The notes: generated by a model from the sequence alone, not told the origin. A stretch of 62,892 nt of DNA, filler included, from Intoshia linei (GCA_001642005.1; 6 parts of 6 records of this genome joined end to end with filler, not necessarily neighbours in it), one strand, 5' to 3'. Shown: positions 1 through 62,892, numbered from the whole stretch's first letter. Numbers and translations are program-made.

Positions 1-244
1 TATGCATAAACCCTTTTTGTATTTTTTAATAATATTTTGAAACGCACATCGATATATACTAAAAGTTTTACTTATAAAACCCTGACTTTTTTTTCCTTGC
101 ATTAACACACGGCATTATATCTTTTTTGTCACTTATTCGCGTTATTTACTAAACAAATAGTTATTTTTAATTTATAGATCATTAGTAATTAATTACCTTT
201 TTCATTTTTATGTATATTTAATTAATTTTAATTGAAATTATCAA

Positions 245-470
245 GGTGCCTAAGACCTATGTCGTCAATATTTTTAATATTGCAAACAAAACCGTATTAA
301 AATGTATCTCTTTATGGGTAGTTTATGACATCAGCATGGTTATATATTGGTGAGATCATTCTTTAATTAGTCATATATTAAATTTTAAGTTCAAGATTGG
401 CCTTATTAACTTTATAGTGGTTTTTAATGAGAATGTATAGGGTGCCTAAGACTTATGTCTCGCACTGTAT
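245..470. mobile_element. Tc1-like IR/DR terminal segment
   Basis: Direct repeat ggtgcctaagac(c/t)tatgtc at ~245 and ~442, ending ...cactg-TA. Confidence 0.4.
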
Positions 471-633
471 CTTAAAGTATTATTATCCTAAAATGAAATT
501 TGGGTTTTAGTCATGAAATGCACGTTTTTTAGGTTGCTGATCTATTAGTTTATAATAATCTCATTTAATATTCAAGTAAATTATCCAATTTAAAGTATTA
601 TAAAATTAAAGTAATTTCAACTGTATTATTTAG

Positions 634-900
634 TTTATATACGATAATAATATTGACTGTATCTACAGAGCTCATCAATTGGTAGATATTGGATATCAAT
701 ACCTTTTCAATAGAAAAATTCTAACAATTTGGTCAGCACCAAATTATTGCTATAGATGTGGAAATAAAGCATCTATAGTTCGTGTAAATGGCAACATTTC
801 ATATTTCAATTCACTCGAAAATGATAATATTCTTGTATTTGATGCAGTAGATAATAAAGATAGAATAATACCAAAAACAACTAATTGTTATTTTTTGTGA
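634..900 (+). CDS. PPP6C: Ser/Thr phosphatase 6 catalytic subunit (PP2A/PP4/PP6 family), final exon
   Basis: After the AG acceptor at 632-633 it reads FIYDNNIDCIYRAHQLVDIGYQYLFNRKILTIWSAPNYCYRCGN...RIIPKTTNCYFL*. RAHQLV, WSAPNYCYRCGN and C-terminal YFL mark the PP2A family; the tail is closest to PP6 (VIPPRTTTPYFL). Confidence 0.85.
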   Translation, partial: FIYDNNIDCIYRAHQLVDIGYQYLFNRKILTIWSAPNYCYRCGNKASIVRVNGNISYFNSLENDNILVFDAVDNKDRIIPKTTNCYFL

Positions 901-1105
901 TATATTTTTAAAATATATTAAATTTTTTAATTAAAATAAAGGAAAATAAGAAATTTATTGTACATTGTAGAGTAGAGTGTCAATTTTTTTTAAAATTGAA
1001 ACGTATAGCAAAAATATCAATTAAAATTATTTAATTTAAAGAATATCGTTTAAATTTTATAAAAATAATTAATATTGAATTCGTGATGAGCATTTAAAGT
1101 TTCAC

Positions 1106-1384
1106 TTATAATGAAGCTATATGTATCATTTCACCATCATTTTCGGATGCTCTAACTGGAGAAGAACAGTCTATCCAAAATGTCAAATAGCCATAAATTA
1201 TGAATAAAATTAAGGACTTGATATCATTCGACATATCTATTTTGAGAATATATACTTTAAAACAGTAAATAATGTTTTTCATCCATTTTGCATCACAAAC
1301 AGAACCTGGCTTTAAAAGTTTAATATTTATGTGGATCTTTTTAAACTCAAAATAAACCACAACATTTGAAACATCATTTATCAT
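1106..1384 (-). pseudogene. Transposase-derived fragment (PGAxHHARWM-type motif)
   Basis: LLKPGSVCDAKWMKNIIYCFKVYI...YLTFW...ASEND resembles the PGAxHHARWMAKAIYxLK...APxND block of invertebrate transposase-like proteins; isolated and intronless. Confidence 0.4.
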
Positions 1385-1422
1385 TGTTTTAAATATTTTA
1401 TAATCTTTATTTCTTCATTATG

Positions 1423-1560
1423 CTAAATTTATTTTGCAAACACCCGGAAAAAACTGTAATTGAAATGTGGAATTTATAAAATTCGAAGACGGGTAGTTAT
1501 TTAAATAAAGTGGAACACACACACAAACAAAAATCGCGTAGCATATTATATAAGTAAGGA
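1423..1560 (-). mobile_element. Helitron family A, 5' fragment
   Basis: Reverse complement begins A|TCCTTACTTATATAATATGCTACGCG, as in the copies at 4855 and 13345. Confidence 0.7.
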
Positions 1561-1561
1561 T

Positions 1562-4500
1562 TTATGCTTCCAAATATGACAAATAATTATACAAAAATGC
1601 AAAACACAAGGATATCCATATTGATATAAATATACATAGGGCACCCATCATTACGGAAATTCCTTTCAATTTGTTTTTAATTTTACTAAAATAAAATTTT
1701 TAATAGTTGTAATTAAATTAATCAAATTACTTTGGTAATTCCATCATGCAACATGATACCAGATATCCATTACTAAAAGCTAATAATGCTACAAAAATAC
1801 CAAAAGCAATATCTGATTTTATGTAAACTGGGATTAAACGGACAGTAGCATTGTTCATATTAAAGAAAAATGTCAAAGGCAGAGCACCAATACGAATGAT
1901 TGAAATTATTAGCAAAAGGAAACCGCTCTTCTAAATAAATATAATTGACTGTTGGGTTTAATTAATTAATACAGTCCGACGCTCTAAAAGTGATCAAATC
2001 CCAAAGTGTTCAATATTATTGAAATTATAATTATAGATTATTATTAAACTCTTTAATATGTTATATAGTGAACCGATAATTAATGGTTTGCAATACTTCG
2101 ATTATATTTGCATTTATTCAATTATAAATATTATCATTACAACCACCAACCCTTGCGGGTTCCTCTATAACCTTAGTTTATGTTTTAATATAGTGATACT
2201 TGTATAAAATATAAAATAAATACCCATTTTTTACTTAGAATCATCTTATTAAAGAATTTATAAAAGAACCATCTTCCAAAAGTGACACATTCCACCAAAA
2301 TTGTCACTATTGAGCAGCGGTGTCAATTATGCGACTCTCGGGCCATTTGCGGCCTACGTTATAATATAAATTTTTATTTTTTATAACAATTTTTTACACA
2401 TATTTCTTATTTTACAGTTTTTTCATGTATTTTTCATGATTTATTTATTTATTATTACAATTTTTGCACTTATTCCATTTTTATTGTTTTATATTTCATT
2501 TTATGAATTAAAATTATTATAAATTAATTAAATCTGTTAGTTTTAACATACTTTTTTGAGTAAAGATTTTTTTTGTGCGGCCCGCGTAATAATTTTATTT
2601 CACATTTGGCCCGCCAAGCAAATTGAATCTGACACCCCTGCTATTGAGAATAGCGGCCATATAATAAAGTTAATAGTAAGTTAAATTACCAAGGTGGCAA
2701 AGGAAGCTACTACTGATCCAATTACAGCAAAAACGTTAAAGTTCAAAAATACTATTAAACCTTTAAAGTATGCGTTATCTAAAATTTTAAATAATTTTAT
2801 AATTATAATTAACTCAAATTATTAATGTGATAATTCAAAGTAATTTAATATAAATGTAAATTACTTTTAGATATCGATTTGGTGCTTGGCGTGATTTGAT
2901 CCAATAAGCCTGGGAATATGTTGAATGTTATGAGAAATGTGATAAAAAGTGCTCCATATATTGTCCAGTTCTATACTTTGTTTATAGTCATAATTTTTCT
3001 AAAGTTACAATGCGAATAATGTAAATATATTCCCGAATAGTTTTAGGTGAATGTGCACTATTTTCTTCAATATTCTCATCCACTATTGTTAACGTGGCTT
3101 GTTGGAAACTTGGGCTATTCTTATTAATATCATCCTGGTTATCCTTTTCAACGTTTAATTTTTTTAGTTCAATGTCATCAATATTATCATTTTTTGCTTT
3201 TTGATATTTATAAGACAACTACAAATATAATTGTACATTTTAATAACTTAGTTTAATAATATTTACTAATGATAGTATTATTAATTTTAAATATGTATAT
3301 TTTACTTTCATTTTACATATTTTTTTTATTGTATATTTATAAATGTATACGTTTTTGGGGATAAGTATAAATGACACTATTGACCATATGCTTAATACTA
3401 GTGAAAATCCATATATTAAAATTCCCGAGTATTTCAATTGGATGACTAATAAAATATTTAGTATTTTATAGAAACTGATAATTATATTTTAATGGTAATT
3501 ATAATTACCCGCTGTGGCCAACATTACTATCAATATTCCGATAACACCGCTTGTATTCTAAACATTTATGACATTTTTTTTACAAGTACAAAAATTATAT
3601 TATATAATATAATTGTATACTATTTATTGATTAATATTACCATTCCCATTGAAAAAGCATTAATATATTGAGGATGCAAGCAACCTATAAAGCCAAATGC
3701 ACAACATTGTAAGACTGAGGTGAATCCTAAATATTATAAAAATATTAGGAATTACAATTACAATTATTGTATGTAGTAAAAATAATAATGTATGCTGTAA
3801 ATTTGCATTAGAGCAGATATTCTAGAAATCTGAGTTACTGTATAAATCAGACCCATACAAGAAGTTGGAAATAATTTAAGGTTCAAAAATTAAATCATTT
3901 ATTTTAATTTTATTGCAATCCTAACTGTTTTGTATTTGGTAAAATTGTGTTTTTTAAAACGTTTTTAATTTAGAAAAAATTAAAATTGGTAATTTTCTAT
4001 TTTGACCGAGAAGATGCAAATTTTTATTAATTTCTGTAACAGTAAAAACTGATTTTAATTTGTGTTTTTTAAATTTCTTGGACTGTGAGTTTTCTAAATA
4101 AATGGTTACGCACAGAATAATCTTTTAGCAACTTTTGCTTAGTTTATTGAAATTTTAACTTTTTTATTATAATAACCCTTTCATATTTTATGACATAAAA
4201 TATGGCGATGACAAAAGCGACCTGATTGACCTGAATCGAATTGACTTTGTCTATTTTGATTTTTTCAAAACATTTTTTCCAATATAATAATTTTGTTTTG
4301 TATGCTTATATCATATACTATATGGTATATAGTATATGTCGTGTCTAATTGCAAAAAAATATTTTTACAAATAATGAAGATATGCCACAATATCATGTAT
4401 TTAAAATTAGTGGGCTGAGTGTGCTTTATAAAACTAAGTATTATGTATATGGGGTTGTCGTTAGAGTTCCCAAGTAGTTTTTTTATCATAAACATCGTAT

Positions 4501-7500
4501 GTTTCATTTTTTATTTGACTACTTAAGATATTTCATATACCGCAGTTTGATGAACACCGCATTGATATGAATTAACAATATTATTAATAAATCATTCAAC
4601 CTACCATTAACAATAAAAGCAGATATCATTGTTAGAATGAAGAATGTCAATACGTCTAAATTATCTTGATTAATTTAAGTATATAAATAAATTATGTTAT
4701 ATATTATATATAATTATATATGATGTTATACATTGCACTTAATGCAAAAAATTAAGTTTTCATCATCATTCCTAGAGTTTATTACTTCAATTTTAGTAAT
4801 CTGCCTAATAAATTGACACACTGTGTAATGTTAATATTTTTATTTTATGAATTATCCTAACTTATATAATTGTATATAATTATAATATGCTACGCGATTT
4901 TTGTTTGTGTGTGTGTCAGTGTGTTCCACTTTATTGAAATAACTACTTGTCTTAAAATTTTATAAAATCCACATTTCAGTTACAGTTTTTTCCGGGACGT
5001 ATATTAAGATAAATTTCAATATCCCAGTTTCACATCTTATGGGTCAAAAACCGCAGTTGTCCCTGTTTTTGAAAATCAAACGAGTTGGAGAATTTAAATA
5101 AATATATACCCTGATGCGGATTTTAAAATTATAAACTATATCATATATTTAAATTTAAAAAAATTATATCTTCACGGCCAAAAACCCAAATTACCTTTCT
5201 TTTTTTAATGAAAACAGCCCTATAATTTCAAAAAATTTACAGGTCGTACAGTTGTATCCTGTTAACACACACAAAAAATTTCAATCCGAATAAGTAACGA
5301 CTTCACGGTGAAAAAAGTATTTTAGTATTCATACATGTTTTTTTCCGAATTATTTTATTTAAAAAAAATATGCTTTTTCCAGTTGATATAAAAATGTAAA
5401 TACAAAAGTTCAACCCGAGAAATCTACGCATTCCAGATGAAAAATAAGAAAGTCCTACAATTTTATACAACATAAATTTTGGAATGATTTTTAAATTTAT
5501 AAGCATTATCATAAATGGCAACCTCAAAAAAGATTATTTTCACTGTCAAAAATCTAGATTGCCATTTTTTTATAATGAAAAGAGACCTAGAATTTAAAAA
5601 AATTATATCCAGTTAACATAGACAAAAAAATTGAATCTAATAAAATGACGTATTCATGGTTAAAAAAACAATAAATGCAAAAAAGCAATAGGCAATAAAG
5701 ATAGTAAATCAGTAAATAGAATATAAACACATTTTTTGTAAGCGTAATATACAGATTCCTTTTTTTTAAATAAATAATTATGAAACATTTAAGTTTTCTT
5801 TTGCGATTTAGAAGCATTTTAAATTTACAAGGTGATCTAAAACTTCGTAAACAATTTTGAAAAATGGTTTAAAACTTTGAGTTTTATATTTTAAATTAAT
5901 GGCGAGTAAGAGAATTGGCGAGTTATAGAGATAATACTGTATTACGTTATTAAATACGAGACGAAATAGCATACATTATTAATGGTTAAATTCAAACGGG
6001 TATCAAAAAAACATATCACTATCTCGCCAAATATAAATACAAATGTACAAGACTGATCATAATTATGTTTACATTGTGATGTATCGATAATAGCCAGGAT
6101 TAGTGAAAAGACTGAAAATAGAATTGAAGCAATAGATGAAATTAAAATTCGCTTTTTCAGAGATATTCTAAAAAATTAAATAATTTTAAATTTAGTTCAT
6201 TTAGATTAATTTAATAATCTACAAATGTATTAATAAGTTGCGTGTAAATGTTTCATGATAATCGTGAAAATAAAAAAAATTTTTGAAAATTTTTAGTGGA
6301 AGAGCTTGCCATTTTAAAAATTTCATACAAAAATATTATACAAAAACTAAAATATAACTTTATTTACTGAAATGTTACAATGAGATCCTGTAGTTATGTT
6401 TTGAATGATCTTGTGTTGATCGTCACGTTTTGTTATTCACTTTGCATCTTTAAATTCAATTCTACCTCATTTATTTTTGTTTTTAGTGAAAATGTTTATC
6501 AATGAAAAATGATAATTTTTACAAAATTTTATTAACTTTAAACATCTATAAAATAATAAGTAAACAAGGTAGAGTTAAATTTAAATGTTTAAAATGAACA
6601 ATCAAACATCAAGATCAACACAAGGCCACTCAAAATATAACTACAGGATCTCATCGTAACATTTCAGTAAATAAAGTTATATTTTAGTTTTTGTATAATA
6701 TTTTTGTATGAAATTTTTAAAATGGCAAGCTCTTCCACTAAAAATTTTCAAAAATTTTTCTTCTTTTCACGATTATCATAAAACTATCACACTCAACTTT
6801 ATCAGTATTTGGACCTAATTTATAAAATTTTGGAACACCCCTACTGTACAGTGTACACTGTGTAATGTAACCTGGTACACATGTAAATGTACACCAAAGT
6901 TTAAAATGTATTTTATTTATTTAAGGGGTAGGTACATACATTTATTTATTATTATTTATTCTGATTTTAATGGTAAGGGTGCCAATTATCAAAGAGTATT
7001 TAATAAATACAAATGGTACAATATATTATAATATAATTAAAAGATAATTATCTTTTAATGAATATTTTATTTTATATTTAAATTATAATTGCATATATAT
7101 ATAAATATATATTTAATAATGATTATTTAATAAACTTGTTGAATAATTTTGTGAAATTATTAATAGCTGCGGTAATTGTTGCCAGCGTTTGAAGACAAAT
7201 TGCCACATAACTAAGGTTAGAATAAAGTATCAATTATACATACAGTATATCAATGGTGTTTATACATACCAACTATACTACACACGCTAAATCATGGGTT
7301 CTTAACCTGGGGTGCCAAAAAATTTTTGAATAAAAATCATTTTACAGCTACTTATTTACATTGTATATTCCTTATTTATATAATATGCTTGCAATATTTG
7401 TTTTTATTTGTGTATTAACGTTTATTTCAATAACTACCAGTCTTATAATTTTATAAAGTCCACATTTCAATTACAGTTTTTTCCGGATGTTAGCAAAATA

Positions 7501-8340
7501 AATTTCAACCTCTCAAACTCATATCTTACAGCTCAAAAAGCCCAATTGTCCTTTTTTTATGAAAATCAAACGAGTTAAAGAATTTAAAATCATATATATA
7601 CTCTGATACGGATTTTAAAATCATAAATATTATCCTAAATTTAAATTTAAAAAAATAAATATTTTCAGGGCCAAAAATACAAATTACCCTTTTATTTAAA
7701 TGAAATTAACCCTAAATATAAAAAAATTTACCCGTGGTACAGTTGTATCCTGTTAACACACACAAAAAATTTCAAAAATTTTTGGTGGTGCTAAATGGAA
7801 AATATTAAGAACCCATGAGCTAGATTAATGTGTATATTTATACATTGTATATATAAATATATGTAATATTTGATAATTAAAAATTGTAAAATCAAAATTT
7901 TACGAAATGTAATATGTTTGATAAACATTTTTGGGTACGGACTGGTCAATCATTTTCAATTTATGCTTCACATAATACTAAAAATATTATTATTAGTGTT
8001 TATTAAAATCAAATTGGAATTATACAACACTATATAAAATTAATACTGTGTAATAAATAAATTTTTCAAGGTTAAACTGCATATTTAAAAGTTATTCGAA
8101 ACTTACTATTGCGAGTGAAAAAAATATGAATAAAATGTTAATGCAAGTTTAGATAGCTTTTATGAAAACAAAAATTACACTATATGCACAAAACAAAATG
8201 TTGAGAGGCATAAGCATATTAACTCCCATTGAATAAATATACATAAATAGTGAAATTTTTGAACTGATTGGAATATTATCGTTTTTTTTCATTTTTTCTT
8301 TGGTAGATTTAGTTTCAACGATATTTTTTGATTTACCCAT
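1562..8340 (-). CDS. Equilibrative nucleoside transporter (SLC29/ENT), multi-exon
   Basis: Exon 1 MGKSKN...YSMGVNMLMPLNILFCAYS; later exons include FTSVLQCCAFGL, AFSNGYLVSCCMMELPK and last exon ...YLSYLEA*; many hydrophobic segments and GT-AG introns. Confidence 0.85.
2315..2640. mobile_element. hAT (Charlie/Buster-type) MITE
   Basis: TIRs cagcggtgtca / tgacacccctg; perfect 8-bp TSD ctattgag (2307-2314, 2641-2648); subterminal gcggccc motifs. Confidence 0.85.
4855..5460 (+). mobile_element. Helitron family A copy (3' end not seen)
   Basis: A|TCCTAACTTATATAAT start, colinear with 13345-14203. Confidence 0.7.
6222..6846. repeat. Foldback element / long inverted repeat in an ENT intron
   Basis: ~6222-6445 is the reverse complement of ~6590-6812 (e.g. 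ttttagtggaagagcttgcc / ggcaagctcttccactaaaa); right end ...ggaacacccctactg-TA. Confidence 0.8.
7293..7817. mobile_element. hAT MITE with a nested Helitron A fragment (~7367-7775)
   Basis: TIRs catgggttcttaa / ttaagaacccatg; degenerate TSD cgctaaat / agctagat. Confidence 0.7.
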
Positions 8341-8487
8341 TTTATTTTTTAAAAATAATAAATGCAATATATTTCAGTGTAAATACAACAATTGGAACTT
8401 GATTAAATTATTTAAGGTATTTGCATAGTGGTTAATTGTATCTTCCAAAATTGACTTAGTAAAACATTTAAAATAAAAAATTTAGAT

Positions 8488-9226
8488 CAGGGGTTCTCAA
8501 TTGGGGGGAATTTCCCCAGGGGGGAAATCTTGACCATAAGGGGGGGGGGAATTTTGAAATAATAATAAATAATGATAAATATTTTTATAATAAAAAAATA
8601 ATGTTGTTAGTGTGAACAAACTTCGTGTTACATAATTCCTAACGAAAGTAAACTAAGTTCGTGTCCATTCATACTACAATGTATAATGTTGATATAATTA
8701 TAACTATTGACAATTGTTGATAAACATCATTCTTATATTATCGCTTCATTATTCATGTTTCAAGCTGTCAAAACTATGTCTCTAAAAAGAAGGACCTACA
8801 ATGAATCGTATATCGAATATGGATTTGTATCGACTTTAGTGAATGGTGTGCAACGACCGCAGTGTGTGATATGCAACAAAATATTATCTAACGATTCAAT
8901 GAAGTCTACCAAATTGAAGCAACATTTGCAAAGTGCAAAGTGTTCACTATCAATTTTAAAACAAGCCAAAGGATTTTTTCGAACGTCATTCTGGGAGTCT
9001 TAAGAAAATGAAATTAGACATAAAAAAAAATGGTTCACCCAAATAATTAGGACCTTGAAGCTTCGTACGTCGTCTCACTGGAGATCGCCAGACAGAAAAA
9101 ACCCCATACTATTGGAGAAAATTTGATCAAACCTTGTGCCCTCAGTATGTTTGAAATTATGTTACAGAAAAGAATTCTCCAAAAAACTGGAATGTATTCC
9201 ATTGTCGAATAGCAGTGTCCAGAGGC
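8488..9226 (+). mobile_element. hAT Buster/ZBED5-SCAND3-like transposon, 5' part, frameshifted and cut by a gap
   Basis: TIR caggggttctcaa; MSLKRRTYNESYIEYGF...PQCVICNKILSNDSMKSTKLKQHL (BED finger), then ASYVVSLEIARQKKPHTIGENLIKPC. Confidence 0.85.
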
Positions 9227-10299
9227 NNNNNNNNNNNNNNNNNNNNNNNNNNNNNNNNNNNNNNNNNNNNTTAATTAATTAANNNNNNNNNNNNNNNNNN
9301 NNNNNNNNNNNNNNNNNNNNNNNNNNATAAAAATACATCTATAGGCAAATATACTTTTTGATCTTTAAAAAAGTGGACACACTAATATACATTGTATATA
9401 ATGATCATTTATCATTAATCTATCTATTAATTTTTATGCTAGTAAGATCAGTTAAAGTTATTCATAATCGAAAGAGAACTTGCCTAAAATATCGATTTTG
9501 ACACAGTTGAACAACTCAACAGTTAAATGGTGAATGAATTATATATATATAGAAATATTTAATAAACATAATATAAAAATTCCCATATAAATACATTACA
9601 TGCATTTGGCCCACTCATAATTATTTCGCCCCTGGATGAAAATCCTAGATTCGCTACTGTGTATGGGTGAGCCTCGCGATAAGTATTACCTCGGATTGTC
9701 AGATAGTGGGTAAACCATTTTTTCTAATAAACTACCATAAAATATAATTTAAAAAAAACTAGTTTCAGTCAAAATTGATATGAATGATAACAAAATTATA
9801 CAAAATGGTATAGTAAATTTCTTTTACATTTATTGCTTTCAGCAATTTTCAAATGAATGTAAAAAAATACATTTATTATTTATTTAAGGGGGGAGCAAGG
9901 CATGGAAAAAATGATTATAACAATTTTAGAACATAATTTCAATGAAAAAATGTATTTACAAAAATGTTAATTAATTATATTTCTACAGCTAAGAATTGAA
10001 TATCATAATTTTAAGACGCATTAGAATTTGAACGATTTTTAAATCAATTAATGAAATCAACTACATGTATATTAATATTCATCATATCAGTTCTACTCGA
10101 CCAGTGAACGCGAGATAAAAAAGTTTGACAAGCATCGACCAAAACCAACCATAAAATACACAATATTCAAATAAAATTGACAAAAATGAGTGCAAAATTT
10201 CACCGTTTCCATATTTGGCAACAATAATAAAGACACAATTTGGTAAAAAAATTGATTTTAAAAATGCAGAAATCAAAAGGATAAACAAAATAGGCTTAC

Positions 10300-13200
10300 C
10301 GAGACTTTGGGTTAAGTATATGGTTTACTCCTCCCATTTTACTATTGACTTTAAGAAGCAAATTGCAAAGTAATTGCATTTTAGGCCTTGTGGCATTCTT
10401 AGCCAATATACACTGAGTCATAATACCATTTCTAACATCTGCTAATTGTTTAACACGATCTAAAAAAAGTAATATTATAACTATAATAAGAGTTATTCAA
10501 AAACCCAGAAATTGATAAACATATAGTTTACGCAATTTTTAAGTGATGTTCAATATGAATTAAATTAGTGTTACAAAATTTGATAAAGATATTAGATTGT
10601 ACTTTAATTTTATCTGTTTTTTGTAAATTTTCATCAATTATGTAAAAATGATAAAATGATGATTTAAAATATTCATCATCTATCATAAAACCTACTTTTA
10701 TCTCATTTTCTGAGCCTAGGCTTAAAAAAATCAACAAAAATTCAAATTTAAAACTATATTTATTATTAATTTCATTTTTATAGAGAATTATAATTTCAAA
10801 CAAATAATCAAATAAGGTTCATTGTGTACAAACTACACCAACAGAAAAATGTTAATTTAAATCTTAAAAAAAATTACGATAAATATCATTTCGATCCATC
10901 AAAATCACGACAATTAATCCTGGCTTTTCCAAATTTTTAGAAAAAAATTCAATTTTTTCCAAAATATCAGAATTATTAAAATTTTTAATGATTGGATCTT
11001 TTTTAGCTAATTTAAGGTTTAATTTGTCACATGTCCTACAGAACGCTTTAACAAAAACTCTAAAAATTATTAAATTTCAATGTAAAAAAAGCATACTCAA
11101 CATCTCTATTATCAAATCGACTATCACCGACCATAACACCCCATGAATTTATTGTTCCAGATGAAAAAAATTTTTTGTTTCGTAAATCCCAACACCCTTT
11201 AAAAGGATCTGGACGCATTACCTATAATTTAAATGTTAAAATAAATATTGTAAAAATAAAAATACATTGTTTCGACCAAATATCAATGAAGGAGGATCAA
11301 TGACTCTACCACATATTTCCATCATTTTTCTATCAATATCTATTTTAAACGCCTTCAAAATCTTGTTGTTTGGTTCGATTTTATTCTATTAATGAAAATT
11401 TAAAAATAAAACCATAAACCTGGAAATAAATTTTTTTATAACACAAAAATCATTACCATATATGCAGCAATATTTTGTTTCCTTCGATTCGGGGAAGTAC
11501 ACGTTTCCTATAAAAAATGAAACATTGATAAACAAACTCATACTCTAATCATGTTAGATGTGACAAATGAAGGTACGACTTTGCCATATTTTTGATTAGG
11601 ACTAATTCTACACAATTCTATTGGAAACAAGCATTTGTTCTTTCCACAAACTACCGAAGGTTGGAATGTATTTCTATAGAAATTTAATATAATAATAATA
11701 ATATAATATTTAATACAATGTAATATTTTTGTTTACAGTATAAAAATTTCTTTCACATAAAATACATGTAATATTAAATTCGAAACAAAATTATGAATAA
11801 TTCTGACATTATATAAAAATACCTTAATTTAATATTATATGTTTTTTTGTAATATTCAACCAAAGATTGTTCGTTTTCAGGAAGGCTAATAAGTAAAATA
11901 AATTATGAATATGCAATGCATACTATATTTGGTGAGCAGGTTTTGATTTGACGTCTAATATGGTAAAAGTACGAGTTTTTCCAGTATGTTTTACATCAAT
12001 TCGAACACCTACAAAATATTTAAAAAATGCAATTAAAATATATAACATTTTATAAATATAAACAAATTGAATCGTTACCTTTAAGCATTACTTTCATTCG
12101 AGTTGAAACAAAATTATCAATGGGTTGGTTTTCACGGATTTGAATTCTATTTTCGGACAAAAAGTCTAGTAATGACATGGGTTTGTAAAAAACAGAATAA
12201 GCCACTAAATATCAATTTTTATTGGGATAATTTGAATTAAATTTAAAATAATAATGAATAAACACAAGCCAAATTACCGTCTGCATTTAATGATAATTGA
12301 TTAGGATTGGGTCTAACGCTAGTGAAAAAGCCTTCCCATAATTCACAACCGCTTCCTAACTGTGTCGGTCGTGCCCTCTTATCAAAAAAATTCTTTCCAA
12401 TTGGTAAATATTTCATTGAAGGAACCTGGCGAATGACAATGTCCACAGCCTGTACATAATGTGAAATTTGTTGAGTATTTAAATCATTATTAGCGGATAG
12501 AGCGCTGTTTAAAATGGAAAGATCCAAACAAGATACCAATTGTATCGTTACATAAATATTGTCTTTATCACACCCAGATAATTCAATAATTGTCTACATA
12601 AATATTAACGAAATTTTACTTAATTTAAATATTAAGTATCTTACTTTGTCATCATCAATGGGTAATTTTTTGCTTGTATACATGTTACTTCGTCGATCAT
12701 ACGAAATTCCGAGAGTTGGATATAGGTTTTGTAACTCCGATATTAATTTGGCGGCAATAATACTATATTAAATAATTTACATATCAATAAATACAATACC
12801 GTCTTAATTTAGCACTGGCTTTGTTATTGTATTGTACATCATAATGAAAAATTACTCCTTTTTCAGGTATACGCACTCTGTAATGGTTGACAAGTAAGTT
12901 GCTAGACTTTCCGTCAGGTTGAGTATCTCTTTTAGGTCTATACGGTAATAAAATATGGTTTTTATAAACTTTTCTTGTGGGTCTGTAATTCGTTTGCTCT
13001 GGTTCATCTTTAGAAGGTTGAGTAATTTCTTGTTTATCTACCTCATAGGCATTACCACTACCACCACATTGTCCTCCACGTCCACGATTACTACTGCCAC
13101 TTTGGCGATCTCCTTGTCCTCTATTACCACGACCTTGTTGGCCTCTCCAGCCACCACCCCCGTGTCCTCTATTTTCATGATCTCTCTGGCCTCCCCAGCC

Positions 13201-13310
13201 ACCGCCACCTTGTCCTCTATTATCACGACCTCGTTGGCCTCCCTGTCTATAACCACTTCCAGGTTTACCTCCCCTGCCACGTCCACCTTGTCCTCTATTG
13301 TTTCTATTAT
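10300..13310 (-). CDS. Argonaute (AGO clade): N, L1, PAZ, L2 and MID seen; first exon and PIWI domain not seen
   Basis: LLVNHYRV...FHYDVQY; QAVDIVIRQ...IGKNFF; LGSGCELWEGFFTSVRP; PAZ exon ...NKCLFPIELC; GRVIDPPS...GVWDLRNKKF; VKQLADVRNGIMTQCI...NLLLKVNSKMGGVNH; about 13 exons with short introns. Confidence 0.9.
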
Positions 13311-13344
13311 TATAAATTAACATTAATATACTTATAATGATAAA

Positions 13345-14203
13345 TCCTTACGTATATAATATGCTATGTAAAATCTGTTTGTGTGTGTGTCACCGTTTAT
13401 TTCAATAATTACCAGTCTTGGAATTTTATAAAGTCCACATTTCAATTAGTTTTTTCCAGGAGTGTTAGCAAAATAAATTTCAACCGCCAAAACTCACATC
13501 TTACGTGTCAAAAAGCCCAAATGTCCTTTTTTTTTTTAAATATTTAATAATAAAAATATATAATTTAAAACAATATACACTGATACGGATTATAAAAATC
13601 ATAAATATTATCATAAATTTAAATTTAAAAAAAATATATCTTCAGGGCAAAAACCACAAATGACCCTTTTTTTTAATGAAAACAGTCCTAGAATTTAAAA
13701 AAAGTTACAGGTGGTACAGTTGTATCCCGTTAACATACACAAAAAATTTCAATCTAAAGAAATGACACCTTCACGGTCAAAAAAGCATTTTAGTATTCAT
13801 ATATTTTATTCAAACAAAAAATGTTAAATAATTAAGGGTCCGAAAATTAAAAAAAAAAATTACTCTGATAGAGCTTATTCCAGTTGATATAAATGCTAAA
13901 TTTCAACCCCAGAAATCTACGCATACCCGGTAGAAAATAATTTTGAATATATTATCAACCAATATTGTTCAAAAATTGAAAATGTAAATATTGCTCCTAC
14001 AATTTCAAACAAAATGTGCATTGAACGTCTACATATTTCCAATAAATAAATATGGGTGAAAATCTATATAATTCAGTTCTTCGGATTTTTTTTCATTGCT
14101 ATGCAATTTTTCAATCTTAAATTCTCATTTTTGAAGTATAATAAAAATGTGCCCTCGGCAAAACTAGGTGCTGTTTGTACGTAGTACATAACAGTCAACC
14201 TAG
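13345..14203 (+). mobile_element. Complete non-autonomous Helitron (family A)
   Basis: 5' TC and 3' CTAG, inserted between A and T with no TSD; subterminal hairpin ctgtttgtac-gta-gtacataacag (14171-14194). Confidence 0.85.
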
Positions 14204-15066
14204 TATTATATATATAAAATTAAAAATTTTTGTTAATTTCTCATCCTAATTTATATAAATAAATAAAAGGAATTTGATTTATGTTTCATAAACCAAAATT
14301 AGGATAATTGTGATGTTTCACAACTACACTGAAAATGGAAGTCCCGATAATTTAATAATGTATCTTCTCAGTGATTTATAAAAAAATTAATATTTTTCCC
14401 AATTTATAACTATCAAAAACTGAAAAGTGTAGTTTAAATTTAACTAAAAGTTGGTATTTTTAGCGACAACCATTTTACATAATTACAATGTAATTATTAA
14501 TTATACATTATTTTAATTAAAAATACATATTATTGATACAATCTTACTTTGCTTCTAAACAATACCTTTAATTTTCAAAATTATTAATAAAAATACACTG
14601 GTATATGGCAGGTTAGAATTTACTATAAAGGGACTCAGCCTTGATGCAATTGTACAATACAAGATGAAAATCAATTATACTATATATCCATATAATAACA
14701 TTTAAAAAATAGCCAGTTACCATATTTTACCACTATAGTTTAAAGTACAGATGTATGCGGTACCAATTATAGTTCGAAAACTAACAATAACCTACCAAAT
14801 ACTGACATACTCAAAATAAACGAAATAACGTTACAAATATAATAATATAATTAATTTTATTCTTATTTTCTAAGTGTTACAATATGAGATTATGAAAAAT
14901 TAAATTATACCTAAGAATTCACTCATTTCAATTTTGTAAAATTTTATTTTTAAAATATTACAGTAAAATTATTTTTGTATCCATAGTTTACAATGTTATT
15001 ACTTGTTAAATTTTGTATAAAGTTTATACTATAAAAATTATCACATCGATAAGAGTGTCATTAGAG

Positions 15067-15277
15067 CAGTAGTTCTCAAACTTGGGTCCGCAAGTTTAAA
15101 TAAAATTTTAAATTATTCAATTCAATATTTTCAATTTCTTTATTATACGAGCTATGCTGCGTTTGAAATCATAATTTAACCTCAATTTAGAACATAGACT
15201 TTAATTTATTTGGGGGTCCGCGAGAAAAATTAAAATTAAAAATGGACCAAAAAATTTAAAAAGTTTAAGAACCCCTG
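15067..15277. mobile_element. hAT MITE
   Basis: TIRs cagtagttctcaaac / gtttaagaacccctg; TSD cattagag / cgttagag. Confidence 0.8.
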
Positions 15278-16140
15278 CGTTAGAGAGATTGTAATTTACA
15301 AACCTATAGAAAAAGAGTAATCTTACATTACTATACTAATTAATATCTTACATTTACTAATGTTATATAATGTAAATTACATTACATAATTACTTATGAT
15401 AAGTATAGTATAAGTCACCACTGATGATGCTGTAAGTTATAGAAATTCCAATGGCATTAAAAATTAAATTGAAATACATTTTTGTATTTTTGTACATCAT
15501 ATTTTTGCGTGTCCGTTCACAATATCGTAACTCAAAAGATCGTATTTATTTTGTTTAAGTTTAAATTATATAGTTATAGTTAAATTAACTAGTTCATTTA
15601 ATTTAGACTACAGACCCAAGTTATAACTAAAATATTAAGATACCATATTATACCTACAAACCATATTACAAAAAAAATAAAAATATTCTCTAATGTGAAC
15701 ACCATAGAATATTTTTTATCCAATTCAATTTAGTATATTTAGTTTAGTTATGAAGTTTATTTTTTTACGATCATTTGATTTACGATCTTTTAATAGTGCG
15801 CCATATTTTTGTATGCAAGCACAATAATTTTTATTTCGATAAACATCAATTTAATTCGGTCGCCGATCGTGATCATCTGCTTTTATTCAATTTACATTTG
15901 TTAATTCAATACTGCTCGACATAATGCGACGTGTGACACGTGATGATGGCTTACTAATAACGAAAAACATAAGTTACATCGTATATTATCCAAATGACTA
16001 ATTGATATATATTAAGTCAATACTATTTACTAACATTCCGAATCTGATTGATAAAATTTAAATTGACAAATATGAATCAACTGATAAATATTTGTAATCA
16101 TATTGCACCGTGATACATTAAAAATAAACTTTCATTTGAT

Positions 16141-19027
16141 ATGATTAATTTATTTAAAAATTCAATTAATCTTTTTCAAATTATTAAACACGGACAAACA
16201 TTCAAACGAAATGTTTTTAAAATGAACAATTTTCAATCCCAATTAATTCCTATGGTCGTTGAATCGACTGGACGAGGTGAACGATCATATGACATTTACT
16301 CTAGACTCTTAAAAGAAAGAATTATATGCCTGATGGGACCAGTATGATTTTTACGATAATTATCCGTATCAATGCATTGCAATGCCGCCTAAAAAGTGTA
16401 AATTGGCTAAATTTTCAAAATATAACTTTTTTTTTAATTGGCTAGTAAGGTACATTTTAATTACTGTAGTTAAATAGTTTTCGAAAAAAATACAGTAGTA
16501 GCCAATTAGGGGTAGCAGAAATTGAAGAGGATGTGAAAAGTTTTAAAAAATTTGAGTCTAAGATTTTCATAATTACTGAAAAATGCATAACCAAGCAAAG
16601 ATCAGCACATATTCTTATCAACTAAATAATCTTGTTTTTATTTTTTTATAATTATCATAGATTGATGATCACCTATCTAGTTTAATTGTGGCGCAATTGT
16701 TGTTTTTACAGTCAGATAATTCCTCAAATCCTATAAATCTCTATATTAACTCTCCAGGTAATGTATAAATGTAATTTACAATGTACAAATAAAACTGGTT
16801 TTGACTTGTGATTTGGTTTAGACTTAAATGCAATACTGTATAATATCTTAACAAAATCACCCACAAATAAATGAAATGTTAAAAAATTGTCTGGATCTTT
16901 ATTTCAATTTTTAATTTTTTTTAATTCTTTATTAGGAGGATCTGTTACTGCTGGATTAGCAATTTATGATACTATGCAATTTGTAAAATCACCAATTGCA
17001 ACTTGGTAATTTTTCGTTGTTTGTACATTAATATAACCATTTTATTAACCATTACGAGATTATGCTAATTTTTTAAATATAATGCCAACAATTTAATTTA
17101 TTAACATGTAAACAAACCAAAATTGAAAGCTAAAAACTTGTATAAACTAAAATGTTTTTGTGTTGTATCAAATTGATCCAAAATTTAAATTTTTAAATTT
17201 TAAAATAAAATATTTAAAAAATACAATATCCACACCGTATAGTCCACAGCAATTTTTAAGTGGTCCATGGACAAATTGGAATGTTTGAAATATTTGAAAC
17301 ATTAAGGAAATTTTCTGAAAAATGAGTAATCCCAAATCTGTAGCCTTAGTGGGAAATTGGTTGTCAGTACGATGTAAAAGTTACATAGTGATTAAACTAA
17401 ATTTTCATTTCATACAATGATCCAGGTCTCCATTTTTTTTTACCATGGAGTGTTAATGTCGCATTACATTTTTTTCAGTGAATCTACAATTGGAACAGTC
17501 AATATGATCGAACTTATTTTTATTGATGTGGTTTATTTTTTAAATTTACAATGTTGATTAGTGGTTCATATTCTTTTTGATATGTGTACCCTTCAATAAA
17601 ATCAAGATTTTGACGATTCATAAATCACTTAAAAATGAAAGATAAAAATAAATGGTAAAAAAGCGCTATTATTATCGTATATTCTAATCCGTAACATGTA
17701 AAAACCCAACTGAAAACACATGAAACAAAAAGTAGACTACAATTGTAACAATGTATGTGAAAATTTTTAATTTTTTCATTTTATCGTGTCCTATCTAGGT
17801 CCTAGAGCATTACACACTGGATATTATTTTATTGTATTATTATTATTTAGGTGTATTGGTCAAGCTTGTAGCATGGGATCTCTTCTTTTATGTGCTGGAA
17901 CTAAGGGTATGCGAAATTCACTTCCAAATTCACGAATTATGGTCCATCAACCTTCTGGCAATGCTAGTGTATTAATTTAAATGTATTTAGTAACATTTAT
18001 ATCTAATTCAAAATTTGGATTAACTATTCTCGTTATGTTGTTTTAATAAGGGTTTACCTTAATATGTTTATTATTTTTCGGTTTATCTTTTTTTGTACAT
18101 TTTTTTTAATTCAATTCTAGCGCATTTATTCCGATTTTACGGAATTCATTTTGAGGCTTATGTATAGTTAATTACACGTAGAGCTTACAGTTTCTCAAGA
18201 ATTATCGAGAAAAAAATTAACTTATACTATTAGTAATATAATAAAAATTTTTAATTATGGAAAAACTAAAAGTACTAGCAGATCCAAAATTGTTAATATT
18301 TTTAACATATTATGTAAATAAGGATGGATTACTATCTAGTATTAATTGGTTGTTAACTTTAAAATCTTATATAAAACACCCAAAGTAGGAAAAAAATGCG
18401 ATTTATTTAACATTATGTATCACAACTTCCATATATAGGAATAAGTTCAAGATTAAAGCAATTTTTGAGACTATAAAGAAGATGTATATTACACAAGTAC
18501 ATTTAAATATTTTTTATTTTTAAAACTGGTCCACTCATCAAATGATATTTTCCACCATTACATTTTATCGTAGAAATATTTTCAATTATTTGTCTTGAAT
18601 AAAATTTGATCGGGTAACTTGAAAAATAAATATAGACGTGGCGGACATGCTTCTATTCCTATAAATACTAATATATTGAAATTTTGAATATCAGCGTTGA
18701 ATTCATTAAGATATTTTGATCCTGCATGCATTCAGTGTTCACATTTTATAGAAATATTTGTATAACTTTCATTATCCATGTATTTAGGGACAAGAGACAG
18801 ATATTGAAATTCAGGCAAAAGAAATTAAAAAATTGAAGAATACTTTGAATAAATTGTATGTTACCCATACAAATCAGTTACTCGAAAAGATTGGTATTAA
18901 TTTATCTATTTTAAATTCATTTTTAATTTTTATAGAATCGATTATGGATAGAGACTGTTTTATGAGTCCTTTCGAAGCTAAAGATTTTGGTCTTTTGGAT
19001 AATGTTTTGTCTAAACCACAGAATTGA
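16141..19027 (+). CDS. CLPP: ATP-dependent Clp protease proteolytic subunit, mitochondrial (6 exons)
   Basis: [28 protein letters not shown]; YINSPG|[14 protein letters not shown]; [11 protein letters not shown]...RIMVHQPSG; [19 protein letters not shown]. Confidence 0.95.
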
Positions 19028-19939
19028 TTTTTTTTATCTAATAAAACATTTGAACAGTTAAACTCTTTTTTAGTTTTGCATAATAAATTATACCTGTACA
19101 GTGTACATAATTAATAAATAATTAATAATTAATTTTGTAATTATAATAAATATGGATCAATATTGGTATCTCATGATAAGTTATCATTGATAACACTCAA
19201 GATTTTAAAAACCATCCAGAATTTATGTTTTATAAAATGCTGTGATTTTTAATTTTTAAAAAAATAGTAATTAGGGGTTTGACCATGAATATGTTAGTTT
19301 CGAAGGTTGGGATTTGCGACAATAGTAATCATTAGAACGCGTCCCAGAATTTAAGTTCTTTATAACTCATGGACTGATTTTATTATTAATTAAAAAAAAG
19401 TAATATGGGTTTTTGAAGGACCCAATTTCTAAAAATAAAATTGACTATAAAACATGACTCTTGAAAAACTGTATTAGAAATTGTTGTTTTATTAATTCTA
19501 GGACTTAATTTTTTAATTAAACGGTACGACAGACATTACATTTTATATAATTAAAGGATTCTCACGTGTTATACCTAATATTAAGAATATCTGTAATAAT
19601 CGTCAGGCTTAGTAATATCATTAATTGTATGAAATAATCGACTTTCGACAATAAAGTTTTTGATTTGTAATTCATTAAAAAATTAGGGTTTTTAGTAAAA
19701 CAATAGTCACTTAATAATCATAATTATTTTTTGATTAAACTGTTATATCAGCCGTAAAAAAGAAATTAACCGTTATGTCATTTTTTGAAATGGGTCTGGG
19801 ATTTTTTAAGAGTGAAAGTGGGTCATTATTAAAAAGGTTGAAAAACACTTAGTGACACATCAACGCCACAATATTTATCGGAAAAGTTTACAAGAAATTA
19901 ATTGAATTATGTATTTAAAAATATATACATAATGATTTA

Positions 19940-21350
19940 TCAAAGAAACCATTCATTGGATTGAGAATTTAGTAAATTATTATCATTATATTGTACTCGT
20001 AAATTTTGATTATTTGATAGTTTTTTTGATTCCAATAAACTATTTTGACGGAAATCGCCTTTAAGCGGTATACTGGATGAACGCTTGAAAAACTTGGATG
20101 AATCGGAATTGCATTTAGAAAAACTATTGATATTTTTAATGGTACCATTAGTGTCTACTGGAGTTTGAGTTATATGGTCAAAAATAGTGGTAATGTAATT
20201 ATCGTGTTTTTTTCTCTTGTATACTTTGATGTATATAAAAATAAATGATAAAATAATGACTATAACTAAACAAAATATTCCTAAACCTACTCCAATTTTA
20301 AAAATGAGCAATGTTTTTCGCTTTTTTTGTCGATAATAAGTACCATTAGAAATGGACATTATAATTTGAGGGTATTCGGGTACTGCTTTGGTTGATTTAA
20401 AATTATTGTTTTCATAGTATAAATCCTTTATACGTATATTTACATTGGTATCAGCAGACGTTATAGGAGTCTTGGTAGTATTTGTGGTGTATTTTTTTGT
20501 TATATTGACAGTTGTTGAAAATGATGTCACATTCCTAATATTTTAATTAAAAATTTGACGTGTATATATTATATTAAGATATTTAAAAATATAAAATAAA
20601 TAAATGTACCCAGTATTGAAAAGTTTACTAGTAAACGTAATCATGCTGACAATTTTGGTGGGTTTGTTGCTTTTTTTAGAACAATTGTTTATTTTCACAT
20701 TTAAATCCGTAAATATACACGGTTGAATGTTTTTAACAATGGGAAATTTTTCTTGAATCTAAAATAAGATACATGACTCGTTTCATTATTTAACCTTGCC
20801 AAAAAGCACAACGTAAATTCCACATATTGATATTAACGTAGGTAGCATTCGTATTTGTCAAAATTTAAATGAATTTTGCAATGTAATCAATTAAATACAC
20901 CATTAACGTTGATAAATGATTCTTTTTAGACATGCACAATACAACTTATGAAAGTGGCGGTTTTACATTCGTAATTTTAAAAACATAAATCGTATTCAAC
21001 GAAAAGAACACAGGAAACAAGCTCAAAGTCAGCTAATGCATCCTGTATATTAATCGATAGGCATTCGTACTACAATTAATTGTACAATAGGCTATAATAT
21101 TTTAATAAACCTACATACTCTGTATATTGTTACTATGTTTGCTTTTACAAAATTCATGGGACAAGTACAGTACTGAATTTTACAAAATCAATGTTATTCC
21201 AATATACTCGATTAAAACATAGTTAATAAGTTTAATTTTACTGCAATTACGCATCGGTGTGAAATGGCACATTTTCGAATTTGATCAATAATTTTTATTC
21301 CTTTCGATTGCTACCAATTTTTTCACATTTACATGTCGTTAAATTGTTTC
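19940..21350 (-). CDS. Unknown single-pass membrane protein (Cys-containing ectodomain, Thr-rich stalk); 5' extent uncertain
   Basis: 196-aa terminal ORF with a TM segment (IGVGLGIFCLVIVIILSFIFIYI) followed by KVYKRKK; upstream Cys-containing exon-like segments with GT-AG boundaries. Confidence 0.55.
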
Positions 21351-22478
21351 CTACAATGTGTAGGGGTTTCATTTAAAATTTTATATTGATTTTATGAGTA
21401 GAGTGCAATTAAAAAATATTGGTTATTTCTATATATAAATATCATATTCGCTATTTAATCAATTTATCGAAATTATTCCAGTTATAATATTTTAATTATA
21501 AATAATTTTCTGGCTTTATCAAATATTACCTTACTTAATTAAGATTACATATTTAGTAATCTACACGGTATTAAATTGTTCATCATCATATTATAATTTA
21601 TATATAGGAATACACATTTTTCTTGTATTATTTTATAAAGGTTTAATTTTAACCAGATTACTATATATCAGTTGCATGATCTCAGGCTTTATGAGATTTT
21701 CAGGTCATTGACATTCTGTCTTAAAAAAGTGTATTTAATGAATTCATACATATGAATTCCATGTAGATTTTTGTATCCGAGTGTTTGGATTACAAAAGAA
21801 ACTTTTTCAGTGAAATACGAATCATTATAATCATACAGTAATTAGCGGTTGCAAAATGTTCGTATTTAAAGTAAGTGGAAAATGTTTTTGAAAATTATTA
21901 TAAATAATACATTCATATAATCGCTTTTTCTAATTTTTTTTAAAATAAAAATATAAAAAAGGAAATTTGTGGTTTTGATCATGAAAATTATCTTTTTTTA
22001 AGTTTCCATTGGTGATAACGCTTATGATTTTAAAAACTATCCAAGAATTTGTTGTATAAAATTTTAGTACTTTTTTCGTTTACAAAAAATGATAATTTGT
22101 GTTTTTGGACAAATTTTTGTGAAAATGATAATAATGATGAATGTAAAACTTTTTATATGAATGTGTATTTTTTATAATTCTAGGACGGGTTTGAATTTAA
22201 AAAAAAATATAATTGGGGTTTTTGACCTAATAATATTCAATTTCTGACAATAAAAACTGTTATTTAAATAATAAAATTTTTAAAACTAGAATCATGTTAC
22301 TTTCTTAAATAAACTGAAACAAATAAATAACAGACATGTTTTTAACTATTTTATATAAATTAGGATTATTCTTGGTGGCTTTTAGTATTGGAGTTTTCAA
22401 CCTTTTAAATCGAATTAAATATGAAAAAACAACTATTGTAAATACTAACTTTTTATTTACAAAAATTATACCATACAT

Positions 22479-23046
22479 TTATAGTCGACGACCTCTTCTG
22501 CCACCTTTACGTCTAGTACAATCAGATGGGATGGGAGTTACGTCCTCTAATAAAAATAAAATTTAAATTTATATAGGTAAACCAATTCTTCCAATTCTCA
22601 TTCCGCTTCTAGCGACAGCTCTCATAGCTGACTGTGCTCCGGGGCCGGGTGCTTTTGTTCTAAAAAATTACATTATTTAACTAATATAATTTAAATTAAG
22701 TATTACCTATTTCCACCACGTGCTCTTAATTTGATGTGGACTCCACTGATACCCAACTGTTGTGCTTTAGCACAAGCCTGTTGAGCAGCCAACATTGCCG
22801 CGTAAGGGGAAGACTCATCACGGTCATTTTTAACCAACATTCCACCGGTTACACGAGAAATTGTTTCACTAAAAATTTAAGGTAACAATACTGATAAATA
22901 AGTGATATTTACCTTCCAGATAAATCTGTAATGTGGACAAAAGTATCATTGAATGATGCAAAAATGTACACTAGACCCATTTTTGTTGGTGCTTGCTTAA
23001 CGTCTTCAGTACCGACAACGTCACTCTTTTTTGTTCGTTTAACCAT
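22479..23046 (-). CDS. RPS14: 40S ribosomal protein S14 (uS11), 4 exons
   Basis: [17 protein letters not shown]; [25 protein letters not shown]; [14 protein letters not shown]; [22 protein letters not shown]. Confidence 0.97.
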
Positions 23047-23702
23047 TTTTTCTATATGAAATTACACGCAAAATATTTTATCGTTCGGATTTAATATAAA
23101 CCTATCGTTAGTGATTATATATTAGAGTTGACAGAAAATAAACTTAACTTTTCGCAGCATAATTAATTTATTTATAATGACTAACTAATAAAATTTGAAA
23201 ATCTCTTGCTATATTTTTCATATTGCATGTGAGATTGAAAATAATTATTGTCAAATATTTTCGGCTTTAATTTTAAATATTTTTTCATAAAAGAAGACGG
23301 ATTTTAGTAATCTTTTAAGATTGGCAAGTCGACGAAAGTTTGACTTAGTTGTAAAAATACTTGCGAAATAAAATAGTGAAAATTTCTTAGTATCAATTGT
23401 TGTCAATCCAAATATCGATAATCTGGACAGCCCATATAACTAAAATGAAAAGGAATAAGTATGTTAATAAACTTTAATTAATATTTATGTAAATTAGCAG
23501 TACAAGGGATACAAATAGTTTTTAAATTGGAGCAAAAGGGAAGGAATTATTAACATTAACTGTAAATAATTTAAAAAAATTTTAGTGTTGAGCCCGCAAA
23601 ACTTATTCTTTGACCCACTCGTAACGTGTTTGGACCATGTATAATTGATTGAGAAAACAGCAAAAGTTGGAATTTCAAAATGTATAATTATATTTATTAT
23701 AT

Positions 23703-26293
23703 TTACACCAATAATTCGTACTTTAATGGTCTCAAGAATAAGGGAGCTTCTTTAACTTTCACAAAATGTCCTGATCTAGGTCCTTCTGGCTAAAAAATAA
23801 ATATTAACATTACTTAATAAATACCTCTCTTCGCAATACAACATATTCTGATAAACCTAGCTTTACGTCTCTTTTAATTTTATCATTTTTTACCATTCTT
23901 TCAAGAAAATCTTTTCGTGAATCAGAATGTTTAATATGTTCAACTCGTAGATTAATCTTTTTTGGTATAATGCGGCCTCTTAAAATATAATAATATAGAA
24001 TTTCAATAAAGTTAACATTAGAAGTTAAAAAAATAAATATACAAACTCCAAATAAATTCAAATGACAAAGTAAAATTAAATATCAATTAAAACTATTAAA
24101 CTGTGTAAATATGCAGTAAATAAAACTACGTGATTTATTTTTTTATATCAAATATAACGATCAATGGTACAAAACAGTTGTAGATACAATTTGAAAATTA
24201 AATCAAAGCTGGCAAAGTTCGGCTTCAATGTAAATTTAAAATAATTATCTAATTTTGAACATTTACGATACAAACATTTTTGCAAGCATTTAAAATTTTA
24301 CTCGTGATAACCAAATCAAATGTGATGCCAATTGCAATTATTTGAAAATTATTTTCGGGTGTTTTTTAATAAAAAATGTTATTCAACTCCTCCAATTGAA
24401 ACAAAACCCAAATTTCCTACCATAAATCATTAACAATTTTCAGTAAGTTTTTCAATGGAATGGATAATATAACTTGAACAAAACTTTAAAATTTAAACCA
24501 TACGCAATTGAAATTTGTGTACTCATGGAATGTTTCTTTTTTCATTATTACATTAACATTATTGTAAATATTATTTATTTCTAAATTTAATTATAAACGC
24601 GGATATTTTGCGGATAAAGTTGCATTTTTCACCCGAAAACACAGCTTTTGCTATCACTGGTACACTAGGTTTTTAATTAAAAAATCAAACCTTTAGAAAT
24701 AAGTTACATTTCTCACTACCAAAAACACTTGTCATTTTCCAAATCTAACAATTAATTTTCTCAACATAAGAATTGCTACTTCAGTAATTACAGCATTTTT
24801 AGATTATTATATTTAGAAACATATTACTAACAAATAATTTAAAATAAATTCAAGAAAATGATTATACCATTTGCATATATTTTTTATAAATATCGAGGAG
24901 GATTTGAGGAGAAGCCTATGGACAATAGGTTATGTTCAAATCTGTAATTAATTAAATTTTACTTGCAAGGAGCGACCTTAATTATATTATTTATAATAAA
25001 CTAGCTTGGCCGTTTTGTACTACATACCAACAGACACCTAGCTCTGCCGATGGCGGACTAATCTAATTCAAGCAAAAAAATAAATGCAATAATAAAATCT
25101 TAATAAAGATAAGATAATAAAGATGCTACTCATTATTAATAATCATTTAAAGTCATTCCTAAACTCGAATTTCACATTATCTTTTAGTTTAAAAAAAAAA
25201 TCAGGGTTTTTGACAGGTAATATGTACATTTGGGAGTTTAAAATTTATCTTACTTTGACCCAAAAAAAAAACGGCAATACAAATGTGGACTTTATAAAAT
25301 TCTAAGACTCTTAGTTATTGAAATAAACGATAACACACAAAGACAGACAAACAAAGCATTTTATATAACTAAGGATATGAAGTCAGTACGGCTTGCCAGC
25401 ATTAAAAGTTCTCAAAATCTGATATTACCCAATCAGTCGCCCAAAAAATTTCAAAAATCAACAAACGCCAATAAAAAATTATTAAAATAAAAAGTTATGG
25501 GTGAATAAAATATTTTAATGATAAAAATTGCAAAACATTGATTTGAGAGGAACTATACAATCTAAACCACCTCTCGCTGGTTCCTCCAGTTTATAACCTT
25601 CGAAAAATGGAATCTTTCATAAATTTGTAAAATACATTTAAAAAATAAATAAATGTACATTATTTTATATATCAAATATAACGATCAACGGTTATCAACA
25701 GTTGTAGATACAATTTGAAAGGTTTAAATTTTATAGTTTAACATGGTCTGTTATAAAAACCAATTGAAATAGGGTTTTAAATAATTTTAAATATTATCCA
25801 ACAATTCGCTTTAGGTTTGCTAAATTACGTTTCCATTAACGATTCATTTTCCAAAAAATATTTTAAAATCGTGCTTTACAATTTAAATTAATACACGTGA
25901 ATTCCAGTTCCCGGTCACTTGATCTTTTTGAAAACGTTAAATAATTTAATGTAATACTCATTATTATTTCTTTTAACGCTTCCGTTTAAATATACATAAA
26001 AAATTTACCTTACTCTTTTGTTCACTACTACACCAATACCTCGACGGGTTACATTGTACACTCGTCCAGTTTTTCCATGATAAGACTTGTGAGGCATTCC
26101 TTTTTGTACTGCTCCATTTCCCTAATTTAGAATTAAATAAATTTCAATTTTACATTTATAATACCTTTATATTGACAATATCCCCACGTTTATAAACTGC
26201 ACTGGAAGAAGTCATGTTTATAGTTCCATGTTTTCTGAATGCTCGACGGAACATGTGACGCGTTCCACGTCTATATCCATTTGTATTTGTCAT
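23703..26293 (-). CDS. RPL21: 60S ribosomal protein L21 (eL21), 4 exons
   Basis: [23 protein letters not shown]; [22 protein letters not shown]; [23 protein letters not shown]; ...PLKYELLV*. Confidence 0.97.
25001..25375 (-). mobile_element. Helitron A, internally deleted copy with both ends, in an RPL21 intron
   Basis: Reverse complement starts A|TCCTTAG and ends hairpin-CTAG|T. Confidence 0.7.
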
Positions 26294-26789
26294 TTGGTTT
26301 TTATTTTATTTGTGAGTTAAAAAAACTGCAATGTGATAGAGCGATAATGTATTTATCTAAATATAATTATGGAAAATGAATATAAATTTATTTTGTTTTT
26401 AAAAAATTGTTATTCACAAATTGTTAAATTGTACAGGTCGATTCATTTTATACATAACAAATTGATTAAACAATCATTTGTAACATTATCTACGTGTAAA
26501 CTAAAAAATATACTTAAAAAATTACAAATTTTGTTAATATATCTTCATATTTTCATATATCTTAAAACTATAATTTTACAATTTGTTAAATTATATTGCG
26601 TTCCACACTGTCATAACACCTCAACTGTGTACTTTTTATGTGTTTACTTTATTTTATGTAATTTAATTTTAAAAAAACTCTTTTCAATGAAAAAATAATT
26701 GATTCTTGAAAATGTTAATAGACAACCTTAATTATTGAAATTTCTCTTCAAAAGTTTACATTAAAACTTTATTAATATAATGTGCCTTA

Positions 26790-29700
26790 CAAAAAGATGA
26801 AAATGAATGTGATATCACTAGAAACATGATTCAAAAGTAAATATATTGTAAAATGAAGATTTTGGCTCTCCATGAAAATTGGGAATATGTATATCAAACT
26901 GCTTGTTTCTTGTCTAGTGAATGGAATATAAATTTTGATAAACGGTTTTACTTTAAATTTAAAAAAATGCAATGGTTTTTGTAGAATTGAAAAATTACAC
27001 CTATCAAACAATAAATCACCATACAATTGTATTATAATTAACGAACAAGAAATTTATGAAAATGCTCATACTGACGATTATGGAAATGACATTAAATGTA
27101 CATATAAAATTGTGGCTCATGGCAGATACTGTTTACTGGATACTTTCAAAACTAGCTGCATTATTGAATCAAGTTATTTTTGTGTATAAATGAACTACAT
27201 GTAGCTTGATGTTTTGTACTTCGTACAAACAGCACCTAACTTTACATGGGCACACTTTTTTAATTCTACCAAAACTATGAAATCTTACATAAAAATGCTA
27301 CTTTTCACTACATTGTATTACCAATCCTTTTAAGAAATGGTTTCCAATTGTGTGAAGACAATATTTTAATATTAAATTCTATAAGCATTAATTATACCAA
27401 ATTTTTTGTTATAGTAAAATGTGAATCAAACATATTATACTATTTTCCAAAAAATTGTAAATAGTATATTGCTTTCTTGACCATAAATGTTTAACTTTGT
27501 GATTGGGAAAAGCTGTATTAAATGTGATATAATTTTAAATTTTGAGATTCGTTTTTTCAATTTTACAAAAAATAATGGGTATTTTTGAGTTTTGATTATA
27601 AAGATTTAACATGTTGAAATTGTTATTTATAATGTACAATGTACATGATTTTATAATTTATCAAAATGTAGACTCAAAAAAATTAGAGGTCCGTTTGATT
27701 TTTAAAAAGGATATTTGGCGTAAAGAGATATAAGTTAGGATTTAATGTAAATTACCACTTTTTAAAAAAAAATAAAAATGTAGAGTATCTTTATGGGACT
27801 GTACTGTCATATTTTTCAAAAAAATAAAAATTCTAATATCGAATAATTTAATGACGGGTACAGCAATACATTGTTGTGTAATGTTGTGAATATAATTTTT
27901 GTGATATACAAAAAAAATTTAGTACTGGTTAAAAAATCCTACCGAAACCAAGGACTTGGTCGTCAAATTATGAAATCTTTAATTGAAATTATTAGATGGT
28001 AATTATAAATTAAATAAAACAAGGTTTGAGTCATTTTTTTGTGTGAATTTATAAGTACTTTGAGAAACATGGCTGAAACTATAATAAATATTCAATTTAT
28101 TATTATTATTTACTGTTAATAATTATGAGAAATTATGATATTTAGAAATATGAACGGAATATTTGTGTACAGTGTACACTAGGGTGTCCACTTTTTTTTA
28201 TTAAAAAACCCCATTTTGCACCTGGATACCTTTTTTGATTTTAATTATTCATCAAAAAATGAAATGGGTTAATATTTACACCCTCAAATGTAAAATACAA
28301 CTATATTTTATGTATAATCACTGATTATTAATCAACTTTAATCATGTCGGTAATTCCTTTGTTTCTAGTAAATTCATTTCTAGCTCATTTATTTTGGTTT
28401 TTAATAAAGTTTGAATCTAATTTAAATCTATAAATTAAATCTAACTTAAAAATCCTACTATTCACTATTATCAATGATTTAAAGGAGTGGTTACCAAACT
28501 TGTTTCAGGTGGAACCGTCATATCACATTACTTTTTACTTTAAAGTGAATTATTCCCTCTTAATTTTTTTGTTAACATTTGCGTAAAGAATTTTAAAAAC
28601 AATTGTTATTCCATTTTTTTAATTTATTAGACGAATGTGTGTATAATATTAAAAATAAAGTAGAAACAGTCAAATCCTAAAAATTTTCATAGGCAGCATA
28701 AATTCCAGGAAAATTAAAATTATAAAAACCTAATTTGTCATTTTCAATGTGATAATATATATCCAGTATCAATTTAATAAATACAATATTGCAAAGGATT
28801 GTAATAAATATAAAAATAATAACAAAGTTTTATTAGGCTTGTATTTATAGCGTCAGTATTTGAATCTGTAAACTGTCAGTATTTTAGGTTTTTTTATGTT
28901 AGTATTTTTTTACGGACAATTTAATTGTTATACTGACAAAATAGTATTTTATAAAATGTGTTTATTTATATATACTTTCTTATTAAAATAATAATTTTTT
29001 ATAGCATACTGACAAATATGTAATTGAATACTAACAAAGTACATTTTATTACTGACATTTTAATATTTATACTGACAATTTTTTATTAAAATACTGACAG
29101 TTTCGGTAATTAAATACTGACAAATAAAATAGTTTTCGTTTTATTACTTTTAGTAATTCGTTGTTGTAGTTTAAATTTTAAACAAATTGAAAATGAAAAT
29201 TTGAGATTGAAAAATTGCGAAGGAATGAATTATTTAGATTTTCACTGATATTTCATTATTGGAAAGGTGTAAACGTTCAATGCACATTTTTAATTTTTTA
29301 AAAATATTGGTTGACAATATATTAAAAATTAGATTTCACCGGGAATGCCTAGATTTCTGGGGTTGAAATTTTGTATTTATATCAACTGGAATAAGCTCTA
29401 TCAGAATAATTTTTTTTTAAATTTTCGGACCATTAATTATTTTACATTCTTTGTTTTAATAAAATATTTTGAAAAAAAAATGTATGAATACTAAAATGCT
29501 TTTTTGACTGTGAAGGCGTCACTTATTCAGATTGAAATTTTTTGTGTGTGTTAACAGGATACAACTGTACACCTGTAGAATTTTTTTAAATTCTAAGACT
29601 GTTTTTATTAAAAAAAAAGGTCATTTGTGGTTTTGACCCGTAAATGTGAGTTTTAGAGGTTGAAATTTATCTTACTAACACCCCGGAAAAAACTTTAATA

Positions 29701-32700
29701 GAAATGTGGACTTTATAAAATTCTAAGACTAGTAGTTATTGAAATAAACGAAAACACGAACGTGAAAACAGCATGAGTACGTGCGATGAATCCTCACAGA
29801 GTTAAACCAATAATTGTGTGTTAAATTTAAAATTTCACGACAAGAGCCTTAGAGATGTTGTTAGGATATATGACACTGCGCCTCGTAATTTTTTTTGGTA
29901 CTTATTTTTTATTTTCGGGTGGCCTCGGACTTGATATATCGGTTCTGCATGCTCATCGTTATGTTGAGGTAAACTAAATTTTTCAATTTTAGCAAAGGAT
30001 GTAGCGATGTTTATATAGCCACATATGACCAACAAAATTTTTACAAAAAGATTAATTTTATCGAATGCGAATCATTTAAAACCATAAATTATATAATAAA
30101 AAACAAGGTATATTTATAATATATTTACCGTAGATGACAATGACATGATCTTAAGTGACAATTTTTCTGAAAAGTGTAACTAAATTGATGGTAATAATTG
30201 GGTCTATAAATTAAAAAAATGGGAATAATTTTAATTATACATTAATAGTACATTAGTATTTAATAATAATTTTTATAGGTTTTCTTTATATCAGTCATTT
30301 ACAACGAGGTTTATGTGGAACCCCGAGATTAAAAAAATAAATAGTAAAGTACTTTTTGGATCGTGAACGAGCTAATTTAACATGTTAAATTTTGTTTTGT
30401 ATATTGTGAAAAAACCTGTTTTAGCTATTATTTTTTCATTTTTAAAAATAATAGGTAATTTGGAATTTTGACCTGAAGATGAAATTTCTTAAATCCAATA
30501 ACTCAGTAAAAGGAAAACTAGGTACTAATGAAATAACTCAGTACTCAGTAAAGCTGAGTACTTTTTACAAAAGTTGAACACACTAGTATCTAGCTTTGTT
30601 AAGGGCGGACAATTCAACTTTTGAATTCAACAAAATTTTAATTTAATAAAATATCCTTTACTTACATAAATAAAGAATTCCTGTGCATTAGCGTTTAATT
30701 TAAAAATTTAATTTACTAGAATTAAAATAAACTCAATTTCTAATACAGTTCTTCGACAGTGATGTTTTATCCCAAATTTTATTTTTAGTTTTTTTTTTTA
30801 AATTTGGTAAAACCAAAATTACTTTTTTTTTTTTAAAAAACATAAATTTTGTAGTTTTTACAATGTGTCTTTTAAATGAATCTCAACCTCAGAAACTTGT
30901 AATTACATTGATGGAATACCCAGTATGTAAATAAGGATATTTATATTTTTCCAATCAATACCAATATACATGTTAATTCATTTTTAATTACTACTGAATA
31001 GTGCAGCTTTTTTCAACCTATGCGCCCAGTAAAATCGTTTTTTATAAAAATTCAAGTTGATTTTGTGTAATGACATAATAAAATATGAAGGGTCAACGTT
31101 AAAAAGTTGATCTATAAGATTTTTATTAAAAAATAGATACTTTTAAAATATTTTCTATTTCTATTTCGTCGACTGTATTAATTACCGAAATTTCAAAGTT
31201 TACCTATAAAATTTCTTTCAAATGTGATAAAAACATGATTTGCATTTATTAAAATTTTTGGTACACTGGTTCATGTAAACTAAAAACGATGCTCAGAAAA
31301 TTTACAATTATTTTAATTCATCTTAAATAGACTCCCCATTTTTTAATCTTGAATTTAAAACAATTAATAAAATTGATACTTGTCACTTACTAATATCTAG
31401 TATCTTATTATATTTTTATAGGAGATGTAGTGTACTGTTTGTCAGCCACTGATATAACTTTTTGTATTTGTATTAACTTAATTTAGTAAATTTAGACTGT
31501 TTGCGTTCTAATCACCCCAAAATACTATAAAAATGTATTATCCAATCGAACTTGGATGAAATATAATATATAAACATTTATACCAATAAACCTTTAAAAA
31601 TTAAAAATTGTACCTTTACTTACATAAAAATGATTGTCTGTGTGCGTATGATACCTTTTAAAAATTAAGTCTTAGAATTTAAAATTCCAATTAATATTAA
31701 TTATCATTTGCGACATAATTAATAACTACTACAATATAGTAGTATGAAACAAAATTAGTCACCTTAACCGAATAACCAAACAGACAGCAACATACATACA
31801 GTATGCAATGCAGTGAATTTCAGTGAATAGAGAATAGAGATTTGATTGTAAATAAAAGTTTATAAAACTTTTATTTTTAAGAAAATTTTTGAAGTAGGCA
31901 ATATCAAAGCAGGATTAACTTTGATAAATTTATCATTCACATTTAATTAATGTAACAATACAATCTAATTATAATTTTAATGCCAGTATTAGTTAATTAA
32001 ATAAATAATTTACATATTTACTCAAAGGGTCACCAAAATTATTCTGTGGACCACTTGTTAACGAACCCTGGGCTACACCAACCAAGAAATAATTTTAGAG
32101 AAATTGTCACAAATTATTAATTATATATTTCAAATAAAATTATCTTTTTCTCTAACCATGAAAAAACCCGTAAAATTATAAGACTACTAATTCACTAATT
32201 TACAATAATAATAATTATTCATTTTCAATTCACAATTGTAATTTGAAATCTAACATGCCTACTGTGATATCTTTAAACTTACTAAATTTTCTTTTTTAAA
32301 TTTTAAAGTTTTTAAATTAAAGTTTCAAAGCCATGGCTCATGACTTTCTAAAGGCCTACATTTTAGAATGAGTTTATGAACATTTTCTTAATTACAATAA
32401 TGAACCATTCCACCTATCAATGTAAACTTTATTATGTATCAAATTCAAACTTTAATCATTTTCAAAACTTTTTAAAATTAAGGCTGAATTAATTCGTATA
32501 CATTTGATCAATATAAATTTTTTATTTGATTTGATTTAATCAATATAATTGCATTTAAAACGAGGAATAATTACTGTGATTTTACTTGATTTATAAAATT
32601 TGACGTTTTTTAATATTTTTTAAGCCCAAATATCGACTAATAAGATTGAAAATTTTATTCATTTGAATCTTATTTTTGTTTACTAATTAAGAGACTAATT

Positions 32701-35700
32701 CATTTCATTTTATTCTATATTCCTTTGTGAATTTCTAATTGTGAATACAATGATATTTCATTAATTTAAGAATTCATTTTTCTTTTATATGAAAATGCTC
32801 AGGTAATTTTTGACTTTTATATTTGTTAACATGTGTGTGGTAATTTGTAGTATTTGCAGTTAATGAGGATTCGTTTTTATGTATTTGAGAATGTACACAT
32901 TTCATGGATAAGTCGTAGAATGTACATATCTCATGGATAAGTCGTACAGTATACAATATTTAATTTAATCTGTACTACAGATTAACGTAACAAGGCAGGA
33001 TATATTATTAAGATTAAAAATAATCCTTAATAATAAAATAGTTAAGATTAAAAATAATTAATTTAATTTATTAAATATAAAATTTATAACTGGAANNNNN
33101 NNNNNNNNNNNNNNNNNNNNNNNNNNNNNNNNNNNNNNNTTAATTAATTAANNNNNNNNNNNNNNNNNNNNNNNNNNNNNNNNNNNNNNNNNNNNTCATA
33201 TCCTAGCATCGGAGAAAAGGCTATCAGAATGCTGTTGCCTTTTGTATCAGCGTATTTATGTGAGTGTGGATTTTCGACTCTTTTGGATATAAAAAATTAA
33301 AAAAGAAGTAGATTAATAGTTGAAGATGATTTACGTGGTGCTCTTTTTACGACTCAGCCGCGTATTTTAGAATTAACTAAAAAAAATCTTAAAATTCTCA
33401 CTAATATTTTTTGTAAATACTATTTTAATATTATTAATACATTTTAAATAACTGTTAGTTTTATAGAAAATTCTCAATTTCTAATGGACAGAATTTAAAT
33501 GGGGTGCGTGAAAAAATGTAATGGCTCAAGGGGGGAATGAGAAAAAATAAGTTGAGAATCACTGGTCTAGGGAAACAAAAATGTGGATTTCTTCAGAAGG
33601 AATTAATGTTTTACAGTGGCCAGCCTGCTCTCCTGATTTAAACCACATTGAAAATCTCTGGGGTATAATTTTGAGAAGCATATATTGCGAAGGTAAACAA
33701 TATTCAGATCTTAAAGAAGCTATTATCGTCGCATGCAATGACATCGGTCATGATACTATAAATTTTATGATAAAATATGAATTCTAGATTGTTTGAAGTA
33801 ATTTATGGAAAGGGATGTGTAACTAGATATTAAATAAAAATTAGCAATTTCTCGTAATCCTAAATATATTTTTTACTCTAAATCGTTGTTATAAAGCATT
33901 TTTGTCTACTATTAATTCAAATCTTATTTATTAGAAAAAGTTTTTTATTTTATATTTTTTTCTTTTACCATGTTTTAAATCCAAATTTAGATGTTAATAA
34001 GAGAAATTAGCGAATTATAAGTATTATAAGTCCTTTTTCGACAAAATATATGATGTGATTTATAATATTGTCCGGCAGTATATAACAAATTGAATGTGTA
34101 AATTAATTTACTCAATTTTTAACTTATGTGTATATTTTTCTAGTTTTATTATAATTGGTGTGAATTGTGTGATGTCAACAAATATCTATCTGTGATTTAT
34201 ACAATCAAAAAATATAAATATATTGGCGATTTGGATGTCAATTTTGCTTTGATTAATGCTGATAAAAGTGAAAATTTGATTAACCATCTTCAAATGATTA
34301 ATTTTCCTAAAGTTAAATAGTAAATTTATTTAAATTGTAGTATTGCGATGTTAACTATTTTACTGTCTGTGTATTCTATACTATACACAAGATAATTTTG
34401 AAAAACTATTCTTTTATTTTTCATACATTTTCACATAGGTAATTTAAAAATAATACAAATTTCAGACGTGTGGTGATAGTACATAAAATTGCATCAGACA
34501 GTGAAAGGGTTAAGATAGCTTAATCAACATTACTGTTATTCCAACTTTGGAACATTAAATATCATACTTATTATTATATGATATTACTAGCTTTACTTTT
34601 GTGTACTTCGAACAGACAGCATCCTAGCTTTGCCGAGAACAAACTTTTTTAATTCTACCAAAAAAATAAATTCAATAATAAAATATTAATTAAAAATACT
34701 ATTTACTATTATCAATCCTTTAAAGGAGTGGTTCCTAAACTTGAATTAAACATTACCAATTAATTTAAAATCAATTATTAATTATTCTTATGTAAATTTA
34801 TTTGGTTAACATTTTTGTAAAGAATTTCAAAAACAACTTTGTGATGCCATTTGTTTAATTTAAAAGAGAATGAGTATAATCATAAAAATAAAGTAAAAAC
34901 AGTAAATCCTAAAAATTGTCATAAATGGCTTAAATTCCAGAAAAAATAAAATTGTAAATAAACCGATATATAAACAATCAATAAACTTGACTTTAACTTC
35001 ATCATAAATATACATCAACAGTGAGCCATAGTGATGATAATAAACATCACTAGACCTCCCTGTCAAGAATATAATATACTAAGAAAAGAAGGAGGTTTGA
35101 TTTTTCGCATCGATTTTGTTGCTTGTGTAAAAGTGGTTTATTAGAAATAAAAATTTGAGCATAATAAACAGGGCTCTTTTGAACTTTAGAGTCATAATTA
35201 CGTTTCACTCTCCTGGTATGTTGGGCTTTATCCAGTTTCAAATTTATCAGACAGAATGTGTATAATATTAAAAATAAAGTAAAAACAGTCCAACCTAAAA
35301 ATTGTCATAAATAGCATAAATTCCAGAAAAAATAAAATTATAAAAACCTATTTTGTTATTTGAATGTGATGATTAGAGTCGAAATTTTATTGACTTAAAA
35401 ATTCGGTGATAATGCTGATGTTATTGACTTTATAAAATTGGTAGCCTGTAATTTTGCACGAAATTTTAAATGCTAAAAAGTAGTTTTTAAGTCAAAATTT
35501 TGCTTTGATAGTGCTAATTTTTAAATGCAATAAATGTACGCATTTAAATTTCATGTAAGCACTTATGCAAAATTTGCACTAAAAAATTTATTTTTTACAT
35601 AATAAAAATTATGAATGCAATAACTAAGTTTCACTTATGTGATTTAAGTTTATTTTATATAATTTTATTACTACTTCATATAAAATTAAAATTTAATGCA

Positions 35701-37440
35701 AAAAAACGATTATCCGATATTGAAAAAGTGCAATATTTCTGCACTGAATATCCATCCGAATTTACTATAATAGAAACCAAATTATTTTGCAATATATGTA
35801 GTAAACTTATTAAATGCGAAAAAAAATTACACGTGGATTCTCATAGAAAATCTAACACACATAATGCAATAAATGAGTAATTTTTTTATATCAATAATAC
35901 ATTAAATCATAGATTAAGGAGTAGAAATTGTAGCACTGATGGCTGTAACCCTTATTCTAGAATTATCTGTTTTCCTGAATAGTAACATTGTTCACCCGAT
36001 GGAATATTACACTCAATAAGTTGCATTCTGAAGACATGAAGCTATTTTTTGACGCATTAAAATTATATTATTTTAAATTTTTTAATGTCAGTAATAAAAT
36101 TATTTTGTCAGTATATACTGTATAGTCATTATGATCTATGAATGGCTCTAATAATTAAATTAGAATCCGACGATTATATTTTTTGACAACTAAATACAAT
36201 TATTGAGAATATATTATTGTAAATATCAATTAGAAATATATTAATAAATATTTAGTATAAAGAATAATAATCATTATGATTACCCGATATCGGAGATAAC
36301 ATCACATAAATTGATTGATTTTATTTATTCATGCGATATGTAAGTAGTTTTCTATACAATTTAATAATGTTAGAGTTCGATTTTGTATTATACCACAGAG
36401 ATGTAATCGTTGTTTATGCTTTTTGGAAGTTCATCTTTATACTTAAATTTATCCTTTAAAAGTTCAATTTATACTAGATAGGGGTTAATTAAGTACATTG
36501 TGGATGAGTTATTCACAGATACCATAGATTTATTTCGTAATAATAATAATTACGAAAGTACATTTTTAAATGTGAAAGTGGACCTGTGCTTTTGTTATTA
36601 TATATGAAAAAACATTATTGTGTCAATTTAGAAGGTATTTCTCATGTCGTACGGTTTATTTTATTTTCTAAAATTTGATCAGAAAGTTATATATAAATTC
36701 ATTTGTTTTGGGTAGATTGATTGATAGTTACAATTTTATATTACACATTTAAAATAAAAATCAAAAAGAGTTAAATCGAGTGGTTACATAGACTTCGAAA
36801 TTAATTATATTTTTCACTGAATTTCGAATTTAACCGGCAATGGAACATTTACAGATATATCAAGTGGACAATCCTGTTGTAATTAGACATTTGGAGCTCA
36901 ATTTCGTCAGTATCATCACTAAATAATACATTTCACATAAGATATACTTATCATACGCTTGATCATCACTCTTTGGAGTTATATTTTAATGACTTTATTA
37001 AATAGGAATTCGTTATTAAATCTATAATTACAATTGTGATGAAAATGTTCGTTTTTAAATTTTTATTTATTTAGAGATGATGTGAAAGTGATTGATAATT
37101 TACAGGCTATTAAGAAATGTTATCCTGTTCAATGTTTTGTTAAAATTAACATCGCTAATTCCATTGATCAATTCAATATGTACTTCAACGGTGAATACTC
37201 ATCCTACAACATGGAAAATGTCAGTTTTTGTAAAATACATATTAATATTAATTTATTTAGAATGTTTACATTCAAAAATTTAAAAAACACAAATCAATTG
37301 GAAAATTTTTCATTTATGTTGATAGGTCTTATGAGCCACATCTATCAATGTCGAACAAATATATTAAATATATGGTAATTTTTTATTAATTTTCATTATT
37401 TCAAAAAAATAATTGCACAGTCCAACGTGATATAGATACC
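26790..37440 (+). CDS. Scattered exon-like segments of one or more uncharacterised Cys-containing proteins
   Basis: Open segments with AG/GT boundaries near 26.8-27.2, 31.4, 34.15-34.3 and 36.1-37.4 kb (e.g. [16 protein letters not shown]; [13 protein letters not shown]); no recognised family and exon linkage unproven. Confidence 0.3.
28834..29130. repeat. Cluster of (a)tactgaca motifs in both orientations, probably transposon subterminal repeats
   Basis: gtcagtatt twice, then about six tactgaca copies; a related motif occurs at ~36087-36120. Confidence 0.5.
29190..29760 (-). mobile_element. Helitron A internal fragment
   Basis: Reverse complement of much of ~13395-14125. Confidence 0.7.
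33196..33563 (+). mobile_element. hAT Buster 3' end (dimerisation-domain remnant and TIR)
   Basis: [45 protein letters not shown]; TIR ...gttgagaatcactg. Confidence 0.8.
33570..33835 (+). mobile_element. Tc1 transposase C-terminal fragment
   Basis: [18 protein letters not shown] motif. Confidence 0.85.
34857..35344. repeat. ~100-bp direct duplication flanking a ~280-bp unidentified insert
   Basis: ~34857-34958 matches ~35241-35344; an uninterrupted single-copy version of the same repeat lies at ~28620-28755. Confidence 0.7.
35611..35880 (+). mobile_element. CGGBP1-like/hAT BED-finger transposase N-terminal remnant
   Basis: EYPSEF...[27 protein letters not shown]. Confidence 0.6.
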
Positions 37441-37639
37441 TAAAACGGCTAGGGAATTGACGCTACAAAGCTCTATAATTACGCATATTTACTTCATAAT
37501 TAATTTTTGGGTGTATTAACTCAACTAACTGAATATATAAATGGATAATATTTATTTACGTATATCTATTGCAAAACCACTAAACATATAATTAACGTGA
37601 CAAACAGGTTACAATAATGTGAAAATTCGATCAATACGC

Positions 37640-38060
37640 CACTGGGCGTGATTACTCCCATTTTACAAGTTCTAATTAAACTGCAACTTCATCCATTGAA
37701 CTCACTGCGTGGATACCCACGATAACTTAGCGACTATTTTATATTATTCAACTGCAAGGACAAACTTTGGACACCAAGGTGCGACTACTCAATCCTGGTA
37801 TTTTTAACGACATTTTATGCCGATAAGTTTAATCACCTTTGGGTAAATTCTTTTGACTATGAGCTTTAGGACGTTTAGGTGCACAACTAGAAACTAATTT
37901 CTTCAACTTCAAAGGGCATTAGTAAGATATATGAGCATATCTACCACAACTCAAACATTTATTTTGGTATTTAAACTTAACATTACTCTACATGGGCTCT
38001 TGAGGTATATTACCTTGTAACATGATCAACGCCTCTGCTCTTTTAACGACTACCTACATT
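37640..38060 (-). mobile_element. Ty3/gypsy gag-protease remnant
   Basis: VVKRAEAL...KCLSCGRYAHISY*C (CX2CX4HX4C knuckle) followed by a degenerate aspartic-protease-like segment (GLSSRTLV); internal stops. Confidence 0.65.
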
Positions 38061-38329
38061 GTTATTCTATATTTATACGTTCCCACCACGTATATTGATG
38101 AAAAATAAATTTATATTTATGAGAAACTCTGTATATACATTAGTGTGCCACACACATTTGAATTTTAATTGCGCGTAGTGAAAATTCGTGGCTCTTAAGC
38201 AATATATTTACTATTTTGTTTTTAAAATTAACTAAAATGACCTGCTTGATCCGCAGGCTTTAATCAACGTTTTACAAAATTTGGAACTAATAAACATCAG
38301 TTCAAACTATTTTACATGGTTACCACCTC

Positions 38330-38690
38330 TCATGGTTAATTTAATTTTAAATTTCCTGGATCAAGGCGTCCGCGATCAACACGAGGTATGGAAATTCTAA
38401 CACAGTCTTTCTTTTGACCCGAGGATTTTATTTCCCTTCTCAATCATTTTAATTGACTGAATTTATTGATTTTTTTTCTGGTCATATTTCTTTTAAAATT
38501 TAATTGGTATTATTCTTCTAATTTATCTTCCATTTGATTTCAATATCATTGTTCACCAATAAATCCTCTTTATCAAATATTAACGGTAACACTTCTTGCG
38601 GTAAGGCACTAGATGACAATTCTAATGTAGCTGGTCACCAAATTACTTCGTCATTTGACTGATTTAGACTATTCAATTTGTTTAAGGAAA
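38330..38690 (-). mobile_element. KRBA2/Ginger-like integrase-type transposase remnant
   Basis: PATLELSSSALPQEVLPLIFDKEDL and DCVRISIPRVDRGRLDPGNL. Confidence 0.65.
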
Positions 38691-38929
38691 ACAATGTATT
38701 ATTCCTTTTTTTTTATTTACAGTTGTTAACTATGCTTCCAAAAATATTGAGGCTTTAGTAGTGTTCATTAGAATGTAACATATGGTATACTCTCTTTGTT
38801 TCGAAATAATGTTTACATTTCCAAATTTTATATTATCATTGAAAAACATTTATAAATACTATTGAAACTAGTTTTAACATTTATTAAACAAATTACGTTT
38901 TATTTAAGATAAGAAGTCTTCTATTTTAC

Positions 38930-39240
38930 AGGGTATGCTTATCAATATTTTGCCGAGCCGTAAGGATCACTTTTGGTTTGCTAGCTAGGGATACTGGTAG
39001 AGTACCATTGTTGCGAAGCCTTGCTTTGCCGATATGCGGTAGCTTATACTCATTTTCTCCTTTCGCAAGCATTGTCTCCTCCATACATTGCTGAAGCGTT
39101 AAAAATACATTGTCCAGCTTATCTGGTGTAGATCATTAAAAGCATTACTTACGAAGCTAATTAGTTCGTCAATGGTTTTCGGAGAATAGTGATGTTGAAC
39201 GGATTGGATGGCGTTGAAGAACCAGGCGTATTAGATTGTA
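38930..39240 (-). mobile_element. Mariner-like (DD39D-type) transposase C-terminal remnant
   Basis: FFNAIQSVQHHYSPKTIDELISFVSNAF/LDNVFLTLQQCMEETMLAKGENEYKLPHIGKARLRNNGTLP. Confidence 0.75.
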
Positions 39241-39716
39241 ATCTATCAAAGAAAATTAATAAAACTAATAAAATTAATCGGAAAGGTTTATTCCAATTTT
39301 AAACATTATTTCGGAACAGAGGTATATGTTTTGTTACATACATATATGTATATAAAATATATATTATTTTTGGTTACAAATTTGAGATATGTGGCTAAAT
39401 TACTTCTACATGTGTATGTTATGAATCAACAAATATATTATATAAGAATGTTTTATTGATTTCTTCAATTTTGAACGTCTTTTCTTACGTCCGAATGGTA
39501 TAAATGTCATAATTATGGAGCAAAATCTTGCTACATTAACAGTCAGTAAATTTTCGTACACTTTGATTACTATTAAATTTTAAAATAAAGTTTGGTTCAC
39601 GCGCCATATCTTAAGAAGCGAAATATAGCAGCTCCGATTAATGATTATACGCTTAATTCGACAAAAACTTAGTTGCGACAGTACGCTGGTTGTCGTAACT
39701 AATGCGTGGATATTTC

Positions 39717-40090
39717 CTATGTGTTGGAGTAGTCTTGCCATACAAATACACCTTCATACACAATAAAGATCAAAAGTTGAATTTGTATGGTTGCCGCAAA
39801 GACAGAGTATAATACCCTCAACGCGTCATAAAACAAACCTGATACTACAGTAACCATAAATTGTACTATCCCTTTTGAAAGATTCCAAAGTGGGAAGAGT
39901 ACACCCGCCACACCATGAGTGCATATTAGGATGACATAATTATGTGCCATACCTAATATCACTATAATCCATCTTAATAATGTTAAGACGAGATCCATGA
40001 TAACATGGACCAATACGTTATACTACCATTACCAAACCAAACACAAGCCGATTCAATAAAATTAGAATGATAGCGCCCAAACTATCAACC
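39717..40090 (-). other. Unidentified hydrophobic intronless ORF fragment, candidate foreign insert
   Basis: 98-aa ORF, visibly more GC-rich than its flanks, same strand as neighbouring remnants; no recognised motif. Confidence 0.3.
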
Positions 40091-40626
40091 AACAATATTA
40101 AATAATCAGATATCAATTTCCGAGTGATACCATTAAATAGTCCCAATAATAAACTCTGTACCATGTAGAAAAAGATAAAAATAAATATGAAATGCTACAT
40201 TGATATTATACAATGATACATTGTATATTATTTTATTATAATTAATTATAAAGCGTGCCAAAAAATGAAACAGTTTTAAAGTTTTTCAAATACCACACTA
40301 CGTATGAAATAATGCATGAAACAATAGTTATAAATCACATGACTCAGTGATTGTACGTAAAAATTAACATGTTGATATATAAACACTAAATTAAAAAATT
40401 TACCGCCTGATTGAAGGAATGATTGAAGTAGATATTTGCAATAGAAATGCATTCACTATTTATAGACCAATTGTTTTCAATCTTCCAATAAGAACCCTAA
40501 TTTTTTTTTAAAATAAATACAAATTAAATAAATTTTGACAATAAACATTCACAATACAATTTTTTGGAAAATAAAAATTTAATAATGAAAAGTCAAAACA
40601 AATTTTGAAGGTTGCGTATCTCAACT

Positions 40627-40687
40627 AGCTCACCCTGATACTTAGCAAATGTTTATTTTGTTTTTGAACATATCTCGATGATGATTT
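40627..40687. repeat. 61-bp direct repeat DR-A, copy 1
   Basis: agctcaccctgatacttag...catatctcgatgatgattt; 3 mismatches to 41208-41268. Confidence 0.9.
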
Positions 40688-40699
40688 CTCTTTCGCCGA

Positions 40700-41135
40700 T
40701 TCTGGTGTTGGTGTAACCGATAGTTATCAAGACATTTTTGTTTAAAACGATTCTCAGCCTGTTGACTATCTCTTTAAATATGGGGAGAAATATAAGTTTA
40801 TGAAACTTTTGCTGGCATTAATCGCCTGGCCTTTTGGCACATTATTGTGATAACTACCGTCTACAGTGCATTTTACAGCTTTCTTCAAAGCTAATTCATA
40901 GTTGTTGTTATGTAAGTCATCAATTTCCGATTTTAATAATTTGTTCAATCTTGACTCGTTTAACTTCTTTAGGCATAGATCTATGCTTGTTTTTGATGTC
41001 ATGATCGGTTTAAACTGGAATCCCATGAGCGTGTCTCGATGTTCTGTCTTAGCATATTTCTCAAAAAATGCTTCGACACACGTGTTTGTGAATATCTTTG
41101 CAGGCCACTTGTTTTGCAATATAGAAACGTTAAAG
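40700..41135 (-). pseudogene. Endogenous viral element: hepe/virga-like (Alsuviricetes) RdRp N-terminal/motif F fragment
   Basis: LALKKAVKC...PKGQAINASKSFINLYFSPYLKR*STG*ESFLNKNVLIT resembles KxGQGISAWSKxxxxxFGPWFRxxE..LxPNV of hepe-like RdRps. Confidence 0.65.
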
Positions 41136-41207
41136 GTATATAACTATTATTCACTTATATATAGTTAACTTGAGTGTGTTTTTTTGCATGCAAAGTATTG
41201 TCTAATA

Positions 41208-41268
41208 AGCTCACCCTGATACTTAGTAAATGTTTTTTTTGTTTTTGAACATATCTCGATGAGGATTT
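41208..41268. repeat. 61-bp direct repeat DR-A, copy 2
   Basis: Matches 40627-40687. Confidence 0.9.
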
Positions 41269-41303
41269 ATTTTGTTGTCCCTGAAAAGAAAATTGAATTG
41301 TAG

Positions 41304-41570
41304 TCAAAGAAATAAGCAATTATGGTTCACAAGCACAATTGGGACAGTTTCAAAGGTTGTAGTTGTTAAAAGGGCCAAGGTACGATGACATGAAAATTTT
41401 TCATAGAGTGAAAGGTAGTTAGATCTTAATAGGGTTGCAACTTCATCAACTGGTTTACGTGTATTTGGAATGATTTCAGTTTCCGGAATAGTTACTTTGT
41501 CAGTGCCAATGTATGGTAATACACCAGGAGTCTTAACTGTCGAAGTAATAACGTTTTTGTTCTTGTTAAC
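41304..41570 (-). other. Unidentified coding fragment, possibly a picorna-like RdRp N-terminus
   Basis: GVLPYIGTDKVTIPETEIIPNTRKPVDEVATLL...LYEKFS; weak resemblance only, more GC-rich than host DNA. Confidence 0.3.
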
Positions 41571-41759
41571 ATATATTATCAATTTATAATTTAATCTTTT
41601 CATCACTTTAACGACAGATTGAAACCATGTAAGAATTGATATAATAAGAGTGAAAACAAAGCTTGTACTGCAATAACGTATATTCGCGTTATACATTTGT
41701 ATGTTGTAGTTTATTTTTAAGGTAGTTAATAATAAGTTGTTGCAACATATATTCAGGAG

Positions 41760-42090
41760 TGTACAAAATTGGTAGAGCTTCCAACATTACCATTTGGTAT
41801 GCAGCAGAATTCATGTTACCATTCACTTTAATGATATATCTGCTACCATCAGATCGAATACCACCATGCCCATACCATAATTGAAGGTTAAAACTTAACG
41901 GTAGGAGTGATATATTTTGAATTGAATCTACAATTTTTGGTCTTCTGACATATGATTTTGAATTAGGATATAAATGTATTTTAGCTTCATCTTAGAAAAT
42001 AATTTTATTCAATCGGATTTAGTCTAATCATGCCTCATTCTACACCAACGATTTCGTTTATCATATGATTTATTATCAATTTTGCTTTTT
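41760..42090 (-). mobile_element. Tc1 transposase middle fragment
   Basis: IIF*DEAKIHL...YVRRP...YITPTVKF*PSIMVW...IIKVNGNMNSAAYQ. Confidence 0.8.
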
Positions 42091-42433
42091 GTGCAGAAAT
42101 AATTAATTATATTACGTTTATGTTATTTTGACTTAAAAAAAAATTTTAATAATTACTGATGAAATTTTGAATATAAAATAGAGAGAAAAAAATATTTTTT
42201 TGTTATAAATTAGACCCATTTTAATTTTTTCCGCAGGCAGGTAAGATTATTGTCAATAGAAATGACGATTTGAATAAATAATATAAACATAATGGCAAGG
42301 TTACACACAATGTTATAAATCTTACTTATGAAAACTATTTCTTTTGATCAGGCCGATGTTTTTTTAAAATTTAGACTTAACGAATGGTACCACCTGTAGT
42401 AATTTCGTCGAAATGGAAAACAATACCAATATG

Positions 42434-42560
42434 GATAGATCAATTTCTATATTATAACAGAAAATAATACTAAGTTTGTTATTTAACGATATTAAGATTT
42501 GTTGCTTTGATTCAAACTTTATGCTGTGTTCTAGAATAAAGGTGATGATAAATAAATAAA
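42434..42560. repeat. Direct repeat DR-B part 1, copy 1 (127 bp)
   Basis: About 9 mismatches to 44641-44767. Confidence 0.9.
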
Positions 42561-43713
42561 ATTCACTAGAAACATACCCAGCATAAGATTGTTCTTTAGC
42601 AGCTTTAGCGCAATGTAAACCAACAATACACAATTTATTATTAACAGTAGCTATGACGGGAGCAGTACAATCTACTGGTACAGTACAAGCATTGTACGAG
42701 ACACAATCATCAGCAGTATAGATAGAAGGCATATTCTTAGTAATTATTACAACAGATGCAGTACTGAAAGAAATATTTGTAGCAGATTTCACCATGTGAG
42801 TCAAAACTGTACCAATATTAACGGCTGCAAATACAAATCCATCGTAATTAAAATCCTGTATGCTATCAGATATAAAAGACTTAACAATATTAGAAAATCA
42901 TCTAATCCGTCGATTGGCTTTAACAGTATTTAATTCAACTTTATAAAGATGATTCTTTGAACACAACACGTGATCAACTTCTCCTAATGTAAAATTGAAG
43001 GAAATACCAATTGGAAAGACAGCACATAATTTGTCAAAAGTACTGGCAACTACATGTTCTACAAAAAGGATAATATGATCACAGGATAATAATAGCTAAT
43101 ACATTAATATTTCCATGAGGAGCAGTCAAAATTCCAACATTGGGGCGGATATTGTGCATTAACAGTTTTATGAAGATAATTGCTTCTATAGATTGTCCGA
43201 GGGCCTCTTATTCTGCGCGTTGAATAATTAGTAGGGATTTCTCCTGAGCCTTCAGTTTGTCCGATAGCAGTTACTTTATGATAAGCAAGCTAAGTTTTTA
43301 AAGCTATACCTGCAAGAGCTAACAGCGTCACGAAAAAGATTTTTGCATAAAAATAAAGCTCTTTTCTAAGAGTGTTTTTAAATACTTTCTCACATTGCTG
43401 GGTAAATATACCAGTAACACCCACTTTAATCCTATAAAGAAAATCTTTAATCCGACTATAATAACCTGTAGCAATTTCTGGTAGTTTATCCAAATATCTC
43501 TTCACTTAATATAAACACTTTCCAAATACAAGACAAAGAATTCTTTCCGGCTCATAATTCGCGGTGGTTCACCACATTTTATATATTTGGTGATAATACA
43601 ATTATTATCAACATAAAATAAATCTCCTTGGCAGGTCCTAAAGAAAAGGTTGTACAAATCTTTACTTCTATCGCACACATGTGCGTCAGCTATTACAAAA
43701 GTGTGAGGTTGAA
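42561..43713 (-). pseudogene. Endogenous viral element: picorna-like polyprotein fragment (3A-like TM, VPg-like, 3C-like protease)
   Basis: Hydrophobic FFVTLLALAGIALK, then short GQTEGSGEIPTNYSTRR, LFVEHVV, FSNIVKSFIS and YNACTVPVDCTAPVIATVNNKLCIVGLHCA (decayed GDCG...IVGxH); stops and frameshifts, no introns. Confidence 0.75.
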
Positions 43714-43745
43714 AGTTTATATGGATATATGAAATATACTACACC
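43714..43745. repeat. Direct repeat DR-B part 2, copy 1 (32 bp)
   Basis: agtttatatggatatatgaaatatactacacc, identical to 44774-44805. Confidence 0.9.
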
Positions 43746-43748
43746 TCC

Positions 43749-44640
43749 CCGATTAAGATAATACATAATCTTGAAAGTGTTAGAGTGGCTGAGTTTCGCG
43801 TTTGGTTTTGAAATGTTCGGTTGCACTTTGAGCATTTTATCAGTATTATTATCTTTAACAGTCTAAAATTAATGGCACGAGGCCTAAAATTTCACCTCTA
43901 AATGTGACCCTTCGAGGTGAAATTTGTAGTTCACCGGTTTTAATTGGTGGGATGTGCAAATCACCTTCGTCTATTCTATTCTCTCATAAGTGGCTATTTC
44001 AGCCAATGATATACCTGAATTCAAAATGAAGGTATCACGTATTACATCAACATCTTTCTGTGGCCAAGGATGACGGCATCTTCATTTTTCATCTTTGGAC
44101 ATTGAGTCGTCTGAAGGTTTATACAATTTCAAGACGGTCGTACACCATTTTGATAATAGAGGTGTTAGAAGGTCAGTAACAAAATAACCTTTAGCTTTAT
44201 TAGCTAATCCAACATGATAATCTATACTCTTTAGAATATATGTCAGTTTGGCCAAACAACGCAATGGATATTGAACACTGTCAGATGTGTGCCATGGATC
44301 GCAAAAAATATTTCCGTAGTAAGGTAAGTGTTGGCCAGGACTGTCGTATGTCATCTTAATTGTCAAACCTAGTTTTGTTGATGTTAATTTAGTGGGTCCA
44401 GAGAAAGTCTTATGGTTGCGTTTTACGTCGATGTTTACCCCATCGTCGCCACAATAGATACCTAGTATATCTCGTGCTTCAGAGACGTTTAGCCTAAGTC
44501 TCGATACGCAGCGTAAGAAGCAAATGCGTTAATCAGAGTGTTTTCATCAGTAAGTTGTAAGTGGAGATCCTGAGAGACGTGAGGATCCTGTTCGATATTT
44601 AACGCCGAATCGTGTGACGGCAGGAGCATCTAACTTATTT
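43749..44640 (-). pseudogene. Endogenous viral element: noda-like RdRp (motifs B-E and thumb)
   Basis: APAVTRFGVKYRTGSSRLSGSPLTT/DENTLINAF...LGIYCGDDG...LGLTIK...IFCDPWHTSDSVQYPLRCLAKL...KAKGYFVTDLLTPLLSKWC...HPWPQ; frameshifted. Confidence 0.9.
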
Positions 44641-44805
44641 GATAGATCAATTTCTTTTTTATAACAGAAAATAATATGAAGTTTGTAATTTAACGATAAT
44701 AAGATTTGTTGCTTTGATTTAAACTTTATTCTGTGTTCTAGAATAAAGGTGATGAAAAATAAATAAAGTATATAGTTTATATGGATATATGAAATATACT
44801 ACACC
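44641..44805. repeat. Direct repeat DR-B, intact copy (part 1 + gtatat + part 2)
   Basis: Contiguous version of 42434-42560 plus 43714-43745. Confidence 0.9.
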
Positions 44806-44921
44806 ACCGTTCTTAGAATTTTTTTCTCATCGTGTATAACCCTGTATTTTTATTTTTAAAAAAATATTAACACCCTAATGTATATACAACTATTATTGTA
44901 GCTATTATATTATTTTGATAG

Positions 44922-45768
44922 AATGAAAATCAACAATCAAAAATTGTTTCTATATTTAAAGATTGGGCATTTGTTAAACACGGTTCCATTTAATTATAAA
45001 TTAAATTATTATTATTTAGAAAATACCAGTTTGGAAAAATTTATAAATTTTCAAAAAGTGTTATCTTTCTCTCAAGTAGACACGTTCAATTACAATGTGT
45101 ATAAAAAATCAAAAAAATTTTTGGTTTTATTTGTATTTGATACGGAATTGTATTTATTAATTTTTTTGTATTTAAAATCCGATTTAGAGAAAAGGATTTG
45201 ATATTTTCACACGTATTTAAAAAATTTGGAAAATTGACCCACTATGTGCAGTTTTGCTATACTAAAAATTATAATTTTATTGAAAAAACCTTTTTTATTG
45301 ATTATACCAAAAAAACTTTCAATAGAAATTGTATTTTTATTCAGAACAGTAACCTTGAAAATTATTTGACATATCCGTGCAATAAAATGTTTTATTTTGA
45401 AAGATTGGACAAATTTATTGAAAAGTCTATTAATACACCAAAGGTACTGTTTAAGTTTGAATTTTTTACTTAATCTTAGTTTTTAGAATTTTAAAAACAA
45501 TCCACTTACTTGGTTAATAAAATATTTTCATCACAAGCAATTTGTAGTGAAACTCTTATATAAGGTAATCTTGTACATTTTCAATTTATTGTATTTTAGT
45601 TTATTATTACTGAGACAATTTATTTAACATATTTTTTTATAATTGGGATTTTTACTTTTTCCATTATTGCTGTTGCGATTCATACAGTATATAATCGACA
45701 AATCGAAGGTAATATAAGATTAATATATATTTATTCGACTTTTAGGAGAATGGATATATTCTAATTAA
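44922..45768 (+). CDS. 3' exons of an unknown protein with a C-terminal TM helix
   Basis: Open segments joined by short GT-AG introns; hydrophobic YFFIIGIFTFSIIAVAIH; begins right after an AG acceptor, so it may continue an upstream gene. Confidence 0.45.
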
Positions 45769-47081
45769 ACTATGCGAAATGAATGATAATTTGATATTTA
45801 ACAACTATAATTATAAATATTTGTTTATTAATTGTTATAAGTATAAATATTGAATTTATATACGATTTTATTTTTTTTTCGATGTGTTGGTTCAATTCTT
45901 ATTTATTTTCTTTACTGCAATAAATAGTCAAATAATAAAATGACCCTTTTCTTGTTTTATTAAAGTATTGTTGTCTAATGACCAGTATATCATTATGTTA
46001 ATTTAACGCCGTCTGGGTGGATCATAATTGAATATTATATGCTATAATTACTAAAAATTGAGTCCACTTGATAATCTCATCAATATATTATATCGGAACT
46101 GTTTATGATGTCAGCAGGGTATTATTTTTGAAAGGATTCAAATATATCAGTATGATTCCTGGTATATTATTGTCCACAGTAGTGAGTTGAACATTACTTT
46201 TTTAGAAACTCTATAAAATTTTTTTTAAAAATCAATAAGGACTTTATTTCAATTTTACTAAAACTAACTAAGAATAGTATAATACTGTAATTTTTTAATT
46301 ATTTAATTTATACAAATTTAAACAATGGCAATATAAACAAACAATGTTATCAATATTTTCAACTAAATGCCAAGTATGACAAACGGTTCGACATTTATTA
46401 CAATAAGTGTAAAGTTCTATAAAATATAATGATATTAATACTTATTATAAATAATTTACCTTTAATGTTTGTTTCACATATAATACACATTAAATTTTTA
46501 GTAAAATTTTGTTTCTTAACTAATGCACACGATTTAGGATAGTTATCTAATAAATAAATTGAGATTCAATTAACGATAAAACATACTTATAAAATGTAGT
46601 AGACTTGTGGCCTGATTGATGAAACCACTAGAACGTAAAATGTCAGAATAAAGATACACATAAAATTCCACCTTTGCGTTCAATTCCCAAGATAATATTC
46701 TAAACTGATTTAAAAGATTAGCTGTTTTTATATTGATACCTTTTTATAAATGTTTTTTCAATGTACATATTCATAAAAATGTATGGTTTGGGGAATATAT
46801 CTAAATAAAAAGTATCCAGTGTTTAAATTGGCAATCATTTTAAATGGTGACATATTAATATACCTTTATGATTTGATATCTAAAAATAACAAATTGATCA
46901 GTTGATTAAAAAAATTACATTGTACAAAGCATTTTTTATTAAAAAAAATATTGGAGACATTGCAACAAATGTTTCTATCTTGTTTTTACTTACAAAATAT
47001 TCCAAACTATAATTAATGATTCAAACCAATGTAACAATTTTATTATTAAAATTTGAAATAATAAATTATATCTATCATCAC

Positions 47082-48197
47082 TAGGGCGAATTATGTCATA
47101 AAACTAATTTTTCTTTTTAATAATATAAAATTGTTATAAATGTATGAGGGAACTCTAATAAACACATTTAATGGGGTATATCGATTTTTAAAAAGTCATA
47201 AATGTCATATTTTTTTCTTAATTGTCATAATTTAATAAAATGTTTATTTTCATTGATTTCCCAATGTCAAATAAACCAAATTATCTCACTGAAATCTACA
47301 ATTTGTTTCAAGTACATTATTTTAATATTAATTATCTTTAAGAGTAGTATCACTACAGTAATTATAATTAACTGCTTTTTTATGCAGCTATTAACTGCGT
47401 CCTACATGATTTGTGCTGGTAAAAATTTAAAACAATTTTATAGTCAGCTTTTTCACGTTACCTGTGTATGCCATTTACTTCACAATTGCTGTTTAAAAAT
47501 AAAGTCTTATTTTGGTGAGGTTAACACTTTAATTAGTGCCATGAAGATACTAACAGAAAAAAATAAGTCGCATAGAAATGATTTTATCAGGATCGGTTTT
47601 CCGCCAATTCCTGTTGTAACAAGATAGGGTAGTTGGATAAGAGTGGCAGGGTATTATGCGTCAAACTTGCCTCAAGTTATTGATATCGTTGAATGTATGA
47701 AAGGTGATATTATAATTCTAAATAAGGCAAAATCAACTATATATCAACCAAACCTGCGACAACAGCTTTTATATATAAGCCTGAACTATGAGAAATTTTC
47801 ATCAATTATTAAACAACTCGAGAGCGAGTGCATGACGATCGAAAAAGCATTAAATTTGATAGACTCTACTACATTTGGAACAGATGAATGTTCAACAAAG
47901 ACATATATTGAAAACAGGCTCATAAAAAATGATATCTTAACAATAAAGAATATGGTAAATAAATGCGTATCACCAAAAACTTATTCTCAGCTATTGAATT
48001 GTCAAGCCTCATCATCAAGTATTGAAAGATCCTTTTTGATGTTGAAGGATCTATTATCCGACGAAAGAAATTTTTTAAAAACGAATATTCATGAATACAT
48101 TTTATTGTACTATAATAAATGAATTTGTCATAAAGTCATATTTTTTTTTGTTAAAATGTCATTTGTTTGAATTTTTGGTCATAAATAAATTGCCCTA
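47082..48197 (+). mobile_element. Internally deleted hAT element
   Basis: TIRs tagggcgaatt / aaattgcccta; TSD atcatcac / attatcac; HVTCVCHLLHNC, TR*GSW and ASSSSIERSF motifs. Confidence 0.85.
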
Positions 48198-50099
48198 ATT
48201 ATCACTAATAAATAAACTAAATTATAGTAGTCGACCACATATTGTCAAAATAATAAAAGTAAATATTAGTAACATATTTAGTAATGTGTGACCATAAATA
48301 TCTATTTTTGATAAACTACGTTTAAGCTTTTAAACATGGTACCGACTTTATAATATGGTTCTCCATGTTTAGTTATACAGTTTATTTTTTTAAATTTGTT
48401 TCTAGCTCAATTTTTTTGGATTTTATTAACGATGTAATTTCTCGAATTCTGGCTATTTACATTATTTAAATTGTATTCAATGCATAATTTGCATTGCATA
48501 TAATTTAGCAGATATGACTATTTATAACGTAGTAATTCAACGAGTTTAAAGTAATGATGATGGATAAATTAATTATTAATTACTAATAAATAAATTCATA
48601 TATTAATAAAGGTTGAGTCATCCATTCTAAATAAGAATAAATGTAATATACAATGTATATAATATGTGAATATCAAACAGCATTCCATAACTGAAACGTT
48701 AATCCCTGGTACCACACGTATATCTTCAATTAAAAATTAAAGAACAAAATAAAAACTCCAAATTAATAGATTTTATGATTAAAACAGCTTGGTTTGCATA
48801 GTTGAAACCTACAAATTACGTTCGTTCATTTAAAATTTTTTTACTAAAAATACGAGAAAATAATTGCTAAAAATCATTACACCAAACTTGATTTTGTCGC
48901 CATGACGGATCGGTGGGTCCTTATATAAAATGTAAACGTTTCGCACATATTACACCTAAAGTAACTGTGTCGCTACAGTTTGGAAGCCTGCGCAATTTAT
49001 ACTAAAAATTAGTATTTTTGTCCTTACGCGTTTTACAATCACTAATCGTTTTATAAGAATGACTTTTGAATAATATAGAAAAATCGTCCCACATCTAAAA
49101 TAACCTGTATTAAAAAAATAATAAAAATACACATTTCTTGTAAAAATTTTCTACGAAATGATTCACAATCCTGTGATCATTCTTTATAAATAATAAAAAA
49201 AATAATAAAAATAAACAAAAAATAAGCGGTCTAGAGCAGTGGTTCCCAAACTTTTTCCACCATGGACCACTTCTTACAAAAAAAATTTGTGTGGACTACA
49301 TAATTTTTTAAAAAATACCCTTAATCCTGAATACATAATTAAGGTAATATTTTGATTTTCTTATTATAGATTCTTCGTTAAATCGAAAATTTTACATTAA
49401 AATTTTGACAAGGTAGCTTCAATAGCGTAATTAAAAAAATGCTTAATTTCAAACATAATCATTGCGAATTACCAGTGCCGCATGTGAGATCCATCGGTGG
49501 AAGGATCTCAATGAAATTTTTTATAAAATAGAGGCTTAAATTAATTAAATTGAGCATTAAAATAATTCTTGAATATCAACCAATTTGAGTGTTAAATTTA
49601 AAATGTCAATTCAGAAGTCTTAGAAAGGTGGATAGGGTTATATGACATTATAATTCGTTTACAAAATTTTTTAATGGGCTATTTTTCATTTTTCAAATGG
49701 CGAAGGGCTTGATAGGTTTGATTCCGGAAACTACAATCGAACCACGTTAAGTCGTTACATACATTAAATTTAACGCATGTGAAAATTATTCACGTTGTTC
49801 AGTTAATTTTCACTTTATTTTGATTAAATGATAAATGAAATTACGTAAATAACGTTCACTAATACTTATTATAATAATAATAAATGATCGATACAATTCT
49901 AATTTGTTATTATTATTGTTAAAAAGGTTATCCATTTTTATGATATAATCCAAGGCATTTTACTTTTTGACTAAATTAAAACTTTTAAAGCTCCAATTTA
50001 TAATATTGACTCAAAATTTAATTTTCTCACAATTTTGCTTTGTAATTTAATAAAAAATAAAAAATCAAATTTGATTAAGAATACATTATACACTCAAAT

Positions 50100-52832
50100 A
50101 TACAATACTGTAGTTATAATCATAAAATTAGATACTAAATGACATTATCATACAAATCCGTATTATGCCTTCCCGTATCAGAAAACATAATGTATATGAA
50201 ATTTATAACATTTAAAGTATAATACATTAGATTCGTATAATCCTTGAGTAATAATTTTGTTTTTTTGACAAGCAGACCCCAAATCATGAACTTCATAACT
50301 AAATCAATATTGAATGAAAAAACTTACACATAAAAGTAATACACATAATTTTCAGTCAACTCGTGTTTATATAAAAATAATTTCGAATAATCATAAACAT
50401 ATATAAAATATTTAGACTTCGATCGATATTTTTTTCTTTTTTTAGAACATAATAAATCCTAAAATATAAATGTATTAAAATATAATTGGAATACACATCA
50501 CCTTAACTATTTTATTATTACTGTTTTGATAATTGATTGGTTTTCTATCAAAACCTTTAAAATCCTTTTTATATTCTTTGCACGCACTACTTGACGAATC
50601 TGTTGCATCAGCATCAAAATCTGGTATTGGTTTTTTCTCAAATGAAAAATTAATTGAATAATTTGAAGTTTTCTTTAAATTTTTTTCTAATCTATTAAAA
50701 ATTAATTTAAAATACATTGTAACATTTAATTATATTACCCTTTATTGAATTTTCTGTTTTGAACATTGCCATTCATAATTACAAGTGAACCCTTCAGAGT
50801 AAAAATTGCCATTGATAATTTAGGACTATTCAGTAAAATATCACTAGTATTGGTTGGAAGTTTTACGCTAGAGTAAATATGTTTTGAGTTTTCAAACAAT
50901 TCTTCATCATAGTCATACTCATCAGAGAGACTATTCTAAATGTTGATAAATTATTTGCTGTAGATGCATAATATTTTTATATATTACAAAAACAATTAAA
51001 GTAATTACTGCTATCGCAAAGAAGGGATAGGGCTATATGTAGGGTTACCAACATTAAGTTATACCCAACCCGAATTTTTGAGCAAAGCTCAAAATTTAGC
51101 TGAAGCGCAACAAATTGTGCTATTGTTTTGTTATTTAAAAAATTTTTTGAGGCCCTCTTTTACTTTGGGTCTCTTTTTCAAATAATAATAACAGTTTACA
51201 CACAATTTTTATTGCAAATTTCAAAATGAATCCTAACAACCCTATATTTATAATTTTATGACATGTCATATTGAATTTTGTGTGTAATTCGCTTATTCAT
51301 CCCATATATAAATAAAATATGTTTGATCTGATGATTTTGATTGAAATTGAATTAAATTACCTTGATAAATATCACTTAACCCTGAGCCCTAAGTTGAATT
51401 TGAAAACCCAAAGTCTCAGGGGAAAAATAACACAACGCTAGCCATATGGTGGCCTACTATTCTAAATTAATAGGAAATGTTAGAAAGTATTTTTTACTCC
51501 AACAGAGAACGCTAAAAAAAATTTATCAGACACTCAATTTTATAAGTAAAAGTGAAAGACAAGTAATTCATTTACAATTATCAAGTGAAATCAATATATC
51601 ACTGAAAAATATTTGTCGTTTATTAAAAATTTTTATATTGCTCGTGACCAGCTGGTAGTACTAGCCTGGTACTACTGTTGATACCAGTGTCAGCAAAATT
51701 CTACTGGTACTAGACCTGTTGTATGGGACCAAATTTGGATATATTTTCATCTCTATTAATTCTGATTCAGATGACTTTCAATAATCACATCTGACTGTGA
51801 AATATCTATTATGAATTTTAGTGCATTTATTTGACTGCTACAAAATCGATTGCCTATTTATATACCTTTTCATGGCTTATAGGTGATTTTGTAGTGCCAT
51901 TAGATACGCTGCCGGTATCTATGGACTGAAATTTTGATTCGGTAATTGAATCACATTTCACCAGTGAAGAATGCTTTTTCGATTTTATTTGATCATGTAC
52001 ATCTACAAAGCATAATTTTTATATAAAAATATGATATACCTATAGATTCGTCCTTAAACAAGCATTCCTAAATATAAAAATTATAGTTGGCTTGTACATT
52101 AAAAATAGTTTAACCTTCATATTATATAAACGTAAAATTTTATCTTTAGACAATATTAAACAACTAATTTCATCTTCACCTAAAACAGAGCATGAATATG
52201 TTAATAGAAACACTTAATAAATATAAATACAACCTTTTTTACAACAAAAAAAATCTATCGCTGATCTATTATCATCAAAGGAATGAAACTTTTTTGAATA
52301 ATTTTCAATATCGAATAATTTAACTTTATAAAGAGAATCATTAAAATCTGAACATATTGCCATTACTTTTGATTTCATTGGCTAAAAAATTAAATAAAAA
52401 TACACATCATACACACTTTACCGTTACTTTATAACAGTAACGCTAAAAGTGCGGTACAGCATTATTTCATTTTATACAATATATTTACTGAAACGAAAAA
52501 TAACATTAATAATAATAATATTACGGTATATTTCGCCCTGACTGTTCTAAAATTAGCTTCATATGTATACATTGGATTCTGAACATCCTGATTAATTGAC
52601 CAAAACTAAATAAATAATAAATAAAAGAGACTAAAAGTAAGATATATTCATCCATTATTTCTGTGAACTGTACAAAAAATACCTTTAAAGGGGTCAAATT
52701 TTAGTAATATTACCTTGATAGATTTTTCACAGGAAGCTGACATTAAATTATCCGCTTCAACATTGGACCAATCTAATGTATTAATCTCTTTCAAATGAGC
52801 AACAATATAATTGACTGGCTTTTTTGGCATCT
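50100..52832 (-). CDS. WD40 protein, WDR59/Sea3 (GATOR2)-like, partial
   Basis: KPVNYIVAHLKEINTLDWS...LMSASCEKSIK; CLILSKDKILRLY; SPKLSMAIFTLKGSLVIM resembles PRTSGARFCGAGYLVYF; both ends uncertain. Confidence 0.6.
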
Positions 52833-52884
52833 ATAAAATCAAAAAATTTAATCTACAGCCATCATATATCACATTATTAAATAC

Positions 52885-53528
52885 AGTCAACCCTCTTTAA
52901 GATGAACGTAATATGATAAAGTATAATGTGAATTTCTCCAATAATAAACAAAAACAAAAATTTGTTATGTTATATTTTGTTTAATATGAAAAAAGTAAAT
53001 GAATCGTGAACATTCTACTACGTGAACGATGAACATGATTTATCCAAATTAAAGTAAAGTTCTTATTGTTATTCACATTTATTGTATACAAAACGTGCTT
53101 TTCAAAAATTTTTTATTTCTGCAACATGAACAAAGAAAATTTAAAAAAAAGAAGAAAAGATTTAGCTACATCTACAAAGAAAGAACTAATTCGTTTGTTT
53201 GATGAAGACAAAGGTAGTATACAACGTTTTCTTGCTTCAAAACACAATGTATACAATAAACATTGGAAAAAAAATACATATGAAGAAAAATAAATAATAT
53301 CTGAACTTGAAGGCCCAGAAATCTTACCATTTACCCATTATGAAGCTAATTATCATACTAAAAACTTAAAAACAATTTTGATGATTCATAACCCAGAAAA
53401 AGTATACAGTGTATGGACTTTAATGTAGAAAATAAAGTCTGAAAAATTGGCAAGATCATCAAAAATAACTGATTCTTTGGTTCTACTAAAGAAAGAAAAA
53501 AATGAATTGATATAATTATTATAATAAT
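52885..53528 (+). mobile_element. pogo/Tigger-like non-autonomous element, cut by a gap
   Basis: TA-cagtcaaccctct TIR; KKRRKDLATSTKKELIRLFD HTH remnant; reverse complement of ~57025-57642. Confidence 0.75.
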
Positions 53529-53628
53529 NNNNNNNNNNNNNNNNNNNNNNNNNNNNNNNNNNNNNNNNNNNNTTAATTAATTAANNNNNNNNNNNNNNNN
53601 NNNNNNNNNNNNNNNNNNNNNNNNNNNN

Positions 53629-54100
53629 TGAATGGTCGTATGTAATTTCACTTTAAAGGCTTCAATTTTTCCTGAATCTGCAGATGAACTTTCACCCGAG
53701 CATTTTTTAAATTTGAGCCCATGTCTGTCTTTAAATTTGTAAAGCCAACCATAGCTAGCCTTAAAGACTGTTCCAGGGTAGAATTGATTGTGGAAAAATT
53801 TGACTTTCTCAATGATAATATCGTCATTTGTTGGGATTTTGGAAAAACGTCGATCAATGAATCAATAAAACAATGATTCTTCTAGTTTTGGGAAAAAGGG
53901 CTGTTTCATGGATTTTTTAATTTTATTGTTTGTACAGAATCCATATTTTCCAACGTTGAGTAATTTCTATTTATTTTTTTTAATTGAATAAATTGTGGAA
54001 ATTGCAGTTTTATACATTGTGCATAATTCCGTTGGTTTAATGCCGTTTTCCAATTCTTTGAGAATTTGCAATTTTTCATCAATAGTTAAATTCATTTAGT
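53629..54100 (-). mobile_element. pogo/Tigger transposase N-terminus (psq and CENP-B HTH)
   Basis: MNLTIDEKLQILKELENG...ISTIYSIKKNK; ASYGWLYKFKDRHGLKFKKCSGESSSAD. Confidence 0.8.
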
Positions 54101-54451
54101 TAAATCAGTTAAAAATTGTAATTGGTAAGTTGTAAATATAAAAAAGGAATTTTAATTGATAAAGAAAATAAAGTTAGATATGTAACAGCATTAAGATAAT
54201 GTACAAAATAATAAACTTAATAAAAAACTAAGTAATGTTCAATTTACAATAAACTTATACATTATTTTTAATTAGGAATACAAACTTAATTTTTATTTTT
54301 AATTGTACAAACACTTGATTTTCACCAGTAATGTACAAAAAGTACTTGTTAATACAAATTCATGCTCAAATTTTAATAAAAAGTTCAGTTTGTAATCTGT
54401 AAACCTGTTGTCAGTAAAGTCCTCAGAATTATATAAGTTTATGTTCTAAAT

Positions 54452-56722
54452 CGGGGACGTCACCACTTTTAGTCAATCGACCCCCAAAATTTTTTTCTAA
54501 TCTAAATTCATTCTTATTAAAAAAATGACTTATTAGCGTTATTATTTAAATTTTGTGAGTTATTTTAATTGGTTGAGATGAAATAGTTCGCCAACAAATA
54601 GATTTTTTGATATTAATTATTTAATCTAATATTAACACAATTATAATACAATTCACTGTATAAGTTGAATCTAAAATTGTTATATTACATATGAATTTTT
54701 AATTACTTTGAATCTTCTTTGATGTTGGTTATGAAGCTAAAATAAATAATATTATATTTTTATATTTAAAGTAATATGAACCTAATTTTTAATTTGAAAT
54801 ATGATGATTAATATTTTCTGTGATATTAGGTTTTAAATTTGTCAATTTTAGACGCAGATTTCCTCTATTTTTTATATTAAGTCTATTTTTTCGTTTCGTT
54901 AATAATTGATTAATATGACTAAATCCAGCCTCCACCATGTATGACGAAGGAAACGCTAACAATAAAGGAGAATCAAATTTACCAGTTTTAGGATATTTAA
55001 GTTATTTCAATAAGATAAATTATTTTGTTTGAAAATTGATTGTAGTGGCAGGTCAACAGACATTTCAATTAATTCATCACGTAATTCGGAATCTAAAATA
55101 TCGTAGTTTGTAATATTAAACGGATTAACAACCCAATCAGGTATCGACATTTTTTCTAGATCTCTAAATCTAATCTTAAAGTCATCAATTAAATTATTTA
55201 AATGATTTGTGTAAGTTTCCAACTCTTTATTAGTTATCTCATCTTGTACTGACAATAGCCGAGAAATACTGATAATCTTTTCTGTTGAGCACCGACAACA
55301 TGCACCCCGAACTTATTTTAAAACCCATAAGAATCGTTCGACATTCTAAAATTGTTGCATTTTTTGAATGACATTAAATTTTGCATACAAATCAGACAGA
55401 TAATATAAATTGTGTTTATTATTAATTAATGTTTCACAGAGGGAAGGTTCATATATTTCTAGAAAAGTTACAGTTGAGTGGAATAATTCAACAAGTCTCC
55501 CTAAACAATTTCCCTTGGACAACCATCTTATCTCTGTGTGTAGAAGTAAATTTATGTATTGTTCATCGTTTTCTTTACACAACAGAGAGAATAATCGACT
55601 GTTTATTGGTCTGCTTTTAATTTTGTTAATAACTTTTACGAAAATATTTAATGAATCGTTCAATGTACTACTTAAATTTTTAGCTACAAGGTGATTTCTA
55701 TATATCACGCAATGAATTGAGCAAACGTTGGGGTTTTTTTCTTTCAATAATGAAGCAAACCCTCTGTACTGTCCAACCATTAACGGAGCACCATCTGTCG
55801 CAACTGCACATATATTTTCAATGGGTATATCATTTATAATAAAATATTGTTCAACAGTATTAAATATCGTTATTCCCCTTGAATCACTAGATAAGTATTT
55901 TGCAAATAAAAATTCGTCGATTATTTGTTGTTTGGACTTACTGTTTGGAAGTACCTTACATATGACATCAATATATTCTCACCTCCAGAAATAGATTCAT
56001 CCAGTTGAAGAGAAAATTTGCAAGTTTTTAATTCTTTTATTAAATTTTTTCAACATTATCAACCATTTGGTCAATACGTCTGTTAACATTTGAAGAACTT
56101 AACGTAAGGTGCTTTATAACATTGGTAACGACTTCTTTTAAAGCAGGTAATATTAAATTTTCAGCAATATTATTAGGTTTACCATTTTTAGCAATTAATA
56201 AAGATATATTGTAGGACGCATTTAATCCACAAATAGGTTTTGTAACTGCAAGGTTTTAAAAAATTTGGAATTTTGTTTAAGGTTTCATACTCAGTTTTTA
56301 ATATTTTGAAATAATCAGCATTTTTTTCACATTTATCTGGATGGAATCGATACAAGTGATCTATTATCTTAGAAGACTTCATAGCATCATTGCTTAATAT
56401 TTTTTTGTATAATAAGCACATTGGATTAGATGGAGAGGTTATGAATCCCATATTCAAATATGGTTGATAATATTGGCGACATTTTTTTTTGCAGTTGACA
56501 TCAGAATAATTTACAATTAATTCAAATAAATTTACAAAAAAAATTAATGAATCTTTATATATACAATAAAAAATTGAGAAGTATACTTAACATATATTAT
56601 TCATTATTTACTCATACATTTCGTTGGTGATATTACATAATATAATATTTTATATTTAATTGACCCCCAAAGAGTTAAAATTGACCCCTCGGGGTCGAAT
56701 CAACTCCCTATGACGCCCCCTG
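54452..56722 (-). mobile_element. Full-span decayed hAT Buster transposon
   Basis: TIRs and perfect 8-bp TSD ttctaaat (54444-54451, 56723-56730); FSLQLDES, ATDGAP.MVG, IHCVIYRNHL, HTEIRWLSKG and FPSSYMVEAGFS motifs. Confidence 0.92.
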
Positions 56723-56839
56723 TTCTAAATTGAAGTTAAATTAGGATTTGAAACACAGCATAGCTCCTATAATAGAGAAATTGAATGGTGTGACATAAAT
56801 TTTGAATAACGAAAAAATGACGTTATTTTGATTATTATA

Positions 56840-57642
56840 CAGTCAACCCTCTACTAAGTGAACATTTGGGACTCGAATATTTAAGTGTTCATGATTGTAG
56901 AAATTGTGAACAAAAAATTTATTGACATAGTAACAGTAAAATTAAAGTTGATATTATAACAATTCACAAAAAAATATATAACTTATTTATTAATTTTACA
57001 TTTTATAAAGAAAACTAAATAAACATTATTATAATTGTATCAATTCATTTTTTTCTTTCTTTAGTAGAACCAAAGTAATCAGTTATTTTTAATGATCTTG
57101 CCAATTTTTCAGACTTTATTTCCTGCATTAAAGTCCATACACTAAATAATTTTTCTGGATTATGAATCATAAAAAATGTTTCTAATTTTTTAGTATGATA
57201 ATTAGTTTCATAATGGGTAACATGTAAGATTTCTGGGTATTCAAGTTCAGACATTATTTGATTTTCTTCATATGTATTTTTTTCAATGGTTATTGTATAC
57301 ATTGTGTTTTGAAGCAAGTAAACGTTGTGTACTACCTTTGTCTTCATCAAACAAACGAATTAGTTCTTTCTTTGTAAATGCAGTTAAATATTTTTTTTTT
57401 TTAAATTTTCTTTGTTCATGTTGCAGAAATAAAAAATTTTGGAAAAGCACGTTTTGTATACAATAATTGTGAATAACAATAAGAACTTCACTTTAATTTG
57501 GATAAATCATGTTCATCGTTTACGTAGTAGAATGTTCACGATTTATTTACTTTTTTCATAGTAAACTATAACAAATTTTTTTTGTTGTTCATTATTGGAG
57601 AAGTTCACGTTATAGAGGGTTCATCTTATAGAGGTTTGACTG
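56840..57642 (-). mobile_element. pogo/Tigger-like non-autonomous element, complete
   Basis: TA-cagtcaaccctct ... agaggtttgactg-TA. Confidence 0.8.
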
Positions 57643-59874
57643 TATGTAAAATTAATTCGATTTATATTTTTAATAGTTTAAATTAATAACAACAAATTAT
57701 TTAAACAATGTTATTATTATTGTAACTCACCTACTTGTAATATTGGATTTATGAAATTTAGAACCAGCCTAAATAACAACAATTTCAGAGTCAACAATAT
57801 TTTTGCTGTATTTTTTAACTCAAATAATATCAGTTTTTTTTTAAATGAAATTTATATGAAGTATTAAAGATTTTATTTTTCCTAGCATACTAGCTGTCGT
57901 TGACTGTAAATAAATTTAAATATTTATTAAAGCTTAATCGAAATCAATGAACTGTTTAAATCTTTTATATTACAATATCTAATTAATTTTATATTATTTT
58001 TCTATCTTGCTAAAATATTCCCATATTTTAGTTTGTTTTTTTTTATTAGCGATTTGAATGTGAATCTTTGTTTCAATAGAATAAATATCATTTACAGCAT
58101 TAGGACAAATTTTTGTTGTCATTATTTTAATTTCTTTAAGTAAAATTAAATACTTTGAATATTGTGAATAAGTTATTTCTTCTGAAAATTCGCTATTATC
58201 TATATTTGACTTTTCGTTACTGTTTTCTATTAAAAATTCTTCCATTTCATCTTTCAAGTTAGTATCATTGATTTTTTCAAATTTTTTTAAACCAGATATA
58301 TCAATAACGTCGTAATTGTACGAGCTTAGTTCATCTAANNNNNNNNNNNNNNNNNNNNNNNNNNNNNNNNNNNNNNNNNNNNTTAATTAATTAANNNNNN
58401 NNNNNNNNNNNNNNNNNNNNNNNNNNNNNNNNNNNNNNATTTAGCTATTGGGGAGAATTTTGTGTTAATGATAAGTAAATAAACACAAATAAAATAATCT
58501 ATTTTTTCAAACCAAAATAAAACATTAAACTCTAATTAAATATATCAGAAAGTCTCAATCTATTTTACTCTTTGGATCTCTTTTAATTTTTTTATTTATC
58601 ATGGACCAACTATCGAAAAATCATTTTTTTAAAATAAAGGTAAATTTGATTTTATAAAGAATTAGGTTGACTGTTGTGTAATACGTACGTATGTAAATTA
58701 ATTTTAATTCTAAAAAGTGACACTAAAAACTATTAACTAAAAACTACAGTACTCGAAAAAATCTCATTTTCCCAAATATTTTCATTTAAAAATATTGTAT
58801 TTATCCATGTCATTCAACTATTTTGTATCTCAAATATAAACGGTAAAGTCCAAATCTTTTGAGAGATTGCTAAGGCCTATTTTTGACTTACAAAAAGTCT
58901 CAATGCATAGTAGATTTGCTATAATGTCAATGGTACGCTATTTAATAAATTTACATTCTTATAAACCAGGGATCGGCAACCAGTGAACCACAGAATAATT
59001 TTGGTGTCCTTTGAGTAAATATGTAAATTATTTATTTTTAAATTTTTAAACACCTTTAAACATTTTCTAATACAATTGCCTCATTATAATCATTTTAATA
59101 CTGAATTTTCAGATTGCCTTGAATTTTATTTTGTTGAATATACTAGAACCGTTACTATTCAGTTAAAATTAACATGTATCATGTGTAAATTTTCAAAAAC
59201 GGGGCCTGTAAAATATATTGATATAAATACTGGGCCACGACATGAAAAATATGTTCGCAGTATGTATACTTACATAACCTTGTGAACATTTCATAATTTT
59301 GAAAGCATGAACCCAAATTCTTTGTAAATGCTGATATTTACATTTTATTTTAAGAATTAAAGTTTAATATATTCTTTTTGAATGTCACATAAATAAGGAG
59401 AAACTAGTAACCAATCATTGTTTCACAGAAATGATATATATTTTATTTTTTTTTTTTTTCAAAAAAAAATGTAAAAGTAACAGTAACGTATATCCCGTTT
59501 CAACCCTTTACCACGAGACAATCATTACAATAGTAAAGTTTGGGGATTCATTTGAATAAAAAATGTTTCCATAAAATTTTTCAAATGCACCTCAGTTTGA
59601 GAACGAACTTTGAAAGGACAAAACTGTGAAAAAATAAAATGTAAATAAATTAAAATTTACCATCATTGAATGCTGACGATTGTCAAATTTATAATCTTCA
59701 GTTTCATATATGATAGATTTATCAGCATTACCATACCCTCCAAATTTTTTGTTGTCTGAATTTAATACAACTTTNNNNNNNNNNNNNNNNNNNNNNNNNN
59801 NNNNNNNNNNNNNNNNNNTTAATTAATTAANNNNNNNNNNNNNNNNNNNNNNNNNNNNNNNNNNNNNNNNNNNN

Positions 59875-60054
59875 TTGACCCGTAAGATGTGAAATTGGGA
59901 GGTTGAAATTTATCTTAATATACGTCCCAGAAAAAACTGTATTTGAAATGTGGTCTTTAAAAAATTCTAAGACGAGTAGTTATTTCAATAAAGTTGAACA
60001 CACACACAGACACACACACAAACAAAAATCGCGTAGCATATTATATAAGTAGGA
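59875..60054 (-). mobile_element. Helitron A 5' end, cut by a gap
   Basis: Reverse complement A|TCCTACTTATATAATATGCTACGCG. Confidence 0.75.
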
Positions 60055-60407
60055 TAGATGTGCCTATATAAAGTGTGTTTATAGGGAGTTTTGACTGTAC
60101 TTATTTATGATGAAAAATAAAAATTTTCGGCTTAAAATTTATTCCAAATAACCAAACAGTGATAGTACGCATTAACTTTCACTTTCACTTTCTCATCACT
60201 TTAGCATATCTAATAAATCGGTACTGGTTCAATCAAAAGAAATTTAATTATATATTAAAAAAATCTGTCAAGTTAATTTTAATCCATAAACATTACCATA
60301 ACTAAAATATTGAATACAATAAACAGTCTTTCGATTGAATTGGTGTACCGTTAATTCATTCAAATTAAAATATACAATAAGGATTTAAATATAGAAATTT
60401 TCGTATT

Positions 60408-62256
60408 ATGAACATTGCAGCACCACCAGATTACAATGAACCCAAAAATGATATGTTTGAATTTAACGATATGGACATTCGAAAAGGTTTTTAATTTTTT
60501 AAAACTTTTATTAGCTTTTCATCTTTTTTAACTTTACATTCGTTATCAACTTACAATTATATTTTATCTAATAAACGATAAACTAGCCTCTAATCATGTT
60601 CTCATAACTCATTCGTCAATCGAATTCTCAATCGTTTATTACATTTTTGGTAAAATTACGAATAAAAACAAAATAGCTCCAATCACACTATATAGAATGC
60701 TTAGTACCTAAAGATGTTATATTTTAATATAATTGAGATTTTACTTTTGATTGGAATATTATTGCGAAGATACCAAATATGATTAAAGCTAAAGTAATTA
60801 TAATCAACACACATGCCCATCCAGTAAAATCAAACTAAAATTTATATTAAAATAAATTGAATATTTATTCAATAATATTGATAATATGCAACGTTTCCTC
60901 ATGGTAGATTCTATTAACAAATAAGTAATAGAGGTAATGTTTAATTTTAGTAATCATCTTTTGTCAGACGGTAAAAATATGTTTACTTTTATTGGTATGA
61001 ATATGTCAAGAGGTTGGGAACCGCTGATTTAATTTTTTAAATATGGGGTAACACACATAAATTCAATTTAATAACGATTTAATACCAATCCGTATGCTTG
61101 TAACCGAGGTCATAATGTATTAAGTTAATTGGGTATTAAAAATCATCTAATAAATTGCCAAAAAAGATATGGAAAGAAATGTTATATTTAGTTAATTGAT
61201 ATGTATAGGTTTTATCAAAAAGACTTACATGATACTGACTGCGCAACTATTATTCACGATAGCGATTATTAGCATATTTATATTTGTGTATCTTATTGGT
61301 CAATATTAAGTTTCAAATTTTAATATTTTAGCAAACCTATAAAGATATTTGTATTGTCAAACATTTGGTTATTGTATGTTTCCTTGTAATAAGTTCTTTT
61401 AATGTGCCATTATATTTTATTTAGAATACTTACAATCGTTTTCATTTTAATACTGGGTTGTTGCTCTGATTTGAGAAGAAAATTCCCCATTAATGTCATT
61501 CTATTGGGCGTATTTGTAATTTTATTTTGACTATTTTTATAGACTATATTTGTACTCACTTTAATTTTTTTATTACTATTCAATGTTTTTCTATTTAGAC
61601 TTTTTTTGAATCTATTATATTAGGAACTATATCGAGGTTTTTTTATTATAGTGATGATTATTATTAGATAATTAAGTAATTTATATTTATATTAATTACT
61701 TAGCTTTTATGATACCAACATTGTACTCATAGCCATGGGTGTCACGGCTGTAATCTTTTTTAATTTATATATTTATGATTAGGCTTTAGTTGTTGCATTA
61801 ACGATATTTGCAATACAGACCAAAGTAACCGTTTTATTTAATTTTTTGTTATTGTCTTTTATTAAAGTATGATTTCACGACTTGGGGAAGTGCTTTGATT
61901 ATAATTACTATTGGTCTACTGATTTTTGGATTGTTTTCAATTATTTTTCAAAATGAGGTATACTTTGTTATTATTTCTTAAAAATATTTAGGTTTTGAAT
62001 CTTTTGTACAGTGTGAGTGGAGCTGTTCTTTTTTCATTTGTAATATAATAACATTTTTATATACATGTTTTATTTTATTAGTATTCATTTTTTATACTTT
62101 ATCTTTTAGTGGCTCATTTACGATACTCAAATGATGTTGGGTGGTAAACATAAATATTCTTTGTCACCTGAAGAATATATATTCGCTGCTTTAAGTTTAT
62201 ATGTGGACATTGTTCAACTATTCATGTTTATTATGAGTCTGATGGGAAGAAGTTAG
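60408..62256 (+). CDS. Lifeguard/TMBIM (Bax inhibitor-1 family) protein, multi-exon
   Basis: FNDMDIRKG|FIKKTYMILTAQLLFT; AIQTK|YDFT; WLIYDTQMMLGGKHKYSLSPEEYIFAALSLYVDIVQLF. Confidence 0.92.
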
Positions 62257-62369
62257 ATGTATACATTTTTAACATATTGTTATATTTTGCGGATTTCATA
62301 TTTATTCTAATAATAAATATTATTTATACAGTATTAGTACTCTCCACATGTAAAAATTTATTTAAATTA

Positions 62370-62660
62370 ACTGGAATAAACTGTATCAGGATCATATTTA
62401 TTTTTTTTAATTTACGACTGTTGCTTATTTAAAATTTTTTGTTTTAATAAAATATTTTTGAAATAAAAAAAATAAATATTAAAGTGCTTTTTTGACCATG
62501 AAGATGTCACTTAATCAGATTGAAATTTTATTGTGTTGTTAACTGGATATAACTATCATCCGGAATTTTTTTAAAATTCTAGAGCTGTTTTCATTTTTAA
62601 AAAAAAGGGTAATCTGGGTGTTGACCGTGAAAATTACCTTTTTTGAGGTAACCATTTATG
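62370..62660 (-). mobile_element. Helitron A internal fragment
   Basis: Reverse-complement similarity to ~13600-13885. Confidence 0.6.
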
Positions 62661-62892
62661 ATAATGCTTATGAATTTAAAAATTTGTATGAGAATGTGTA
62701 ATTTTTATATATTATAATGTGGAGGTTAGGGGAGTGAATTTTTTCACTTTTTGAAAAGTGCCACCCCATACATGGAAGATGGGGTTGAATGATACACAAC
62801 TATCAAAAAATTATATTAAAAGGATTAAAAAAACCCTTGGCAAAGCACTTCAAAATATGAATAATGAGCAAAATTTAATTTATTTTGTATAG

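Follow-up and report, generated by a model that had tools for sequence, protein, structure and literature searches.

In Drosophila, the flamenco locus carries antisense fragments of transposable elements on a long Pol II transcript, as does the locus described here; unlike the latter, flamenco is non-coding, about 180 kb long, dominated by gypsy elements, single-stranded and dependent on Piwi. To our knowledge, small-RNA loci rich in EVEs have been described almost exclusively in arthropods. Chimeras that arise when a reverse transcriptase switches its template reportedly include the IAP-LCMV case in mouse and the FHV case in Drosophila. In retrotransposon-virus chimeric DNA, a patch of a plus-strand RNA virus is joined in sense to an LTR (PMC6638189), and this arrangement was also found here. 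The EVE clusters of Aedes aegypti resemble the present locus in that several RNA-virus families are represented amid co-oriented transposon fragments; the EVEs share the polarity of the LTR elements in 543 of 614 cases, which was read as copy-choice recombination (10.1101/127498). This layout of EVEs and LTR elements yields antisense piRNAs in Aedes (10.1101/127498; 10.1101/2022.08.22.504762). In genic or read-through core piRNA clusters of mosquitoes, transcription of a host gene reads nrEVEs antisense, as here (10.1101/2022.08.22.504762).

A variant of such EVE-rich clusters is present in a window of 62,892 nucleotides from the orthonectid Intoshia linei (GCA_001642005.1), a member of a phylum for which no such cluster was described in the literature found. 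Literature searches yielded no report of endogenous viruses for this phylum, save for a single sentence in the accessible part of PMC6396948 that mentions a virus-derived RdRP in the I. linei proteome and gives neither locus, orientation, link to an LTR nor transcription; the supplements of that study gave no match tying its RdRP to the present locus. The Aedes loci exceed 50 kb, are dense in LTR elements and have measured antisense piRNAs (10.1101/127498), whereas the block in I. linei measures 7.5 kb, sits in an intron, has many DNA transposons, shows splicing on both strands, includes a host exon and is a putative small-RNA source. The mosquito clusters lie mostly downstream of genes and are reached by read-through (10.1101/2022.08.22.504762), whereas the block is located within an intron and is partly exonised by cryptic donors.

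The whole cluster lies inside a single intron of 7,547 nt (37375-44921) of a plus-strand host gene, as is evident from joints in spliced contigs. The contigs are unstranded and the runs are not recorded as RNA, X1 being a DNA run; RNA status and strand were therefore inferred from splice joints. The joint 37373->44921 occurred in four of five runs (X2, X3, X4 and X5) and was missing from X1. Upstream, three host exons (36256-36339, 37075-37219 and 37261-37374) are connected by GT..AG joints in X2, X3 and X4 and by none in X1, and the reading frame stays open across these joints; spliced joints place the end of a further upstream exon at 34319. Downstream, joints and translation revealed six exons (44922-45766), which finish with a predicted membrane-spanning segment; Pfam gave no match for the three downstream exons tried. 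The remaining listed introns of the gene comprise six of 35-43 nt, one of 735 nt and one of 1,936 nt. An upstream intron contains a hAT-like remnant (35548-35877, weak Pfam match) in sense orientation.

The unspliced depth over the block (about 5-26) was comparable in magnitude to the values for another intron and for flanking sequence (about 18). Four cryptic plus-strand donors in the block, among them 41544, 41884 and 44321, splice to the host acceptor, each in one of four runs; X3 additionally has a contig that ends at 41544. In X5, contig depth, a crude measure, was 44.7 for the 41884 form and 20.6 for the 41544 form in comparison to 75.8 for the normal joint. On the minus strand, a GT-AG splice with canonical signals (40404->39242) was detected in X5, X2 and X4 and not in X1. 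Splices thus occur on both strands, and the extent of overlap between the mature RNAs is not readable from unstranded contigs.

Profile and structure-database matches point to remnants of two, probably three, RNA viruses in the block. The noda-like RdRp fragment (43974-44640, minus strand) comprises motifs B-C onward and may reach about position 43870. It matched PDB entry 8fm9 (E 2e-16), and six of six IMG/VR loci aligned with it (33-43% identity). A virga/hepe-like RdRp fragment (40653-41143, minus strand) matched Pfam RdRP_2 at 40766-41143 (E 5e-12) and at 40653-40817 (E 8e-4); it lies between 61-nt direct repeats with three differences (40627-40687 and 41208-41268), the whole unit spanning 40627-41268. 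For both of these pieces, homology to RNA-virus proteins is accompanied by junctions to host DNA in independent contigs. The third, picorna-like fragment (42561-43713, minus strand) ends in a putative 3C protease: the Pfam C3 match (E 0.0022) is under the curated cut-off, 13 of 14 PDB matches were 3C-like proteases, each weak (E 0.26-0.99), and the upstream part was read by eye only. Contigs of two studies cross the virus-host junctions (records of X1; X2 records of 1,924 and 2,332 nt). The viral pieces carry stops and frameshifts, and a matching live virus was not found, the noda relatives at 33-43% being the nearest and none being found for the virga- or picorna-like piece. An ORF-level scan of 33 ORFs outside the block recognised no other RNA-virus pieces.

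The noda-like and picorna-like pieces both lie within a pair of direct LTRs with TG...CA ends (42395-44803, minus strand), which differ at 9 of 157 positions. The 5' LTR (44641-44803) lacks its last 39 nt and directly abuts the noda-like fragment. The 3' LTR (42395-43743) is split by the picorna-like piece, which takes the place of 6 nt, and would measure 202 nt if intact (43714-43743 plus 42395-42560). It adjoins a putative polypurine tract of only seven purines (GGGGAGG, 43744-43750). The insert is flanked by CCACC on both sides (42390-42394 and 44804-44808); such a 5-bp pattern arose somewhere in 80 of 300 shuffles, yet it coincides with an empty-site joint (42388->44803, six shared letters) in X2 and X4. 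This empty site probably comes from other copies of the surrounding multi-copy repeat. A primer-binding site and a gag-pol interior are absent from 42395-44803, and judged by its sequence the chimeric insert is a non-autonomous LTR remnant. It is likely that the reverse transcriptase of an LTR retrotransposon jumped to a noda-like viral RNA as its new template and that the product then integrated, which would have made the 5-bp duplication. Since the picorna-like piece is present in the 3' LTR only, it was probably the later arrival. In comparison to the chimeric DNA described previously, the chimera in I. linei is fixed in a chromosome, with both LTRs, a polypurine tract, the duplication, a recoverable empty site and a later second virus-like piece.

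Beside the viral pieces, an internally deleted DD39D mariner (38790-39325, minus strand) was identified by its relatives and its TIRs (38794-38820 and 39295-39321, with TA flanks). Its coding remnant (38929-39224) showed 82% identity to two of 29 candidate proteins; the D-39-D spacing was counted by eye on a relative, as the copy in the window starts after the last D. A Tc1 transposase fragment (41737-42009, minus strand), which carries the cryptic donor 41884, had one matching protein, with Tc3/DDE_3 domains, among 37 candidates (E 1.8e-5). The segment 37640-38100 (minus strand) is a candidate gypsy-like gag-pro remnant on account of its motifs and a CCHC knuckle seen by eye; it gave no Pfam match and weak PDB matches to nucleocapsids mixed with cathepsins, and in X1 the region showed a depth of 480 at 37816 and loose contig ends, further genomic copies being present. 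The candidate C-terminal remnant at 38300-38730 (minus strand) may belong to a KRBA2/Ginger-like integrase, as judged from its translation and motifs; Pfam gave no match, and 38136-38416 is multi-copy in X1. The sole metagenome match of this piece was spurious. Two further minus-strand reading frames, ORF-A (41307-41690, translation and joint), which carries the cryptic donor 41544, and the hydrophobic ORF-B (39580-40194, translation), had no relative in the sequence searches made. A second sequence version lacks 39461-40203, and thereby ORF-B (joint 39460->40204 in X1, X2 and X3).

The block also contains a copied host forkhead exon (40404-40496, minus strand) with an acceptor AG (40497-98) and a donor GT (40402-03), the latter being used in the minus-strand splice to 39242. 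Its source protein, which points to the orthonectid I. linei, was the sole match among 1.84 billion representatives (67% identity over 33 amino acids). The host forkhead mRNA is highly expressed (depth 2,325 in X2), and guides from the captured exon would be directed against it, which would be a cost to any reading by small RNAs. The forkhead exon, the intron location and the splicing on two strands had been overlooked by an earlier note on this DNA. All pieces are decayed. Of the seven identities proposed in that note, noda-like and hepe/virga-like RdRp were confirmed by PDB 8fm9 and Pfam RdRP_2, and Tc1 and DD39D mariner by candidate-protein matches; the picorna-like 3C is weak, and gypsy and KRBA2 are without confirmation by a tool. 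Its statement that TIRs or LTRs are not evident was wrong, as the mariner has both TIRs and two viral pieces lie inside an LTR pair.

All identified pieces are coded on the minus strand and, the host gene being on the plus strand, each is antisense to its pre-mRNA. On the plus strand, none of 21 frames had a Pfam match. The co-orientation claimed in the earlier note holds for the tool-confirmed pieces. Six of six tool-supported independent inserts share this polarity (two-sided p 0.031), as do eight of eight if the motif-only pieces are included (p 0.008), both values being modest, post hoc and uncorrected for the choice of this locus from a scan.

We tentatively favour the reading that this intron of an expressed gene collects virus, transposon and host pieces in antisense and serves as a putative genic small-RNA source that would silence matching invaders, a good possibility that falls just short of probable. 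The mariner and Tc1 would have entered by transposing, and the forkhead exon in the form of genomic DNA. The host pre-mRNA and the isoforms spliced from the cryptic donors (41544, 41884 and 44321) would carry antisense copies, and a minus-strand RNA, perhaps LTR-driven, would overlap these plus-strand RNAs. Dicer could cut the resulting double-stranded RNA, and an AGO protein could be loaded with the products; piRNAs could likewise be made from the antisense RNA, if Piwi is present. Other copies of the transposon pieces are present in the DNA run X1, so targets for such guides exist. I. linei has three PAZ-PIWI proteins, their clade not being given, and one Dicer, and LTRs and LINEs make up 1.3% and 0.02% of its genome, respectively (PMC7943196). 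The window itself contains an AGO-clade gene (24 of 24 PDB matches of the AGO type). Against this reading count the ordinary level of unspliced cover, the modest polarity values, the known antisense bias of intronic LTRs, the cost of guides against the forkhead mRNA, the failure to find a matching live virus, and a short block rich in DNA transposons, unlike the Aedes loci.

The main rival, a neutral nested graveyard, is a plausible, though doubtful, explanation. A long intron might be one of the few safe sites that a compact genome offers, where inserts pile onto earlier inserts, sense inserts are purged for disturbing host splicing or 3'-end formation, and the extra splices are noise. The nesting is clear: the picorna-like piece interrupts an LTR, the LTR element itself sits in a multi-copy repeat, and an outer TIR element perhaps encloses it all. 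The decay of the pieces and the differences between the LTRs accord with this explanation, and the forkhead exon and the version without ORF-B fit random gain and loss. An antisense bias of intronic ERVs and LTR elements is documented, and it likewise concerns inserts antisense to the enclosing gene; it is attributed to purifying selection that acts on splice and poly(A) signals, and small RNAs are not required for it (PMC1794541). The elements for which the bias was shown are mammalian LTR elements, with neither DNA transposons nor pieces of viral RdRp among them (PMC1794541). With a background of 80% antisense inserts, six to eight co-oriented inserts have a probability of 0.17-0.26. The earlier note did not weigh this ordinary bias, which predicts the same orientation. 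AATAAA, however, is not scarcer on the host strand (23 on the plus versus 20 on the minus strand; 7 versus 4 within the foreign pieces), and the upstream intron retains the weakly supported hAT-like remnant in sense orientation; both observations weaken the explanation by purifying selection. The antisense inserts, moreover, still supply four used cryptic donors, and the density is high, with two or three RNA viruses, unrelated to one another, in 4 kb. On the favoured reading, the polarity shared by DNA transposons and a DNA-derived exon, for which there is no mechanistic reason, would be accounted for by selection for antisense guides.

A more far-reaching form of the favoured small-RNA reading is unlikely. 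According to it, the orthonectid keeps a heritable record of viruses and transposons in an intron, which is read by Dicer/AGO siRNAs without a classical piRNA cluster: alternative splicing would export antisense viral exons, an opposing spliced RNA would pair with them, Dicer and AGO would make the guides, and one LTR would have served twice as a capture site.

Quite unlikely is a composite Ginger/KRBA2-like element that gathered Pack-type cargo and whose own minus-strand transcription or replication, either before its arrival in the intron or afterwards, set the polarity. Candidate TIRs at 38130-38147 (TGT...) and 44868-44885 (...ACA), perhaps enclosing 38130-44885, match in inverted orientation at 17 of 18 nt, and their 4-nt flanks agree at three of four positions, which is a near duplication. 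Multiple copies of both ends and of 42183-42439 are present in X1, there is a spliced RNA from the minus strand, and an exon was captured at the DNA level. The depth of the cluster contigs in X1 (17-23 versus 6-8 for flanking host contigs) could mean extra copies, but may be a GC bias (29-39% in the pieces versus 24% in exons). Against this element stand the tentative family assignment from motifs, the viral pieces, for each of which X1 has a single contig at 85% likeness, and the gypsy-like piece, which lies outside the TIRs yet has the same polarity.

The proposal of the earlier note, a free-standing, strictly uni-strand piRNA cluster of the flamenco type, is very improbable. Co-orientation and plus-strand transcription accord with it, and the spliced host gene bears out that the fragments are read antisense by plus-strand transcription; this strand is not the sole one, however, as the minus-strand splice occurs in three of four runs and spliced contigs exist for both strands. 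The block is not free-standing but lies in the intron of a protein-coding gene, and Tudor genes are strongly reduced in the orthonectid (PMC12147562). An assembly chimera, or contamination by sequence of viral or host-animal origin, has a negligible probability. The draft assembly has five scaffold gaps in the window and X1 may be its source data, yet the interval from 33196 to 53528 is free of gaps, the junctions are crossed by contigs from a second study at 0-3 differences, viral sequence is linked to a host exon in spliced contigs, and the viral pieces hold stops and frameshifts. The earlier claim that the pieces are foreign and joined to host DNA is borne out.

Regardless of what the locus does, the chimera of LTR and virus, marked by the duplication and the empty site, provides clear documentation within the chromosome of the germ-line entry of an RNA virus that is not a retrovirus; two captures at a single LTR are evident from it. 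For the orthonectid phylum, the locus documents viruses of noda-like, virga/hepe-like and probably picorna-like type, and it offers an EVE-rich candidate from a spiralian parasite whose genome measures 42 Mb. If the reading by siRNAs is true, it would represent an siRNA-based EVE immune memory in a reduced spiralian parasite.

The whole block of viral and transposon pieces (37375-44921) is one intron of a host gene: contigs from X2, X3, X4 and X5 contain a joint 37373->44921, across which 7,547 nt bounded by GT..AG are missing. The frame of the host exons stays open across this joint, and a membrane segment is predicted at the end of the translation. The host gene lies on the plus strand, and every minus-coded piece is therefore antisense to its pre-mRNA. 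Contig joints also revealed host-gene introns of 35-43 nt, in agreement with the short introns (median 57 bp) described for I. linei in the available text of PMC6543705. A convergent gene with 40-43-nt introns (46416-46919, minus strand) is located directly downstream. The stretch is covered by seven public runs from two studies, of which five (X1-X5, read as assembled unstranded contigs) were examined. No run is recorded as RNA; we infer that X1 is DNA and X2, X3, X4 and X5 are RNA, because GT..AG introns are absent from the latter and all retained in X1.

Genes lie close together in the window, which has a GC content of 26%; Pfam recognised an Argonaute, ClpP (16114-19024, plus strand) and a nucleoside transporter. 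A fold-back at 6235-6799 (251-nt arms, 88% complementary, 63-nt loop) lies within the nucleoside transporter region, an exon of a single-pass membrane protein at 19943-20542 (minus strand), and at 634-897 (plus strand) what we take, from a sequence motif and with no Pfam match, to be the C-terminus of a PP2A-family phosphatase. Inverted arms of 175-207 nt (90-96%) surround pogo-like and hAT-like ORFs at 52979-57566, and the whole probably represents a single large TIR element into which others have nested. There are five 100-nt gaps (9227-9326, 33096-33195, 53529-53628, 58339-58438 and 59775-59874); the two that were inspected hold an artificial-looking 12-nt linker (TTAATTAATTAA) amid N runs, and gaps with this linker gave rise to the top repeat family of the repeat scan. 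The region 33196-53528 is without any gap, and Rfam returned no matches across 33200-53500.

The earlier note had named seven foreign remnants, and four of these labels were upheld by tool matches. The noda-like RdRp piece matched PDB 8fm9 (E 2e-16) and aligned with all six IMG/VR loci (33-43% identity), one of which carries a nodavirus methyltransferase domain. L002 (490-4318), a contig of a noda-like RNA virus, encodes a capsid with an S-domain and, in addition, has a 330-aa ORF without a family assignment. The virga/hepe-like piece matched RdRP_2 in Pfam (E 5e-12); sequence searches gave no relatives and the PDB search S100 noise only. The DD39D mariner (38929-39224) showed 82% identity to two of 29 candidate proteins, its D-39-D spacing being counted on the relative and not on the window copy. 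These proteins come from ENA and Logan assemblies; either the element was transferred horizontally not long ago, or the samples contain this same lineage. The Tc1 piece matched one of 37 candidates (E 1.8e-5) and nothing in the PDB search. The fifth label, picorna-like 3C, is probable as judged from sequence: its Pfam E of 0.0022 does not reach the cut-off, 13 of 14 weak PDB matches are 3C-like, sequence searches found no relatives, and the single-sequence fold has a pLDDT of only 28.8. The gypsy-like (37640-38100) and KRBA2/Ginger-like (38300-38730) labels are motif-only and putative. A longest-ORF shuffle test failed for the gypsy-like piece, and a metagenome match of the KRBA2-like piece was rejected, since it falls on a bacterial gene read in the antisense frame. 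ORF-A (41307-41690) and ORF-B (39580-40194), for which the shuffle test is biased by limits picked from the ORFs themselves, found no relative in sequence searches, including 1.84 billion representatives; a capsid S-domain in ORF-A was rejected (E 0.23). None of 21 plus-strand frames had a Pfam match.

The statement that the pieces lack evident TIRs or LTRs did not hold. The mariner possesses TIRs of 27 nt (85% complementary), and the repeats 42434-42560/44641-44767 and 43714-43748/44774-44808 belong to a 202-nt LTR that is present twice. A CRISPR-like repeat-spacer array, considered for the direct repeats, was dropped, as R2 and R3 together make up a single LTR. The insert 42395-44803 begins with TGTAGT, finishes with ACTACA and is flanked on each side by CCACC. 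This pattern is weak alone, since it arose somewhere in 80 of 300 shuffles; it coincides with an empty-site joint 42388->44803 that X2 and X4 show with six shared letters and X1 in diverged versions. The flanks are multi-copy in X1, so these joints probably stem from further copies of the target repeat rather than from alleles.

Read along the minus strand, the insert consists of the 5' LTR minus its last 39 nt, the noda-like RdRp, an unassigned stretch of approximately 130-230 nt, a tract of 7 purines and the 3' LTR; the LTR pair differs at 9 of 157 positions. Within the 3' LTR, 6 nt are replaced by 1,153 nt of picorna-like sequence. An insert made in reverse transcription near the LTR start should be present in both LTR copies, which argues for the picorna-like piece as a separate, later arrival. 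The chimera itself may have formed when a reverse transcriptase jumped to noda-like viral RNA and then returned to its former template, with subsequent integration of the product; this capture step would be the same as the template switching described in the available text of PMC6638189. LTR elements are the likely enzyme source, because they make up 1.3% of the I. linei genome versus 0.02% for LINEs (PMC7943196, supplement 1). The virga-like piece lies between 61-nt direct repeats. Most of the block may be enclosed by a single outer element with ends at 38130 and 44885, where an 18-nt stretch occurs as an inverted pair.

Beside the foreign pieces, the block contains an exon of the organism's own. 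The frame 41786-39720 had a single match among the 1.84 billion representatives, the I. linei forkhead-domain protein P0003 (OAF71664.1), aligned over 33 residues (40398-40496, 67% identical). A very deep contig in X5, X2 and X4 matches 40433-40498, and its two loose ends, translated by eye, each continue into the adjoining P0003 sequence with 9 of 9 residues. This makes I. linei (Orthonectida) very likely as the source organism. On the minus strand, an AG acceptor immediately precedes the piece and a GT donor immediately follows it. Since both splice sites are kept, an origin as reverse-transcribed mRNA was dropped, and the exon was captured as DNA, not as cDNA. The public gene model of P0003 joins a forkhead gene and an NTF2 gene under the NTF2 name and is probably a merged prediction.

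Plus-strand cryptic donors at 37796, 41544, 41884 and 44321, each in one of four runs, are joined to the host acceptor; in these forms, virga-like, ORF-A and Tc1 sequence becomes exonic in antisense. Position 41544 is also the end point of an X3 contig. A joint 39242-40404 with CT..AC ends, i.e. GT-AG on the minus strand, occurs in X5, X2 and X4 and is absent from X1; its donor is that of the forkhead exon and its acceptor lies inside the mariner. This joint contradicts the former description of the locus as uni-strand. Splicing thus appears to occur on both strands; the contigs are unstranded, so that overlap of mature RNAs is only putative. The shared start of X5 and X3 contigs at about 40611-40614 hints, if weakly, at a 5' end.

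The block also varies, because a second version without 39461-40203 exists (X1, X2, X3). At 40220-40365 this ORF-B-less version carries most of the listed differences (30 in one 1.6-kb contig), far above elsewhere, and represents either an old haplotype or a second copy. X1 depth across 37349-44803 is 17-23 in cluster contigs versus 6-8 in flanking host contigs, due either to GC bias or to extra copies.

When the LTR and the noda piece are counted as one event, all six tool-supported inserts are minus (p 0.031); adding the motif-only pieces makes it eight of eight (p 0.008). Against a background that is 80% antisense, the values are 0.26 and 0.17; all of these figures apply to a locus chosen post hoc. 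Remnants elsewhere in the window do lie in both orientations, as had been claimed: the ORF Pfam scan gave plus-strand remnants at 8704 and 33551 and a minus-strand one at 53631, and weak Pfam matches point to two more on the plus strand, at 35650 and 47628. The one at 35650, a hAT/BED-like remnant (35548-35877, weak Pfam E 0.14), is in sense orientation within the host gene itself, in its 1,936-nt upstream intron. The host strand shows no trace of purging, because AATAAA, which may not be the signal of this species, occurs 23 times on the plus and 20 times on the minus strand of the intron.

The reading which we favour, tentatively and at slightly under an even chance, is that the block is a putative genic trap feeding small-RNA silencing. 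I. linei has three PAZ-PIWI proteins, one Dicer and no eukaryotic RdRP (PMC7943196, supplement 15); a viral-type RdRP is mentioned in a single sentence in the available text of PMC6396948 (section 13). The Argonaute 24 kb upstream (about 9700-13350, minus strand; long RG/RGG-rich N-terminus, 3' part reaching the gap at 9326) is AGO-clade (24 of 24 PDB matches), and its proximity is not counted as evidence. Against the trap, cover of the intron is unremarkable, guides would target the host's own forkhead mRNA, and sequence searches gave no live virus matching the pieces. Close to it stands a neutral graveyard with intronic antisense bias, a quite possible alternative; such bias is documented in the available text of PMC1794541. 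A cargo-carrying composite element is unlikely. A strict uni-strand piRNA cluster is very improbable, and the locus is not classed as one, because transcription from a single strand was tested and not found. An artefact can practically be dismissed; the cluster itself is real.

The literature searched, which covered few subscription journals, yielded no account of a locus of this sort from orthonectids. As a genic trap, the block would work in the manner of the EVE-rich Aedes clusters (10.1101/127498) and of the mosquito clusters that are genic or fed by read-through (10.1101/2022.08.22.504762), as far as the available text of both papers describes them. Any function is putative: the LTR machinery would provide viral DNA, the host promoter would yield antisense RNA of the pieces, and overlapping transcription would allow processing by Dicer and AGO.
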